Positions 1-64,000 of a stretch of DNA of 64,000 nt are shown here, one piece after another. The stretch comes from a virus. The stretch spans positions 19,892-83,891 of the IMG/VR virus record IMGVR_UViG_3300045974_000156; one strand, given 5' to 3'. The notes under the pieces were generated by a model, which saw only the letters and a list, made by a program, of their open reading frames with translations, did no database searches and had not been told where the DNA came from. The position numbers and the translations under genes were made by a program. Within the stretch, counting starts at the first letter, position 1. Every line of letters starts with the position of its first letter.

Positions 1-1
1 T

Positions 2-3000
2 CAGACAGGCGATTTACTAATAATCCAAGCCAACAACATAGGCGCAGGTCAGACAACTCCGGTCCCTGTGGCTCCAGGTTGGACCCTTCTTAATAGCTAC
101 GCAGCGTGTCTGGATGCCTTCTGGTACAAGATAGCAGTTCTTCCAGAGCAGCCAGTAACACTACAGACAACAACGCCCAACTGCTCTTTCTCTGCCGTGA
201 TGGTCGCCTATAGGGGTGTAGACCAGAATAACCCCATAGATGTTTATCATGACTATGAAGCAGAATGTGGTGCTAATTCTCAAGTAAGCTCCACTGTTAC
301 CCCGAATTACGCCAATGATACCCTACTTTATTTTGCATACTACTGGACCTCCGGTACCGTTTCAGCTTTCGTTTCGCTTACCGGAGCCACACCTACCCAG
401 AGAGCTATCGCTAATATTCATGATACTTGGGGATATACAGGTACAGCAATATATGAAGGGGCTGGACCTACCAAGCCAGGTATAGCCTCCGGTACCACTA
501 CAGTAAATATAAACGGAACTGCGGCTAATAACTGTATAGCGGGTATGATGGTAGCCCTTAAGGGAGCCACGGTAGCCGATATACTAGTTGGCAACGTATC
601 TTTTGGTACCAAAGATGACGGTACCATGTATGCAACACCGATAGATGGTAATCAGTCAAAGAATCATGTTAGTGTTTCAGAGTCAGAAGATAATGATACT
701 TACGACTCCTTCGATGTCGGTGTTCGTGTTAAGGCACAAGAGATCGAAACTGAGAACATAAATCTAACTACTATCCCGACACTAGTTGGTTGGGGTGTGA
801 CAGCCTATTCAGAAGGTCCGACAATCACGGTACAGGTACCTACAGATCTTCAGGTCGGTGACTTGCTACTTCTCCCTTGGTTTAATTTTGGTCCACAACT
901 AGTGCCACCAACAGGGTGGACAGCAGCCGGTGCTAACCTATATTGGGACTTATACGATGGTACACAGACATCCGTAACCCTGACAGGCGGCTCACCAGGA
1001 GCATCAGGAGCGTCAGCAGCTAACATCATCGCATACAGAGGTGCAGACCAGAATAACCCCATAGATGTTCAGGCGACATCCTTTGGTACCAATGTTCTTT
1101 CACTGATCATACCTTCTGTAACCACAAGAAATGCAAACGAGAGAATACTAGACGTAGGCTTATTTTTTAATATTTATACTGATCCTGTATGGAACGGTGG
1201 TCCGATAACCTATTCCAGTAGTATCTACCCACTTACAGGTACTTTTGCAAATTGGTCAGAAGGCTTTGCTTTTTGTGACTCGACAAAGCCTGTCGCGGGT
1301 GCCACGGGTACCACAACCTTAACAACCGCAACAAATTCAGCTAATTTTTATGGTTGGAAGTATGCGATCAACCCAGCCACAGGGGACGACTACTCAGTAG
1401 GTTTCTGGTCAGCCAGAACAGAGTTAGATACATATACTTACGCACTAGATAGCGATGTACAAAGAGGCGGTATTAATCTAGGCAGAATGGGTATACTGGA
1501 GGCTTATACACCTGTAGATAATTGTGACAGTAAATTAAAGTCAGCAAATAGAGAAAATGACATAACTACGCCGAACAGTATTACCTATATCGGCAATAGC
1601 CCTCCGACTATTTGGCAAAGTAATGTAGCTACAATACAAGTTCCAGATAACGTCCAAGCGGGTGATGTTCTCATATTCGTAGCAAGCTGCATCGTTGTAA
1701 ACGGGTATCCTCCGACTATATCGGGAGCCTGGAACACCATCTATGGTGGACCGTACATAGGGGCTTATTGGAAGTATCACGATGGAATCGATACATCATT
1801 TACGGTAAATGGTGTTGGATACTACGGAACTGGAGTTATAGAAGCTTATAGGGGTTGTGATCCCATAAACCCAATCGGCGCAACACTTTCAGCCGGTAAT
1901 GCAGCCTTATCGACCTACACCATAGGATCCATTACACCCTATGATGGTCAATCTACCGTAATCGCAGTCGGAGTATCAGTTAGTCAAAGTCAAGCGATGT
2001 CGTGGTTACCTCCAACCGGATTAGCAACCAACCTAAGAGATCAGACCTTAGCAAACGTCTATGCTCAATACTGGGACAGTATAAGCATATGGGACGCACC
2101 TCAGTACATTCAGGGCGCGACAGGCACAGAGACCCTCTCATGGACCGCAGGGACTTATGACAACCTAGCTGGTCTATTATTCTCCCTATCACCAGTATCT
2201 TCATACCCAGATGAAGATGAAGACATGGGTCTATTTCTAGGTAAAAAAGCACTAGAGACCTACACCTTCGCTGCTCAAGATCTACCACTTAAGAATATAA
2301 GCTTCGGCACTGTTTATGGCGATGGGGTTCTTAATGCAACCCCTATTGATGGGCAGACACTTAAGTTAAAGTCTGGCGATGAATTTGTTGATTCTGTATC
2401 ACCTCAAGACGGAAACGAAGCTAAATATAAGTCAACCAATGCCGAGTTAGAATACGTTTCACCACAAGAATCTGCTACCTATGAGTACTACGGGGTCTCT
2501 GGTCATGACCTAGTAGCACGAGATATCATCGAGTCAGAGGCTATATTACAGGACTCGAATAACGCTAAGTTCAAAATAACAGCCGCAGAGATAGAATACC
2601 CAACACCTCAAGAAGACTGTGATTTTTCATACTCATCTGCTAACAAAGAGGCAGAGTCCACTCAATTAAGCATAAGCCCGTTACCATACTTTGTCGGGGC
2701 AGGACCTCTAGTATTCACCTACACTGCACTCGGAGGCGTTACACCGTCGATCCCCAGCGGAACACTAGCTGGCGACTTAATGCTGTTAGTTACATTCACA
2801 TCTAACTATAATGGTGCAGGATTAACAAAACCGTCTGCTGACTGGACTTTAGTCGATCCGTCTGGTTATAGGGAATGGACTCTATACTATAAGTTTGCTA
2901 CAGGGAGTGATACCTCTCCGACAGTATATGGTGTAAGTAACAACAATGGTGCCGCCTATATAGCTACATATAGAAATGTAGATAACACAACCCCGTTTGA

Positions 3001-6000
3001 TAGCTATGCTTCTGCCGGTGGAGCTTTTAACGCTTCCACAACATACACATCGGATCCTTATACTTTACCAGTATCTCTACTAAGTAATTACTTTTTTTCA
3101 ATATCGATAAGTGGATCAGCCACAACGCAACGCTTTGCACAGGGCGATCCAAACAGCTTCACACAATATGTACTAGACGGACCATTCGCCTACAGTACAA
3201 AAACAAATACAGAGACAGTGACGGTCGGAGGAAACGGTGCAATTAACATATTTTCGTTCTCACTGAATGCAAAAAACCCATTCACAGTAGATTCAAACAC
3301 TCTAGGTCTAATTACACAAAAAGAAGAGTCCGAGGCAGCAATACCTCAAGAAGTCCAGACCGGAAGATACGGTACCAATAACTCCCAGTCCGAGACTTAT
3401 GTCGTTGCACAGGATATTTATGCGACAGGCAACAGACCTCCAGGTACTTTTGCTGATTCTACCCAGCCACTAGATTCATTCGATGTCGGAATAGCCTTCG
3501 CAGGTAAAGAATCTGATTCTGGTCAACCTGCGGATACTTATGCAAAAAGTAACAATCCTAATCGCGATCTTCAGGACTATGTAACACCTCAAGACTCTAA
3601 TAATCTAAAATTCCGGGCAGGTATATCTTATGACGACGGACCTATACCCCAAGAAGATCTAGATCTTGGTCTAAAGGTAAATGGAAAAGAACTAGAGCCT
3701 GTAGCACCACTATTTTACTTCCAAGGCATAACTCCCACGGAGTTCCCGCCTGAGATAAATAATTTTTATACCTATACTTCTACACTGAGCGGACCATACG
3801 GGTCTCCACTGGCCCCAGACGGCACAGCTACAGCGTATAGCGTAGGTACTCCACTTGGAACCGGACCTAACGCATTCTACCTACTAGGACCATCTCCTAC
3901 TTATGTTACAGGTAATCAATATGAGATAGGGTTCTGGGCAAAATATGGCGGTGGGACTCAGCCTGTTGTATATACCTGTACAGATAAAGTAAACGTATTT
4001 TTCGATGTCTCTACCGGTCTAGTTAATAATACATACCAACCCTTGGTCCCGGGTGTAGATTACGACACCATAAGCATGACCCAACTAGGTTCTACCGGTT
4101 GGTACTACTGTTACTGTAAGTTCACAGCAAGACAGACGTATACAAACGCCACATTTGGTCAGTTGATTTGGGGACTTACCAATAACACAGGATATTCTAC
4201 ATCTGGCGATCTTATTTACATCTGGAAAGGCACTGTTGCGCTACCAGGTTCAAGTATAAATACACCGCAGGATGATGTTGACTACTTGTTGGTTAGCCCA
4301 AGAGAAGAACAGGACACACTAGTAGTTAGCGGTGATAATCAAACACTTAAACTTAATAGCGGTTCGCCAGAGCTAGAGGTTCTATTCCCACAAGAGGATG
4401 TTGATGCTGCGTTTAGCATACAAGCTCAAGAAGCAGATGCTGGAGATCCGGAAGATGCATACTCTTATGACTTCCTAGATAGCTCTGGAAGAGGTAATAG
4501 CTATAGCAAAGATCAATCTGAATCCGTCATGGCGTCAGATTCTAGCAAGTCCAGCTTCAGGATCAACTTATCTGAAGCAGAAGCAGTAGCGGCTCAAGAC
4601 CAAGAAATTATCGGAAGCGTAAAGCTTACACGCCAAGAAGTAGATCTAAGCAGCGGAATGATTAATCTAACCGCTACACAGGCTCTACCATCACAAATAG
4701 GTAGCTGGGTCACCAGCACGGCGACGTTATCAGGTCCACTAGGATCCCCAGGTGCGGCTGACGGTTCTCCAGATGCCTACAGCATCAGCACCCCGATAGC
4801 CGCTGGTCCCAATACCTATTACTTAACAGGAACCACACAGACATATGTAGTTGGAAACACCTACTCGTTCGGATTCTGGGCCCTAAAAGGACCTGGGTCG
4901 AGCAATTACGTTTGGTACAGCACAGATTCCGCCAAACTCTACTTCGATCTTTATAACGGGGTGTTCTACCCCAATGGCGCAGTACAGAATACAGACTACA
5001 GCACAGTAAGCATAATCGAATATGGCGACACTGGTTGGTACTACTGCTACGGTACATTCAAGGCTAGAGTCACTTCTAAGCAAGAGCAATGGGGTATATA
5101 TAACGGCACAGCATATTCGCAAGCTGGCGATACTATTTATGTCTGGAACGATACCGACCGCTCTCTAGCTCAGACTGGTAGTGGATTATTCGGACGAATA
5201 TACGGAAACTCTACCCCACTAGATGCTCAAGTTTCAATGTTTGGTATCAATGCGGAAGAGTCAGAAACCCTAACGCCTTCAGACAGCATACCTGCAACCA
5301 CCATATCATACACGGTAGCTTATCAAGATTCTGTAACAGCACAGGACTCTAGCAACTCAAGACTAAAGAGCGCAAATCAAGAGCTTGATTACTTAGAAGC
5401 AGGACAAGATAATGATGATCAAGACGCTAGATTCAAGGTAAGAGCAGCAGAGTCTGAATCCGAATCTCTAGGTAAGACTCCTCCTACGTTTGTAAACACA
5501 GGGGCATTTACAGCCACTCCATCTACACTTATACAGGTACCTATACCGGCAGAAACTCAGGCTGGTGATGCGCTAATATTCTACTTCTACGGTGGTTATT
5601 ATCCGCCAACACTATCTGGGTGGAATCAGTTTTGTGTAAATACTATAAATAATGGTAATAACAGCGCCATATACTGGAAGATTGCATTAGGTAGCGGGCT
5701 AGATATCTACCCGATCATAGGCGATGGTGTTAATTTTGCGACAGCAATGATAGTTGCATATCGTAATTGTAATCCAGTTAACCCTATAGATAGTTACGGA
5801 ATAGGTGGGAATACTAGTACAACATCAGCTTCGATTGCAGGCGTAAGAACGCTATCAAGCAACACACTTCCAATAGTTATTGCTACCAACAATACATCAG
5901 GTACCCCAGCAGGATTTAATACCCCGACAGGGGCATGCACTACCCAGAGGGCTTTCGGATCTGGATTGGCAGGAAATACTATTGGTCAGGTACTCTGGGA

Positions 6001-9000
6001 AGGCAGCGTGCAGCCCAGTGCCGGATTCACGAATGCTGGCGAAACAATTACAGCTACAGCACTCTCATATTCAGTAAGCGGAATATTAATAAACTTAGCA
6101 TCTTCCGGGGGCATAGATTCCGAAGATAGCGAATTAGTTACTATCGGACAGAAAATAGAGACTCAGATAGTTAGTGATGAATCACAAAAGTCTAACTTTA
6201 GTATTACCCAGTCAATTAAAGAAATCATATTAGGTGCCTCAGATACTGGTTCTTGGGACTACCTATCGGGCTCGCACACAGGGAATGTTTATAACAGAAA
6301 TCAGTCAGATTCTATACAGCTTATAGATGTAAATGGACAGTCACAATTCGTATTGACTGAGATATCAGAATCCATAATACCTCAAGACCTAGCAGCAGGT
6401 TCCCCTTCGTTTATCATGGACGAAGTAGAGTCTGTGGCTGGATTTGATGATATCTACACCGGACAAAGTATCACTGCAACGCAAGTCGAGACCGAGATAC
6501 CTCTAGACTTTGACCAGGGAGGTAGGGCGTATCTAGCATCAGAGCAGGATCTGGACGTTGTAGCTATAGAACTTGAGTCTGACGCCGAACAGGTTGGCAC
6601 AGCAGAGATCGAGACACAGGTCATCACTCCAGACGAAGAGTCTGATTCTTATCAGATTTCCACAAATCTAAGTGAACAAGTCGAAGCACTCGATAGCCAG
6701 TACGTCAGTATAATTAGCGGAGCAGACTACTCACAAGAAGACAGTTTATATCCTGACGACTCTCAAGACGTTGGACAAACATACAACGGCGAGCAGTTAG
6801 ACGGTGATTTACAAGCTAGCGATGAGGAAGATCTGCTATCTAGCAACGGTGTTGATCAGCTAGAAGGCGATACCACACCTGTTGACGACCAGATCGCTGG
6901 AGTCCTAAATGCATCAGATCTGTCCCAGGAAGATGACTTATACGCAGATGAATCACAGGACGGTGGTGTACTGAATGGATCTGATCAGTCCATAGAAGAC
7001 AACATAACATTAAGCGATGAACAGGATCTAGGTCTAGGTCTAGGATCTCAGATCGATGAAGAAGTATATCCTGATGAACTACATGACTCAAATATAGATA
7101 TTAACTGCGAGACTCTTGAGGGTGATCTATACGCCGACGACTCACAATATGCAGGCATAGCACAAGGGTCGGATAACTCCCAAGAAAATAGTCTATATAC
7201 TGATGACCAACAAGATTTGGGTCTAAATGTCGGAAGTGAGACACAAGAATCATCTATCTCCACTGATGATCAACAAGAGTTGGGTCTGGACCTAGGCTCT
7301 GAGATACAAGAGTGGGACCTGTACACTGTCGAATCGCAAGATAATGGAACCTTGATAGGTTATGGAATCTCTCAAGAGGAGATCGCACAGTCCGAAGACT
7401 CACAAGATTCAGGTGTAACACCTGGTTCTGATAACTCTCAAGAGGACACCCTATACGCTGACGACCAACAGGAGCTAGGTCTAGACCTTGGTTCCGATAC
7501 ACAAGAAGAAGCCCCTTACGCCAGTGACGCACAGGAATTAACCATAATAAGTAGCTCCGAGTACCAAGATTACGACATATACGCAGGCGAGTCGCAAGAG
7601 GCAGGACTAGCTCAAGGGTCTGATAACTCTCAAGAAGAGGTTCTATATACTGACGATCAGCACGATTTGGGTCTAGGGCTCGGCTCAGACATACAAGAGG
7701 TAGATGTTTACACCTCAGAGCAGCAAGATCTGATCTTATATATAGCTACTGAGGAATCCGAATCTGATCAGATTCTAGAATCGCAAGATTCTAACTACAC
7801 CATAACCGCCGACGAATCAAACTCCGTTGAGGGTGTAGACCTTGAGATAGAGTCAGAAGACTGTACAACAAATATTTCTGAAAAGCTGACAACATATGCT
7901 CAAGAAGAGGTAAGTGCGTCTATAAGTTCCGAGGAATCAGATGATCTAGAACCGGTTGATGGACAGGACTTTACATTAACAGTAATTGGAGAGCTATTTG
8001 AATCAGGGCAGGGGTCGGATCTAGAAGAAATTAATCAGATCCTAGCAGGCGAATTAGATGAATCTGCCACAGGAGAAACACAAGAGGGTGTAGCACTAGC
8101 ATTAACCAGAGCAGAACTAGAGTATGAGACTATATCTGATGAGCAAGAAGATGCTTATTTTGATATAACCGCCGAGTCCAGTGATTATGCTCAAGGTTCA
8201 GATCTTGAAGACTCTATACTGTCTGCAACAGTAGAAATATCCGAGCAGGCAGAGGCGTCCAGCGAAGAGACTACAAATAAAACATTGTGGGCATCAGAAT
8301 CTGATGATTGGCAGCCATCCGACGAAATAACTGTCGGTAACACAATAGGGTTAGACGATTCTGCATATACATCCGCTGACGAATCTGAAGACTCCATTTA
8401 CAGCATCCCGGCATCCCTGTACGAAACTGCCGAAGGCTCGGATGAGGGAACCGGCTCAGTGGTGGCTACATCTGATATCAACGAATCTACCTTGGGGTAT
8501 GGCGAAGAAGACACTGCATTAAATCTAGGCTCTGATAACTCACAAGAGGAGAGCCCATATCTGGATGACTCACAAGAGTCAGGCTTAATCCAAGGATCTG
8601 ATAACGCACAAAACGATGATCTACAGTCTAGCGAGTTACAAGACTCAATCCAAGTATCTAGTCTAGATACACAGGATCAGGTCCCCTACGCTGACGATGT
8701 TCAGGATTTTGCAACAATAATAGGGCTGGATTCTTCTCAAGAACTGTACGCAGATGAATCACAGATCGGGGCGATACCTCATGCTGTAGAACTGCCCGAG
8801 TCCACCGAAGCCCAGGATTCTCAAGATCTATTGGTATATGCTTCGGACGACGAATCAGAGTCCACAGAGGCTCAAGAGTCACAGGATGTCAGCTACGTCA
8901 TAACAGCCGAGCAGTCTGAATTTATCGTAGGCGTCGATGAAGAGGTAGATTCAGAATACTGCACTACGAACATATTAGAATACGTTATTACAAAAGATGA

Positions 9001-12000
9001 GCTAGAATCCGGATCATTTATAAACTCTGTGCTCTCGGATAGCCTAGAGGCTAGCGATGAAGTAGGGGCTAGTGTTGCCTTCGCAGAAGACTTATACGAC
9101 TCAGAAGAGGCTCAAGATTCAGAAACTCTTGAGCTTAACCTTGGATCTTCCGAACTTGATCTTAACGAAGTTTCTCCAGAAGATTACGAGGTCGAAGGAC
9201 TTGACTTAAGTGTATCAATATTAGATTACCAAGAGACCAATGATAGTTATGCATCGCTGCCTTCTCTAGAGTTAACAGAGTCAGAATCAGCAGAACCTTC
9301 AGACCTAGGGGAAGCCTCAGTCCAGACCACTTCAGCCCAAGCTGACGATACCCAAGGGGATGATTTTGAGCAAGCCGTAGGTGAATTCGCCGGGGAACTA
9401 TCTGAATCCGTAGAAGGGGTTGACCAGCAGGATGCTTATGAATCTCTCTCAGGAGAATTATCTGAATCAGGACAAGGATCTGACCCCCAAGATGCTTCTT
9501 ATCTATCAGCTAATGAGCTAAACGAACAAGCTCAGGTTGAGGATTCATGCTCTGCGTCAGTACTAGCTACTGCGGAATTATCAGAACAAGAGGAAGGATC
9601 CTCTCAGGAAACCACTGGGCTAACTATATCTGAGGTTGCAGAGGAGGCTATACAGCCTCTCGATGAACAGGAACTCCAGTTAGTACTAACATCTTCTGAG
9701 GCTGAGTTGTGGCAAGGTGAGTATTCTGAAGACTCTAGCTACGATATAACAGCAGAGGAATCCAACCATCTAATTTCAGCAGAGTTAGAAACAGAGTCTG
9801 AGGATGTAAACTCAAATATAAATGAATCATCGAAGCCTGAAGATGAACAGGACGCATCCCACTCAATCGCACTAGGCTTAGAGGAGCAGGCTCAGGGTCT
9901 GGATTTTAGTGATTCTGCAACCGAGATAACCCTAGATGTAGTTGAGTATGCGACATCATCTGATGACCAGGACTTATTACTTGAAATAAGGTCAGACCTA
10001 GAAGAATATGTATCAGGTCAGGATATCCAAGATCTAGGCAATGTATTACTAGCAGACGAGTCTGAATCAGTACAACCAGAAGATAACCAAGAGCAGTTAT
10101 ATAGCCTGTCGCTAGATCAGTCAGAGTCAGTGTCCGGACAGGACAACCAAGATCCAAGCATCACCATAGCTCAAGATATATCAGAATCGGTGTCAGGACA
10201 GGATAGTCAGGAAACCGTCGCCAGCCTGTCGCTGGACACATCTGACTCAGCCATGGGGGTTGATGAGCAGAACTCCTCAGAAACGGTCCACGGGGCACTA
10301 GAGGGATCGCAGGAGACATCCGCAGAACAAGACCAGACCCTAGCTCTCGGGTCAGAACAGTCAGAAAGCCCAGTACCCAGTGATGATCAGGAATACCTAC
10401 TACTTCAGATCTTCTACGATGAAGCCTCTGAAACTATCTCAGGCTCCGACGAGCAGAACTGCGCCCTTATTGCTCATGTTGAAGTATCAGAGTCTCAGGA
10501 ATCCGATGATCAACAGGACCTAGGTCTACAGCTATCCTCGGATATGCAAGAGGCTACTGAACCTGAAGATTACGAGTCAGCTTGCAACTTAATAGTCTCT
10601 ATCGAGTATGAGGATATAGGTGTAGTTGCCGACGAGGAGATTGAATCAGAGACATGCACCACAAACATGTCAGAGCGTCTGCATAGCAGCGAGTCTGAGG
10701 ATTCTCAATACAGCATCACAGCAGAGGAGTTTGAAGAATTAACATGGCTCGACCCACAAGATTCTGCAAACACCTTAGATCAGAGCATCGAAGAGTACTT
10801 CACAGGATCTGACGACCAGAATCTAGAAATCACACTACAGTCTAGCCTGGCAGATTATGTCGAACCCAGCGACGAGACCGACTGCACATTACATGTAGCT
10901 TCAGAGATAGCTGAAGTTCAGGTAGCTGACGATTCCCAAGACTATATATTGTCATCCCTGATAGAAGAAGAGGAGTTCGTATCAGGATATGAAAATCAAG
11001 ATAGCAACATAGGTGTCAGCACATACTCTTCAGAATCCCAAGGTACCTATGATAACGAAGACTCCTCAGGGATCGTACCTGTAGAGTTATACGAAGAAGA
11101 GGTGACCTTAGACGATCAATCCGTTACTAACTCCGTAACTGCTGATTACATAGATTCACAAATTTCGGAAGATTCCCTTGATTCGATAGAGTCCCTAAGC
11201 GCAAGCACCTCAGACCACGCTACATGTCATGATGACCAAGTAAGCGCCATAGTTACACCATCCGAAGAACTAGAGTCTCAAGAATTTAATGAATCTTCTG
11301 ACATAGCTATGTTGCTAGGTCTAGACCTTGAGGAATCTGAAGAAGCAACAGAATACAGCATAGAGACAACTAGTTTGATGTCGGAAGAGTACGAGGTCAT
11401 CGTAAATCCTGCCGATGATGAAGTTAACGCCGAAGATTGCACCACAAATATAAATGAGTTCTCCAACCCAGCAGAAGGGCAAGATTCTAGATTCCAGGTA
11501 CTAAATAGCCAAGAAGAATCACAGTTGGCTGATGATAATCAGGAAATAGGGCTAGGCGTAGGTACTGAGACACTAGAGTCCTCTGATCAAGCCTCAGATG
11601 AGTCAGTAATAGTTATAGGCTCAGGTGCCACAGACGTAGGCACTCCGCACGCAGCACCTTATGAGAGTGAAGCTACACAAATCGCCATTGGTTCCGAAGA
11701 TTACAACGATTCCGCAACAGCACTAGATTATCAGACCGATGGTATTCACTACGGTGCAAATTCAGGTAGTGATCAGATAGAAAACCCGATTACTCAAGAC
11801 ATCTACGATACTGCTATCAAGCTCGGTAGTGCTTCGGTTCTTGAGCAGTATACAGTCGTTAGTGATAATTTTGATCGCGGGCTAAATATATCTGCCTTTA
11901 TGGCTGATTATCAGGGCTCTGCTTCTTCTGGTGATGGATTCGGTACTGGTTTCCAGACAGATGCGTTCCAAGTGGGTATCGTATCAGTAGCAGGATCTCA

Positions 12001-15000
12001 GGTTCAACCTGCCGATGCAGAGATCAGCACAATCGATCTAGGTGCCCAGCCTGTAAATGGACACTATATCTATAGCAGGAACCTATCCGAGTACACTGCA
12101 CCAAGCGAAACAGAACAACTTAAGCTCTTAATTTCAGGGCTATACTCAGACAGCATATCTGACTTGGCTGACCTAGTATCCAATACCTACGTATTGTCTA
12201 CAAATAGCCTAGAGACCGCTCAACCTAAGGATGATGGAGATCATAAACTTAACATCGTTGCAGAAGAGTCAGACAGTGTGCAGCCTTCTGATGATCAAGA
12301 TATAGGTATATTATCAGGTTCTGATTACTCTCAGATGGAATTCGTACAAGCTCCTGACGAGTCCCTAGAGCTAGGATTAAACCTAAGTGCTTATAATCTA
12401 GATAGCACCCAGCCGCAAGATGACGAAGACATGTCGCTGGCTGTAGGATCTGACCAAACAGAAGGTGATCTACAGTCCAGTGACTCTCAAGAGTCTATTT
12501 TCCAGGTATATGTTCTCTCTGAATCAGTACAAGCCGCAGAGGATATCTCAGACTTATCATTAAACGTATTCTCCGAGGAAGAGGACTCTGACGCTCAAGG
12601 ATCTGATCAGGATAATGCTAACGTAATACTAACATCGGATATAGATGAGAATGTACAGGGCTCAGAGTCAGAGGATGCTCAAGCCGCCTATACTGCTGAT
12701 ACATCAGAATACGGGCAAGCTCTAGAATCAGAAGAAGTTAATAACATACTGTCTTCTGATCTATCAGAGGAAGCCTCTGGGTATGATAACCAAGATCTGG
12801 TCATTTACCTACTGGTAACTCAATCCGACGACATCCTGGGGTATGAGTCTGCTGATGCCCAGGTAGCCGTCTCACTAGATATATCAGAATCCGTATCAGG
12901 GTATGAAAACGAAACCCAGGCTATAGAAGGCGGGGCTCAGAGCGAGTACGCCCAAGGTTCTGACGAGCAGGATTGTATATTACTGATGGTATCCGTGGAT
13001 GAGTCAGAGTCTGCCGAGCCTTCCGATGCATTAGATATCACACTGCTGGTAGGTACCGAAGAATTAGAGCAGGCTCTCGCAGCCGATCAGGAAGTTGACT
13101 CGATTAATATAGAATCAGCAGAATCTTACGATATCTGGGAAGCCTCAGATCTTGAGCAAGCATCAGCTATCTACTCAGATTCTGTCTCTGAGTACGAATT
13201 AGGCTATGACGAAGATGATAGTGGTCTAGTACTAGGAACCGAACTTTCAGAATCCAGCATAGGATCTGACCTAAGTGACGTAACTTCAATAATAACCTCT
13301 GAGACTTCCGAATATGTATCTCCTGATGATCAGGGTGACTCCTCACTAGACTCAAATAATGACCAGATTGATAGTCTACAGGTTTCTGACCTAGAATCTG
13401 CCGCAGGATTACTACAACCTGCCGATTCTGAAGAAGACATCACCTCTGACGACAATTACGATACTGTTGAAAATCTGGCTGCGTCCGAAATAGAATCCCT
13501 AGAGAGCACCGACGAACAAGACAATATAGGGAACCTAGTAGCCGAGTCCCTAGAATACTTGGCAGGTTCTGACGACCAAGATGCTGATTTCAATATAACT
13601 GCATCACTAGATGAATCTGTAAACCCGAGTGACGAATCTGATTGTGCGTTAATCCTTGAGCTAGATATTACCGAAGATGCAGATCCTATGGATCTGGAGT
13701 CTGAGTCGGAAGATCTGACCACTAACCTCAAGGACTTCTCAACACCAAGCGACGAAAATGATTCTTCTCTAGATTCAAGCAACGAGGAAGTTGATGAACT
13801 GCTAGGATCTGATTTAGAAGCTGCCGGGTTAATGCAGCCTGCGCTAGATGAAGAGGATTACAACACTACTTATGACAATTCCGATCTAGGGCTCAACCCA
13901 GGTGTATCTGAAATAGACTCTCTAGAAGGCTCCGAGGCACAAGATAGTTCAGGTATCTTCGTAACACAGGCTGTAGACTATTCAGAAGGTTCTGATGAGC
14001 AGAATTCTAATTTCAGCATACAGGTATCCGTAGACGAGTCCTCAAGTCCAAGCGATGAGTCCGATTGTGCGCTAGGATTAGTACTAGAGCAATACGAAAA
14101 TATCTCTGCCGCTGAAGATGAGTCAGACAAGACAGAGAGCTTCTCTGCTGTTATAAGTGATTCCTCCGCTTCAAGCGAGGAGCAAGATTGCCTATACAGC
14201 ATATCAGCACAGACATCAGATGCCCCCGAAGGTGTAGATTACGAATACTCCGGTATTTCAAGAACCCACGACGAAGCCGAGTACACTGAAGCTGTCGATG
14301 AGCAGAATTGCACCATAAGAACACCTGTATATTATGTAGACTCCGGGTCATCGGCTGACGATTCAGACCTAGGTCTAAACGTATCTTGCTCTGATTCTGA
14401 AAGCCCCAGAGCCCTAGATGTCAACGAACTAGGACTAAACCTATCAGTAGAAGAACAAGAGCAAGCTCAAGGATCTGATACTGAAATCGGGGCAATACCT
14501 ATTGCGGAGAATATCAGCGAGTTCTCTGAGCCTAGCGATATATCAGACGCAGCACCTTCTATCACCAGTGTCGAGTCAGACGACCAGGTAGCCGACGATT
14601 CTTACCTGAGTGCTTACTCCGGAGTCCTGACCCACTCAGAGTCCCTTGACGCAGCAGACGACCAGACTTTATCTCTAGACAGCTTCAGCGAAGAATCTGA
14701 AACCTGCATAGGCTCTGATGATTGCACGATGTCGCTAGATCTTGGAACTGGTTATCAGGCTTCCCAGATATCGGTTGATTCTGAAGAAACAACCATGGTG
14801 TTCAGAAATGGTTACAAGACCGGAAGCATAACACTATCTCTATTCGATGCCGGGTCGATGTTTGATCGAGACATATCAGACCAAGTATTCTCTTACGACG
14901 ACTGCGACTCGATCCAGCCTCTCGGAGCCACAGAGCTTGAGTCCCTGACCCCCTCTGATTCACAGAATCAATCTAGCCAAAACGGAAATAACAGTACAGA

Positions 15001-16063
15001 AAGTGTCAACGCTTCGGACGGGTCTATAGCCGGTGTGGTCATAAACCCAAGAATTTCAGAATCCTGCATCTCAACTGATGGTAATGACGTAATAGAGCGT
15101 ATCGCTTCTCGTTTATCTGAATCCGCTGTCGCATCTGATAGGTATGTGGTTGGAATTGCGTTCGGTAGAACCTCAAGCGAGCGCAGCGTCCCGACTGACT
15201 TGATGACTCAACGCGCCCGCATGGTCGCAGGATATATCGACAGCCCAGTAGCTTACGAAGAGTCGGGTATATTCGGAATGGCACCTGGTACACAGGTCGA
15301 GTACATAACCCCGGATGACTCTCAGGGCTCAACAGTCTCTACGGTGAACCACTCTGTTGAAGTCCTCGACCCAAGCGAAGGTCAGCACAGCGGCGTATCT
15401 CACAATGTATTTGGGTCTGAATACTTTGACGGGTCTGACGAGAGCGAAGGCAAGCTTGGAGTAGCCCACATAGCTGTAAATATGCAATCATCTTCGATAT
15501 TCAGCGAGGACCTATCTGTCGTAGCTAGCATCTCTGGAAACGATATCTCTACTGGTAACGTAAACACACTTATGGGTACAGGTATTTTATTAAATATCGA
15601 CATGAGTTCAGTGTCTTCCATGACCAACAAGATAATAAGTCGTCAACGTCACGAGGATGATATAAGCTACATCTCCGATGCAACGCAAGATAACAATAAC
15701 TACACTTATTTCTATATATTCTGTGGCTTCGATGGAATCTCAACCCTACCGTCCAACAAGAGACTAATGTATAAGAAATACGATAGCTTAGGTCTAAGAT
15801 TTATGATAGATATAGATCAATATCTTGATATGGCTGGACTAGGTTCTGTAGTTGACGCTATCCTGACCACACCTTCAGGTCTAGTAAATATCACAGACTT
15901 GAATGTAAATGTCATCGACGCTGAACACCACTCCATGATGATTTCGATGCCTGCATACATACTTACAAATCTACAGAAGGGTGCCTATACACTAGACTTA
16001 GGCATAACAGACCCAACCGGAACTCGCAGGTCGCTATATAGAGGACCTGTTATAATTATCTAA
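2..16063 (+). CDS. Giant virion fibre/appendage-like protein (>5331 aa, 5'-truncated): repeated beta-rich globular domains, two head-spike-fibre-like domains, ~3000 aa of acidic 21-22 aa repeats, C-terminal BppU/Ig-like adaptor domain
   Basis: The frame is open from nt 2 (QTGDLLIIQANN... in frame with the GTG at 68), so the true start is upstream of the window. Recurrent GDLL..GWT..YWK..AYRG.D..NPID domains. D/E/S/Q-rich repeats from ~6100 to ~15450. C-terminal GAYTLDLGITDPTGTRRSLYRG. Adjacent to the capsid gene. Confidence 0.75.
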   Translation, partial: QTGDLLIIQANNIGAGQTTPVPVAPGWTLLNSYAACLDAFWYKIAVLPEQPVTLQTTTPNCSFSAVMVAYRGVDQNNPIDVYHDYEAECGANSQVSSTVTPNYANDTLLYFAYYWTSGTVSAFVSLTGATPTQRAIANIHDTWGYTGTAIYEGAGPTKPGIASGTTTVNINGTAANNCIAGMMVALKGATVADILVGNVSFGTKDDGTMYATPIDGNQSKNHVSVSESEDNDTYDSFDVGVRVKAQEIETENINLTTIPTLVGWGVTAYSEGPTITVQVPTDLQVGDLLLLPWFNFGPQLVPPTGWTAAGANLYWDLYDGTQTSVTLTGGSPGASGASAANIIAYRGADQNNPIDVQATSFGTNVLSLIIPSVTTRNANERILDVGLFFNIYTDPVWNGGPITYSSSIYPLTGTFANWSEGFAFCDSTKPVAGATGTTTLTTATNSANFYGWKYAINPATGDDYSVGFWSARTELDTYTYALDSDVQRGGINLGRMGILEAYTPVDNCDSKLKSANRENDITTPNSITYIGNSPPTIWQSNVATIQVPDNVQAGDVLIFVASCIVVNGYPPTISGAWNTIYGGPYIGAYWKYHDGIDTSFTVNGVGYYGTGVIEAYRGCDPINPIGATLSAGNAALSTYTIGSITPYDGQSTVIAVGVSVSQSQAMSWLPPTGLATNLRDQTLANVYAQYWDSISIWDAPQYIQGATGTETLSWTAGTYDNLAGLLFSLSPVSSYPDEDEDMGLFLGKKALETYTFAAQDLPLKNISFGTVYGDGVLNATPIDGQTLKLKSGDEFVDSVSPQDGNEAKYKSTNAELEYVSPQESATYEYYGVSGHDLVARDIIESEAILQDSNNAKFKITAAEIEYPTPQEDCDFSYSSANKEAESTQLSISPLPYFVGAGPLVFTYTALGGVTPSIPSGTLAGDLMLLVTFTSNYNGAGLTKPSADWTLVDPSGYREWTLYYKFATGSDTSPTVYGVSNNNGAAYIATYRNVDNTTPFDSYASAGGAFNASTTYTSDPYTLPVSLLSNYFFSISISGSATTQRFAQGDPNSFTQYVLDGPFAYSTKTNTETVTVGGNGAINIFSFSLNAKNPFTVDSNTLGLITQKEESEAAIPQEVQTGRYGTNNSQSETYVVAQDIYATGNRPPGTFADSTQPLDSFDVGIAFAGKESDSGQPADTYAKSNNPNRDLQDYVTPQDSNNLKFRAGISYDDGPIPQEDLDLGLKVNGKELEPVAPLFYFQGITPTEFPPEINNFYTYTSTLSGPYGSPLAPDGTATAYSVGTPLGTGPNAFYLLGPSPTYVTGNQYEIGFWAKYGGGTQPVVYTCTDKVNVFFDVSTGLVNNTYQPLVPGVDYDTISMTQLGSTGWYYCYCKFTARQTYTNATFGQLIWGLTNNTGYSTSGDLIYIWKGTVALPGSSINTPQDDVDYLLVSPREEQDTLVVSGDNQTLKLNSGSPELEVLFPQEDVDAAFSIQAQEADAGDPEDAYSYDFLDSSGRGNSYSKDQSESVMASDSSKSSFRINLSEAEAVAAQDQEIIGSVKLTRQEVDLSSGMINLTATQALPSQIGSWVTSTATLSGPLGSPGAADGSPDAYSISTPIAAGPNTYYLTGTTQTYVVGNTYSFGFWALKGPGSSNYVWYSTDSAKLYFDLYNGVFYPNGAVQNTDYSTVSIIEYGDTGWYYCYGTFKARVTSKQEQWGIYNGTAYSQAGDTIYVWNDTDRSLAQTGSGLFGRIYGNSTPLDAQVSMFGINAEESETLTPSDSIPATTISYTVAYQDSVTAQDSSNSRLKSANQELDYLEAGQDNDDQDARFKVRAAESESESLGKTPPTFVNTGAFTATPSTLIQVPIPAETQAGDALIFYFYGGYYPPTLSGWNQFCVNTINNGNNSAIYWKIALGSGLDIYPIIGDGVNFATAMIVAYRNCNPVNPIDSYGIGGNTSTTSASIAGVRTLSSNTLPIVIATNNTSGTPAGFNTPTGACTTQRAFGSGLAGNTIGQVLWEGSVQPSAGFTNAGETITATALSYSVSGILINLASSGGIDSEDSELVTIGQKIETQIVSDESQKSNFSITQSIKEIILGASDTGSWDYLSGSHTGNVYNRNQSDSIQLIDVNGQSQFVLTEISESIIPQDLAAGSPSFIMDEVESVAGFDDIYTGQSITATQVETEIPLDFDQGGRAYLASEQDLDVVAIELESDAEQVGTAEIETQVITPDEESDSYQISTNLSEQVEALDSQYVSIISGADYSQEDSLYPDDSQDVGQTYNGEQLDGDLQASDEEDLLSSNGVDQLEGDTTPVDDQIAGVLNASDLSQEDDLYADESQDGGVLNGSDQSIEDNITLSDEQDLGLGLGSQIDEEVYPDELHDSNIDINCETLEGDLYADDSQYAGIAQGSDNSQENSLYTDDQQDLGLNVGSETQESSISTDDQQELGLDLGSEIQEWDLYTVESQDNGTLIGYGISQEEIAQSEDSQDSGVTPGSDNSQEDTLYADDQQELGLDLGSDTQEEAPYASDAQELTIISSSEYQDYDIYAGESQEAGLAQGSDNSQEEVLYTDDQHDLGLGLGSDIQEVDVYTSEQQDLILYIATEESESDQILESQDSNYTITADESNSVEGVDLEIESEDCTTNISEKLTTYAQEEVSASISSEESDDLEPVDGQDFTLTVIGELFESGQGSDLEEINQILAGELDESATGETQEGVALALTRAELEYETISDEQEDAYFDITAESSDYAQGSDLEDSILSATVEISEQAEASSEETTNKTLWASESDDWQPSDEITVGNTIGLDDSAYTSADESEDSIYSIPASLYETAEGSDEGTGSVVATSDINESTLGYGEEDTALNLGSDNSQEESPYLDDSQESGLIQGSDNAQNDDLQSSELQDSIQVSSLDTQDQVPYADDVQDFATIIGLDSSQELYADESQIGAIPHAVELPESTEAQDSQDLLVYASDDESESTEAQESQDVSYVITAEQSEFIVGVDEEVDSEYCTTNILEYVITKDELESGSFINSVLSDSLEASDEVGASVAFAEDLYDSEEAQDSETLELNLGSSELDLNEVSPEDYEVEGLDLSVSILDYQETNDSYASLPSLELTESESAEPSDLGEASVQTTSAQADDTQGDDFEQAVGEFAGELSESVEGVDQQDAYESLSGELSESGQGSDPQDASYLSANELNEQAQVEDSCSASVLATAELSEQEEGSSQETTGLTISEVAEEAIQPLDEQELQLVLTSSEAELWQGEYSEDSSYDITAEESNHLISAELETESEDVNSNINESSKPEDEQDASHSIALGLEEQAQGLDFSDSATEITLDVVEYATSSDDQDLLLEIRSDLEEYVSGQDIQDLGNVLLADESESVQPEDNQEQLYSLSLDQSESVSGQDNQDPSITIAQDISESVSGQDSQETVASLSLDTSDSAMGVDEQNSSETVHGALEGSQETSAEQDQTLALGSEQSESPVPSDDQEYLLLQIFYDEASETISGSDEQNCALIAHVEVSESQESDDQQDLGLQLSSDMQEATEPEDYESACNLIVSIEYEDIGVVADEEIESETCTTNMSERLHSSESEDSQYSITAEEFEELTWLDPQDSANTLDQSIEEYFTGSDDQNLEITLQSSLADYVEPSDETDCTLHVASEIAEVQVADDSQDYILSSLIEEEEFVSGYENQDSNIGVSTYSSESQGTYDNEDSSGIVPVELYEEEVTLDDQSVTNSVTADYIDSQISEDSLDSIESLSASTSDHATCHDDQVSAIVTPSEELESQEFNESSDIAMLLGLDLEESEEATEYSIETTSLMSEEYEVIVNPADDEVNAEDCTTNINEFSNPAEGQDSRFQVLNSQEESQLADDNQEIGLGVGTETLESSDQASDESVIVIGSGATDVGTPHAAPYESEATQIAIGSEDYNDSATALDYQTDGIHYGANSGSDQIENPITQDIYDTAIKLGSASVLEQYTVVSDNFDRGLNISAFMADYQGSASSGDGFGTGFQTDAFQVGIVSVAGSQVQPADAEISTIDLGAQPVNGHYIYSRNLSEYTAPSETEQLKLLISGLYSDSISDLADLVSNTYVLSTNSLETAQPKDDGDHKLNIVAEESDSVQPSDDQDIGILSGSDYSQMEFVQAPDESLELGLNLSAYNLDSTQPQDDEDMSLAVGSDQTEGDLQSSDSQESIFQVYVLSESVQAAEDISDLSLNVFSEEEDSDAQGSDQDNANVILTSDIDENVQGSESEDAQAAYTADTSEYGQALESEEVNNILSSDLSEEASGYDNQDLVIYLLVTQSDDILGYESADAQVAVSLDISESVSGYENETQAIEGGAQSEYAQGSDEQDCILLMVSVDESESAEPSDALDITLLVGTEELEQALAADQEVDSINIESAESYDIWEASDLEQASAIYSDSVSEYELGYDEDDSGLVLGTELSESSIGSDLSDVTSIITSETSEYVSPDDQGDSSLDSNNDQIDSLQVSDLESAAGLLQPADSEEDITSDDNYDTVENLAASEIESLESTDEQDNIGNLVAESLEYLAGSDDQDADFNITASLDESVNPSDESDCALILELDITEDADPMDLESESEDLTTNLKDFSTPSDENDSSLDSSNEEVDELLGSDLEAAGLMQPALDEEDYNTTYDNSDLGLNPGVSEIDSLEGSEAQDSSGIFVTQAVDYSEGSDEQNSNFSIQVSVDESSSPSDESDCALGLVLEQYENISAAEDESDKTESFSAVISDSSASSEEQDCLYSISAQTSDAPEGVDYEYSGISRTHDEAEYTEAVDEQNCTIRTPVYYVDSGSSADDSDLGLNVSCSDSESPRALDVNELGLNLSVEEQEQAQGSDTEIGAIPIAENISEFSEPSDISDAAPSITSVESDDQVADDSYLSAYSGVLTHSESLDAADDQTLSLDSFSEESETCIGSDDCTMSLDLGTGYQASQISVDSEETTMVFRNGYKTGSITLSLFDAGSMFDRDISDQVFSYDDCDSIQPLGATELESLTPSDSQNQSSQNGNNSTESVNASDGSIAGVVINPRISESCISTDGNDVIERIASRLSESAVASDRYVVGIAFGRTSSERSVPTDLMTQRARMVAGYIDSPVAYEESGIFGMAPGTQVEYITPDDSQGSTVSTVNHSVEVLDPSEGQHSGVSHNVFGSEYFDGSDESEGKLGVAHIAVNMQSSSIFSEDLSVVASISGNDISTGNVNTLMGTGILLNIDMSSVSSMTNKIISRQRHEDDISYISDATQDNNNYTYFYIFCGFDGISTLPSNKRLMYKKYDSLGLRFMIDIDQYLDMAGLGSVVDAILTTPSGLVNITDLNVNVIDAEHHSMMISMPAYILTNLQKGAYTLDLGITDPTGTRRSLYRGPVIII
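6120..15450 (+). repeat. Degenerate coding tandem repeat, ~63-66 bp (21-22 aa) period, highly acidic
   Basis: For example GSETQESSISTDDQQELGLDL / GSDNSQEDTLYADDQQELGLDL / GSDNSQEEVLYTDDQHDLGLGL at ~7170-7700. The E-x5-D spacing continues throughout. Confidence 0.8.
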
Positions 16064-16186
16064 GGTATACTAGACCAGATTTTATAGGAACTAACGTGAA
16101 AAAGACTTTTACAATTATCCCTAATATGACTGACGGGTGGGACTATATCCTACAGATAACTAACGTCAATAAGGTTCGGAGATAAT

Positions 16187-19100
16187 ATGACAGTCGTTAC
16201 TAGCGCGAGCGCCTCTGTGTCAGGTACCAACATAACAGTTAGCTGGTCGTGCCCATATTATCCTTATAGTTGGACGATCAGTGGAAGTATTTACAATTCA
16301 GTTCCTGGAGGCAGTAGAAGTTATACATTTACAGGGGTAGGGGCTGGCACTTATTCATTTCAGGTAGGTCCAACGCCTGGTGGTGGTATAGCTGATACAT
16401 CTACAAGGGCAACCAACTCAGTAACAGTATTTACACCGCCTAGCGCGCCAAGAACCATAGTAGCCTCACTGGGTACTATAGATGCAAATGGCAATTACCC
16501 CATAAACCTGTCTTGGCTAGCACCCTCCAGTACAGGAGGATCGGCTATCACCGGATATACAGTCACACCCTCTCCTGCTGCACCTGGTTCTACTATATCA
16601 ATAACAGGTACTACAGCGGTAGTCAGTAAATTAGCTAGAGGGCAAACATACATATTTACGGTACGGGCTGGTAATGCATATGGTACAGGACTTGGGGCGA
16701 ATTCAAACTCTATCCAGGATGGTATTCAGACAGTACCGGGAGCCTCAACTGGTGTAGTAGCCTCAACATCCGGAATAGGTGCAGGGGTAACGATAAATCT
16801 AAGCTGGACTGCCCCTGTGGATACCGGAGGTGTGGCGATCACTGGCTACAACGTAGCACCTTCACCAGCCATACCGGGCAGTACTACCGTGGTGAACCTG
16901 GCTGCCAAGACTGCTGTTATTTCAAATATTCCATACTCTGCACCTCCCACTCTGTATACAAATACGTTCACTGTAAGTGCTAGCAATATAGTAGGCACAG
17001 GTCCGGATAGCGACCCTTCCAACAGCATATATCTGTTATACGGTACTCTACACAACAATGGGTATCTGGATTACCAAACAACATCACAAGATCCGTTCGA
17101 TTCTGGTAATAATCTAAGACCCAAATTAGAGGTAGACACCCTAACACTAACAGGACCGACAGTAGATAAATATGCCAAGAGTAATAATCCATTTGGCGAA
17201 AGAGAAGAATACGTAACACCATATGATAATTACAAAGGTGGTTTCAAGCTTGGAAATAACACCTACATAGACGACCAATTAGCAGTACCTGAAGATGCCT
17301 GTGATGGAATAAAGTCACTAAAGGTAAAACAAGAAGAGTACTCGACACCAAAAGATAACCTATTCGATGCAGCTAAGATCGTCAATAAAGAGATACAGGA
17401 AAGTCCCACAACATTTGATAAGGTCAACGCCGGTCTTCATGTGTTTTCAGAACAGGAGGACGACCTACTCTCACCTTTAGAATATAACGATCTCAAGTTA
17501 AAAATCAGTGTTTCATTCTTAGAGCAAATGCCAGAACCCCAGGATGGGATAGAGTGGGAGTATATCTCCGGGCTTCACTACGGTATTTATCGTCGCAACC
17601 AAGAAGAATACCCACACCCAGACGATGCATGTGATTGTAGGTATAGTATCGGGGCTAAGGCTAAGGGGGCTGAAGCCCCAACCCTTAGCGATGGTTGCCT
17701 TACAGCTCTACCTTACAACGATAAGATAAAAGAATACGTATCAGGCCCTGCGGATGGTTATATAGGTGGGCATCATGTGATGGCTGAGTATATAGACTCT
17801 GAGACACAACCTATATTGCAAGATGGTAATGATGCTGGTTTTGGGTATTTTGCAGAACAACATGATGATAACGATACAATATTTACAGACTCTGAAACGT
17901 CCTTTAGATACTATGGCACTACAGGATTTGAAAAAAATCTAGAAGGACCCCTGGACAAATGGGCTAATAATATAAGTTATGTAATAGGCTTCAAGGATGA
18001 CGGACCTATATGCTATGAGGACCAAAAAGCAGGCATTATTTGGGGTGTAAATCAAGAAGATTATGCCACTGCATCGGCTGAAGGGACCAGTGAGAAGATC
18101 GGTTCTCTCGTGTATGGCGAGGAGCTTGATTATAATTCTGCCTGGCAGGACACCAAAGATCCTATTCAGTTCTGGGTACCTGCCTCACAACCATGGCTTG
18201 CTAGCTCAGGTATAAGTTCTGTAAATAGAACGACAGTAACACTTCCACCAGAAATGTTAAAGGGTGATGTACTGATCCTTGTATTTATTCATTATAACAG
18301 CAGCATAGATGCTGCCGGGTATACAAAACTGGGTACTAGACAACTATTAGATTGGGGCGACGGTGCCTTCAGTTATGCAGATATTTATTGGAAACGTGCA
18401 ACTGGGCTAGAGTCACCACTCCCCATAGAAGTTAACGATGTAGGCACATTTGCCCAGATATATGCTTTCCGAGATTGTAATCCTGAAAACCCGCCAATCG
18501 AGCAGTTCCAGATGGGCGATGGCAGTACACTATCATTTACGTCCAGTATAGATAGCACAGAACCAATATACATCGGTATTACTTCTACCTTGGGAGATTA
18601 TGGTCCACTCATTTCCGTAGCCGATCCTTTGTACTTCCCAGTCTCAGGTGTCAATCTTTTTAATCTCGGAGTCGGCGTAAACGTAGAAATATGGGAGGGT
18701 TACCAACCACAGGCTGGTTCCATCTTGTCAGGTACCTCTTCTCCGACTGGTGGTGGTTGTGTAAATGCGTTATTTAATTTCATTGCCATACCTGGGTACT
18801 GGACCAATGTTTCGACCGCAGCAATTATCACTACTGGTGAGATAAATGAAGAAAAAAATGTCATAGCTTTTGATGACTATACCTTCGATTATAAGAGCGG
18901 TCATGGTGGCTATGTATATAATAGAGCCCTAGAAGAGACAATAACCCTACAGGATCAGCCGTTATTCCATGACGAAATGTTCTTGATAGATCCCTATAAA
19001 TATGCGGAAGAGTCTGATATGTGTGATGTGACCCCATCAGACGACTCTAGGGCTGGTAAGTATGTACTGGTTGAGTCAGATCAGGGTGATGTCATAGACC

Positions 19101-22100
19101 TGGATTACAAATTCACTACCGTACAGTTCCTACTATTAGGTCAAAAAGAAGATAAGATATCCGCCCCGAAGGATAAATGCGACTGTCATATTTCAGTTAA
19201 TAGTGATAAATCAGAGTCCATAACAACCAACGTGGCTCCATTCTTCGTCGGAAATGGACCCCCAGCAGTCATATCAAAGCCTGCATTAAATAACGGAAGA
19301 ACACCCAATCTAAGCATTACACCATGGGCAGCAATACTACCGAGAGATTTTCTATTAGCCACAGTTCATGCCTCAGACGTTCCTCCTGCATCAGCATATG
19401 CCGCTAATGCCGCAGTAGCCGTAGCAGCAGCTACCGCAGCAAATGATGTTGCTGTCGCCGCAGCCGCAGCCGCAGCCGCAGCCCCTAGTGACGTAAACCT
19501 TGCAGCAATTGCTGTATCCACCGCTGCTGCCGCATCCAAGGCTGCAACGACTTCTGCCATAGCATCATCTGTAGCCACAGATGCAGCCGATCCTGCTGGT
19601 GCTGCAATGCGGGCTGCCACCAACGCTGCCGCAACTGCCGCAACTGCCGCCAGAACAGCAGCTAATGCAGCTACTGCTGCCGCTAATGCCGCCGCCGCCA
19701 TCGTGGCTGCCGCCGCCGCCTTAGAGGCTGTAGATCCTGGCGCTGCCTTACGAGCCGCAGAGGCTACTGCCGCCGCAGCCTCCGCATATGTACTTGACAC
19801 CATAGCTGCTGCAATTTCAGCCACCAGTGACGCAGCCATTGCAATCTCTAACGCCCGTAATGCCGCTGCAACTGCCGCTAATGCCGCCGCCGCCGCAGCC
19901 AACATAGCCACGATTGCTGCCACCTCGGCATCAAACGCATCAAACTCTTTAATCAATGCCGCCGCTGCAATGGTAGCTGCTGCCTTGGGTAATGCAAATC
20001 TCATTGCCGCAAACTCTGCTGCCCGAACTGCTGCAACCTCAACCTCAACCGCCGCAGTGGCTGCCAATACCAGAAGTCTCGCAGCAGCAAATGCATTAAC
20101 TGCCGCCGGGGCTGCTGAAGCCGCAGCTTCGATAGCCACCATAGCCATAAACGACGCTGCGGCTTCTCCTTATGATCAGGATCTAGCTAACGCTGCCGCA
20201 TCCGCTGCTAGTGCTGCTGCTAGTGCCACCGTCGTCGCCGCAACTGCCGCAGCACAAAATCATGCAGCCTTTGTAACTGCCATTATCCCTGCATCGAGCC
20301 GCGCAGACGCAGCCACTACAATTGCCAATAATGCCTCTAGTGCTTCAGATGCTGTTGCTTCCATAGCAGTAGCTTCTCCATTAAATATTCACATAGTCGC
20401 AGCCTCTAATGCAGTAAACGCCGCAGCGATTGCTGCATCCACTTACGCTTCTGACGCCGCAGATGATGCTGTTGCGATTACCAATGCTTCTCTGGCTGCC
20501 GATGCTGCCGAAATAGCAACTTCCGATGCTGCTAGCGTGACTACGCCAATCGCAACCGCTGGGTTTATTAATAGCCAAGCAGTCCTGAATGCTATATCTA
20601 CAGCCGCAGCCGCAGATCCTGCTGCTGTTATCGCTCATGCCTCCAGAGCCTCCACAGCCGCCGACATAGCTCTCGCCGCTGCCGCTGCCGCAACAACTGC
20701 TGCTGATGCCGCTGATGCTGCTGCAATTGCAACTGCCGCAGCCACGACACCAACTGCCGCTGCAACTGCCGCCGACGCTACAGCTACAGCCACCGCAACT
20801 GCCGCCGACGCTACAGCTACAGCCTCGGGTAATGCAGGACTTGTGGTTTTCACAACGGAAGACTCAAACCTCGTTACAACCGCAAAAACTTCTGCTGGGT
20901 ATGCAGACTCTGCCGCAACTGCTGCATTCCGAGCAGCAGATAGGGCTACTGCCACAGCCTTAGATCCTTCCGTTATTGCCGCAGCCAGAGCAACAACAGC
21001 CATTGCCGCAGCCGCAGCCGCTCCAGATGACCAGAATCTAGCTCATGCCGCAACTGTTGCTATTGCTAATGCAGCCGCAAACCCACCCAAGGGTATAGTA
21101 TTCCATAGTGATTGGACCGTCTTACCAGTCTGCGGTCCAATGCACGCCTTCTGGAAGATAACGACAGGCGCAGAGCCACCTGTCATAATACCTTCAGTCC
21201 AGAACCATGTAGTTATGGGATCCATTACTGCTTATAGAGGTGTCGATGTAGCTTATGCTGATCCTATTACTGATATAGGACCAAGCATGTCTGATACGAA
21301 GAAGGGTCCCACTTCTGGTTATGGTGGTCAAACTTACGACGGATCTACACCTTATGTCCCGGGTGAACAGCAATACCCTATATACATATATTATCCAAAG
21401 CTTGTACCCCTCCAAACACTGAGTTATCAATTACCATCACCCTCACCAAAGGGACCTCATGAGAGGATGATTGCAATCACAGGGTACAATCTAAACGGCG
21501 GCGGTTCCGGCTTTTATCCATCTACTACTAAAGATCCAGATCCTAAGACACACATCTTGCCTGGGCTCATGCCTTATACAAGAAATGTACTGAGCGGGAA
21601 TGGACCTACGATACCCTATACATACAATGATGTCCTTCAAGTAATTAATGGATCCGGGTCAACGATCTCTAAAACAAATCAAGTTGGAACCGGATGGGGA
21701 ACTTATATATTCGACGGTGACACTATTAATGAAGGTCCATCCGAAGCACCTCTCCCAGTTTTACAGGTGTACGCACCGACTAGGACCACATTCTATGGAT
21801 TTGTGATATCTCTACGGGGTTCGTTTATCTCAAATACAGAGAATGCTGGCGTTAATATGAATCGGGTGTCAGATGACCCTAATTATGTAACATCTCTGGA
21901 TAATTACGAAGTAGAAGTTAGACCTACTAGGGCTGCACAAAAAGGACCTATAGATCCACCAGATGTTGAAAGTGAACGTCTTTGGATGCCAGGTGGTCCG
22001 TGTAAAGAGAGAGATGTCAAAGGTCCTATAGATTATTGTGATTATGAATACGTACCTGCAAACATGTTAGTATCCTATGATGATCGCCTATTAACAGCTA

Positions 22101-22600
22101 AACCTTCGGATGCCTGCAAGTCATTACTTCGCAGTGCAAATAAGTACTCCGATTCCGAGTACTCTGCCAAACCAATGGACGAAGGTATCGGCGGTACATC
22201 ACTTTACGGTATAGATTCTTCTACAGATGAGTACACCGCACCTTCGGACGAATACGGAGCCCCGCAAGAAGGTGAACAAAAATATGATATAGGGGTACCT
22301 GTAGATGATTGTGGTGGTGGTGTTCAAGGTCCAAAGGGTCCTAGAAATATCGTAGAGTACCTCGGTGGAATGGAAGCAGAAGAACCAGGTATAAAGAGCA
22401 ATAACTACCAAGAAGAAGATCTATATCCAAGCGAAGAATCGGACGTAGATGTTAAGTGGGGTTATCGTGCTGTTAATGTTGGCGAGAGGGCGCGTCCGTT
22501 AGATTATTACCTCGAAGCTAACAAAATAGGACGGGATATACCTACCGACTCTGTAGAGGTCTTGGGGTGGGAAGATGCCGTTGTTATCAAGTCTCCATGA
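16187..22600 (+). CDS. Large virion fibre-like protein (2137 aa): N-terminal FN3 domains, repeats and beta-domains paralogous to the upstream giant protein, Ala-rich helical insert
   Basis: SD GGAG upstream of the ATG. FN3 motifs PSAP..INLSWLAPSSTGGSAITGYTV..YIFTVRAGN.YGTG (two clear copies plus one divergent). Shares YAKSNNP..YVTP.D with ORF1. Ala-rich from ~19390 to ~21080. Confidence 0.75.
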   Translation: MTVVTSASASVSGTNITVSWSCPYYPYSWTISGSIYNSVPGGSRSYTFTGVGAGTYSFQVGPTPGGGIADTSTRATNSVTVFTPPSAPRTIVASLGTIDANGNYPINLSWLAPSSTGGSAITGYTVTPSPAAPGSTISITGTTAVVSKLARGQTYIFTVRAGNAYGTGLGANSNSIQDGIQTVPGASTGVVASTSGIGAGVTINLSWTAPVDTGGVAITGYNVAPSPAIPGSTTVVNLAAKTAVISNIPYSAPPTLYTNTFTVSASNIVGTGPDSDPSNSIYLLYGTLHNNGYLDYQTTSQDPFDSGNNLRPKLEVDTLTLTGPTVDKYAKSNNPFGEREEYVTPYDNYKGGFKLGNNTYIDDQLAVPEDACDGIKSLKVKQEEYSTPKDNLFDAAKIVNKEIQESPTTFDKVNAGLHVFSEQEDDLLSPLEYNDLKLKISVSFLEQMPEPQDGIEWEYISGLHYGIYRRNQEEYPHPDDACDCRYSIGAKAKGAEAPTLSDGCLTALPYNDKIKEYVSGPADGYIGGHHVMAEYIDSETQPILQDGNDAGFGYFAEQHDDNDTIFTDSETSFRYYGTTGFEKNLEGPLDKWANNISYVIGFKDDGPICYEDQKAGIIWGVNQEDYATASAEGTSEKIGSLVYGEELDYNSAWQDTKDPIQFWVPASQPWLASSGISSVNRTTVTLPPEMLKGDVLILVFIHYNSSIDAAGYTKLGTRQLLDWGDGAFSYADIYWKRATGLESPLPIEVNDVGTFAQIYAFRDCNPENPPIEQFQMGDGSTLSFTSSIDSTEPIYIGITSTLGDYGPLISVADPLYFPVSGVNLFNLGVGVNVEIWEGYQPQAGSILSGTSSPTGGGCVNALFNFIAIPGYWTNVSTAAIITTGEINEEKNVIAFDDYTFDYKSGHGGYVYNRALEETITLQDQPLFHDEMFLIDPYKYAEESDMCDVTPSDDSRAGKYVLVESDQGDVIDLDYKFTTVQFLLLGQKEDKISAPKDKCDCHISVNSDKSESITTNVAPFFVGNGPPAVISKPALNNGRTPNLSITPWAAILPRDFLLATVHASDVPPASAYAANAAVAVAAATAANDVAVAAAAAAAAAPSDVNLAAIAVSTAAAASKAATTSAIASSVATDAADPAGAAMRAATNAAATAATAARTAANAATAAANAAAAIVAAAAALEAVDPGAALRAAEATAAAASAYVLDTIAAAISATSDAAIAISNARNAAATAANAAAAAANIATIAATSASNASNSLINAAAAMVAAALGNANLIAANSAARTAATSTSTAAVAANTRSLAAANALTAAGAAEAAASIATIAINDAAASPYDQDLANAAASAASAAASATVVAATAAAQNHAAFVTAIIPASSRADAATTIANNASSASDAVASIAVASPLNIHIVAASNAVNAAAIAASTYASDAADDAVAITNASLAADAAEIATSDAASVTTPIATAGFINSQAVLNAISTAAAADPAAVIAHASRASTAADIALAAAAAATTAADAADAAAIATAAATTPTAAATAADATATATATAADATATASGNAGLVVFTTEDSNLVTTAKTSAGYADSAATAAFRAADRATATALDPSVIAAARATTAIAAAAAAPDDQNLAHAATVAIANAAANPPKGIVFHSDWTVLPVCGPMHAFWKITTGAEPPVIIPSVQNHVVMGSITAYRGVDVAYADPITDIGPSMSDTKKGPTSGYGGQTYDGSTPYVPGEQQYPIYIYYPKLVPLQTLSYQLPSPSPKGPHERMIAITGYNLNGGGSGFYPSTTKDPDPKTHILPGLMPYTRNVLSGNGPTIPYTYNDVLQVINGSGSTISKTNQVGTGWGTYIFDGDTINEGPSEAPLPVLQVYAPTRTTFYGFVISLRGSFISNTENAGVNMNRVSDDPNYVTSLDNYEVEVRPTRAAQKGPIDPPDVESERLWMPGGPCKERDVKGPIDYCDYEYVPANMLVSYDDRLLTAKPSDACKSLLRSANKYSDSEYSAKPMDEGIGGTSLYGIDSSTDEYTAPSDEYGAPQEGEQKYDIGVPVDDCGGGVQGPKGPRNIVEYLGGMEAEEPGIKSNNYQEEDLYPSEESDVDVKWGYRAVNVGERARPLDYYLEANKIGRDIPTDSVEVLGWEDAVVIKSP
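20762..20824 (+). repeat. Two exact 30-bp direct repeats at 33-bp period (11 aa) inside the Ala-rich insert
   Basis: gcaactgccgccgacgctacagctacagcc at 20762-20791 and 20795-20824. Confidence 0.9.
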
Positions 22601-22617
22601 GTAATTTCCAAAATAAT

Positions 22618-22646
22618 TTGACAAAAACCAACAAATACTCCAAAAT
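22618..22646 (+). promoter_or_regulatory. Possible sigma70-like promoter upstream of the major capsid gene
   Basis: TTGACA (22618-23), 17 nt, CAAAAT (22641-46). The -10 is weak. Confidence 0.35.
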
Positions 22647-22754
22647 CCGCATTGTTATCGAGTTACCCCGATGGACCCCGGGAGGGGCACCCAGAGGGCA
22701 GCAAGTAAATCCCCAGACCCGTATTTTACGGACAACAAAAGGACAATAAAGATT

Positions 22755-24350
22755 ATGGCACCTTCAGCAAGAATGCTAGCCGAAAAGGCTGGAATAGAAT
22801 CCCGCAAGACAATCATGGACGAGTCCTACATGGGCGCGCTCTCCTCAAAGTGGGGAGAGTTCCTAGAGGGCGTTCCTGGTCGCAGCGAGTCAGACCGTTA
22901 TCTACGCGGCTGCACCGCAATCCTGATGGAGAATCAGTCAGAGTGGCTACAGAGCATGGACGAGGACACCCGTCAGGCTAACGTAGGTACTTTCACCAAG
23001 TTCATCTTCCCAATCCTCCGCAGGGTATTCCCAAACCTCATCGCTAACGAGATCGTATCCGTTCAGCCGATGACTGCCCCAACTGGCGCTGTATTCTTCC
23101 TAGACTACGTTTACGCTAGCTCCAAGGGTCAGACCGGTTATACCCCGGGCGCAAATGGCGCAGCAGTAGGCGCAACTCCTGGTTATAACTCCTCTGGAAC
23201 TAACCCTAACGCAACCTTCCCTGACCAGTTTGACCAGAATTACTCAGCCGAGTTCATCAACGGCGAGCCTCTAGTCACAGGCGGCAGCGGCAAGTACGGC
23301 GGCGTCGGCGCAGCAATCAGCACCGTTAAGCTAGCTTGGGCTCCAGTTCGTGACGTAGACTCCGTTAACAGCTACTCCGTAGTTATCTCCGAAGTAGCCC
23401 AGAGCACTGGCGCAGTAGTTCAGAGCGCCACTATGAACGCTGGCGGCGGATCCTTCACCTTCAGCACTGGTGCAATCACCAATGCAGCCGGATCACTGAG
23501 CCTCAACGACGGAACCCTAACCGGTTTCAAGTTTGAGAACGCAGTTGGCGCAGGTAATCAGGTTTTGGCTTACTACTTCTACAACGGTGAAGCCAATAGC
23601 TCGATCCCACAGATCAGCCTAAACGTTCGCCAGCTACCTGTTCAGGCAATTCCTCGCCGCCTCAAGGCGCTATGGTCCAGCGAAGCTGCTGAAGATCTAC
23701 GCGCTCTACACGGCGTAGACGCCGAAGCAGAAATGGTCGCCACTATCGCCCAGGAAATCGCGCTAGAGATCGACCGTGAAATCATCCAGGACCTCTTCAA
23801 GAACAGCACCGGAACCACCGCTTCTTGGGACAGGACCCCTCCTGCCGCAATCTCTGAGCACGATCACATCCGCTCACTGATTACCCAGATCAGCACCGTA
23901 TCAAACCTCATTCACAAGAAGACCCTCCGTAGCCCTGCAAACTTCATCGTTACTTCTCCGGAAGTCAGCGCCCTGTTTGCTCAGTTAACTACTCATGGTG
24001 ATTTCAATACCATCTTTAGCTCTGACACTGGCACCCCATACGGAAGCCGCGACGTTCCCCGCCCCCTAAGCCGTCAGGGACAGTTCGGCGTATACAAGGT
24101 CGGAACCCTCATGGGCAAGTGGACCGTATATGAGGATCCATACTTCACCCGTAACCAGATGCTAGTCGGTCTAAAGGGCGATGGATATCTGAACGCCGGA
24201 TATGCATGGGCTCCTTATGTCCCGCTTCAGGTCACTCCTACGTTCCTCGATCCAGCTGATATGACAATGAGGAAGGGTCTCCGTACTCGCTATGCCAAGA
24301 AACTTCTCCGTTCAGAATTCTACGGAAGCATTGCGGTCTCGAATCTTTAA
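22755..24350 (+). CDS. gp23: Major capsid protein, T4 gp23-like (HK97 fold)
   Basis: Motifs AILMENQ, PILRRVFPNLIANEIVSVQPMTAPTG.VF, RRLKA.WS.EAAEDL.A.HG.DAEAE, EIDREII, YAWAPYVPL, RTRYA. Start reassigned to the ATG at 22755 (AAAAGGA upstream) rather than 22671. Confidence 0.95.
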   Translation: MAPSARMLAEKAGIESRKTIMDESYMGALSSKWGEFLEGVPGRSESDRYLRGCTAILMENQSEWLQSMDEDTRQANVGTFTKFIFPILRRVFPNLIANEIVSVQPMTAPTGAVFFLDYVYASSKGQTGYTPGANGAAVGATPGYNSSGTNPNATFPDQFDQNYSAEFINGEPLVTGGSGKYGGVGAAISTVKLAWAPVRDVDSVNSYSVVISEVAQSTGAVVQSATMNAGGGSFTFSTGAITNAAGSLSLNDGTLTGFKFENAVGAGNQVLAYYFYNGEANSSIPQISLNVRQLPVQAIPRRLKALWSSEAAEDLRALHGVDAEAEMVATIAQEIALEIDREIIQDLFKNSTGTTASWDRTPPAAISEHDHIRSLITQISTVSNLIHKKTLRSPANFIVTSPEVSALFAQLTTHGDFNTIFSSDTGTPYGSRDVPRPLSRQGQFGVYKVGTLMGKWTVYEDPYFTRNQMLVGLKGDGYLNAGYAWAPYVPLQVTPTFLDPADMTMRKGLRTRYAKKLLRSEFYGSIAVSNL

Positions 24351-24374
24351 CAACTAGCCAGAAACCCAGTATTT

Positions 24375-24412
24375 CAGAGGGGCTGTCCGAAAGGGCAGCC
24401 CCTCTGTCTTTT
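24375..24412 (+). terminator. Rho-independent terminator after the major capsid gene
   Basis: CAGAGGGGCTGTCC-GAAA-GGGCAGCCCCTCTG 14-bp stem followed by TCTTTT. Confidence 0.9.
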
Positions 24413-24519
24413 GTGTGTACTCGTAGCGCATGACAAACTGAGAAATTTATAGAATTAAAAATGTAGCTACGTCTACCCGTGCAGCATGACGCTTTTGGCG
24501 TCATATGACAAGGGTATAC

Positions 24520-24586
24520 TTGACAACTAGTATGCTCTGTTGTACTCTTCTTTTATGACACTCTCGTGTGTCCGGAAAAGAGTATA
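24520..24586 (+). promoter_or_regulatory. Sigma70-like promoter overlapping an RBS-sequestering hairpin for the endonuclease-methyltransferase gene
   Basis: TTGACA (24520-25), 17 nt, TACTCT (24543-48). TACTCTT(C)TTTT..GACAC-loop-GTGTC..GGAAAAGAGTA pairs across 24541-24586. Confidence 0.65.
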
Positions 24587-24590
24587 TTGA

Positions 24591-26417
24591 ATGGATTTAA
24601 ATACATGGTCCCCTGAACTAGCTTGGTGGCTGGGTGTAACTTTTGGCGACGGCTACTCCAGGCACAATGATACTCACATATCTACTACCCTAACTAGTGG
24701 TGACTATGATCTGGTCGCTAAGTGGATTATTCTCGGTGGGGGCTCGGTAGACAAAATAACCAAGAGGTATTCTGGAAAATGCTGGGACGCTAATATTTAC
24801 GATCCCAGATATGCCAAATGGCTCTCAGATAAATACGGAATGAACGGTAGGAAGGATGACAAACTTGAGTGGCCCTCCGACCTTCCAGCAGATCTGTACT
24901 CTCATTTTGTTAGGGGACTATGGGACACTGATGGTAATTTAACGCATATCCGGCCAACTGATACCCGAGCAGGAAAACTAGCCGTAACTTTTTTCAATAA
25001 AGGATATAAACTAGTTGAAGGATTGGTGTCCAACTTTCCAGAACTTAAGCTTAAAGACGGAACCATGACTTCAGGACCATACAAAGGCTACAAGTACATG
25101 AAGGCTACAATTACTGGACCTGGAGCAGTTATATTTGGAGAGAAGGTATACAAAGATGCACCACAGCATATTAGGTGCGACAGAAAGTACAATATTTTCA
25201 ATACGTTTTATTCTTGGTTTCAGAGTAGTAATAATTCTTGTAAGACTTGTGGGGCATTATGTAAGCGTGGGGAAGATTTTTGTGCATATCATCGCAAGTT
25301 CAACGGATCCAATCCACCTCCGTGTGAATGCGGTGTAGAGCTTATTTACGCCTTTAATAAATGTCAAAAGTGCTACAGGAGAGACTACAGAGGGGGGGTT
25401 CGCGATTGGAGTCCTGCAATTTTACAACAGTTGGCAGATTTTCCAGTAGAGTGCTGGCATGATTATTCGGACTCTTATAAATCAGAAGCCTTGGATGTAC
25501 TAGAGGGTATATTCTCTACTCGCAAGTTTCCAGAGTACATATTTGAAAACCCACCATCAGATCTATCCTCGGTAACACAAGGTAAACTTACCTTTAACCA
25601 AATTACTCATACTATTTCTAATGTAGGTTGGTCAGGACAACCACTGTGTACTTCTTTTTATAGGCATAGATTTGATGCTAAATATTTAGAGGGTATGTCG
25701 ATAAGAGAAGCCTACGCAGATCCAAAATCACTAAGATCCGCACTCAAATACCAACTAGATCACCGCGATCCTATCAGACCCAAGAGAGTTATAAAGGCAC
25801 TATCAGCAAAACACAAGACCCCAACCAACTTCGCCCCTGTGCTAGCCCGATGGCTGGTAGACCGGTATTGCCCTCAGGGTGGCACCGTATTTGACCCCTG
25901 TTCTGGCTATGGTGGTAGATTACTAGGAAGTCTAGCCAGTAATAAGAATGTTCATTATATAGGTCACGATATAGAGCCGCTCACGATAGAGGCTGGTAAG
26001 AAAATGTGCGCTAACCTAGGTACAGATCGCGCCACGCTGGAGATCAAAGCCCTAGAGTCAGATGACCCATTTCCAAAAAGCGACTTACTGATGACATGCC
26101 CACCTTATTATAATAGAGAGGTCTATGGTGAAGCTTCCGAAGCTTCTGCCAAGTCTTATGAAACCTACGGAGCCTGGCTTCAAGGTTGGATGGGCAAGCT
26201 GCTGGATAAAGCCCAAGCCTCTACAAAGACTCTAGCTATCTGCGTTAGTACTTTTAGGTTAAATAACGACAAGGTAGAGTTTCCAAACGATCTAAGATCC
26301 TTAATCCAAAATAAAGGCATGAAGATCCGAGAGGAGCTATTTTGGGAAACATCTACTTTTGGTAAAAAAGCCAGTGGCAAGGGGCGTCAAGAACATATTT
26401 TCGTGGTGGACTTCTGA
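24591..26417 (+). CDS. Fusion protein: double-motif LAGLIDADG homing endonuclease + Cys/His Zn-finger linker + SAM-dependent amino-DNA methyltransferase
   Basis: LAWWLGVTFGDG and HFVRGLWDTDG (LAGLIDADG helices). CKTC..C..FCAYH and CEC..CQKC. MTase motif I FDPCSGYGGR and motif IV TCPPYYNREVY. Confidence 0.85.
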   Translation: MDLNTWSPELAWWLGVTFGDGYSRHNDTHISTTLTSGDYDLVAKWIILGGGSVDKITKRYSGKCWDANIYDPRYAKWLSDKYGMNGRKDDKLEWPSDLPADLYSHFVRGLWDTDGNLTHIRPTDTRAGKLAVTFFNKGYKLVEGLVSNFPELKLKDGTMTSGPYKGYKYMKATITGPGAVIFGEKVYKDAPQHIRCDRKYNIFNTFYSWFQSSNNSCKTCGALCKRGEDFCAYHRKFNGSNPPPCECGVELIYAFNKCQKCYRRDYRGGVRDWSPAILQQLADFPVECWHDYSDSYKSEALDVLEGIFSTRKFPEYIFENPPSDLSSVTQGKLTFNQITHTISNVGWSGQPLCTSFYRHRFDAKYLEGMSIREAYADPKSLRSALKYQLDHRDPIRPKRVIKALSAKHKTPTNFAPVLARWLVDRYCPQGGTVFDPCSGYGGRLLGSLASNKNVHYIGHDIEPLTIEAGKKMCANLGTDRATLEIKALESDDPFPKSDLLMTCPPYYNREVYGEASEASAKSYETYGAWLQGWMGKLLDKAQASTKTLAICVSTFRLNNDKVEFPNDLRSLIQNKGMKIREELFWETSTFGKKASGKGRQEHIFVVDF

Positions 26418-26623
26418 TGCACCCACCCTGTAGCGAGTCAGCCCAGTATCTCTATATGGAGTTTCTGGAGGAACAAAGAATGATTAATCTTGGGCTCAAT
26501 AGTGAAATTATGAGTTATGACCACGAGTTCCCAGAGGATCCCATGGTGGGCGATTGGCTTGATTATTTATGGGAAAAACTACCCCGTGGGACCCAGATAG
26601 GTAACGAGGTAATGGCTGGCTAA
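26417..26623 (+). CDS. Hypothetical protein (68 aa)
   Basis: ATG overlaps the upstream stop (TGATG coupling). Confidence 0.45.
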   Translation: MHPPCSESAQYLYMEFLEEQRMINLGLNSEIMSYDHEFPEDPMVGDWLDYLWEKLPRGTQIGNEVMAG

Positions 26624-26624
26624 T

Positions 26625-27071
26625 TTACTTCTTAGCCACCGCTTTCTTAGCTGCACGCCTAGCAAGAACCATTTTTAATCTCTCAGGAGTGACCTTCTGG
26701 TCTACCCACCAGTCTGCCCAATCTTGGGACATATTGTTTAGGTGGCGGCTTCTGCGCGGGGTCATCATACTACCCGGGACACGCCCAGTCTTATTTCCAG
26801 CGATGACAAGATCTTCATCACTTTCAACTATTCTGTATTTATTTATTGGGTGCTTCTCGCTTTCTTGTGCTACCAATTCTCGCCAAGGCTTGCGAATCCC
26901 GGTAGATCTCAAGGCAGCCGATTTCATGATAGCCCTTCGTTCTTTGTCTTTTTGATCCACAGGTACTTGGTCTATCGCTCTAGGTTTATTCAGACGTTGC
27001 GATCCCTGAGGCATAATCGGAACATCAGAGTGCATAGTCTCATTTAACATATAAGCATCAATCCAGGACAT
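26625..27071 (-). CDS. Hypothetical basic protein (148 aa), possible internal head protein
   Basis: GGGG SD-like upstream on the minus strand. N-terminal MLNE-TM and a Lys/Arg-rich C-terminus. Confidence 0.65.
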   Translation of the reverse strand: MSWIDAYMLNETMHSDVPIMPQGSQRLNKPRAIDQVPVDQKDKERRAIMKSAALRSTGIRKPWRELVAQESEKHPINKYRIVESDEDLVIAGNKTGRVPGSMMTPRRSRHLNNMSQDWADWWVDQKVTPERLKMVLARRAAKKAVAKK

Positions 27072-27110
27072 AAATACCCCGTCAGCAGTTTCAATTATTT
27101 TATCATAAAA

Positions 27111-27137
27111 CTAAAAAACCACCCCTGAGGGTGGTTT
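27111..27137 (-). terminator. Rho-independent terminator (minus strand) downstream of 27163..27477
   Basis: AAACCACCC-CTGA-GGGTGGTTT stem-loop with an A6 run on +, i.e. a U-tract on -. Confidence 0.75.
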
Positions 27138-27162
27138 CTCGTCCCGCCGATGCTGTCTAGCT

Positions 27163-27477
27163 CTAGCAACCAGTGCCGAGATCAGGGGTCTGATCGACCT
27201 GAAAGATGCTCAGGAGAAACTTATCCCAAGTGGTCTGGTCTTCCTTCGGTGACTTCTCAGGTGCGCCGCTGCTGACCACAAGCCGGTGACGAATTCCGGG
27301 CTTCTGGCAGCCAAGTCGATTCTGGGCAATCAGCCGCCCACGGGCTCGGCTCCACTGATCGTGAGGATTAGCCCTAGAGTAAGCCACAATCACCTTCTGC
27401 CCCTCAAGCTTATATGCAAAAGTAAGACGCTGCTCAGGGAAGTGCCGGATCTCGATCTTCTGGTTCTCGTTTGTCAT
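27163..27477 (-). CDS. Hypothetical protein (~104 aa)
   Basis: Strong SD AAAGGAGAAA before the ATG at 27477 (MTNENQKIE...). Has its own promoter and terminator. Confidence 0.75.
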   Translation of the reverse strand: MTNENQKIEIRHFPEQRLTFAYKLEGQKVIVAYSRANPHDQWSRARGRLIAQNRLGCQKPGIRHRLVVSSGAPEKSPKEDQTTWDKFLLSIFQVDQTPDLGTGC

Positions 27478-27508
27478 CTCTTTCTCCTTTGTGTACTTCG
27501 CAGGAAGA

Positions 27509-27574
27509 ACCATAGACCAGATAGCAAGCCAGAGTCAAGATCTTTGTTGACCCCACCAGCAACCATGCTACAAT
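27509..27574. promoter_or_regulatory. Back-to-back divergent sigma70-like promoters
   Basis: Minus strand: TTGACT (27538-33), 18 nt, TATGGT (27514-09). Plus strand: TTGACC (27547-52), 16 nt, TGc-TACAAT (27569-74). Confidence 0.55.
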
Positions 27575-27608
27575 CAGCTTTAGATTTTATCCTACGGAGA
27601 TTTCAAAA

Positions 27609-27887
27609 ATGAAAAAGACAGTCTATACTTTACGTCCCGGTATTTCGATTCTTGCCTATAAGGGTCGCCGCGTAATGCCTGGCGAGTGGATCGATGACAA
27701 TACTCTAGTCAATAATCCTTCTTTCATGCCAATGGTTGCCGACTTTCCGGAACCTCAGATTAGGGAGCAGATGCCTGTCCCGGTAGCCCCGCTACTAACT
27801 GAACAGATGCCCGTCAGCAAGCCCACAGTGGTTCAGGAAGCCCCCGTAGAGAAGCTTGAGAAGCCTCACAAGGGTAAGAGGGGCTAG
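27609..27887 (+). CDS. Hypothetical protein (92 aa), Pro-rich tail
   Basis: SD GGAG. Internal repeat (I/L)xEQMPV twice. Confidence 0.7.
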   Translation: MKKTVYTLRPGISILAYKGRRVMPGEWIDDNTLVNNPSFMPMVADFPEPQIREQMPVPVAPLLTEQMPVSKPTVVQEAPVEKLEKPHKGKRG

Positions 27888-27888
27888 T

Positions 27889-28422
27889 ATGTCAGAAATA
27901 GACATAGGGGCTTTGAAATCTATTGTTGATAAACAGAGGGCTGATTTCATTGAGAGGTTAGAAAAAGAAATCGGACCTGTTACCGGTGCAAAATTGGAAG
28001 ATCTGCGGGAGCAGTATTGGATTGATACAAAAAACGCAGAAGCACTCCATAACCTGTATACAAAATCCGCCATAGTAGCCATTGCCACCGATAATTATAT
28101 GGGGCAGTTCGGAATAACAGAGGAGATCCGTAATCAAGCCAACGATTTGATGCAAAAAATAGATGCGCTAGTTAGGGCTCAGAATATCAGAAAAAATGAA
28201 TCAGATGATAGGCTTATGGTAGCCAATAAGGCTATGTTCGATCAACTAAGTACGGAAAATAAAACAATCGGACTAGATTTCTTAGATTCACGATATCTAA
28301 AAAAGGAAGAATCAGAGGAGGCGATGAAGGCTCCACTTCCAGAAGCGTATGGTGTTAATTTGAAAAGATTTAAGGAGTTGGCTTACAAGGACACTACTCA
28401 TACTGTTGGAGGTAAGATCTAA
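27889..28422 (+). CDS. Hypothetical helical protein
   Basis: ATG at 27889 directly follows the upstream stop, with GAGGGG SD. Confidence 0.7.
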   Translation: MSEIDIGALKSIVDKQRADFIERLEKEIGPVTGAKLEDLREQYWIDTKNAEALHNLYTKSAIVAIATDNYMGQFGITEEIRNQANDLMQKIDALVRAQNIRKNESDDRLMVANKAMFDQLSTENKTIGLDFLDSRYLKKEESEEAMKAPLPEAYGVNLKRFKELAYKDTTHTVGGKI

Positions 28423-28664
28423 TGACTGCCACATTACCTGATGGTACCAAGTTAGAAGGTACACCAGAAGAAATTAGTAAAGCTCTGAGCCTCATGGGAA
28501 CATCAAAACAGGCTGTGCCTTATTATGTACCTTATCAACCTATTTGGGTCATTCCACCATATACACAACCATATAATCCGCAGCCGTGGTACACGATATC
28601 TTCAAATACTATCGGGACATCGGTAGCCGAGAATCCGAAGATAACGTATAGTGTTATAAACTAG
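28422..28664 (+). CDS. Hypothetical protein (80 aa) with Pro/Tyr-rich tail
   Basis: SD GGAGGT and TAATG coupling. Confidence 0.7.
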   Translation: MTATLPDGTKLEGTPEEISKALSLMGTSKQAVPYYVPYQPIWVIPPYTQPYNPQPWYTISSNTIGTSVAENPKITYSVIN

Positions 28665-28828
28665 CCCGGCTTGGTAGTCCCGTAGGATATATAGCCTCGT
28701 GGCTGGTATCATGGTAGTACCTGAATTTTGTCTAGACTGGTAAAAACTCCAGCCTGTACAACCATGTATAATTATATTATCCTAAGAGGGCTTACCTAAC
28801 TGGAACATAGATTCGATTAGAGGGCCCG

Positions 28829-29338
28829 TTGATCCTTCAACCCATCATATCGCGTCCAGGTCCACAAGGTCCAGCAGGAGCTACAGGTCCACAAGGACCC
28901 CAAGGTCCCGAAGGACCGCAAGGACCACAAGGACATACAGGACCCGCCGGACCTCAAAGTAATGGTGGGGCGGTTATTCTTGGGGCAACGTGTACATCAC
29001 TGGATAATGTTGGGGATCTGGTGTATATTGCAGGGTCAGGGATGATCGTATCTAGAGCAGATCCTACTAATAACTCGAAAATGCCAGCAGTCGGTTGTAT
29101 TATTTCCAAATCATCAGATACGGATTGTGAAGTGCAAGTAGGCTCTGTTGTTACAAACGTGTATTCAGGATTAGTACCTGGAAAGATTTACTTTGTAGGT
29201 ACAGATGGTAGTATTACAGTATCTAGACCGACACCGCAAATAGGAAGGTCGCTCTTGGTACAACCCGTGGGAGTAGCATTAGATATTTCAAAGTTTCTGA
29301 TCAATCCGAGCCCCACCATAACCCGATTAATAGGATAA
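28829..29338 (+). CDS. Collagen-like (11 Gly-X-Y) protein with C-terminal capsid-cement/DUF2190-like domain; probable head fibre
   Basis: [12 protein letters not shown]... then GDLVYI..RAD..PAVG..GL.PGK.YFV..QPVGVA. The TTG start is uncertain. Confidence 0.7.
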
Positions 29339-29341
29339 TTT

Positions 29342-29710
29342 ATGACAAAAAAGATCAATAATAACAAGCATCTGAAGCCAAAGCAGAAGAAAGCCGAGAA
29401 GGTTCAGAAAGAACTTCAGCTTGATAGCGACACTAGACTTAATTTCTGTAGATTAGAGGCTGAAGTTAGGGCTTCTAAGAATCAGCTAACCATGGAACAG
29501 ATGAAACTAACTCAGCTTATCAAGGATCTGGATAAAGAGGGGGTTATTGCCAAGTCCCAAGTAGCCGTTTATGAGTCTGCCAAGCAATTGCACCTAATGG
29601 AAGCTAAATATTTCGAGCTTAAAAAGGACATAGAGAAAAAGCTCAACATAGAATTGAAAGATTATGGATTCGATGATGAGACCGGGATTTTGCATAAAAT
29701 AGAATCGTAG
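29342..29710 (+). CDS. Hypothetical coiled-coil protein (possible fibre chaperone)
   Basis: Heptad-rich K/E/L sequence between two fibre genes. Confidence 0.65.
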   Translation: MTKKINNNKHLKPKQKKAEKVQKELQLDSDTRLNFCRLEAEVRASKNQLTMEQMKLTQLIKDLDKEGVIAKSQVAVYESAKQLHLMEAKYFELKKDIEKKLNIELKDYGFDDETGILHKIES

Positions 29711-29775
29711 GCTACACTTTAATTAACGATTCCCCCCACCCAGCAGACTCCATTGTCTGCCCAAAAGGATAGATT

Positions 29776-31068
29776 ATGGCCCTACGTAAATTTCTTTTCA
29801 TGAGTTCTGAAGGCTATTACCAAGAAGCACAGCCGACTGACTCGCTAGACCTCGGTGGACTAACGATGAGCGGTGCCATCGACATGTCCCCCGATGGCGG
29901 AACTACAACCTACAAAGTTACCAATGTAGCTGCTGCTACTGTTGCCGGTGACGCGCTAATCTTCGGACAGAGCGGCGTAACCCTAGGCGATAGCATCATC
30001 CTAGGTGGAACTTCACTCGCCAGCGGAAAGAGCTTGACTCTATCCGGCGGTGGAACAATCACCGGTCTACCCCTAACCCCTGCTGGCGCAACCGAAGCCG
30101 CTTCCAAGTCATACGTTGACTCGGTAGCTCAGGGTCTAAACATCCACACCCCAGTAGACGCCCTAGCAGCCTCTAACATCACCACCCTATCTGGTCTAAC
30201 CACCACCGTAGACGGCATCGCCCTAGACACTGACGGTCAGCGCGTTCTATTGAACGGTCAGACCAACCCAGTAGACAACGGCATCTACGTTGTACACTCT
30301 GGATCCTGGACCCGCGCTGCCGACATGGCAGTTGGTTATCATGCAGCCGGTACCTTCGTATTCGTCCACGCTGGTGGAACTACTTACGGATCCACTGGTT
30401 GGGTTGCCAACGTTGACAATCCTAACGACGTAGTTGGCACCAATGCAGATACCTTCATCCAGTTCTCAGGCGCAGGCACCTACCTAGGATCTGGTGGTAT
30501 TCAGCTAGTCGGTAATACCTTCTCTGTAAACCTAAACACCAATCCCGGTCTACAGATCACCGCTAACAAGCTAGAAGCCAAGCCAGACAACACCCGTGGT
30601 ATGGCTAAGGACTCAAGCGGCTTGTTCGTAGAGGTAGATAACACCACCATTACCTTCAACGGTTCTGGTCAGCTAGCCGCAACCAACGCTCAGTCAGCTA
30701 TCTATGCCAACAGGGTAGAGAACTCCGTCACCGCAGGAACTGGCGGCGTATCCGCTGGCGATCCTGTATACGTATCAGCCAACAGCACTGTCGCCAAGGC
30801 AGATACCGATTCCGACGCTCACTCACGCTGCATCGGTCTAGCACTCGCCAACGTAGCAGCCACCAACCCAGTAGAGATCGTATCCAGCGGACCTCTCGCT
30901 GGCGTTCTCTCTGGCGCTACCGCAGGTCAGCCTTACTACCTAGCCACTGGCGGTGGTATCGCTACCTCTCCCCCGGGCGCAGGCAAGCGCGTAATCCGCG
31001 TAGGCGTTGCTGTCAGCGCAACCGACTTGTTCGTACAGATCCTAGACTATGGCAAAAAGGCTGCTTAA
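29776..31068 (+). CDS. Head decoration/head-fibre protein with C-terminal capsid-cement/DUF2190-like domain
   Basis: EAASKSYVD and RVLLNGQT..DNGIYV motifs common to phage head fibres. GDPVYVS..KAD..CIGLA..GQPYYL..VGVA. Codon bias resembles the capsid gene. Confidence 0.7.
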   Translation: MALRKFLFMSSEGYYQEAQPTDSLDLGGLTMSGAIDMSPDGGTTTYKVTNVAAATVAGDALIFGQSGVTLGDSIILGGTSLASGKSLTLSGGGTITGLPLTPAGATEAASKSYVDSVAQGLNIHTPVDALAASNITTLSGLTTTVDGIALDTDGQRVLLNGQTNPVDNGIYVVHSGSWTRAADMAVGYHAAGTFVFVHAGGTTYGSTGWVANVDNPNDVVGTNADTFIQFSGAGTYLGSGGIQLVGNTFSVNLNTNPGLQITANKLEAKPDNTRGMAKDSSGLFVEVDNTTITFNGSGQLAATNAQSAIYANRVENSVTAGTGGVSAGDPVYVSANSTVAKADTDSDAHSRCIGLALANVAATNPVEIVSSGPLAGVLSGATAGQPYYLATGGGIATSPPGAGKRVIRVGVAVSATDLFVQILDYGKKAA

Positions 31069-31080
31069 GGCAAATTCTAT

Positions 31081-31138
31081 TTGACATAATCCGCACACTG
31101 TGGCATGGTAGTCCTCTAACCGGAGGCTACCATGCCAT
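31081..31138 (+). promoter_or_regulatory. Sigma70-like promoter embedded in a hairpin that sequesters the SD and ATG of the GIY-YIG gene
   Basis: TTGACA (31081-86), 17 nt, TGg-CATGGT. TGGCATGGTAG(T)CCTCT-AACC-GGAGG-CTACCATGCCA. Confidence 0.75.
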
Positions 31139-31704
31139 TTGTGTATAGTTTGCTTGAACCCCTGACCCACGAAGTACGCTACATAGGCTGTACAAAAGGC
31201 TCCTTGAGTCAGAGACTCTCTACTCATATTTCTAGGGCAAAACAAGGGTTGACCAATGTCAGTTGTTTTGACTGGATTCGTGAATTGTCAGAGCAAGGGC
31301 TAAGACCTAAGATCCTACTAGAATCTGAGCACCTAGATTCGGATGCAGCTTATGCCGAGGAAACTAGGCTGATAGATATGTATCGAAGCAAAGGTGCCAG
31401 AATATTGAATAAAGCTAGTGGTGGTCCGGGCTGTTCTGGAGCCATCAGAAGTGCAGAAACCAGACTCAAGATGGGTTTAGCTAAGAAAGACATTCCAAAG
31501 ACACAAGAGCACAGGCTGAATCTAGCAATTGCAAACGGCGGCAAAGATTTCATAGACAACACTGGTGCTGTCTATAAGAATATTCATGAGGCTGGAGAAA
31601 AACTCGGCATCGCGTACCAAAATATATGGAAAGTATTAGCCGGTAAACGCAAGTCAGCCGGTGGCAGAACCTTTAAGTATATTGAGCAGTCCAGTAATTT
31701 GTAG
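31132..31704 (+). CDS. Free-standing GIY-YIG homing endonuclease (seg-like) with NUMOD3 and NUMOD1/IENR1-like DNA-binding modules
   Basis: FVYSL..RYIGCT..QRLSTH, E and N conserved. SAETRLKMG repeat. YKNIHEAGEKLGI..IWKVLAGKRKSAGG.TFKY. Confidence 0.9.
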   Translation: MPFVYSLLEPLTHEVRYIGCTKGSLSQRLSTHISRAKQGLTNVSCFDWIRELSEQGLRPKILLESEHLDSDAAYAEETRLIDMYRSKGARILNKASGGPGCSGAIRSAETRLKMGLAKKDIPKTQEHRLNLAIANGGKDFIDNTGAVYKNIHEAGEKLGIAYQNIWKVLAGKRKSAGGRTFKYIEQSSNL

Positions 31705-31762
31705 TTACTGATCTTACCTGTTATTCTTATTTTGGACTTACACTTTATCCCAAGAGGCTATC

Positions 31763-31993
31763 ATGGCTATTATGAAATGGATTTTCAACCAAGGCGTAAA
31801 TACTGCTAGGATGCCGTTGCCCGCAGGCACCAGGAATCTAGCTATTTACAAGCACTCTCCTCTACAGGGCGAGATTCACCAGCTTACCTTTGCCCCAAAT
31901 GCCACTAGTGCCTCAGTTGCTATCGGCACAGGATCCATCGCTCAGGTACGAGCCCTAGCAGCAGAGCACTATCGTTACCAGAACGCAGACTAG
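31763..31993 (+). CDS. Hypothetical protein (76 aa)
   Basis: SD GAGG; ORF fills the gap. Confidence 0.65.
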   Translation: MAIMKWIFNQGVNTARMPLPAGTRNLAIYKHSPLQGEIHQLTFAPNATSASVAIGTGSIAQVRALAAEHYRYQNAD

Positions 31994-32061
31994 ATGTAAC
32001 TCAGGCTGGTTCTGGCTGATTTTTTGTGGGATAATGCTATGGATCCTACCGGAGCCAGAAC

Positions 32062-32574
32062 ATGCCTGCAATTAATCTCATCATACCCACCAAAGATTCG
32101 GTTGAGGGGTATGAAGAAGAAATAGAGACACATACAGACGGTCTCGCGGCAGCAGGGTTCTACCCACAAATAGGTAGTGTTAATAATTTACTTGCTGGAA
32201 TGGAACGAGATACCTCCGGTAACCTGACATTCAAGGATCAGGTTGCCGGAGGTCCTTATACCCTTACTCAATTACTAGCATCCGGTGGAAGCGGGACTAC
32301 TAACGTAGTTTCGACTTTCTCTATTTCACTAAATCCCCCTACAAGCGAGATATTTGGAACTGTCACGGGGCTTGCTGGCGCACCTGTGAGGGTCGCTGGC
32401 TTTTCTGTAATGGAGCAAGGTGTTTCCGTTACCACTGGTTTAGTTTATGATGTACAGGTAATAAGTTTGACCGCTGATGGTTTTAACTATAGATTATCTA
32501 TCGGACGAGATGAATGGTGGCCCGGACCCGGAACCATGACTCTTAATGTCCAGTACCTCTGGAGCGCCACATGA
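32062..32574 (+). CDS. Hypothetical virion protein (170 aa)
   Basis: SD GGAG. Beta-rich; ATGA-coupled to the long fibre gene. Confidence 0.7.
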   Translation: MPAINLIIPTKDSVEGYEEEIETHTDGLAAAGFYPQIGSVNNLLAGMERDTSGNLTFKDQVAGGPYTLTQLLASGGSGTTNVVSTFSISLNPPTSEIFGTVTGLAGAPVRVAGFSVMEQGVSVTTGLVYDVQVISLTADGFNYRLSIGRDEWWPGPGTMTLNVQYLWSAT

Positions 32575-35500
32575 GTATTATTCAGGATCCGGCAGGAGCA
32601 GGAGCAGCGAACGTAGTAGACGCTGAGTCTCCTGACTTCACAAGTAAAAAGGCATTAGTTGTCGCCATTAGTGCCGATTATAGCAAGTCAAACCAAACAG
32701 TTTCTAACTCCCTGACCGGAACAGCCAATATATCCATAAGTACGGCTGCCGCCAGTACTTGTGGTATTCAGGTGGCAGGAACATGGACAGGCACCCTTCT
32801 ATTTGAGTCTACTCTAGACGGGTCCACATGGGTCTCTGTGTTGGGCGCATCGGTACCTGGAAATATAACATCAACAAGTACAACCTCTAATGGCGTGTGG
32901 TTAGTAGCCACTTCAGGTATAAATGCCTTAAGGGTCAGGGGTAGCACAGTCGGATCAGGCACAGCTATTGTAACGCTATCAGCATCACTAGTTGCACAAG
33001 AGGTGTCGATTACATCCACTACTGGGTTAACAGACGCACAGCTTAGGGCTTCTCCCATATCAGTAACTTCATCATTACCGAGTGGAGCCTCCACGGCAGC
33101 GTTACAGAATTCGATCAATACTACCCTGACCGAGATATCCGGTCAGTTACCTACCACTCTGGGTGCAAAGACAACCGCAAATTCAGTAGCTGTTAATGTA
33201 GCTTCGGATCAGACAGTGGTGGTATCTGCATCTTCATTACCTCTGCCGACAGGCGCTGCACAAGACTCTACTTTGACAAGTGGAAGCCAGAAAACACAAG
33301 TAACAGCACTCCCATCAATCCCGGCAGGCACAAATACCATAGGTGCCGTTAACCAAGGTACTGGAGGGGTTAGTGCGTGGAAGATAGATGGCTCAGGATT
33401 TACACAGCCTGTTTCAGCCGCATCTTTGCCCCTACCCAGCGGCGCAGCCACTAGTGCGCTACAAACGAGCGGTAATAGCACCCTAAGCACCATATCAGGG
33501 CAGTTACCAGCATCACTCGGGGCAAAGACTACCTCGGCGTCGGTTGCCGTTAATATAGCATCTGATCAGACCGTACCGGTTTCCGGAACGGTTGTGGCTA
33601 CTCAGTCCACAGCAGCAAATCTAAATGCAACCGTAGTAGGCGCAGGCATAGGCGGAACTCCCGCTGGTGGTGTATTATCTGTTCAGGGCGTAGCTAGCAT
33701 GACAGCCCTGAAGGTCGATGGGTCGGGTGTTACCCAACCCGTATCTGCCACCGCCCTACCTCTCCCTACCGGTGCCTCGACAGCAGCACTCCAGACAACT
33801 GGAAACTCCACACTGACAGCTATCTCAGGGCAGATTCCTTCAACTCTGGGGGCTAAGACAACAGCAGCGTCCCTGGCAGTAAATATAGCGTCTGATCAGA
33901 CAGTTCCTGTATCGGTAGCTACATTCCCGTTACCAACCGGAGCAGCTACTTCGGCAAATCAGACCGGAGGCGGTCAGAAGACACAAATAGTAGATGCATC
34001 CGGAAATGTACAACCGGCAGGAGATACCGTAGCTAGATCTTCGTTTCAAAAGATAACAGACGGATTCAACGGTCCTGTGGCTGTTAAGGCTGCATCTACC
34101 GCACCAGCCGCAACAGACCCCTCCCTGGTAGTTTCTATTTCACCTAATACACCGACCCTACCAGTATCGGCGTCAGCCCTACCGCTACCAACCGGCGCTG
34201 CAACAGCAGTACTACAGTCAACTATCTCCGGTCAGCTACCAGGAACTCTAGGATCCAAGATAACCTCTGCATCGTTGGCGGTTAACATTGCCAGCGATCA
34301 GACCGTTCCAGTTAGTGCGTCTGCTCTACCCCTACCAAGCGGAGCAGCTACTTCAGCAAAACAGCCTGCACTTGGAGTAGCAGGCACCCCGTCAGCAGAT
34401 GTTTTGACTATTCAGGGTAACGCCTCAGGAACGCCGATCCCAGTTTCCGGATCAGTAGCCCTAACCGCCGGATCCAGCACTATCGGTAAAGTAGACCAAG
34501 GCGTAGCAGGAGCCTCGGCTTGGAAAGTTGATGGATCTGCTGTAACTCAGCCTATCTCGGCAGCCTCCTTGCCGTTGCCGACAGGTGCAGCAACATCCGC
34601 AAATCTAACGACACTGGGCGCTCAGACTACAAAAATTAACGATGGGACAAACACTGTTACCGTAAAAGCAGCCAGTACTGCTGCCGTAGCAACAGACACC
34701 GCGATAGTCGTAGCCATCAGTCCGAATAATCCGATCACTACCTCTGGAACTTCCACTGTTACACAGTCTACCGCTGCCAACCTGAACGCAACCGTGACAC
34801 AGGGTCCCGCTGGCGCAGCGGCTTGGAAGGTAGATGGGTCTGCTGTTACTCAGCCTATCTCTGGAACCATTACAGCAAACCAAGGTTCCGCTAGTGTCAC
34901 AGCTTGGAAGGTTGACGGATCTGCTGTAACTCAGCCGGTTTCTGGAACCATAACAGCATCCCAGGCAACTGCTGGAAATCTAAACGCAACCGTAGCCCAA
35001 GGCGCAGCGGGGGCTACAGCTTGGAAAGTAGACGGTTCTGCCGTCACTCAGCCGGTCAGCGCCTCCGCGCTTCCGTTACCTGCCGGTGCAGCCACCAGCG
35101 CATTACAGACAACCGGTAATACATCCCTATCAGCCATAGCAGGGCAGCTACCCTCATCCTTGGGTGCAAAGACTACCGCCAATTCAATGGCTGTTAATAT
35201 CGCATCCGATCAGACTGTACCGGTCAGCGCCCTGATCCTACCTCTTCCATCTGGTGCCTCGACCGCTGCAAAACAGCCAGCACTGGGCGTAGCCGGTACC
35301 CCATCTACAGATGTCCTGACAATTCAGGGTATCACCAGCATGACCGCTCTAAAAGTCGATGGTTCCGGAATTACACAGCCTGTTAGTGGGACATTCTGGC
35401 AGACAACCCAGCCAGTATCGGCAGCCTCGTTACCTCTGCCTATTGGCGCAGCTACATCGGCAAACTTAACTACTATTGGAAGCCAGACTACTAAGATAAA

Positions 35501-38500
35501 CGACGGAACCAACACGGCAGCAGTTAAGGCAGCCTCTACCGCCCCGGTAGCTGCTGATCCTTCACTAGTTGTAGCTATCTCTCCAAATACAGCAACCCTA
35601 CCTGTATCTGCCGCCTCCCTGCCTCTTCCTACCGGAGCCGCAACCTCCGCGCTTCAGACAACAGGAAACTCGTCGCTATCTGCAATATCAGGTCAGTTAC
35701 CAGCCTCGCTTGGAGCCAAGACCACCGCAGCATCTATGGCTGTAAATATTGCCTCAGATCAGAACGTACCTGTGACCGGCACCATAACAGCGGCGCAGGC
35801 AACTGCTGGAAATCTAAACGCAACCGTTGTTCAGGGTGCAGCCGGTGCGTCAGCATGGAAAGTAGACGGGTCGGCTGTTACTCAGCCCGTGAGCGCCGCA
35901 GCACTCCCACTCCCTACCGGCGCAGCCACTTCCGCAAATCAGACTACCTTGGGAAGCCAGACTAGTAAGATTAACGACGGCACATATACAGCAACAATTA
36001 AGACTGCCGGTACCGCAGCAGTTACTGGCGACACCGCTTTGGTTGTCGCTCTATCTCCCAACTCATCAACCCCGAACACCCTAGATCTAAATAACACAGG
36101 AACATTAGGATCCCTTAATGCCACTATAGTATTTAATTGTTCTGGAATGTCCACAGCTACCTTTAGTGTAACAGGGACTTGGGTAGGAACAACCCAGTTC
36201 CAAGGTAGTGTCGATGGTACAAACTGGTTTGCGGCAGACGCATGGAATATGTCTACCGGATTGTTTATAACTAGTATAACCGCTAACGGTAACTTTCTAG
36301 TCGGCATTGCAGGTCTCAAGCAGTTCCGACTAATAATGTCATCTTATACCTCAGGAACAGCCTCTATTGCTTATAATATAAGCGTAAGAGAAAGCGGACA
36401 GCAGACCGGAAACCTGATCGTAGACGCAAATAACAATGGTCCCGTGACCGTGAAGCAAGCCAATACGGCACCTGTAGCTACGGACATGGCTTTGGTCGTA
36501 GCTATCTCGCCAAACTCTCCAACTCTGGCTACTTCCGTATCTTCTCTACCTCTTCCAACCGGGGCATCTACTGCTGCTCTCCAGACTACCGGAAACGCGA
36601 CCCTGACAACCATCTCTGGACAGCTACCGGCTACCCTCGGTGCGAAGACCGTAGCAAACTCAACGTCGGTCAACATAGCTTCTGACCAGACTGTTCCAGT
36701 CAGCGCCGCAGCCCTGCCCCTCCCGAGTGGTGCAGCCACAAGTGCATTACAGACTAGCGGCAACTCAACGCTGACCACAATATCCGGACAGCTTCCTACA
36801 ACCCTAGGAACAAAGACAACTGCAAACTCCGTTGCGGTTAATATCGCATCAGACCAAATAGTACCGGTATCTGGAACCATAACAGCCGCTCAGTCTACTG
36901 CTGCAAACCTTGCCGCAACCGTTACTCAGGGTCCTGCCGGGGCTAGCGCCTGGAAAGTAGATGGAAGCGCAGTTACACAACCCATTAGTGCTACCGCGCT
37001 ACCCCTACCGACAGGGGCAGCAACATCCGCCAACTTGACTACAGTAGGGTCACAGACAACTAAAATAAATGATGGGACTAATACAGCCACAGTTAAGGCT
37101 GCATCGACATCCCCTGTAATCACAGATACATCCTTGGTTGTAGCCATTTCTCCCAATACAGCAACCCTGCCTATCTCAGCAGCATCATTACCTTTACCAT
37201 CAGGCGCAGCAACAGCCGCAAATCTAACAACAATCGGTAGCCAGACATCAAAAATAAATGACGGTACAAATACTGCGGCAGTAAAAGCTGCCAGTACCGC
37301 AGCAGTAGCAGCAGATCCTGCTCTGGTCGTAGCAATTAGCCCGAATAATACACTCAACATAAATGCCTCTGCTTTGCCTCTACCATCTGGCGCATCTACT
37401 GCGGCTCTACAGACTAGTGGTAACTCAACCCTAACCACTATATCTAGCCAATTACCAACTACTCTAGGCACAAAAACCACTGCTAACTCCATAGCAATTA
37501 ATATTGCGTCAGATCAGACAGTCCCTGTTAGCGCCATAGCCCTGCCTCTACCTACTGGTGCTGCAACATCCGCAAATCTAACAACCCTTGGTGCCCAGAC
37601 AACAAAAATTAATGACGGGACCAATACTGCGGCTGTTAAGGCAGCCTCGACAGCAGCCCTGGCTACCGACTCTGCCCTTGTGGTAGCAATATCTCCAAAC
37701 TCTCCATTTACATTACCGTCCGGTGCCTCAACTTCAGCAAACCAGACTACCTTGGGATCGCAGACCACTAAGCTAAATGACGGTACAAATACCGTTACAG
37801 TAAAGGCAGCCTCAACCGCCGCACTAGCTACTGATACAGCCTTGGTCGTGGCGATGTCTCCAAATTCTCCATTTGCTTTGCCCTCCGGAGCCTCGACATC
37901 CAGTAATCAGATTACTCTCGGGGCACAGACTACAACCATAAACGATGGCACCAATACCGCTGCTGTTACGGCAGCCTCTACCGCCCCTACTGCAACAGAT
38001 GCTGCGTTGGTAGTAGCTATATCTCCGAATTCACATATAAATGGAATCCTGAAGCCTTTATATGGTGCATCAGGTCAGGCTATGACCATAACCCTAGCAA
38101 GCCTAACGTCAACATCCGCCCGAGCAAGTACCGCTGTAGATAATACAACAAACTTATTCGAGGATGTACTGTTCTTTGTAAAGACTACATCAGCAGCAGC
38201 CGCCACCAGCGCCACAGGGTATGTAAATATTTACGGCTATGGCTCTGTGGATGGCGGTACAACATACCCAGAAGGCATTACAGGGGCAGACGCAGCAGTT
38301 ACCCTATCAAATCCTCCAAACTTGGTATTACTAGCCCAGATAACGCTAAACGCAAACAGCAAGACAGCTACCGCAGGACCGTTCTCCTTCTGTCGCCAGT
38401 ATGGCATCGACAGACTCCCGGCTAGGTGGGGTCTTGTATTTGTAAATCTAAGTGGTGCAACACTTAACGCAACTGCCGGTAATCATGCTATTACATGGCA

Positions 38501-38525
38501 GGGCATAAACGGACAACTAATATAA
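32571..38525 (+). CDS. Long fibre-like protein (1984 aa) built from shuffled beta-strand repeat modules plus three small globular domains
   Basis: Recurrent PLPTGAATSA, ISGQLP..LGAKTT..S.AVNIASDQTVPVS, KINDGTNTA.VKAAST..LVVAISPN and AWKVDGSAVTQP. GTW.GT..F..S.DG..W domains at ~32780 and ~36180. Confidence 0.75.
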   Translation: MSIIQDPAGAGAANVVDAESPDFTSKKALVVAISADYSKSNQTVSNSLTGTANISISTAAASTCGIQVAGTWTGTLLFESTLDGSTWVSVLGASVPGNITSTSTTSNGVWLVATSGINALRVRGSTVGSGTAIVTLSASLVAQEVSITSTTGLTDAQLRASPISVTSSLPSGASTAALQNSINTTLTEISGQLPTTLGAKTTANSVAVNVASDQTVVVSASSLPLPTGAAQDSTLTSGSQKTQVTALPSIPAGTNTIGAVNQGTGGVSAWKIDGSGFTQPVSAASLPLPSGAATSALQTSGNSTLSTISGQLPASLGAKTTSASVAVNIASDQTVPVSGTVVATQSTAANLNATVVGAGIGGTPAGGVLSVQGVASMTALKVDGSGVTQPVSATALPLPTGASTAALQTTGNSTLTAISGQIPSTLGAKTTAASLAVNIASDQTVPVSVATFPLPTGAATSANQTGGGQKTQIVDASGNVQPAGDTVARSSFQKITDGFNGPVAVKAASTAPAATDPSLVVSISPNTPTLPVSASALPLPTGAATAVLQSTISGQLPGTLGSKITSASLAVNIASDQTVPVSASALPLPSGAATSAKQPALGVAGTPSADVLTIQGNASGTPIPVSGSVALTAGSSTIGKVDQGVAGASAWKVDGSAVTQPISAASLPLPTGAATSANLTTLGAQTTKINDGTNTVTVKAASTAAVATDTAIVVAISPNNPITTSGTSTVTQSTAANLNATVTQGPAGAAAWKVDGSAVTQPISGTITANQGSASVTAWKVDGSAVTQPVSGTITASQATAGNLNATVAQGAAGATAWKVDGSAVTQPVSASALPLPAGAATSALQTTGNTSLSAIAGQLPSSLGAKTTANSMAVNIASDQTVPVSALILPLPSGASTAAKQPALGVAGTPSTDVLTIQGITSMTALKVDGSGITQPVSGTFWQTTQPVSAASLPLPIGAATSANLTTIGSQTTKINDGTNTAAVKAASTAPVAADPSLVVAISPNTATLPVSAASLPLPTGAATSALQTTGNSSLSAISGQLPASLGAKTTAASMAVNIASDQNVPVTGTITAAQATAGNLNATVVQGAAGASAWKVDGSAVTQPVSAAALPLPTGAATSANQTTLGSQTSKINDGTYTATIKTAGTAAVTGDTALVVALSPNSSTPNTLDLNNTGTLGSLNATIVFNCSGMSTATFSVTGTWVGTTQFQGSVDGTNWFAADAWNMSTGLFITSITANGNFLVGIAGLKQFRLIMSSYTSGTASIAYNISVRESGQQTGNLIVDANNNGPVTVKQANTAPVATDMALVVAISPNSPTLATSVSSLPLPTGASTAALQTTGNATLTTISGQLPATLGAKTVANSTSVNIASDQTVPVSAAALPLPSGAATSALQTSGNSTLTTISGQLPTTLGTKTTANSVAVNIASDQIVPVSGTITAAQSTAANLAATVTQGPAGASAWKVDGSAVTQPISATALPLPTGAATSANLTTVGSQTTKINDGTNTATVKAASTSPVITDTSLVVAISPNTATLPISAASLPLPSGAATAANLTTIGSQTSKINDGTNTAAVKAASTAAVAADPALVVAISPNNTLNINASALPLPSGASTAALQTSGNSTLTTISSQLPTTLGTKTTANSIAINIASDQTVPVSAIALPLPTGAATSANLTTLGAQTTKINDGTNTAAVKAASTAALATDSALVVAISPNSPFTLPSGASTSANQTTLGSQTTKLNDGTNTVTVKAASTAALATDTALVVAMSPNSPFALPSGASTSSNQITLGAQTTTINDGTNTAAVTAASTAPTATDAALVVAISPNSHINGILKPLYGASGQAMTITLASLTSTSARASTAVDNTTNLFEDVLFFVKTTSAAAATSATGYVNIYGYGSVDGGTTYPEGITGADAAVTLSNPPNLVLLAQITLNANSKTATAGPFSFCRQYGIDRLPARWGLVFVNLSGATLNATAGNHAITWQGINGQLI

Positions 38526-39175
38526 TGTCAGCCTTCATAAATGCAGCAAACGCTTATATAAGCGCCACTTATGTCACTACTGCCACCCAACCCTTGACCA
38601 TCATGTGTAGGTTTAATCTACCTAGCATTGTGGTTAGGTACCGAGATATCATATCATTGGATCCAAACATAACTCTGCAAACATTCACTGACGGGATCAC
38701 TCTAAATTTCGGAACCGGTAACTCAGATAATCTAGGACCACTGCTGGCTATCAATACTTGGTATCACGCAGCATATGTATGCGTACCTACATCGACAACA
38801 TCTAGACAGATATATGGGTACCTGAACGGGGACTTGGTGGTAAACGTAACCGACACAGCGTCTACATTTGCAGCAACTACAAGGCTAGTTGTAGGTAATA
38901 ATAGAGTATCTACAAACGCTGGTCTACAGGGGCAAATTAGAGATGTTCGCGTTTGGAACCGAGCCCTTACAGCAACAAATATACTGGAAGAAAAGAATTC
39001 AGTAGTCCCTTTTAATGACGAGGGTCTAATTTCATTTCTTCCCTTGGACACTAGTCTAGTGAGGGATCAAGGTAGTTCTCGGTTTGTATGGACTAATACC
39101 GCAGGAGTAACTTTGCAGCATGGTGGTATGCGAGGCTCTTATCCTTCCCGCAATCCCCGTACATTAAGATTTTAG
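38525..39175 (+). CDS. LamG/concanavalin-A-like jelly-roll protein
   Basis: LTIMCRF, NTWYHAAYV, YLNG, GQIRDVRVWNRALT. The ATG at 38525 overlaps the upstream TAA. Confidence 0.85.
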   Translation: MSAFINAANAYISATYVTTATQPLTIMCRFNLPSIVVRYRDIISLDPNITLQTFTDGITLNFGTGNSDNLGPLLAINTWYHAAYVCVPTSTTSRQIYGYLNGDLVVNVTDTASTFAATTRLVVGNNRVSTNAGLQGQIRDVRVWNRALTATNILEEKNSVVPFNDEGLISFLPLDTSLVRDQGSSRFVWTNTAGVTLQHGGMRGSYPSRNPRTLRF

Positions 39176-39184
39176 GAGACCAAG

Positions 39185-40237
39185 ATGGCAAACCAAATCG
39201 TAACACTCAGGACCAGCACCAGTAGCGACGGTAGCTTTACTGTATCTGGCGTATTTTGGCTACCAGCCCCCACTGGCAACGTAGTTCCACAACCCACGTT
39301 CACCAGCCATGTTCCTTTTATAGATTCCGATACGCTATTGGCACTACAACTAGGCACCTTCGTGGAGGTCCCTTTCACTTCAGGACAATATCCACAGGGA
39401 ACAAGCGCCACTGATATACAGTCAGATCTTGTCAGCAGGTATGACGCCGCCCAGACACAACTAATGAATGCGTCCGTAGGTAGTTCTGCTGCAAGTGTAT
39501 TCGATAAGACTAGTTGGAAATCATGGACCCCGGCTTGCCCATCAGTTCCAGTAAAAGGCTCACCGGTCAGCGTAGGAGCACCCTCTCAGGCAGACGGTAG
39601 CCCTTATTTTAGCCCCTGCATGTTCCCATCAGGAGTATTTTTGTATGTAACAGGTGCCGATGATACCGGGGCACCCTTTTCTGATATAAGTGATGTAGCC
39701 GGGGATGAGATATCTACATTTTCATTTAATGACTGGATCCTGATAGCTGGCGGCGGTATTATTTTCCAAGGTGCCCAGGTTGGTGATTATTTGACCTTCC
39801 AAGTGTATTGCCCAGCGACACCGGTTACACCTAACTTAACTAATACAGGAAACTGTAATGTAGTGAGTGGCGTAATAGTCCCGGCTGCCGGGAATGGTTC
39901 TTATAACGTAGACCTAACCCTAGCCAATCCAATTCTGACACCCTCTAAGAACGGCTACTGGGAGTGGGATTTCCCCAATACAGGCAGAGGTAATGTCGCG
40001 GCTGGTGTTCCTGGTGAAGCAGGGGCTCAATTAGTAGCCGCCGATGTACCCTTGGCTCAGTTCGCAAACAGGTATCAGCTATTAGGCTCAGGAATAGTTG
40101 ATTTTACAATCCCGGCAATTCAGCCCAAGATTTGCTTACCACACTGGAAAATAAAGACGACGCTGCATAATTCAGGACATACTGGGCTCAAGGCAGTATG
40201 GCATATGACTACCGCAAGAGTACAGACTATACACTAA
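39185..40237 (+). CDS. Hypothetical virion-associated beta-rich protein (350 aa)
   Basis: SD AGGAG; long ORF in the structural operon. Confidence 0.7.
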   Translation: MANQIVTLRTSTSSDGSFTVSGVFWLPAPTGNVVPQPTFTSHVPFIDSDTLLALQLGTFVEVPFTSGQYPQGTSATDIQSDLVSRYDAAQTQLMNASVGSSAASVFDKTSWKSWTPACPSVPVKGSPVSVGAPSQADGSPYFSPCMFPSGVFLYVTGADDTGAPFSDISDVAGDEISTFSFNDWILIAGGGIIFQGAQVGDYLTFQVYCPATPVTPNLTNTGNCNVVSGVIVPAAGNGSYNVDLTLANPILTPSKNGYWEWDFPNTGRGNVAAGVPGEAGAQLVAADVPLAQFANRYQLLGSGIVDFTIPAIQPKICLPHWKIKTTLHNSGHTGLKAVWHMTTARVQTIH

Positions 40238-40240
40238 GAG

Positions 40241-40552
40241 GTGTTTATGGACTGGTTATGGCCAATCAAAACAGGTAAGACGTTCTTCGATTACTGGTCC
40301 CTTATTCATTTTTTCTTCTGGGCGGTGGTGGGATCTACGTTCGCCCACACAGCAATGGGGCGCACTAAGGTCTTCGGCATATGTATGGCACTAGCCTACT
40401 TGTGGGAATTTATGGAGCGTTATCTGGAAGTTAAGTACCCTAATGTGTTTCTGACTCCAGAGAGTTGGGTAAACTCTTATGTCAGTGATCCTCTGATGTG
40501 TGTAATTGGACTCCTGGTAGCTTGGTACGGGTTTGATAACTGGAGACCGTAG
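40241..40552 (+). CDS. Small 3-TM membrane protein with D-WS-H / WE-E / ES-N-D motif (DUF2585-like putative membrane metal-dependent hydrolase)
   Basis: DYWSLIHFFFW, LWEFMERYLE, PESWVNSYVSD, with hydrophobic helices. Confidence 0.6.
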   Translation: MFMDWLWPIKTGKTFFDYWSLIHFFFWAVVGSTFAHTAMGRTKVFGICMALAYLWEFMERYLEVKYPNVFLTPESWVNSYVSDPLMCVIGLLVAWYGFDNWRP

Positions 40553-40553
40553 T

Positions 40554-40907
40554 ATGACCCACCGCATATTAGTGGTAGACGACGATCTAGTTAATAGGAA
40601 GATACTAAAACATCTCGTTGAGCGTAGAGGTCACAGGGTAGACCTAGCCATCGACGGTCTTAGAGCCTTGACTATGGCTAACGTGGAAAACTACTCACTA
40701 ATACTTTTAGATATCAGTATGCCTGACATGGATGGTATAGAGGTCGCAACTATTCTACGAGAGACAGGGCTAAAAATCCCGATCATTGCTGTCACAGCCA
40801 CCTCTAATCTAAAATCCCAATGTTTAGAGGTGGGCATGAACGGGTTTATAGATAAACCTATAAATACTGTTGAATTAGATGAGATTTTAAATAAATGGTG
40901 TTCTTAA
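40554..40907 (+). CDS. Stand-alone CheY-like response-regulator receiver domain
   Basis: ILVVDDD, LILLDISMPDMDG (phospho-Asp), IIAVTA, FIDKP. SD GGAG before the ATG at 40554. Confidence 0.93.
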   Translation: MTHRILVVDDDLVNRKILKHLVERRGHRVDLAIDGLRALTMANVENYSLILLDISMPDMDGIEVATILRETGLKIPIIAVTATSNLKSQCLEVGMNGFIDKPINTVELDEILNKWCS

Positions 40908-40933
40908 AGTTACCGTAGAAAGTGGGTCCATAA

Positions 40934-41428
40934 ATGACAACCAAGATAGGATTCTCCACCCCTAACTGGTTTAACCCAGTATCTTGGGTGATCAGAAAGA
41001 TAACGAAATCCAAGTGCAGCCACGCCTGGTTCCTGTATCACGATCAGGATTGGGACGCCGATATGGTCATGGAGGCTCACGAGTTAGGTTTTCGCCTTAT
41101 ACCCTATGAGCATTTCAAGATGAACAACATAGTGGTAGGTGTATTTACACCGCAGCACTCGATAGATGAAGGCATGAAGAGAGTTGCCCTAGAGTATCTT
41201 GGTACTCACTATAATTATCTAGGGTTATTTGGCATGACTGTGGTAAAGTTAGGTCAGTGGCTGAAGCGAAAATGGAATAACCCTTATAGGACATCCGGTA
41301 GCGTTTTTTGTTCCGAGGCTGTATGCTTGGCTATGCAGTGGTCTAAGGGTTATGAATATTTCGCAGAAGACTCAGAGTCCATGGATCCTGAAACATTGAT
41401 GGAGCTAATGGAGAAAGGTGCCGTCTAG
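40934..41428 (+). CDS. Permuted papain-like NlpC/P60 enzyme (YiiX/YebB-like)
   Basis: SHA (His), MEA, LG.HYNY, FCSE (Cys after His, i.e. permuted order), and MDP. Confidence 0.8.
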   Translation: MTTKIGFSTPNWFNPVSWVIRKITKSKCSHAWFLYHDQDWDADMVMEAHELGFRLIPYEHFKMNNIVVGVFTPQHSIDEGMKRVALEYLGTHYNYLGLFGMTVVKLGQWLKRKWNNPYRTSGSVFCSEAVCLAMQWSKGYEYFAEDSESMDPETLMELMEKGAV

Positions 41429-42085
41429 ATGTCTGATCGTATCCAGACAGGTCAATCCGAAACCGTCGAGTTCTTGGCGGTAGATAATAATGCTGCGTTC
41501 ATAACAGGCGCAACAGATATAGTCATAATGGTTAGGCGCGAGTCAGACCAGTTTATACTGGATTGGTCAGACGATACTTTTAAGCATTCAGGGTGGACTA
41601 GCCCAAACTGGACACTGACCGAAGTAGATAGCGTTAACTGCCCTGGACAGTACAGACTAACCAAAACAGGGCATCTGAATGGATTTAACCCGAGTTCTAT
41701 TACCAATCTGACGCCGAATGATGACTATTATTTTGTAGTTTTTCAAAAACCAGGTGTATCTACCCGAGCCAGTAATCTACCAGCCACAGGCGAACTCAAG
41801 GTTGGTCAATATCTAGATATGTTGACACCGTTAGCTATAGCCAGTGCAATATGGAATGCTCAGGAAAACAGCCATCAGCTAGCGGGAAGCCTAGGGCGAG
41901 CACTTTCTATGGTTAGGAAGTCAAGGACAAATAGAGAAATTGTCTCAGTAGGTAAACATTCCAATTTCGTTCTCTACGACGACGATTCTATTACCCCTAT
42001 ACTGGTATCTGATGTAACTGGTCCCAGCGGGGAGGCTATCAGTATCCCAAGTGGAACACCGTCTAATAGAACCAAAGGAGCCTAA
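41429..42085 (+). CDS. Hypothetical virion protein (218 aa)
   Basis: LTEVD...PGQY and IASAIWNA..GSLG motifs resemble those in phage structural proteins. Confidence 0.7.
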   Translation: MSDRIQTGQSETVEFLAVDNNAAFITGATDIVIMVRRESDQFILDWSDDTFKHSGWTSPNWTLTEVDSVNCPGQYRLTKTGHLNGFNPSSITNLTPNDDYYFVVFQKPGVSTRASNLPATGELKVGQYLDMLTPLAIASAIWNAQENSHQLAGSLGRALSMVRKSRTNREIVSVGKHSNFVLYDDDSITPILVSDVTGPSGEAISIPSGTPSNRTKGA

Positions 42086-42087
42086 TC

Positions 42088-42714
42088 ATGGTTACCAATG
42101 GTCTAGGGGTCGGTGGGTTAGTAACCGAGGTCCTTGCGTTCCACAGGTATCCTTTTAGGAAGGTTTGTCCGCAGCCACTACAGATACCAATGTCAAACTA
42201 CCCATCGGCAGTACCGATGGGGATGCCCTCTCAGCCAAGCCCCGCCGCGTTTATTGACTCTGGACGTAGCAAAGTCTTTGTATTGCAATCTAGCAGCGTG
42301 AATATACAGCCGATGTCTCAAGCGGGAGCATCACAGCCCCTTGTTTACTTTGCTCAGGCACCAAAGACATTTACACTAGTTCCCGGGACCCTGAATTCTA
42401 TGAAATTCGACGGATCCAAGCCTCTTGGAGTGCCCACCATCGCTCTCCAGGCTGCACAGGCTAATACACCGATGCCTATGGGCTCACCTCCAGAGGTCAG
42501 GACAATGCCCAGCGGCATACCCGCCGATCAAGGTATTACTATGTTGGCTAAGGGTGAAGCCGCCGGGGTATATAAATTGGAATTAACTCCCCCGGCTTCC
42601 CCTACACACCCAGAGCCAGACCCAAGCGAGATACAAAACCAAGATGTTTACGGATTATTGAAGCTGCCTACCGTGATTATACCTGAGGTAGACTGTGGAT
42701 GCGATGATTGTTAA
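42088..42714 (+). CDS. Hypothetical Pro-rich protein (208 aa)
   Basis: SD AAGGAG; C-terminal DCGCDDC. Confidence 0.65.
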   Translation: MVTNGLGVGGLVTEVLAFHRYPFRKVCPQPLQIPMSNYPSAVPMGMPSQPSPAAFIDSGRSKVFVLQSSSVNIQPMSQAGASQPLVYFAQAPKTFTLVPGTLNSMKFDGSKPLGVPTIALQAAQANTPMPMGSPPEVRTMPSGIPADQGITMLAKGEAAGVYKLELTPPASPTHPEPDPSEIQNQDVYGLLKLPTVIIPEVDCGCDDC

Positions 42715-42775
42715 GTGAACAACCCCTTGTTTTATGGTATTATTGCCAGTAGTTTATCTTTGATCCGGAGCCATC

Positions 42776-43534
42776 ATGCAGAATGAAAGAATGACCAAGG
42801 AGGAGATTCAGACTTGGTGTCTTCATAAACTTGGTGCGCCTTTTACCAAAGTTGAGATTGGTCAAGAAAATCTAGATTATTGTGTAGAAGAGGCTTGTCG
42901 TTGGTTTAGTGCCAAAAAAGGTTATAAAGAGACAATAACAGTTGCTGTTGGTGGCGGTGTAGCCCTATATGATCTGCCAGATCAGGTAGATACAGTTCTG
43001 GATTGCACCTTTTCATCAAGCACACTCGATTATTCTTATCTTGTGGACCCAATGAGCCTAATCGGTGGGCAGATCCCTACTGCAATGTTTGGTTACGGTG
43101 GTAGTGGTAATATGGGCGGAATGGGTGGTGGGGATTCTGGTGGGTTCTTATCTTCTTATGCTCAATTTACACAATATCTAGGCATGGCGAAGAGAATCCT
43201 CAATGCAGAATCTGATTGGGTTCAGGTAAATAGGCAACTCCTGGTTCTCCCACCCCCAAGACAGTCAGGTCTTATCGTGATGGAGTACAAGACACACGCC
43301 TTCACAGTAGAGAAGCTTAATGAACGTGATCATGACCTAGTTAAGAGAAAGGTCCTGTGCCTAGTAAAAGAATTCGTAGGGCGTGTACGCTCTAAGTTTG
43401 GAAATTATCCTACAGCACAAGGGCAGGAAGCTGTAGATGGTGGTGCGTTATTACAAGAATCCGAAAAAGAATTCCAGCTACTCGAAGAAGAGATTTTCAA
43501 CTCAGGCTTCCCAATGGGAATTCTCGTCGGCTAA
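42776..43534 (+). CDS. Neck/head-completion protein, T4 gp13-like
   Basis: WCLHKLGAP..KVEI..ENLD.CVEEA and KEFVGRVRSKF..P.....VDG.ALL.E...E...LEEE...P.G...G pattern. Confidence 0.8.
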   Translation: MQNERMTKEEIQTWCLHKLGAPFTKVEIGQENLDYCVEEACRWFSAKKGYKETITVAVGGGVALYDLPDQVDTVLDCTFSSSTLDYSYLVDPMSLIGGQIPTAMFGYGGSGNMGGMGGGDSGGFLSSYAQFTQYLGMAKRILNAESDWVQVNRQLLVLPPPRQSGLIVMEYKTHAFTVEKLNERDHDLVKRKVLCLVKEFVGRVRSKFGNYPTAQGQEAVDGGALLQESEKEFQLLEEEIFNSGFPMGILVG

Positions 43535-43535
43535 A

Positions 43536-43571
43536 TTGACCTCATTGAGAAACCACTGTATATTACTTATA
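43536..43571 (+). promoter_or_regulatory. Sigma70-like promoter positioned to give a leaderless mRNA of the EndoVII-type gene
   Basis: TTGACC (43536-41), 17 nt, TATATT (43559-64), 6 nt, ATG (43571). No SD. Confidence 0.65.
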
Positions 43572-44263
43572 TGCCAAGATCAAAAGAACAACTAAAGGCG
43601 TATCAGAGAGAATATGCCGAGAAAAACAGAGAGAAGATCCGCAAGTACAGCCGAGAGTGGTTAGCTAAGAAGCGTGCTGAGAATCCTGAAAAATATAAAA
43701 AACGCAGTAAGGAGTACAGAGAGGCTAATGCAGAAAAAATCAGGGAGTATGAGAGGCTCAGGTCTATAAAAAGACGGGACTCTGACCCTGAGGGTCATAG
43801 AACTTATATGAGAAAATACAAGGAGGAGAATCGAGAAAAACTAAACGAGCAGAGTAGGCTTTGGGCTGCCGAACAGCGGGCTACCAATCCGGAATTTAAG
43901 TCTAGAGAGTTAGCCAACAGTAGGAAATTTGAGAAAAGGAATTTCATGAAGCGACGAGAGACTAAACTTTTAGAGAAATACGGTATAACTAATGATGATT
44001 ATGACCGTATGCTAGAACTACAGGACGGTAAGTGCGCCATATGTGGGACAACAGAGCCAGGAGCTAAAAAGAAATACTTTTGCGTCGATCATTGCCATAC
44101 CACTAAAAAAGTAAGACAGCTCTTATGTACAACTTGTAATGTTGGATTATCTAGATTCTACGATAACCCAGACTTTCTTCGTGAGGCTGCTTTATATTTA
44201 GAGCGACATAAGACTATCTCAGATTCTGAACAAATTACCCATAAACCTTCGCTGGTAGGGTAG
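43571..44263 (+). CDS. Endonuclease VII-family (His-Me) free-standing homing endonuclease with N-terminal basic helical repeats
   Basis: KYGIT..DY..ML..Q.GKCAIC...VDHCH.T.KVR.LLC..CN.GL. N-terminal repeats of type YREANAEKIREY. Confidence 0.9.
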   Translation: MPRSKEQLKAYQREYAEKNREKIRKYSREWLAKKRAENPEKYKKRSKEYREANAEKIREYERLRSIKRRDSDPEGHRTYMRKYKEENREKLNEQSRLWAAEQRATNPEFKSRELANSRKFEKRNFMKRRETKLLEKYGITNDDYDRMLELQDGKCAICGTTEPGAKKKYFCVDHCHTTKKVRQLLCTTCNVGLSRFYDNPDFLREAALYLERHKTISDSEQITHKPSLVG

Positions 44264-44271
44264 AGGATAAT

Positions 44272-45465
44272 ATGGGCAAGATCCGTCCAATGGAAATTCC
44301 GGGTAGTCGCAAGATCCTACCGATTACACCGGAACAAGCCCGCTTTGAAAACAGCACCATCGGTGAGAAGGCTGTTTTCGATAGCGTTGCCTCAGAGAAA
44401 ACCATAAAACACGGTACGTCATTCGACTATTATCACATGGATAGGATGGCTACCGAGGTAGACCCTCTCTATGGTGAAGCTACCGAGAAGATATGGGTCG
44501 GTCCTTACAAGCTAATAGGTCATCTAGAGTGGCCAACGCCAAAGCCAGAAACTCGCGAAGAGGGTTTTCGTGTCACACATGTAGCTAGCGCCTGGATAGC
44601 CAGAACTCAATTCGAGGAGGCGGGTCTTAAATTGCCAGATCGCGGCGATGTAGTGAGAGTCTGGAATATTCCATATTTTGATGAGTTAGCCGTGACCAAT
44701 GAAGATGAGTCTCACAAGGGTTACTTCTTTAACGTAGTCAATATAGTTAACGATGGTCACATGCTTGATAATCCAGATTTTTCTGGGTATAAGTTAGAAA
44801 TTAGACGCTACAGTGAGTTTAACCCGGAGCGTCGTGTCTTCAGCCCCGAAGATGCTTATCTGGCCAAGAGCCAGATTGTAGATGGGGCTCAACCGATGCT
44901 AAAGAACTGGGCACTTCCTGTCGATCAGGTACACCCTGTAGGACCTGCCGGTGGAGATCTGACAGGAAACTACCCCAATCCGACCTTAGCTACACCTAGG
45001 ATCCTATCATCCACCTTGAGAAACAAGGGTGATATTCTTATAGGTCTTGGCGCATCAACCCCCGGAGTACACCCTATAGGTCCAGATGGGTATACTATAA
45101 TTTGTGATTCTACTACCAGTACCGGATTAAGATGGGTGCAGATGGAGTCTAGTACTTGGCAGGTAATTGCTACATTTACTAATTCTTGGCAGGACGTTGG
45201 TGGCGGTTACGGAAGCGTAGCCTACCTCCAAGACTTGAGTGGGTTTATTCATTTACGAGGTGTAGTGACAGGAGGTACATTAAATACAACGATCTTTACT
45301 CTCCCAGTGGGCTTTAGACCGCAGAATACCCTAGTGTTCCCTTCTATATCTGGCAGCTTTTTTTGCAGCATACAAATAACCAGCGATGGTCAAGTTACAC
45401 AAATTAATAGCTTCTCCAATAGCGCACTATCTCTAGCTAATATTATATTCGATACTCGGAGCTAA
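44272..45465 (+). CDS. Neck/head-closure protein (T4 gp14-like) fused to a C-terminal fibre shaft and head domain
   Basis: N-terminal DPLYGE and P.RGDVV motifs, located after the gp13-like gene. C-terminal GPAGGDLTGNYPNP..KGDI..W..LRG..IFTLPVGFRP. Confidence 0.7.
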   Translation: MGKIRPMEIPGSRKILPITPEQARFENSTIGEKAVFDSVASEKTIKHGTSFDYYHMDRMATEVDPLYGEATEKIWVGPYKLIGHLEWPTPKPETREEGFRVTHVASAWIARTQFEEAGLKLPDRGDVVRVWNIPYFDELAVTNEDESHKGYFFNVVNIVNDGHMLDNPDFSGYKLEIRRYSEFNPERRVFSPEDAYLAKSQIVDGAQPMLKNWALPVDQVHPVGPAGGDLTGNYPNPTLATPRILSSTLRNKGDILIGLGASTPGVHPIGPDGYTIICDSTTSTGLRWVQMESSTWQVIATFTNSWQDVGGGYGSVAYLQDLSGFIHLRGVVTGGTLNTTIFTLPVGFRPQNTLVFPSISGSFFCSIQITSDGQVTQINSFSNSALSLANIIFDTRS

Positions 45466-45466
45466 C

Positions 45467-46009
45467 ATGCATGAGCCTTCAAGACCATGTTATCCCGCAG
45501 GGGGGGACCTGATAGGTCTATATCCGAATCCCAGCCTAAGAAATAACCCTCTAAAGAATGATTTACTTAACAAGGGTACGATAGTGGTCGCTCCGGGTAA
45601 TAACCTAGGGGTAGGGCTATCTGTCGGGTCTGATGGTTCCCGATTACTATCCAATAGTACATTACCAAACAATATGTCTTGGGGTAATTTATTATCTGGA
45701 TCCTGGACCAACCTAGTTCTACAGAACCTCTGGGCACCAATGGGGTCGCCAAGACCAGCACCTTCTTTCTTTATAGATATTAAGGGCAGAGTTTATCTTC
45801 GCGGAGGGCTGACAGGTGGTGTCACAAACTCCCTAATTTTCACTCTTCCCTCAAACGCACTACCAGGTCAAGACCTGATAGTCGTAGCCGCGTGCAACGG
45901 AAGCTCTTGCATGTTGCAGGTATATAAATCGGGTCAGGTAGTCCAGAGTAACGCATCATCTAATCAGAACTTGTCTCTGGACGGTATCTGTTTCTTGAGG
46001 AATGCTTAA
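45467..46009 (+). CDS. Short fibre protein, paralog of the gp14 C-terminal module
   Basis: PAGGDLIGLYPNP, KGTI, WTNL.LQN.W, VYLRGG..IFTLP. Confidence 0.75.
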   Translation: MHEPSRPCYPAGGDLIGLYPNPSLRNNPLKNDLLNKGTIVVAPGNNLGVGLSVGSDGSRLLSNSTLPNNMSWGNLLSGSWTNLVLQNLWAPMGSPRPAPSFFIDIKGRVYLRGGLTGGVTNSLIFTLPSNALPGQDLIVVAACNGSSCMLQVYKSGQVVQSNASSNQNLSLDGICFLRNA

Positions 46010-46012
46010 TAT

Positions 46013-46555
46013 ATGTCAATCCCAAAGGTCCTACGGGTTAACCCACAGCCAAACCCTCCGATACACCCCACTGGTCCTGCCGGTGGTGCCTTGACCGGAA
46101 ACTATCCTAATCCATCTCTGGTTGTTCAGCCTATACCGACGAGAGTTATTACTAGGAAGGGGGATATTCCAGCAGGACTAAGCCCACTTGTCGCTGGTAC
46201 TTTGTCTGCTGGTGCCAACGGTCTAGTTCTGAGTCCAGACAGTACTCAGACTACAGGGCTGGCATGGGTAAACGCCCTATCTACTCTAAAGATAACTCAG
46301 GTTACACTTACCCCCTACACAGTGGCTTCCGCTGACGACATACTGATTTGTAATCTTTCTTTATCTTCCATCGTGAACCTACCAGCAGTGACAGCACGCA
46401 ATAGACCTTTATGGGTCAAGAATCTATCAACTTATACGATTACGATAAGTACTAATGGTTCCGATCTTATAGACGGTCAGAATAACGTACCCGTCGCATC
46501 ACAATATGGACACTTGATGTTAGTACCTACAGTAGCGGGGTGGATCATTTTATGA
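46013..46555 (+). CDS. Short fibre protein, same shaft with a different head domain
   Basis: GPAGGALTGNYPNP, KGDI, GLAW, then YTV..DD.L..VNLPA..VKN..TI..GSD.IDG. Confidence 0.75.
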   Translation: MSIPKVLRVNPQPNPPIHPTGPAGGALTGNYPNPSLVVQPIPTRVITRKGDIPAGLSPLVAGTLSAGANGLVLSPDSTQTTGLAWVNALSTLKITQVTLTPYTVASADDILICNLSLSSIVNLPAVTARNRPLWVKNLSTYTITISTNGSDLIDGQNNVPVASQYGHLMLVPTVAGWIIL

Positions 46556-47373
46556 GTGTGTCGGTAGAGCTACAGGACGAAGAACTTATAAATAAATTTC
46601 ATGAGCAGCACCAAGATAGGGCTGCCATGGCAAATAGAATGCTACTATATCAGTCAGCATTTCGTTACTGTAATCTTATAAAAGATAACATACCTAATGG
46701 GCAGGATTTTAACGCATACGCAAAGGCTATAGATATCTTTAGAGTGACAGATGACGCCTACGGTGTCAGACTGAAACAAACAAAAAGTAATACACAGGCT
46801 ATAAACCCAAAAAGTTCGATAATATATGTACGCCCTAACAAGAAAAACAGAAAAGGCTCCAAGAGAGATATAGTTAAAATTTTGGAAATTCTTGTCAAAC
46901 ACGGTCCTTGGCTGCTTGAAACTATACCTTATATGCCAGCCAAGAATGAGGCTAGTCTTTTTACAAAAACAGTAAATAAAAATGCTGTTAAGGCTATTTT
47001 GACTAAAAATACTAAAGATTCTGAAGTAGTAGCTAGGATGCTGAGAAGACTTGGTGTTCAGAAGTCTACAAAACCATCTAAGGACGAAAAACCCACTGAA
47101 GTGACCTCAGATATGTCTCAGTTTGGGTTTGGTGTAGAATTCGGAATGTATGGTCACAAATCTGAATCTCACTGGAGACCCGCCTTACGAACCCTACTGA
47201 CAGTCGAAATGGATAAATTACAACAAGATCCTAAGATCCAAGCCACCCTATCTAATCCAAGATTCATGGGCTGGAATAATTGGCAGCCTCCAGGCATGGA
47301 TACCGTAGGTACTAACGAATTAGAAGGTGCTAAGGATTTCATGAATCGACTGGCTGGCGCAGCTAGGATATAA
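46552..47373 (+). CDS. Hypothetical basic neck/tail-completion protein
   Basis: ATGA overlap with the upstream stop. EFG..HWRPA motif resembles HK97 gp10-like tail completion proteins. Confidence 0.55.
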   Translation: MSVSVELQDEELINKFHEQHQDRAAMANRMLLYQSAFRYCNLIKDNIPNGQDFNAYAKAIDIFRVTDDAYGVRLKQTKSNTQAINPKSSIIYVRPNKKNRKGSKRDIVKILEILVKHGPWLLETIPYMPAKNEASLFTKTVNKNAVKAILTKNTKDSEVVARMLRRLGVQKSTKPSKDEKPTEVTSDMSQFGFGVEFGMYGHKSESHWRPALRTLLTVEMDKLQQDPKIQATLSNPRFMGWNNWQPPGMDTVGTNELEGAKDFMNRLAGAARI

Positions 47374-47380
47374 TAGTCTT

Positions 47381-48160
47381 ATGGCACTCACCGAAAGTCA
47401 ACATTCTTATATAGATAGAAGCTTGGGGAAACGCCCAAACGGAACAGTTACGCTTAGAGACTTTGATCAGGGTGTGATAGAGACCCTTGGGGCTCGTGTA
47501 GTCGAAGATAATAAAAATATGACAGGTTATTACTTATTTGATGTAAATGGGCTGGATAATAGGACTGGAGGTGTAGATGCTCCGGATGGTTTTGCAGGTA
47601 TACCTGTTGTGTTTAGCTATCCAGAAGATACGTTTCAGAAATATAAGCTTCCAATGCTAATGGTACGTCGAGACTCCATGGATCCTGCCATGAATCGATG
47701 GCACCCATTCAGTCAGCAATACAGTTCATTCTCTACCAGAGGTAGACCGGCAGCGGTAAACTTATCCCAACCCGGGGTAACTCCGAAATGGATTTACGGG
47801 TACGATAAGAGCGAAAATATGCAGCAGGCGGTACCTTTTGATCTTTCATATACGATTCGTCTTATCTCTAAATTCAGAGGGGACACCTGTAAGGCAAATT
47901 ATACGAATGCACTCTTGATGCACGTATTGCGAATATACCAGCCTTACTGTAGAGTACTAGTCAGGGACTGTATAGGGGATATTAGATCTTACGAGGCTTT
48001 TCAGGACAATATTTCTTCTTCAGAGGATACCTCAGAAGTATCGGATAGAATTATGGGTTTTGATATAACCTTAAGAATAGAGGCAGAACTAGACTTAAAC
48101 GTTCCAGCAGTTTATGATACTGTCATAAGCTTGCCACAAGTAACTTTAGAGCCCGCGTAA
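47381..48160 (+). CDS. Tail terminator / sheath stabiliser (T4 gp15-like)
   Basis: IPVVF..PE, KLPML.V.R, VPFDLSYTI motifs. Located just before the sheath. Confidence 0.65.
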   Translation: MALTESQHSYIDRSLGKRPNGTVTLRDFDQGVIETLGARVVEDNKNMTGYYLFDVNGLDNRTGGVDAPDGFAGIPVVFSYPEDTFQKYKLPMLMVRRDSMDPAMNRWHPFSQQYSSFSTRGRPAAVNLSQPGVTPKWIYGYDKSENMQQAVPFDLSYTIRLISKFRGDTCKANYTNALLMHVLRIYQPYCRVLVRDCIGDIRSYEAFQDNISSSEDTSEVSDRIMGFDITLRIEAELDLNVPAVYDTVISLPQVTLEPA

Positions 48161-48175
48161 AAAGGACGAAGAAAA

Positions 48176-48514
48176 ATGCGATACTACAACGTAACCAGAG
48201 GTCCTGTGTCCGCTTCCTTAACCAACGGGAAGACATGCATGTTCAAATCGACATCGTGGACTGAGGTACCGGATGGTCTAGATAACTCTTCTAGCTTGGT
48301 AGAGTATGTGAATAAGGGCATCCTAGTTAAAAATACCCAAGATGTTGAAGCTCTAAAGAATAAGGCTCTCCAAGCATCTAAAGTAACCGCACCATCAGCG
48401 CCCGTAGCCCCAAAGGTTGTACCGGTAGCTCCAAAGGTTGTCCCTGTAGTTGTAGAGGCACCCAAGCCCACTACCACCACTCCTCCGGTCGCTGTAAGCC
48501 CTACTAACAAATAA
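48176..48514 (+). CDS. Hypothetical protein with Pro/Val-rich tail
   Basis: SD AAGGA; PVAPKVV repeat. Confidence 0.65.
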   Translation: MRYYNVTRGPVSASLTNGKTCMFKSTSWTEVPDGLDNSSSLVEYVNKGILVKNTQDVEALKNKALQASKVTAPSAPVAPKVVPVAPKVVPVVVEAPKPTTTTPPVAVSPTNK

Positions 48515-48527
48515 TTAGGAGTCATAG

Positions 48528-51128
48528 ATGCCCGTCCCAACTTTATCAGCAGGCGTATATACAGAAGAGGTTAGCTCTCCTACCGGAATAACCACTAGCG
48601 TTAGCCCTAGCACCCTGGGCATAGTTGGTTATACATCGATGGGACCCTCTAATGTAGCCACATTAGTAACCAGCTACGGAGGGTTTGTAAACACGTTCGG
48701 AGATGTAACTGAACTTAGCTACACCGCTTATGCAATGAAGTCATTTTTCGATAACGGTGGTCAGCGCGCTTATGTGGTCCGAGTAACTTCCTCAGACGCT
48801 GCAAGCGGAAAATGCTTCGTACAGAGCCAAATAACTAACAAGGCTCACTCTACACCCGGCGTAACTGGAACTTACATTCTAGTTTCTACCACTCCTCCGA
48901 CCCCAAATATTACAACTGCTGTAGCAACCAAACTCTTCACCGCAAGCGGTGGGGCTTCCGTAGTTCCAGGTAGCGTCAGCCTAAGCTGGAGAAGCCCCGT
49001 GGCTTCGATAAACCCTATAGCTCCCAAGGCTCGTGATGGTGTAGCAGCCCTCACCCTAGCTCTAAATTGTGAGTTTGCGCTTGCTAGTACAAACATTCCA
49101 GCCTACGACCCAAATTTTATGGCTGTCATCCCTGGGACGGTTGTTCTATCTTATGTCGTTGCTAGCGGAACCCCAGCCACCCATACAGTACCCGCACCCC
49201 CATTCGGTAGCACGATCAGCACAGTAGTGACAGAAACCGTAGCAGGATTCGGCACCTACTCCTTCGACTACGCCTCAGGCAAGGGTTCGATCCAGTTCTC
49301 TGGTGCTACTATACCAGACCCGGGTACCTTCACTATCGGGTTCACACCAACCTCTGAGACTAACACTGTTATGGATGACGGTACTGGTAGCCTAACAGGA
49401 GCCGCTATAACCGGTGGAACCATCAACTACGTCACAGGTGATTTCAATTTCGGATTAACCGACACAAGCTACTCAGTTCATGATCAGGGATTGGTACTTG
49501 CCTCTTACAAGGTTAACGCCTTCCAGCTAGCCCCCTCCGGTGCAGGATCGTGGAACCAGAATATCAGGGTATCTATTCAGAATTCAGATCCCCTTCTTTC
49601 CCCACTAAATGACCCATCGTCATTTACATTCACGATACAGCTAGCTGACTCTAATGGTAATTATCACGACCGTGAAACCTACGATAGTCTATCCTTTACG
49701 GACTCAACAGCTAGCAACTTCTTCCCGAGCGTCATAAACTCACTATCTAGCCTAGTATCCGTAACTCTACCTGCCGGTGATATAGTTCCTTGGCAGCTAG
49801 TAGGCACCAAGCGCACTGTAGTGCTTGGCGGCGGCGACCAGAGCGCAGGCAATAAGACCTTTGGCACTACCTTGACCGGGCTGCCGATATTGCCAGGCTC
49901 TGTACAGGCTTCATATACCCCTGTCGGATCCACCAAAGCTGTAACCTTCACTGATAATTCACAGGGATCATTTGCAGGAAGTGCTGTATCGTCAGGATCC
50001 GTAGCTTACGACACCGGGGTGTTATCATTCGTCACCGCCTCGGCAATCAAGGCGGGAACACTGGTTAGCCTGTCCTACAGAACCTCTCCAGTCGAGACAA
50101 TACACTACGAGGTTTTTGGAGATCAGACCAAGCAGTATTGGAATATACACGCCACCCCATCACCAGCAGCAGCTTATTACGATCTAGGAACTGACGGAAC
50201 CTTCGGTACCAACTACGGAGAAGCTCAACTAACCTCATCTAGTCTACAAGCCTCTTTCTCAGGTCTGTACGCTCTAGACAAGGTTCAGGAAATCATGCAG
50301 GTATGCGTGCCCGACTCTGGCGGCGACCCGATAATGACCGGCGATCTTATCGCCTACGTTGAGAAGCGCCCCCTGACTCAAGCCAACGGTGGTGACAGGT
50401 TCGCAATCCTCTGCCCTCCAAAGGGAACCACCAAGGCAAGTGCGGTAGTTTCTTGGCTACAGAACTTGGGTCAGCGTAGCATGTTTAGCGCGATATACTG
50501 GCCATGGATTGCTGTTCCGGATCCTATTGCTGCTAACGTAGGAACTGGAGCCAGAACAAAGATCATACCCCCGACTGCCGCAGTAGCCGGTGTATTCGCT
50601 CGCACTGACGTTAACAGGAACGTGTCGAAGGCTCCAGCCGGAACCACCGATGGCGCTCTCCGTGGCGTAGTTGGTCTGGAGTATAACGTTACCGTAGACG
50701 ATGCGAATTACATATATCCTCGTTATATAAACCCACTAGTAAACTGGACCCAGACTGGTCTAGTTGTCTGGGGTGCCCGTACTTTCGCAGCGGACCAGAA
50801 ATGGCGTTACATACAGGCTCGCCGCTTGTTCATGTTCGTAGAGTCCAGTGTTTGGAGTTCAATGTTCTGGACAGTATTCGAGAATAACGGACCAGAACTA
50901 TGGATCCGTATCAAGTCACAGCTAAATGGGTTCTTGGGAGACCTATTCAGACAAGGCTATTTCGCAGGAACATCAGCAAACTCAGCCTTCTATGTAATCT
51001 GTGACGAGAGTAATAATACTCCACAGACTATTGCCCAGGGTAAAGTAATTGTCGATGTAGGTATCGCTCCAACAACCCCCGCTGAGTTTATCACCATCAG
51101 GTACGCTCAGATAACCAATGCCTCGTAG
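48528..51128 (+). CDS. gp18: Contractile tail sheath protein with inserted domains (866 aa)
   Basis: GVYTEE, FFDNGG.RAYVVRV, AIYWPWI, PP..AVAGV.ARTD..R.V.KAPAG, INPL, VWGART, WRYI..RRL, VFE.N, PAEFI. Confidence 0.95.
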   Translation: MPVPTLSAGVYTEEVSSPTGITTSVSPSTLGIVGYTSMGPSNVATLVTSYGGFVNTFGDVTELSYTAYAMKSFFDNGGQRAYVVRVTSSDAASGKCFVQSQITNKAHSTPGVTGTYILVSTTPPTPNITTAVATKLFTASGGASVVPGSVSLSWRSPVASINPIAPKARDGVAALTLALNCEFALASTNIPAYDPNFMAVIPGTVVLSYVVASGTPATHTVPAPPFGSTISTVVTETVAGFGTYSFDYASGKGSIQFSGATIPDPGTFTIGFTPTSETNTVMDDGTGSLTGAAITGGTINYVTGDFNFGLTDTSYSVHDQGLVLASYKVNAFQLAPSGAGSWNQNIRVSIQNSDPLLSPLNDPSSFTFTIQLADSNGNYHDRETYDSLSFTDSTASNFFPSVINSLSSLVSVTLPAGDIVPWQLVGTKRTVVLGGGDQSAGNKTFGTTLTGLPILPGSVQASYTPVGSTKAVTFTDNSQGSFAGSAVSSGSVAYDTGVLSFVTASAIKAGTLVSLSYRTSPVETIHYEVFGDQTKQYWNIHATPSPAAAYYDLGTDGTFGTNYGEAQLTSSSLQASFSGLYALDKVQEIMQVCVPDSGGDPIMTGDLIAYVEKRPLTQANGGDRFAILCPPKGTTKASAVVSWLQNLGQRSMFSAIYWPWIAVPDPIAANVGTGARTKIIPPTAAVAGVFARTDVNRNVSKAPAGTTDGALRGVVGLEYNVTVDDANYIYPRYINPLVNWTQTGLVVWGARTFAADQKWRYIQARRLFMFVESSVWSSMFWTVFENNGPELWIRIKSQLNGFLGDLFRQGYFAGTSANSAFYVICDESNNTPQTIAQGKVIVDVGIAPTTPAEFITIRYAQITNAS

Positions 51129-51199
51129 TACACGAAAGATTGCGTAAGCAAAGAATTTAACTTATCATAGGTCCTAGGGACCTATCAAGGAGATTTAAA

Positions 51200-51847
51200 A
51201 TGGCCACAATAGTTATATCAAACCTCTCTAGCTCGCCCGTATTCCTCAGGGAATTTTATGCTAATCTCGGACCAGCGGGGCAGAAGAATGTTAAAGTAGG
51301 ACCGACCGATACTCTGACTACAGTTAAGCCAGCAGGAACTCTCGGCAATATGGACGGACTCATGCAGCTTCTGGCTGCCGGGACTGTCTCTGTTTCCGTC
51401 ACTCCTGACGCTGGAGAAGCAGGATCCGCTCTCTTGGTTCCTCCTCAGTCAGTTGGACAGGAAGATCTAGTTAAGACTGCTGACACTACAGCCTCAAATA
51501 CATTCTCATCTGCCGTACCCTTCATTATCAAGGTGCCGCTCGTAGCCGCTGATACTTCTGAGACTGTATACGCAGCCGATGCCCTACCGTACAAGATGCG
51601 CGTCATCGACGCAGTTGCTTTCCTGAGCACCGCTGGTTCCGGCAGCATAGCGGTAAACAGCAAGGCTGACGGCTCTGGTACCGCACTAGCCGCCCCCATT
51701 ACTTGCGCCGCAGGACTTGTTCGCCCCTCAAGCTCCTCATGGACAGCATCAGTAGTAACCCCCCTGACCACTGGCAGCGGCTTCTTCGTAACCAAGCCAG
51801 CCGCAACAGTTGGCGAACTCTGGATCACAGTTCGTAAAGAAGTTTAA
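51200..51847 (+). CDS. Hypothetical virion protein (215 aa)
   Basis: SD AAGGAG; high-expression-like codon bias; lies between sheath and tube. Confidence 0.75.
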   Translation: MATIVISNLSSSPVFLREFYANLGPAGQKNVKVGPTDTLTTVKPAGTLGNMDGLMQLLAAGTVSVSVTPDAGEAGSALLVPPQSVGQEDLVKTADTTASNTFSSAVPFIIKVPLVAADTSETVYAADALPYKMRVIDAVAFLSTAGSGSIAVNSKADGSGTALAAPITCAAGLVRPSSSSWTASVVTPLTTGSGFFVTKPAATVGELWITVRKEV

Positions 51848-51865
51848 TAGTTAGTGCTCTGTAAT

Positions 51866-51889
51866 GGGGGAGGGGTAATTCTCTCCCCC
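51866..51889 (+). other. GC-rich stem-loop without U-tract (mRNA processing/stabilising element or weak terminator)
   Basis: GGGGGAGGGG-TAAT-TCTCTCCCCC. Confidence 0.5.
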
Positions 51890-51927
51890 TGTAGAAAAGA
51901 AATCAAGCCAGTAACATTGGAGATCAT

Positions 51928-52530
51928 ATGGCCCGCTCAGTAACTTCAGATTATCTACATAACATGAGGTTCCATGTTACAGTTGATGACACACTCACGA
52001 CCGATAAGGATTATCTCGGGGTCACAAGTGCAAAAAATGGTGCGCCACAGGCTGGGTTCAAGACCTGTTCTCTTCCGGATTTATCTGTGGACGTAAAGAC
52101 ATACAAAGAGGGTATTTGGATATACGACAGGAAATTCCCAGGCGTCCCGACAGTGAGCGATGTAACAATGTCTCGCGGGGTTACCCGTAACGATACTGCA
52201 TTTTACAGATGGCTTCTAAAGACAGCAGAAGGTACAGGGGAGTACAGAGCGAAGATATCTATAAAGATTTATCACCGCGATACAAACCTGACCCTTAGGG
52301 ACCCTGCTAGTACCATAAATGACGCTACTGAACCAGGACTGAACAATTTAACACTACCTGCCCGTACTATAACATTATATGAAGCTTTCCCCACCAAAGT
52401 GACATTAGGATCAGCACTAGATTCTGCCAACTCAGAAATATCAGTAGCAGAACTAACACTATCGTGTGAGCGTTTCACCATAACTGACGGTAACGCTAAC
52501 GCAGCCCCGAATACAGTAACTAAGACTTAA
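51928..52530 (+). CDS. gp19: Tail tube protein (T4 gp19 / CIS tube family)
   Basis: RFHV, AGF..CS.P, YKEG...RKFPG, VTMSRGV, FYRW, AFPTK, LD....EIS..EL.L..E. Confidence 0.9.
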   Translation: MARSVTSDYLHNMRFHVTVDDTLTTDKDYLGVTSAKNGAPQAGFKTCSLPDLSVDVKTYKEGIWIYDRKFPGVPTVSDVTMSRGVTRNDTAFYRWLLKTAEGTGEYRAKISIKIYHRDTNLTLRDPASTINDATEPGLNNLTLPARTITLYEAFPTKVTLGSALDSANSEISVAELTLSCERFTITDGNANAAPNTVTKT

Positions 52531-52556
52531 TTGAATATAAATAGGATCGGTAAGCA

Positions 52557-53306
52557 ATGGCTAGACATGCGATCCTTGATTATTTACAAAATCATGCTTT
52601 CTTTCTAATGGATCTCGCCCCCATAGGGGCGGCTAGTATGCCATTATTCATGCCCCTCTCGGGGTTTAGCTCCATAACAGCCCCTGAGATCAAAGTAGAG
52701 ACAGAGACTGTTAAAGAGTCTAATTGGTTTTATCCTACCTATGTAGTCAAGAGCGCCTCAGTAGGACCTATCAGGCTTCAGCGTGGTAGTACTCTTGCCA
52801 ATAGTGACTTTGAGAGGTGGATAAATAATGCGATCAAGGGTGATACCAGGGCATTTACTACCCCATCATTGGGTGGATTATTACCCACCATATCTATTAC
52901 CTCTGGGGGTCCTACTTTCAGACGTAAACTTATGCTTATTCAGTTTTTTCCTAGATGGCCACTGCCTGGTGGCATAGATGGTTTAGATCCTAGTGCTAGG
53001 GCTTTACTGGGAGAGGGCGTCCTAGCAGCCGCAGCCGTAGCGGGGGCAGCCACTGGTGGCGGGGGACTTGGTGGCGCTGTCATAGCTGGCGCTGCCGCAG
53101 TAGTGGGCGGTGGCTTAGAAATGTTGTTATCTGGCGAAGTTCCAGACTACGCCCTAAGATTACCCGCTAAGGCTTGGATCTTATACGATTGTATACCTAC
53201 TAGATACAAGGTCAGTGGGGAATTTAACGCAGGCTCAGCAGAGATATCTATTCAGGAACTTGAGCTTCAGCCTAGTTATATAGAAGAAATAAGTTTAATG
53301 GGGTAA
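52557..53306 (+). CDS. Second tail tube-like protein (possible tube initiator) with Gly/Ala hydrophobic insert
   Basis: GFSSITAPE..E, I.LQRG, FERW, W.L..CIPTRY..FNA...EISIQELEL. Confidence 0.8.
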   Translation: MARHAILDYLQNHAFFLMDLAPIGAASMPLFMPLSGFSSITAPEIKVETETVKESNWFYPTYVVKSASVGPIRLQRGSTLANSDFERWINNAIKGDTRAFTTPSLGGLLPTISITSGGPTFRRKLMLIQFFPRWPLPGGIDGLDPSARALLGEGVLAAAAVAGAATGGGGLGGAVIAGAAAVVGGGLEMLLSGEVPDYALRLPAKAWILYDCIPTRYKVSGEFNAGSAEISIQELELQPSYIEEISLMG

Positions 53307-53308
53307 CT

Positions 53309-53542
53309 ATGTCAAACTACTTGTACTTTGTTGATGTGAAGAAATTACTCGATGAGACTATGACAGGTATGACCGGAGGAATCACGACTTCAGGATCTTT
53401 GGGTGGTCAGGTGCCTGGGAAGGGCATTTATTATCCAGCCCCAATGTTATTTACGACCAAGTACCCGATGGCTTGGGATGAAGAAGATCCCGCCAAAAAA
53501 GACCCTAGGAAAAAAAGCCTTAAGCAATACGAAAATCCGTAA
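53309..53542 (+). CDS. Hypothetical protein (77 aa)
   Basis: SD GGGG; contains LLDE-TM and a basic C-terminus. Confidence 0.55.
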   Translation: MSNYLYFVDVKKLLDETMTGMTGGITTSGSLGGQVPGKGIYYPAPMLFTTKYPMAWDEEDPAKKDPRKKSLKQYENP

Positions 53543-53566
53543 GACCTTTACATAACAGTTTAAGTA

Positions 53567-54070
53567 ATGTATCCTCTTCTCATGGTCCCATGGGAAGAAA
53601 TCCGTAGAAATATATCTGGGCGTAAGTGCCAGAACTGCGGGAATACCCAAAATTTATTGATTATACCTATTATTCCTTTTGATAAGGGAGGATTACCTGT
53701 GGAAACAAACTCCGCTGTGGTATGCCGTACCTGTAACGACCGGACTATTATGCAAAGTTCGGTATCTAGTGACAAGCAGCTTATTAATTTCTGGCTAAGC
53801 CAGGAATTATATACTTGGCTAAGAGAACAAAGCCTCCAAGGGGGCATGGGAGCCGTTCTGAGGCAGCTTATGAGTGCCTATACCCAGAACCCTGATGCTT
53901 ATCAGGACATCGCTCTGTGGCAGGATACGGAGGCTAGAACACGGGTCAGCGTCTGGGTCCCTATGATGGACTACCAAGAGTTTAAGAAAACACTCCAAAA
54001 GAACGGTCTGTCTGTCACAGACGCCCTCAAGGGTATGCTACTCAGTCTAAAGAACCTAAAGGAGAATTAA
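53567..54070 (+). CDS. Degenerate HNH Zn-binding domain fused to two ribbon-helix-helix-like segments; putative DNA-binding regulator
   Basis: CQNCG..LLIIPIIP..KGG...N...CRTCN (the catalytic DH is replaced by IP). INFWLSQELYTWL..MGAVLRQLM and VSVWVP..Y..FK....G.SVTDALK. Confidence 0.65.
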   Translation: MYPLLMVPWEEIRRNISGRKCQNCGNTQNLLIIPIIPFDKGGLPVETNSAVVCRTCNDRTIMQSSVSSDKQLINFWLSQELYTWLREQSLQGGMGAVLRQLMSAYTQNPDAYQDIALWQDTEARTRVSVWVPMMDYQEFKKTLQKNGLSVTDALKGMLLSLKNLKEN

Positions 54071-54071
54071 A

Positions 54072-54848
54072 ATGTCTAATGCTCTAGAGAAGAATATAAG
54101 AACCCTTGGGGATCCCAAAGCCAGCACTGGTATTTTTAAGTTACCCAGCGGATATCTAGCCCCAGACAGTACACTACATGACGAAATTCAACTTAGAGAG
54201 ATGACCGGAGCAGAGGAGGATATTCTCTCAGGACCCGGTTCAGTTATGTCCAAGCTTAATACCATAATCGGTAACTGTGTAATAAAAGTAGGGACCATAA
54301 CGGATAAGAAGCTGATGCACGACATAGTGATGAATATACCGGCGGTAGACAGGGTGTGTATATTGCTAATGTTGAGAGCCATCACAATAAATGATGAGTA
54401 CTCCTTCGACGCAAACTGCCCCGGATGTAAAACAGAAGGATCTTATACTGTAGTTCTTAGTTCATTAAAAGTAAAAGACATGGAGGATAAGAAAAAGAGG
54501 GTATTTGACCTCAAATTACCATCAGGTAAGACAGTACAGATCAAGACTCTCTTAGGCAAAGACGAGCATGATGCAGCAGAGATAGCTAAGAAGTTCCCTA
54601 ATGACTTGGCTTCCGCAGCTATGATGACCAGAATAGCCGCCATAGAAGGTACGCCAGCTACGCTAGAGACAATAAAAACACTAAGCTGGAAGGATACTAG
54701 GTTTATTAGGACAGAGCTTAAGAAGATAGATCCGACCATAGACACTCTTATAGAAAATACGTGCCAGACATGTAAAAGAGATTTTAGTGTCGAGCTTGAT
54801 ATAGGATCTGCAAGTTTTTTCTTCCCTTCGGAAATCGGGAACTCCTAG
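54072..54848 (+). CDS. Tail/baseplate assembly chaperone (T4 gp26-like, TAC)
   Basis: LPSG, LREMTG.EEDIL, DR..ILL.LR, CPGC, CQTC, terminal FFFP. Located directly before the tape measure. Confidence 0.8.
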   Translation: MSNALEKNIRTLGDPKASTGIFKLPSGYLAPDSTLHDEIQLREMTGAEEDILSGPGSVMSKLNTIIGNCVIKVGTITDKKLMHDIVMNIPAVDRVCILLMLRAITINDEYSFDANCPGCKTEGSYTVVLSSLKVKDMEDKKKRVFDLKLPSGKTVQIKTLLGKDEHDAAEIAKKFPNDLASAAMMTRIAAIEGTPATLETIKTLSWKDTRFIRTELKKIDPTIDTLIENTCQTCKRDFSVELDIGSASFFFPSEIGNS

Positions 54849-54982
54849 AGGTCCAGATTTTCCAATTGATGGAGCTATGGCATATTAGTTATAGTGACTT
54901 GATGGAAATGCCTTCATCCATAAGGTGGCGTTTTCTAGAGAAAAAGTTAGATATGGAAAAACGTCATAGATCTAAAAAATAA
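54815..54982 (+). CDS. -1 frameshift extension of the chaperone (gpGT-like / T4 gp51-like); not in the ORF track
   Basis: Slippery T TTT TTC at 54815-21. The -1 frame reads FFLPFGNRELLEVQIFQLMELWHISYSDLMEMPSSIRWRFLEKKLDMEKRHRSKK*. Confidence 0.8.
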   Translation, partial: FFLPFGNRELLEVQIFQLMELWHISYSDLMEMPSSIRWRFLEKKLDMEKRHRSKK

Positions 54983-55000
54983 AAGAACTAGGAAAACAAG

Positions 55001-57490
55001 ATGCTGCCACAACTTGGACTAGCTTACATATTCAGAGGACAAGATGCTGGATTAGGTGAAAGCCAAAAAGGCTTCCTAGCCGGATTCCAGAGAATGGGTG
55101 CGGCTGTAGGCGAGGTTGTTGATCGTCTAACGAGCATGGGTGATTCCAGTAAACGTGTGCTCCAGGAGCAGCTTGAGCAGGACGCTGCCGACGCAAGAAA
55201 ATCCATACAAAGCATCTCTGAGGGATGGAATGATGACCTAAAATCCCACGTTGGTGAACTAGTATCTATTTCACAGGATCTCAAAATACCTGCGATGGAA
55301 GTAGCAAAGACGTTCCAGAATCTAACAAACTCAGGTCTGGATATTAATAAACTCGGAGGTACTAGGGGGTTTCTAGAGTTTGCCAGAGTCTCAGGTGTAG
55401 GTGCAGCACAGTTATCCGAGAAGCTAGCACTACTGGCTCATCGTAATAACATGAGTTCTGAGCAAATACGCGAGATGATGGAAAACATGATGGCTAGCGG
55501 TAAGCAATTCAACGTCGGAAATGCAGGTATTCAGAGATTACCAGAGATGATTGATCGCATCACGAAGTCAACTTCCGCACTTAAGGATGTAAATATAAGT
55601 GACTGGATCAAGTCAGAGTCTTCTCTAGGATCTGCCCTAAGTGGTATTTTCGGTGGTGCGGATGAGGGCTTCAGGGAAGCCGCTGGCGTGACAGGTCGAA
55701 TAACAGACATGAGACAGAAGATACAAGACTTGAAGACAGGGATGGGCACAAATTTAAGTGCCACCACGGAAGAGATGGCTATATTTTCTCATAGTGTAGA
55801 CGCTGCATTTGAGGCAGGAGCTAAAAGCCCGAGAGAGTTTGTAAGGTCACTACTAGAGATGTCTAAACAAGCAGACAAGTTCGGAAGCGTGTATAAAGAA
55901 AGATTCGTGAATGCATTAAGGGCTGGAAATCCTCAACTTGCTGCTGTGATTCTAGATTCCGAAAAAGCAGCAAAGCTTACAGAGGCATTGGCGGATCAAG
56001 AAGCTAGTATGGATAAAAATCGCACAGATATGCGAGATAGGATGAAGAGAGACGTAGCTAGGACTAGCTTTGAGGATATCATAAAGTACGAAGGCGAGAA
56101 GTTCATGGCAGAAATGTCCAAGCTAGCCCCCAATGTCAGTCAAAATCTGACAGCAAATATAAAAGGCGAACTTAAGCATTTTACAACAATGATGAAAGAG
56201 GCAGGAAAAGATCCCCATAGCTTGCTGGGTATGCTGGGTAAAGGTATGGCTACTGTTAGGAAAGAAGGTGCTCTGGCATTTTTACCGCAAGAGCTAAAAG
56301 GCACTGTCGGGGCATTGTCGGCTATCAAGCAACAGCTTGGACCCACTCTCGGTATGTTAAATGAGATGGGCATAAATTTTGAAAACTTATTTAACCCTAT
56401 GGGTTGGATTAAGATGCTGACTGGTGGGGTCATAATAGAATTTTTCAAGAACCTAAAGCAAAGTGGTGGCGATGTTACCGAGGCTTTCGATAAGACAGGC
56501 GAGACTATAGCTGCGTGGATAGATAAAGCTACTAATTTCTTTAGTGGCATGGGCGAAGGAATGTCCAAGTTTCTCGGTGAGCACAGTGTTGTTATAAATA
56601 AGCTCAAGACATCTCTTAAGAAATTCTGGAATGAGACCGCTATACCTCTGGCAGAAAAAGCCTTCGATAAGATGATTGACATTGGATCTTGGGCTGTAGA
56701 TAAACTCATGAGTAAAATGGTAGATGCTGCGCTAAATAATAAAGCAGGGGTTGCGGCGGTAAGTATCGCAGCCTTGGCAGGAGGCATACTAGGATTTGCG
56801 TTGCTTGGTCCGGCAGGAATTATTCCTGGTATGAAGATCGGTGCTTTGGGTTCTCTGACTGTACAGGGGCTAATGAATTGGTTTAATAATAGGGAATCAG
56901 AGAAAGAGTATAACGATACCCTAGCAGGCAGGGCTGCACTTAGGAAGCAGTTAAGTGGGGTATCTATTCAGGATCTACTGGCTATGAGAGATGAAAAAAA
57001 GAAGGAAGCGGATGAGGGTGATAAGAGGCGGACTAACTATTTAGAGGACGGTACAGCTTATACAGAGACTGATGAAGAATACAATGCTCGTAGAAAGAAA
57101 AATAAGTTACACGAAAAATCCAATTTTATATCTAAACTTTTGGTGGAAAGATTAAATTCTGAAGAGCAGTCTGAATTATCTAAAGCCAGCGAGGCTGTGG
57201 GCGATAACAGATGGGCTGATAAAAAAATAGCCGCCACCGCACAAGTGCAACAACAAATAATAGATAAAATAAAAAGTGACTTTAGTGTAGAGAATGAGCA
57301 AGAACAAGCTAAGATGGTTCTTCAGCTACGAGCAGCCGTAGAGGTTCTAAAAAGTCTTAAACACGCAGCAGACGCTCAGGTACATGTAGCTAAAAAAGCC
57401 CTCAAGGAGCATGAAAAGGCTAACGGAACGGCGGCAGGACCCGAACATACAGAGTCAGGACCTGTAGCCCCTGTAGAATTAATTGAATAA
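55001..57490 (+). CDS. Tape measure protein (829 aa)
   Basis: Long helical protein after the chaperone; hydrophobic Gly-rich segment near aa 580-620. Confidence 0.8.
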   Translation: MLPQLGLAYIFRGQDAGLGESQKGFLAGFQRMGAAVGEVVDRLTSMGDSSKRVLQEQLEQDAADARKSIQSISEGWNDDLKSHVGELVSISQDLKIPAMEVAKTFQNLTNSGLDINKLGGTRGFLEFARVSGVGAAQLSEKLALLAHRNNMSSEQIREMMENMMASGKQFNVGNAGIQRLPEMIDRITKSTSALKDVNISDWIKSESSLGSALSGIFGGADEGFREAAGVTGRITDMRQKIQDLKTGMGTNLSATTEEMAIFSHSVDAAFEAGAKSPREFVRSLLEMSKQADKFGSVYKERFVNALRAGNPQLAAVILDSEKAAKLTEALADQEASMDKNRTDMRDRMKRDVARTSFEDIIKYEGEKFMAEMSKLAPNVSQNLTANIKGELKHFTTMMKEAGKDPHSLLGMLGKGMATVRKEGALAFLPQELKGTVGALSAIKQQLGPTLGMLNEMGINFENLFNPMGWIKMLTGGVIIEFFKNLKQSGGDVTEAFDKTGETIAAWIDKATNFFSGMGEGMSKFLGEHSVVINKLKTSLKKFWNETAIPLAEKAFDKMIDIGSWAVDKLMSKMVDAALNNKAGVAAVSIAALAGGILGFALLGPAGIIPGMKIGALGSLTVQGLMNWFNNRESEKEYNDTLAGRAALRKQLSGVSIQDLLAMRDEKKKEADEGDKRRTNYLEDGTAYTETDEEYNARRKKNKLHEKSNFISKLLVERLNSEEQSELSKASEAVGDNRWADKKIAATAQVQQQIIDKIKSDFSVENEQEQAKMVLQLRAAVEVLKSLKHAADAQVHVAKKALKEHEKANGTAAGPEHTESGPVAPVELIE

Positions 57491-57505
57491 CACTAGAGGT
57501 ATCTC

Positions 57506-57817
57506 ATGTCTGTAGCAATCACCAAAGGTAGTAGGTTAAATAATAGTACTTTGATTCTAGTCGATGGTGTAGAATTTTGGCAGACGCCTAATCTCGTAAC
57601 AATACCTCAATCCACAGGGGACCTGAGATATACAGTTAAACAAACAGACCGCATAGATTCTATAGCTAACAATTTCTATGGGGATCCTGATATGTGGTGG
57701 GTCATAGCTAGAGCTAACAATATCGAACTAATACCTACAGATCTTTACGAGGGGCGGGTACTCATAATACCATCCCCTAATTTTATAAAATCCACACTAG
57801 GGGCATCTGTAATCTAA
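57506..57817 (+). CDS. LysM-type baseplate protein (gp53/tail X-like)
   Basis: YTVKQTDRIDSIA..FYGDP..WWVIA.AN......G..L.IP. Confidence 0.88.
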   Translation: MSVAITKGSRLNNSTLILVDGVEFWQTPNLVTIPQSTGDLRYTVKQTDRIDSIANNFYGDPDMWWVIARANNIELIPTDLYEGRVLIIPSPNFIKSTLGASVI

Positions 57818-57824
57818 GTATAAT

Positions 57825-59264
57825 ATGGAAAACGATAGCGCCAGCACTAGTGCCAAGCACATGGACTTCAGCGGTCCATTCATGCAATGTTCTCTGGTCA
57901 CTCCAGATAACATACAGATACCCCTATGGACCAATACAACCATAGACGGAAAGTCTACAGAGCAAGGTAAAGAGGCTCTAAAGTATACCGGATTGACTTC
58001 TTTACCCTATGTCAGCGATCTAGTCATAAATAGCCCTCTCTCCAGAATACCGAGAATAACTGTATCCCTAACACCGCCATATAGAGAAGCTGTAATATTA
58101 ATGAATAAAAGCTTTCTTAACTGGGGTAGTGTATCCCTGAAGGCAAGAGTTGGTTATTGGGGATCCTTCAGAGGATCACCCGTATGGTCTCCTGTTTTTA
58201 CCGGTTTGCTACTGGCACCTTCTGCTACTTTCGGGGAGAACGTTACAATCACTATGACCTCGCAAGGTCCATCGTCTTTGTTTATTAACGCTGTACCGCA
58301 TCCATATCCGAAGACAGAAACACGAATTAGCATATTAAATCAACTACTAAAAGGCAAAGGGTCTAATGTAAGACATGGGCTAGGTGCTGACGGTATAAAT
58401 AAACCCTTAGTAGTTATGCCTCATCTAAAAAATGCAAGTCAGGCTATACAGGATTACTGGACTAAACCAGGTGGTGGGGTTAATAGGGAGTCTTTAGACT
58501 ACGGTCAAAAATCTGATTTCGCGGTACTTAAAGAGATACTGGACCATTCTCAGTGTAGATGGCTTATGCTTAATAATGAATTACATATATACCCGATAAA
58601 AGATCTTAATGCCGCCGCACCTAAGAGGGTGTTTACTGTAATGGATTATCCGGGCGGATCTATGAAGAAAGGTTATTATCCAATATTGTCTGTCTCTACA
58701 CCAAATACAGGCATGTTTTTACCTGGAGTCATAGACTCACTAACAGAATCATACATAGATCCTGCCACAAAACAAGAGACTACCGCAGTTATTACTGAAA
58801 CATCTTTGGATATAACTAGAGTAGGTGATGGATCTAAGAATTACGCCCCATCCAACCAGATGCCGGGTACACCCGTTATCCCAGGAGAGATTGTAAATTT
58901 TAGACCGTCGCCCCGTCCAGGAGAGTCGCACAGGACCAAAGCCCAACTACAAAAGTACATAACTGATGTACAGTCAGTTAAACTAAATATAGAGACACTA
59001 GGTATACCGGACATCCTACCAGGAGAGGTAGTTAAGGTTGTGGGTTGCAGTGATAGGATAGATGGTAATTATGCTGTTTGGGATATAACTCATAGATTCA
59101 ACTCGTCTGGATTATCCACCTCACTTGTGTTACAAAGTACAGAGCTTAAAATATCGAAAGATATAGGCGTGCAGGGTAACCCAAACAAACAAAAAGAAGA
59201 TACAGGCGCTGGTAGGTCGATAATCGTAGAGCCTAGGCACGCCGGACTTATTGCCCCTATGTAA
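57825..59264 (+). CDS. Baseplate hub protein (P2 gpD / T4 gp27-like)
   Basis: QKSDF..LK.I, GIP.I.PG.VV.V.G...IDGNY.V..ITH.F...G..T.L. Confidence 0.8.
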   Translation: MENDSASTSAKHMDFSGPFMQCSLVTPDNIQIPLWTNTTIDGKSTEQGKEALKYTGLTSLPYVSDLVINSPLSRIPRITVSLTPPYREAVILMNKSFLNWGSVSLKARVGYWGSFRGSPVWSPVFTGLLLAPSATFGENVTITMTSQGPSSLFINAVPHPYPKTETRISILNQLLKGKGSNVRHGLGADGINKPLVVMPHLKNASQAIQDYWTKPGGGVNRESLDYGQKSDFAVLKEILDHSQCRWLMLNNELHIYPIKDLNAAAPKRVFTVMDYPGGSMKKGYYPILSVSTPNTGMFLPGVIDSLTESYIDPATKQETTAVITETSLDITRVGDGSKNYAPSNQMPGTPVIPGEIVNFRPSPRPGESHRTKAQLQKYITDVQSVKLNIETLGIPDILPGEVVKVVGCSDRIDGNYAVWDITHRFNSSGLSTSLVLQSTELKISKDIGVQGNPNKQKEDTGAGRSIIVEPRHAGLIAPM

Positions 59265-59278
59265 ACGAGAGTAAATTT

Positions 59279-60253
59279 ATGGCAACTATGACTCTAAATG
59301 ATATGAGGTCCAGAATTGCCTCGATGGACCTGCGTATCAAGAACCTGAAAGAAGAAGATATTAACTTTATTGAAACATTATGCTATCAAGGTTTGGAGCG
59401 TTATCATAAATTTTATAGCATATACGACGCTATAGTGGTAGATAATAAAGATCCGGATGGTCTAGGCAGAATACAGATACGAAGTCCAGGCGCATCTCAC
59501 TCACCAAAAGCTTACCCACTAGAGTGGGTTGGACCAGCCGCACCCATGGCTGGAAACGGCAGCGGGCATTTTTTTGTACCAAACATAGGCGACATAGTGT
59601 ACGTTATGTTCAGCCATGGCGATCCTTCTCTACCCATAGCTTATCTAGGTTCTTATTATATACAGGGGTCTGTACCTATCCAGTTTCAATACAGCGGTGG
59701 AACTACACCTACCAAACAAGGGGTGGTAACCCAATCAGGTCACTCGCTGGTATTCGATAATACACAAGGGTCCGAGTCGGTAACACTGGGGTGGAATAAT
59801 CACACAGATCCAGGGCAGCTAGACGGCAAGAGCCAAGCTAGTCTTGTACTGGATAACGGAGGGGATGTCACTGTCATGGCAGCGGACGGTTCCAATGTCC
59901 ACATAGACCACGCTGGGCAGTCAATCACCGTCACAGACTCCAATAAAAATGTAGTGCTGTTAGACAACACAGGCATCACCATAACCGACGCGAACGGTAA
60001 CAAGATATTTCTAGGGGGTGGAGATAACAACATAACATTGACAGGTACCTTTAATGTCAAGAGTAATTCCAGTGTGCTGGATTCAGGGACAGTCAGTCTC
60101 GGCTCTAGCCCCAACGAAGTAGCTATCCTCGGCAAAGCATTCTTACAAGCATTCAATAGCCATGTACATCCGCACCCAATGGGTCCTACTTCAGCGCCAC
60201 TACCTCCAGTACCCTCGACAGTTTTGTCTCAGACCATCAAAATTTCTCCCTAG
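59279..60253 (+). CDS. Baseplate central spike (gp5/gpV/VgrG-like OB-fold + beta-helix, C-terminal HxH apex)
   Basis: VVDNKDPDGLGRI, G.G.FFVP.IGD.V.V.F..GD...P..LG, TQSGH.L.FD, FNSHVHPHP.GPT. Confidence 0.9.
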   Translation: MATMTLNDMRSRIASMDLRIKNLKEEDINFIETLCYQGLERYHKFYSIYDAIVVDNKDPDGLGRIQIRSPGASHSPKAYPLEWVGPAAPMAGNGSGHFFVPNIGDIVYVMFSHGDPSLPIAYLGSYYIQGSVPIQFQYSGGTTPTKQGVVTQSGHSLVFDNTQGSESVTLGWNNHTDPGQLDGKSQASLVLDNGGDVTVMAADGSNVHIDHAGQSITVTDSNKNVVLLDNTGITITDANGNKIFLGGGDNNITLTGTFNVKSNSSVLDSGTVSLGSSPNEVAILGKAFLQAFNSHVHPHPMGPTSAPLPPVPSTVLSQTIKISP

Positions 60254-60304
60254 TTCGGTGGCGAATACATAGAAAGTGATGTAGAGTAAACATAGGAGCA
60301 AGCC

Positions 60305-60679
60305 TTGGCAATCTACAACGGATTACTATTTCCTTTTACTAAATCAGGCACGGCGTTGCCAGCGCCTGCTACAGATGATGATCTTGTAGCAGCATCCCTG
60401 ATGCAAATAATAGGCACAACTCAAGGCGAAAGGGTTATGCGTGATGATTTTGGGTGTGGGATTATAAATAACGTATTCGATAATAACGACAGCATCCTCC
60501 AAGAGCTTCTAAAACTCAATATTATGACAGCTATTGCCAAATACGAGCCTCGTGTAATAGTCCACGGTGTAAAATTCGTAAAAAACTCCGAAGGTAACGG
60601 AATTACGGCTACCATATCTTATGTAGTTACAGCCACCGGAAATAAGTCCCAGTTGACCCAGAAAATAGGGGGAGTGTAA
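60305..60679 (+). CDS. gp25: Baseplate gp25/GPW-like sheath initiator
   Basis: L.QII.T..GERVMR.DFGC, AI.KYEPRV. TTG start with AGGAG SD. Confidence 0.92.
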   Translation: MAIYNGLLFPFTKSGTALPAPATDDDLVAASLMQIIGTTQGERVMRDDFGCGIINNVFDNNDSILQELLKLNIMTAIAKYEPRVIVHGVKFVKNSEGNGITATISYVVTATGNKSQLTQKIGGV

Positions 60680-63006
60680 TGGCTGATAGTCTACTTACTC
60701 GCGCCAAGTATGCCGGTTATGATTTTAATACCCTGGCAGACGAGCTTAAAGCCCGGATGCAGGTCCAGTTTGCGTCCGACTTTAACGACTTCGTATCTAG
60801 TTCGCAGACCATGGTCATCATGGATTATTTTGCTTATGGTCTTGATAATCTAGCTTTCTATCTTGATCAGAGAGCTACTGACGCCTTCTTATCTACCGCC
60901 AGAACCCAAGATGCAGTAACAAAGCTAACCAGACAACTTGGTTATAAGATGCGCCCCGCGACAGCAGCTTCTGTGGATTTAAGTATTAGTCTAGCCAAGG
61001 CTTACCCTTTCCAGATAACAATTCCTAAAGGATTTCAATTTAAGGGGCCTAATAATATAATTTATGAGGCAGCACACGATCAGATTCTTAACGATGTACC
61101 AAATAACGCAGTATCACTCTCATGCTCCCAATCCGTATCATATACAGAATCTTTTGTAAGCGATGGTACACCCAATCAGAAATTTAATCTCAGGTTACTA
61201 TCTGATGGGCAACTACTAGTATCAGGATCAGTACAAGTATTAGTTAATAACGTATCATACACCGAGCAGAACTTTCTAGTATTCCCCGTAGATCCAAAAA
61301 ATACCGCAGGGCAGAACCAGTTTGAGGTTAGCTACACGACCAACCCACCATATATCACTTTTGGAGATGGTCTGGCTGGAGGAATCCCGACCCCCAACGC
61401 ATCCATCACGGTACAGTACAGCGCGACAAAAGGGGCTAGCGGTAGGGCTAATCAGAATACGATAACTAGTTCAGCATTACCACTGGTTATTAACTCTCAG
61501 ACCATAAAACTGAATATAAATAATACGCGAAGTACAGTAGGTGGGGATAATGCTGAGACATTATCAGAGGCTCAAGCTAACGCCCCCAGCGTATTTGCCA
61601 CCAGGCAAGTGGCTGTCACTCAGAGTGATTATATTTCCCTTAGCACATCTTACGCCAGCCCCCAGTCAGGACGAGTAGCCGTAGCCAGAGCATTTATAAC
61701 ATCAACGGCTATGGAAGATCTTGTTCTATTGGCAATCCTGAAGTCAGTATATAAAGCGGGGCACACGACTCAAACAGGTATAGCGGCGAGTACGAACAGT
61801 ACGACATCAAACGCTGCCGCAGCCATCGCATCCTTAGGCAGTATAGACACTCAGTTAGCAAATATAGCAGCAGTCTCTGGACCCCTAGCTGTAATTAATA
61901 CAAATCTGACAGCAGTAATTAACAATATAAATGCAGCGTCTACTAATTCTAGTAAAATAGCTACTGGGGTATCTTTAGTTAGCACTGAGTCTACTACCAA
62001 TATACCCAGCTACAAATCAACGATATCGTCCAACGTAGCCTCAATAAGTACATTGATCCATGATATAGTTACCTCTGTTCAATCAACGTACACTGTAACA
62101 GCAAGGCAGATGTCCGACCTAGCTACCTATGTTGGTGCAATAAAAGATGCGAACACATTACTGGCTACTACTGTAACAAATCTAAACGTAGCTCTGACTA
62201 ACCTAGGTTTGACAGATGCACTTACCACATCCATAAATAATATAGCCAATAATCAAGTACCGGCTATCAAGAGCGCCCTAGCCACCCTAGGTTCAGTATC
62301 CCCATCAAGTGGATACTTGGGAAGTTTAAATACCGATGTTGGTATACTAAATACCAATATACCGACCATAACTGATAATAATAACGCGATAATAGCTCTG
62401 AATACAGGAACCGGTAATTTTGTAGATTCTCTTGGTGACCCCCTGTCTAATGTAGTAGGTTCTCTAAATAGCGTAATGGATCACGTTACCTCGTTGTTCT
62501 TGTCTGATTGCGGATCTAACGTTGTGACAGTGCCGATCTTATCCAAGAATTCAGATGGTTTCTACGCAGCCCCAACACAAAACCTAGTAGCAGATCTTCA
62601 ACATTTCTTAGATAATGTTAAGGATGTAGCCCATACTGTATTGGTAACCGATGGGTCTGGTTATCTAGTCCCAGCAGTACTGACAGTGCAGCTTGGTGTT
62701 TCCAGTAAGTACAACCTTGCGGCAGTAACAGCGTCTGTATCATCAGCCATAGACAGTCTTTTGAGAAATCGGGCGTTCGGTCAAACGTTATATAACTCTG
62801 ACGTTTACACATCTTGCATGTCCCAATCTGGCGTCGTCTATGCCACTGTTACTATCAACGGCTACCTAAAGAACGGTGTCTTATTTACAGACAAAATCTC
62901 TGAATCAAACCTAGTAGCCACAGATCAAGATATTATAACTAAGGGTATTAATCTGGACGGAAGTAGTGCAATAACGATTAAACCCTTAAGCGTGAAGGTA
63001 TCCTAA
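60679..63006 (+). CDS. Baseplate wedge protein (T4 gp6 / baseplate J-like) with a ~265-aa helical insertion
   Basis: DF..L...L, F.DF..S, FYLD....FL.TA, LGYK, SDGTPNQ.F, FGDG..G.IP, GG...E, VAVT..DY. Confidence 0.9.
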   Translation: MADSLLTRAKYAGYDFNTLADELKARMQVQFASDFNDFVSSSQTMVIMDYFAYGLDNLAFYLDQRATDAFLSTARTQDAVTKLTRQLGYKMRPATAASVDLSISLAKAYPFQITIPKGFQFKGPNNIIYEAAHDQILNDVPNNAVSLSCSQSVSYTESFVSDGTPNQKFNLRLLSDGQLLVSGSVQVLVNNVSYTEQNFLVFPVDPKNTAGQNQFEVSYTTNPPYITFGDGLAGGIPTPNASITVQYSATKGASGRANQNTITSSALPLVINSQTIKLNINNTRSTVGGDNAETLSEAQANAPSVFATRQVAVTQSDYISLSTSYASPQSGRVAVARAFITSTAMEDLVLLAILKSVYKAGHTTQTGIAASTNSTTSNAAAAIASLGSIDTQLANIAAVSGPLAVINTNLTAVINNINAASTNSSKIATGVSLVSTESTTNIPSYKSTISSNVASISTLIHDIVTSVQSTYTVTARQMSDLATYVGAIKDANTLLATTVTNLNVALTNLGLTDALTTSINNIANNQVPAIKSALATLGSVSPSSGYLGSLNTDVGILNTNIPTITDNNNAIIALNTGTGNFVDSLGDPLSNVVGSLNSVMDHVTSLFLSDCGSNVVTVPILSKNSDGFYAAPTQNLVADLQHFLDNVKDVAHTVLVTDGSGYLVPAVLTVQLGVSSKYNLAAVTASVSSAIDSLLRNRAFGQTLYNSDVYTSCMSQSGVVYATVTINGYLKNGVLFTDKISESNLVATDQDIITKGINLDGSSAITIKPLSVKVS

Positions 63007-63200
63007 TGTCTAAGCCAAAAGCTATCTATACCATGCAGGCTAAAGTAATCAGAACTGGCGAAATACATGAGTGGGTAGCCCACGACGAGCCGGATTACAT
63101 ATGTTTTCAGCAAGACAGATATAAAGCTAGCGACCTACACGATGTACATATCAAGGGTACCTCAAGAACCAGACGAGCCGCTCTTGAGGAGGGTGAGTAA
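63006..63200 (+). CDS. Hypothetical protein (64 aa)
   Basis: TAATG-coupled on both sides. Confidence 0.55.
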   Translation: MSKPKAIYTMQAKVIRTGEIHEWVAHDEPDYICFQQDRYKASDLHDVHIKGTSRTRRAALEEGE

Positions 63201-63562
63201 TGTTACAACCAACTAACTCCATAAACCTGTACGCAGGCGAGACTCGGACCATAGAATTCAGTGTAGCTGACTTGGCTGGACGTATCCAGGATCTGACAGG
63301 GTGTAGGCTGGTCTTGACTGTCAGGGAAGACCTGCGGGACCCAACCCCTCTATTTATGAAGTCAACCTCAGATCCGACACAGGGGTTAATAACAAACTAC
63401 GCCAATGGTCTAGTGACATTTTTCTTTGTACCGCAAGATACCCAGAGTCTTAGGGCTGCCCAATACTTTTATGATATCTGGGTGCTATTACCGAACGGAG
63501 AGAGATACATCGTGGTTCAACCTGCGGTATTTGAAGTAAAAGGCACTGCTACCAGATTCTAG
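63200..63562 (+). CDS. BppU-like Ig-fold baseplate/fibre adaptor protein
   Basis: G.T..I.F.V.D..G...DLTG, G...F...P.DT......YFYDI......G.....F.V. Confidence 0.7.
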   Translation: MLQPTNSINLYAGETRTIEFSVADLAGRIQDLTGCRLVLTVREDLRDPTPLFMKSTSDPTQGLITNYANGLVTFFFVPQDTQSLRAAQYFYDIWVLLPNGERYIVVQPAVFEVKGTATRF

Positions 63563-63571
63563 GAGACTAAA

Positions 63572-64000
63572 ATGTCCACACCTTCACCCAGACTACAATG
63601 GCCGATACCAGACCTTAACGCCAATCCTTGGTATGATCAGTTCACAGGACTTGTGAATGGGATCGACTCTACAACGTATTCTCTCGTTGAAGATCGTAAT
63701 CTAACCGTAACCGGCGGCGGAATAATCAGTTACCTGAATTCAACAGTGACCTGGACAAATCCATTACAGATCTTCCCGACAGCTAACGGCTACATCTTAA
63801 CTATAAATGCAGGCTCTCTAACTGGAGTCACCGCCGGAACCCTCTGGATGGTGGATCTAGTCAGGGCTCCAATACAGAATCTCACACTGACTAGCTATAT
63901 AGGCACCAAGGTAAATAATCTAAATAATACTCTGGTTCTTGGATTCTGCGACGGTGTTTCTATGCATATGCGTAGTATGACCCCCAGCTTCGCGTCATAT
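63572..64000 (+). CDS. Partial (3'-truncated) virion/baseplate protein
   Basis: AGGAG SD and ATG at 63572. The frame is open to the window end (MSTPSPRLQWPIPDLNANPWYDQF...). Confidence 0.7.
   Translation, partial: MSTPSPRLQWPIPDLNANPWYDQFTGLVNGIDSTTYSLVEDRNLTVTGGGIISYLNSTVTWTNPLQIFPTANGYILTINAGSLTGVTAGTLWMVDLVRAPIQNLTLTSYIGTKVNNLNNTLVLGFCDGVSMHMRSMTPSFASY

What the first reader, a model, noticed from the sequence alone, without database searches (positions are those of the whole stretch)
24591..26417. LAGLIDADG homing endonuclease fused to a DNA methyltransferase: candidate self-immunising selfish nuclease or single-chain R-M-like system
Seen: one 608-aa ORF contains two LAGLIDADG helices with acidic catalytic residues intact (GVTFGDG, GLWDTDG), a Cys/His Zn-finger region, and an amino-MTase with motif I (FDPCSGYGG) before motif IV. 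Motif IV is TCPPY, with Cys where S/D/N is canonical. The gene sits right after the capsid-gene terminator with its own promoter. Known: LAGLIDADG enzymes normally protect their host allele by disrupting or diverging the target site, and REase-MTase fusions (Type IIG) use PD-(D/E)xK, not LAGLIDADG, domains. Inference: either the protein methylates its own genome and cuts unmethylated co-infecting relatives (plausibly in gp23), or the LAGLIDADG domain acts as a long-site targeting module for the MTase.
Basis: partly seen in the sequence, partly recalled or inferred. Interest (0 to 1): 0.82.

Follow-up and report, generated by a model that had tools for sequence, protein, structure and literature searches.

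The report
Mobile homing nuclease fused to methyltransferase
Just behind its capsid gene this uncultured pond phage carries one real gene joining a rare-cutting selfish nuclease to a DNA methyltransferase, a member of a widespread and apparently undescribed class of mobile phage genes whose function is still untested.

Summary
ORF 24591-26417 (608 aa) is intact and colinear with 10 full-length homologs. It contains an I-DmoI/PI-PfuI-like double-motif LAGLIDADG nuclease (res 4-210, both acidic residues kept), an 8-ligand Cys/His zinc module (217-261) and a circularly permuted PF01555-type amino-methyltransferase (272-608; motif I before motif IV, T-C-P-P-Y).

It is not a one-off. The methyltransferase module has 641 cluster representatives at E<=1e-30. 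In uncultured phages it is mostly fused to homing-nuclease modules: two LAGLIDADG families, HNH-type, and a second nuclease where the LAGLIDADG site is dead.

In two unrelated phage groups the fusion sits directly after the major head gene, in a slot that is empty, nuclease-only or fusion-bearing among close relatives. One relative pair is 100% identical over 1630 nt and differs only by the methyltransferase part.

Best reading (0.55): a free-standing homing endonuclease gene carrying a methyltransferase as fused cargo. Promoter claim unverified; Cys in motif IV is a rare recurrent variant (5 of 198).

This scan has noted the same phenomenon on other DNA (34 notes, at least 26 genomes). Eight literature searches found no description.

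The parts
22671..24350 (+). Major head protein gene (context; candidate region of the nuclease's target in relatives)
   Evidence: phrog_138 major head protein, 4.2e-68. It is 57-60% identical to the head proteins that precede the homologous fusions in L002 and L003.
24375..24406 (+). Terminator-like hairpin after the head gene
   Evidence: 14-bp stem with 10 GC pairs, followed by a T-run.
24536..24594 (+). RNA hairpin covering the purine-rich stretch and the start codon of the fusion gene
   Evidence: MFE -17.2 kcal/mol, z -2.97; 0 of 200 shuffles fold as well. A regulatory role is inferred only.
24591..26417 (+). Whole fusion ORF, 608 aa (P0001)
   Evidence: Colinear with 10 full-length homologs at 31-41% identity. 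An independent contig covers it with 0 differences.
24600..25220 (+). Monomeric double-motif LAGLIDADG endonuclease domain (res 4-210), with catalytic D20 and D114
   Evidence: VIA Z 17.8 to PI-PfuI, 17.4 to I-Tsp061I, 16.2 to I-DmoI. Foldseek top hit 2dch. phrog_4645 at 1.8e-11. Acidic residues conserved.
25239..25373 (+). Cys/His zinc module (res 217-261): CxxC...CxxH and CxC...CxxC
   Evidence: Seven of the eight ligand columns are invariant in 11 homologs, and all eight are kept as C or H. Low pLDDT. The fold and DNA-binding role are inferred.
25404..25820 (+). Helical N-terminal subdomain of the methyltransferase module (res 272-410); possible target-recognition part
   Evidence: It belongs to the conserved module shared by stand-alone and fused forms: profile positions ~285-611 and alignment A5. 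Function inferred.
25821..26414 (+). Rossmann-fold catalytic domain of the amino-methyltransferase (res 411-608)
   Evidence: Pfam PF01555 at 29.8 bits, above the cut-off of 26.7. Profile hits to 2zie_A (2e-12) and to the DNA cytosine-N4 MTase 8s9n (1.8e-5). VIA Z 17-17.8 to TrmN, Trm14 and Trm11.
25887..25919 (+). Motif I / SAM-binding loop VFDPCSGYGGR (res 433-443)
   Evidence: D435, P436, C437, G439, G441, G442 and R443 are invariant in 11 homologs and in 60 wider relatives.
26094..26108 (+). Motif IV T-C-P-P-Y (res 502-506), Cys in place of the usual Ser
   Evidence: P504, P505 and Y506 are invariant in the 11 full-length homologs. In the 60 wider relatives P505 and Y506 are invariant and P504 is at least 90% conserved. 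The first residue is S in 172, G in 16 and C in 5 of 198 modules.

Best explanation
The gene is a free-standing homing endonuclease gene (HEG) carrying a DNA methyltransferase as a fused cargo domain: a 'homing methyltransferase' cassette.

Inferred mechanism. The LAGLIDADG domain, helped by the zinc module, recognises a long site in relatives that lack the cassette, probably in or next to the 3' end of the major head gene. It cuts there during co-infection, and recombinational repair copies the whole ORF into the slot behind the head gene.

The C-terminal module is a complete, permuted PF01555-type N4-cytosine or N6-adenine DNA methyltransferase that also exists on its own in cultured phages. 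It most likely methylates phage DNA at a short motif (anti-restriction or another epigenetic benefit). The selfish nuclease then brings a useful gene with it, and the methyltransferase gene gains mobility.

Shown here: the domains, intact catalytic motifs, family size, the slot behind the head gene, presence/absence polymorphism, and modular exchange of nuclease and methyltransferase parts.

Inferred: cleavage, homing, the target site, the methylated base and motif, and the benefit.
For: (1) Both halves are autonomous units. Stand-alone N-halves exist: P0047 (278 aa), P0048 (295 aa), and complete ORFs in L131 (278 aa) and L104 (317 aa). Stand-alone MTase modules exist: P0035 (335 aa), P0037, P0043, and annotated 328-362-aa genes in Vibrio phage 2.058.O, Bacillus phage G and Staphylococcus phage Alsa_1.

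(2) Position. In the window and in L001, L002 and L003 (4 of 4 with context), the fusion directly follows a phrog_138 head gene.

(3) Polymorphism in this phage group. Of 80 head-gene-anchored IMG/VR loci, tblastn finds the full fusion in 2 and the N-half alone in 3 (two of them identical). A second phrog_4645 endonuclease (c13, 378 aa) occupies the slot in 7 more loci. The other loci go straight to the conserved genes c3-c2-c1-c4 or hold unrelated small ORFs. L131 against L117, L118 and L119 shows a clean ~900-bp insertion between the head-gene terminator and the next gene's leader. L001 equals the L094/L088 gene order plus the fusion and one extra ORF.

(4) Recoding. Between L131 (nuclease present) and L117 (absent), the head gene differs by 12.6% overall. 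The single most diverged 24-nt window (13 of 24) lies 48 nt from its 3' end and is entirely synonymous (LRSEYYG codons). Nuclease-free relatives do not show this among themselves.

(5) Selection for cutting. D20 and D114 are kept in all rows where the LAGLIDADG is the only nuclease, except P0076, a 317-aa nuclease-only cluster representative that also has both acids replaced and whose completeness I could not check. All 5 proteins with an extra N-terminal domain have both acids replaced. In 4 of those 5, the extra domain hits 'homing endonuclease' PHROGs 314 or 7168. In 93 LAGLIDADG_2-type fusions, the acids are kept at 94% and 100%.

(6) Modularity. On a FastTree of 196 MTase modules, the N-terminal type changes at least 50 times. 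A 99%-supported 37-row clade around P0001 mixes LAGLIDADG (11), HNH-type (7), double-nuclease (6) and unassigned (10) N-termini. On a careful tree of the nuclease module, fused and unfused forms interleave, with at least 4 changes (2 forced by well-supported branches).

(7) Same behaviour in an unrelated phage group. There the LAGLIDADG_2-MTase fusion follows a phrog_2522 head gene. Of 61 head-gene-anchored loci with at least 2200 nt downstream, 31 have nothing, 16 the fusion, 9 the nuclease alone and 5 the MTase with another N-terminus.

(8) L193 and L195 are 100% identical over 1630 nt: head-gene 3' end, spacer and the first 377 aa. They differ only in that L193 runs on into the MTase while L195 stops.
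Against: No close relative of this window's own phage was found. The nearest head proteins are 57-61% identical and there is no megablast hit. Mobility is therefore shown for the family, not for this copy. Four of four fusions of this type sitting in the same slot is equally what vertical inheritance would give.

No target site is identified for any fusion. Fusion-bearing L001, L086 and L101 show no excess divergence at the head-gene 3' end against their nearest empty relatives (0.23-0.28 against 0.19-0.27 overall). These pairs are too diverged for the test to have power.

The recoding signal rests on one nuclease-only genome.

Cargo explains co-occurrence but not why a covalent fusion, rather than a neighbouring gene, arose with at least four nuclease types.

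Cys or Gly in place of Ser in motif IV might mean weakened catalysis in this copy.

By fold alone, the closest solved methyltransferases are tRNA m2G enzymes, so a DNA substrate rests on sequence-profile matches.

Confidence: 0.55

Rival explanations
1. Self-immunising 'cut the rival, mark yourself' element. The nuclease domain docks the tethered methyltransferase on the long target site. The phage's own copy of the site is then methylated and resistant, while unmethylated co-infecting relatives are cut. This would be a single-chain, LAGLIDADG-based restriction-modification-like system.
For: Both catalytic centres are conserved in one chain over 31-41% identity. The same methyltransferase module is fused again and again to different site-specific nucleases, which asks for a functional link beyond hitch-hiking. 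The fusion-bearing genomes L001, L086 and L101 show no recoding peak at the head-gene 3' end, unlike the nuclease-only L131. This fits the idea weakly and at low power. From recall, not checked here: CpG methylation can block cleavage by some LAGLIDADG enzymes.
Against: Nuclease-only relatives occupy the same slot (L131, L103/L104; 9 of 61 in the second phage group). The L2-only form, 100% identical to L193 over 1630 nt including the head-gene 3' end and spacer, occurs in 4 contigs (L191, L194, L195, L196) without the methyltransferase. Immunity there does not need it, unless another methylase acts in trans. The methyltransferase module is conserved while the nucleases and the head genes they flank are unrelated. 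Its specificity would therefore have to be set by tethering, and stand-alone forms in cultured phages argue that it has a specificity of its own.
Confidence: 0.17
2. Targeted or anchored methyltransferase. The LAGLIDADG and zinc part acts mainly as a sequence-specific DNA-binding module that brings the methyltransferase to particular sites. Cleavage is weak, nicking only, or vestigial.
For: In 5 of 5 proteins with an added N-terminal nuclease domain, the LAGLIDADG scaffold is kept although both acids are lost. The scaffold therefore has a value other than catalysis. The module has no obvious C-terminal target-recognition domain: only ~100 aa follow motif IV.
Against: The acidic residues are conserved in 9 of 11 full-length homologs and in 94-100% of 93 LAGLIDADG_2-type fusions. 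Where they are lost, another nuclease is added. The insertion polymorphism is what an active homing nuclease produces. Stand-alone methyltransferase modules work without any such anchor.
Confidence: 0.1
3. Stable, vertically inherited late gene of this phage lineage: a decayed former HEG now kept only for its methyltransferase, no longer mobile. It is expressed with the head gene so that progeny DNA is methylated before packaging.
For: The fusion sits in the same place in 4 of 4 loci of this type although the proteins are only 31-41% identical. A hairpin over the start codon and a position behind a strong late gene fit late, read-through-dependent expression. No close cassette-free relative of the window's phage was found.
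Against: Intact catalytic acids. Only 2 of 80 head-gene-anchored relatives carry the fusion. Fused and unfused forms interleave on the nuclease tree.
Confidence: 0.1
4. Artefact: two genes joined by a misassembly or frameshift; or the methyltransferase acts on RNA, not DNA.
For: By fold the nearest solved structures are tRNA m2G methyltransferases (TrmN, Trm14, Trm11; Z 17-17.8) and METTL5.
Against: Ten colinear full-length homologs from other samples. An independent contig matches with 0 differences. Pfam N6_N4_Mtase scores above its cut-off. The best profile matches in the PDB are DNA methylases (2zie_A at 2e-12; the cytosine-N4 MTase 8s9n at 1.8e-5). The Z-scores of DNA and RNA enzymes are not separable for this common fold.
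Confidence: 0.03

Closest known systems
Free-standing homing endonucleases of T4-like phages (Seg and Mob proteins; 'intronless homing'); named from my own knowledge, not read here
   Same: An intergenic cassette between conserved genes. Sporadic presence among relatives. Suspected target in the neighbouring conserved gene, with synonymous recoding in the carrier. A hairpin over the start codon.
   Different: Seg and Mob enzymes are GIY-YIG or HNH proteins with small DNA-binding modules and carry no second enzyme. Here the nuclease is a LAGLIDADG and the same chain continues into a complete DNA methyltransferase.
Monomeric double-motif LAGLIDADG enzymes I-DmoI, I-Tsp061I and the PI-PfuI endonuclease domain
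   Same: Fold match over res 2-213 (Z 16.2-17.8, rmsd 2.7-3.5, 167-182 residues aligned). Two LAGLIDADG helices, each ending in an acidic residue.
   Different: Those are archaeal enzymes encoded in introns or inteins. This one is free-standing in a phage, is only 13-15% identical to them, is followed by an 8-ligand zinc module, and falls below the Pfam LAGLIDADG_3 threshold.
PF01555 (N6_N4_Mtase) beta-class DNA methyltransferases, e.g. TTHA0409-type 'putative modification methylase' 2zie and the DNA cytosine-N4 methyltransferase 8s9n
   Same: TSPPY-type motif IV, and a P-x-x-F-P ... DP-x-G-x-G motif X/I block. Pfam score above the cut-off.
   Different: The order is permuted: motif X/I comes before motif IV. 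There is an N-terminal helical subdomain. Cys replaces Ser in motif IV in this copy. Passages of PMC7824862 and PMC4738411 mention permuted M.MunI/M.MboIIA-like clades and 'S in the strand-4 motif' as a sign of N4-cytosine methylation, but in those passages no fusion to homing endonucleases.
Type IIG / IIL single-chain restriction-modification enzymes (MmeI family; abstract of PMC2731913 seen in the listing)
   Same: Nuclease and methyltransferase in one polypeptide.
   Different: From recall, those use a PD-(D/E)XK nuclease, have a C-terminal target-recognition domain, recognise short sites, cut at a distance and defend cells. This protein has a LAGLIDADG nuclease, is phage-borne and behaves as a mobile insertion.
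Inteins inside mycobacteriophage DNA methyltransferases (PMC5050341, passages read)
   Same: A homing-type element associated with a phage N6_N4 methyltransferase.
   Different: Those are in-frame inteins that splice out of the methylase. Here there is no Hint domain (none among the Pfam hits) and the nuclease is a permanent N-terminal domain.

Membership tests
LAGLIDADG homing endonuclease superfamily (monomeric, double-motif) | Two LAGLIDADG helices, each ending in a conserved acidic residue | tested here: met
   GVTFGDG (D20) and GLWDTDG (D114); conserved in 9 of 11 homologs.
LAGLIDADG homing endonuclease superfamily (monomeric, double-motif) | Pseudo-dimeric alpha-beta-beta-alpha-beta-beta-alpha fold | tested here: met
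   AF2 pLDDT 85-95 over res 1-210. Z 17.8 to PI-PfuI, 17.4 to I-Tsp061I, 16.2 to I-DmoI. Foldseek top hit 2dch.
LAGLIDADG homing endonuclease superfamily (monomeric, double-motif) | Match to a curated family model (Pfam PF14528 LAGLIDADG_3) at its threshold | tested here: inconclusive
   13.6 bits against a cut-off of 22.5. Homologs P0003-P0006, P0008 and P0011 carry a precomputed PF14528 hit. phrog_4645 'endonuclease' matches at 1.8e-11.
LAGLIDADG homing endonuclease superfamily (monomeric, double-motif) | Site-specific double-strand cleavage of a long target | not testable with these tools
   Needs a cleavage assay.
Free-standing homing endonuclease gene (intronless homing) | Own ORF in an intergenic slot between conserved genes, not in an intron or intein | tested here: met
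   It lies between the head-gene terminator and the next genes. No Hint domain among the Pfam hits. Clean intergenic insertion in L131.
Free-standing homing endonuclease gene (intronless homing) | Sporadic presence/absence at the same site among related genomes | tested here: met
   Met for the family: 2 fusions and 3 nuclease-only among 80 head-gene-anchored loci; L001 against L094/L088; second phage group 31 none / 16 fusion / 9 nuclease only / 5 other of 61. Not testable for the window's own phage, because no close relative was found.
Free-standing homing endonuclease gene (intronless homing) | Target site in the cassette-free allele near the insertion; carrier allele immune through sequence change | tested here: inconclusive
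   L131 against L117: the most diverged 24-nt window of the head gene (13 of 24, all synonymous) lies 48 nt from the 3' end. This rests on one genome. No such peak appears for the fusion carriers, at low power.
PF01555 N6/N4 amino-DNA-methyltransferases | Pfam model at the gathering threshold | tested here: met
   29.8 bits against 26.7. 47 of 60 wider relatives match.
PF01555 N6/N4 amino-DNA-methyltransferases | SAM-binding motif I and catalytic (D/N/S)PP(Y/F) motif IV | tested here: met
   The DPCSGYGG residues D435, P436, C437, G439, G441 and G442 are invariant. The PPY core is conserved: P504, P505 and Y506 invariant in the 11 homologs, P505 and Y506 invariant and P504 at least 90% in the 60 wider relatives. 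The first residue is Cys here, a minor variant (5 of 198), so full activity is not assured.
PF01555 N6/N4 amino-DNA-methyltransferases | Beta-class order (motif IV ... TRD ... motif I) | tested here: not met
   Motif I (res 433-443) precedes motif IV (res 502-506). Matches to 9c3u, 2zie and 8s9n come in swapped order. It is a permuted relative, not a canonical beta-class member.
PF01555 N6/N4 amino-DNA-methyltransferases | Methylation of DNA (m4C or m6A) | not testable with these tools
   Needs a methylome of an expressing host.
Type IIG/IIL single-chain restriction-modification enzymes | N-terminal PD-(D/E)XK nuclease fused to a gamma-class MTase with a C-terminal TRD (feature list recalled) | tested here: not met
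   The N-terminal domain is a LAGLIDADG fold. Only ~100 residues follow motif IV.

The most novel reading that the evidence does not exclude
The fusion is a one-protein 'cut the rival, mark yourself' system. The long-site homing nuclease both cleaves unmethylated co-infecting relatives and positions its own methyltransferase on the resident copy of the site, making the carrier immune. That would be the first restriction-modification-like system built on a LAGLIDADG (and, in sister proteins, on HNH-type or other homing nucleases). It would also be a natural prototype of a site-directed DNA methyltransferase guided by a meganuclease scaffold.
Probability: 0.15. Interest if true: 0.9.

Novelty: new variant of a known kind. 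Interest (0 to 1): 0.7.

Why it matters
Homing endonucleases and orphan phage methyltransferases are each well known. A large natural family in which they are one polypeptide, with the nuclease module swapped repeatedly around a conserved methyltransferase, was described in none of the papers my eight searches returned.

If the cargo reading is right, it shows how an epigenetic anti-restriction function spreads horizontally among phages by homing. It would also show how a selfish nuclease secures its retention by being welded to a useful enzyme.

If the self-immunity reading is right, it is a new class of restriction-modification-like system with 20-bp-scale specificity.

Either way, these proteins are ready-made natural fusions of a meganuclease scaffold to a DNA methyltransferase. 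That is of practical interest for site-directed methylation. The subclade with a dead LAGLIDADG site plus an added nuclease is a natural experiment on which activity is selected.

Tried and rejected
Misassembly or two genes: rejected.

Decayed LAGLIDADG passenger: rejected for this copy and for most of the family. It is true only of the 5 double-nuclease proteins.

Intein or intron origin: no Hint domain among the Pfam hits, and the nuclease is N-terminal. The intein-in-methylase cases of PMC5050341 are a different thing.

Bacterial origin or prophage: a scan of 185,579 species genomes gave only 4 partial matches, all in MAG contigs. The search is limited by the peptide patterns it uses.

Finding a cassette-free close relative of the window's phage failed: megablast against phages gave no match, and a single-protein head-gene scan found none.

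Synteny downstream of the fusion: window proteins w68 to w430 have no counterparts in the 80 head-gene loci, apart from two weak hits. The small ORF overlapping the fusion's stop (26417-26623) is unrelated to the ORF in the same position in L001 and has no PHROG hit.

Target-site test in the second phage group: the last 93 nt of the head gene show no class-specific pattern among none, nuclease-only and fusion loci, so the target is not in that stretch or differs between lineages.

Recoding test for the fusion carriers: no signal, at low power.

GIY-YIG assignment of the extra N-terminal domain: Pfam finds no GIY-YIG model there, only sub-threshold NUMOD3. PHROGs call it 'homing endonuclease'.

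Expression: no RNA holder was listed for the stretch. This is no evidence either way.

The subdomain at res 272-332 is therefore barely tested against solved folds.

Literature: eight searches, and passages of PMC5050341, PMC7824862 and PMC4738411, gave no description of a natural homing-endonuclease-methyltransferase fusion. Supplements are closed, and subscription journals and REBASE or InterPro architecture tables were not searchable, so 'not in print' is provisional.


Full report
**What is there.** The window is bases 19892-83891 of an 83,891-bp IMG/VR virus record judged 42% complete. The only run holding the stretch is a pond metagenome.

ORF 24591-26417 (+) encodes 608 aa. It follows a phrog_138 major head protein gene (22671-24350; 4.2e-68) and a strong terminator-like hairpin at 24375-24406. 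A stable RNA hairpin at 24536-24594 covers the start codon (-17.2 kcal/mol, z -2.97).

**Domains.** An AlphaFold2 model built on 11 homologs has mean pLDDT 86.5 and pTM 0.57.

- Res 4-210 is a monomeric double-motif LAGLIDADG fold. The Foldseek top hit is I-Tsp061I. VIA-align gives Z 17.8 to the PI-PfuI endonuclease domain, 17.4 to I-Tsp061I and 16.2 to I-DmoI. phrog_4645 'endonuclease' matches at 1.8e-11. Pfam LAGLIDADG_3 is below its threshold.
- Res 217-261 holds eight Cys/His ligands conserved in all homologs. It is modelled poorly.
- Res 272-608 is the methyltransferase module: a helical subdomain followed by a Rossmann domain. Pfam N6_N4_Mtase scores above its gathering cut-off (29.8 against 26.7 bits).
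- A profile of 61 modules finds, among solved structures, first a 'putative modification methylase' (2zie_A, 2e-12) and then a DNA cytosine-N4 methyltransferase (8s9n, 1.8e-5). Both match in two pieces in swapped order. The enzyme is therefore a circularly permuted relative of beta-class DNA amino-methyltransferases, with motif I (res 433-443) ahead of motif IV (res 502-506).
- By fold alone, tRNA m2G enzymes score as high (Z 17-17.8). The fold does not decide the substrate.
- The family's motif IV is TSPPY. Cys, as here, occurs in 5 of 198 non-identical modules and Gly in 16.

**The gene is real.** Ten proteins from other samples cover 97-100% of it at 31-41% identity. A Logan contig from the pond run covers 24300-26700 without a single difference. 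That run may be the source sample, so this is an independent assembly, not an independent sample.

**It is a family, and a modular one.** A profile of the 11 full-length proteins, searched against 1.84 billion cluster representatives, finds 641 at E<=1e-30.

- The best hits are full-length fusions.
- Next come proteins that share only the methyltransferase module but are 500-1500 aa long.
- There are also true stand-alone modules of ~330-365 aa (P0035, P0037, P0043, P0087 and others) and stand-alone N-halves of 278-317 aa (P0047, P0048, P0076).
- In cultured phages the module is a stand-alone, annotated but uncharacterised gene: Vibrio phage 2.058.O 'N-4 cytosine-specific DNA methylase', Bacillus phage G gp294, Staphylococcus phage Alsa_1 'DNA methyltransferase'.

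In IMG/VR, 152 stretches encode a relative. In the best 80, the ORF holding the match is 466-1266 aa long, with 6-717 residues ahead of the match and 176 or more in all but the three full-length relatives L001-L003. Pfam on 60 of these ORFs (the non-redundant ones of the 80) gives N6_N4_Mtase in 47, LAGLIDADG_2 in 40, HTH_23 in 29, ROS_MUCR in 8, LAGLIDADG_3 in 2 and HNH_3 in 1.

My local classification of all 245 sequences in hand gives these architectures:

| Architecture | Count |
|---|---|
| LAGLIDADG_2-type + MTase | 104 |
| This LAGLIDADG type + MTase | 26 |
| Extra nuclease + this type + MTase | 6 |
| HNH + MTase | 4 |
| Nuclease only | 7 |
| Odd orders | 6 |
| MTase with no assigned N-terminus | 92 |

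Most of those 92 still have 100-550 unassigned N-terminal residues. Ten of them were scanned against PHROGs. Seven have HNH or homing-endonuclease families in that region and three have nothing.

**Are the nucleases alive?** D20 and D114 are kept wherever the LAGLIDADG is the only nuclease among the 25 rows examined, with one exception: P0076, a 317-aa nuclease-only representative of unknown completeness, which also has both replaced. All five cluster representatives with a ~140-aa N-terminal extension (P0010, P0012, P0030, P0031, P0032) have both acids replaced. In four of the five, that extension matches 'homing endonuclease' PHROGs 314 or 7168. phrog_314 is the same family as the window's own free-standing endonuclease at 31132-31704. 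Pfam does not call the extension GIY-YIG.

In 93 non-identical LAGLIDADG_2-type domains fused to the module, the two acidic positions are Asp in 94% and 100%. A loss of the LAGLIDADG active site is thus accompanied by the gain of another nuclease. I take this as evidence that cutting is selected in this architecture.

**Where it sits, and whether it moves.** In the window and in the three IMG/VR loci with full-length relatives, the gene directly follows a phrog_138 head gene whose product is 57-60% identical to the window's.

I anchored a search on that head protein and fetched 80 loci.

- tblastn with the window's protein finds the whole fusion in 2 (the contigs of L002 and L003) and only res 3-267 in 3 (L131; L103 and L104, which are identical).
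- Clustering the ORFs downstream of the head gene shows a conserved series c3-c2-c1-c4-c6-c8, preceded by a variable slot.
- That slot holds nothing, small unknown ORFs, the present nuclease family, or in 7 loci a second 340-380-aa protein that also matches phrog_4645 (2.1e-26).
- L131 aligned with L117, L118 and L119 shows a clean ~900-bp insertion of the nuclease cassette between the head-gene terminator and the conserved leader of the next gene.
- L001 has the gene order of L094 and L088 plus the fusion and one extra ORF, with c2 70-74% identical.
- One relative (L128) has a group I intron with a 249-aa ORF inside the head gene itself. This region is a hot spot for homing-type elements.

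**A second, unrelated phage group shows the same thing with more statistical weight.** In at least 53 of the 77 loci L004-L080, the LAGLIDADG_2-methyltransferase fusion follows the same gene series. The gene directly before it is a phrog_2522 major head protein (3.8e-48).

I anchored a scan on that head protein (83-96% identity). Among the 61 of 80 loci with at least 2200 nt downstream, 31 have neither domain, 16 have nuclease plus methyltransferase, 9 have the nuclease alone and 5 have the methyltransferase with another N-terminus. Two of the nine nuclease-only hits lie further downstream than the slot (L217, L219).

L193 and L195 are 100% identical over 1630 nt: the last 300 nt of the head gene, the spacer and codons 1-377 of the nuclease. 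After that point L193 continues into the methyltransferase (DPCGGWGG at 496, SPPY at 570). L195 ends after six more codons, keeping the first ~28 residues of the methyltransferase module. Three further contigs (L191, L194, L196) share L195's head-gene 3' end and the same nuclease-only pattern downstream. This is a very recent loss, or less likely a gain, of the methyltransferase part on an otherwise identical background.

**Trees.** On a FastTree of 196 methyltransferase modules, the N-terminal type needs at least 50 changes. A 99%-supported clade of 37 rows around the window's protein holds 11 LAGLIDADG, 7 HNH-type, 6 double-nuclease and 10 unassigned N-termini. This is a quick method, so its stars deserve less trust. 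I left out P0038 and P0050, which were mislabelled, and all modules shorter than 270 aa.

On a careful IQ-TREE of 25 nuclease modules, fused and unfused forms interleave, with at least 4 changes of which 2 are forced by well-supported branches. A 99/97 clade holds five unfused forms and one fused. L131 and L104 are complete ORFs.

**Target and immunity.** Between L131 (nuclease present) and L117 (absent), the head gene differs at 12.6% of sites. The most diverged 24-nt window of the whole gene (13 of 24) lies 48 nt from the stop and is purely synonymous: LRSEYYG encoded by TTG AGG TCA GAA TAT TAT GGA against CTC CGT AGC GAG TAC TAC GGT. The cassette-free relatives L117, L118 and L119 are nearly identical to each other there.

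This is the signature expected of a carrier allele made immune to its own nuclease, but it rests on one genome. For the fusion carriers L001, L086 and L101 there is no such peak. Their nearest empty relatives are 19-27% diverged, so the test has little power. In the second phage group, the last 93 nt of the head gene show no class-specific pattern.

**Interpretation.** The simplest account of all this is a free-standing homing endonuclease gene whose ORF has captured a complete phage DNA methyltransferase (confidence 0.55). Both parts are autonomous elsewhere. The cassette comes and goes at a fixed slot next to the most conserved late gene. The nuclease site is under selection, and the two parts are exchanged as modules.

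What the covalent link buys is inferred. The methyltransferase gene becomes mobile and is always inside the co-conversion tract. The nuclease gene becomes hard to lose without losing a useful function.

It would explain why the same methyltransferase is welded to so many different nucleases. Against it stand the nuclease-only forms in the same slot and the L193/L195 pair. The pure-targeting idea is weaker (about 0.10). A vertically inherited, no longer mobile gene cannot be excluded for this particular copy (about 0.10).

**Known or new.** Free-standing homing endonucleases, LAGLIDADG folds and permuted N4/N6 methyltransferases are all known. Their fusion was described in none of the papers returned by eight full-text searches, nor in the passages I read of two comparative-genomics papers on phage and eukaryotic methylases. 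Supplements, REBASE and InterPro could not be consulted.

Earlier notes of this scan record the same phenomenon, mostly the LAGLIDADG_2 type, in at least 26 other genomes. I saw these notes only after my own analysis, and they agree with it. What this window adds:
- the I-DmoI-like LAGLIDADG variant with a zinc module;
- the dead-site-plus-second-nuclease subclade;
- the recoded head-gene end in L131;
- the identical-background pair with and without the methyltransferase.

Noticed in passing
L128:505-1452 (IMG/VR relative; head gene split at L128:225-545 and 1500-2708): The major head gene of one relative is interrupted after '...EIVSVQP' by ~960 bp that match the group I intron model RF00028 over its full length (37.9 bits, below the gathering score of 50; E 8.9e-8). 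The insert holds a 249-aa ORF with no PHROG hit. It looks like an intron-borne endonuclease in the same gene that the free-standing cassettes flank.
   Followed up: partly
window 24536-24594: A stable hairpin (-17.2 kcal/mol, z -2.97, 0 of 200 shuffles as good) pairs the purine-rich stretch and the ATG of the fusion gene.
   Followed up: partly
window 31132-31704: A second free-standing endonuclease gene (190 aa): phrog_314 'homing endonuclease' at 1.4e-12, with an I-HmuI NUMOD-like C-terminus (Pfam 1.2e-7). It is 29% identical over 124 aa to the extra N-terminal domain of the 748-aa dead-LAGLIDADG fusion in L002/L086.
   Followed up: partly
L091:6524-7657 and six other head-gene loci (c13): A different 340-380-aa protein that also matches phrog_4645 (2.1e-26) occupies the same slot behind the head gene. 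At least two diverged lineages of this endonuclease type compete for one site.
   Followed up: partly
L195:4572-5723 against L193:3173 to contig end: A nuclease-only ORF (383 aa) keeps the first ~28 residues of the methyltransferase module and is otherwise 100% identical to the fusion in a sister contig. This is a fresh deletion or replacement junction at the domain boundary.
   Followed up: yes
window 2-16063 and 16187-22600: Two giant ORFs (more than 5350 aa, open at the window start; and 2137 aa with a long Ala-rich stretch) lie upstream of the head gene. The third-group fusions (L018, L023, L035, L049) also lie downstream of 1300-2200-aa ORFs.
   Followed up: no
window 26417-26623: A 68-aa ORF starts on the stop codon of the fusion gene (TGATG overlap). 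It has no PHROG hit and no similarity to the ORF in the same position of L001.
   Followed up: partly
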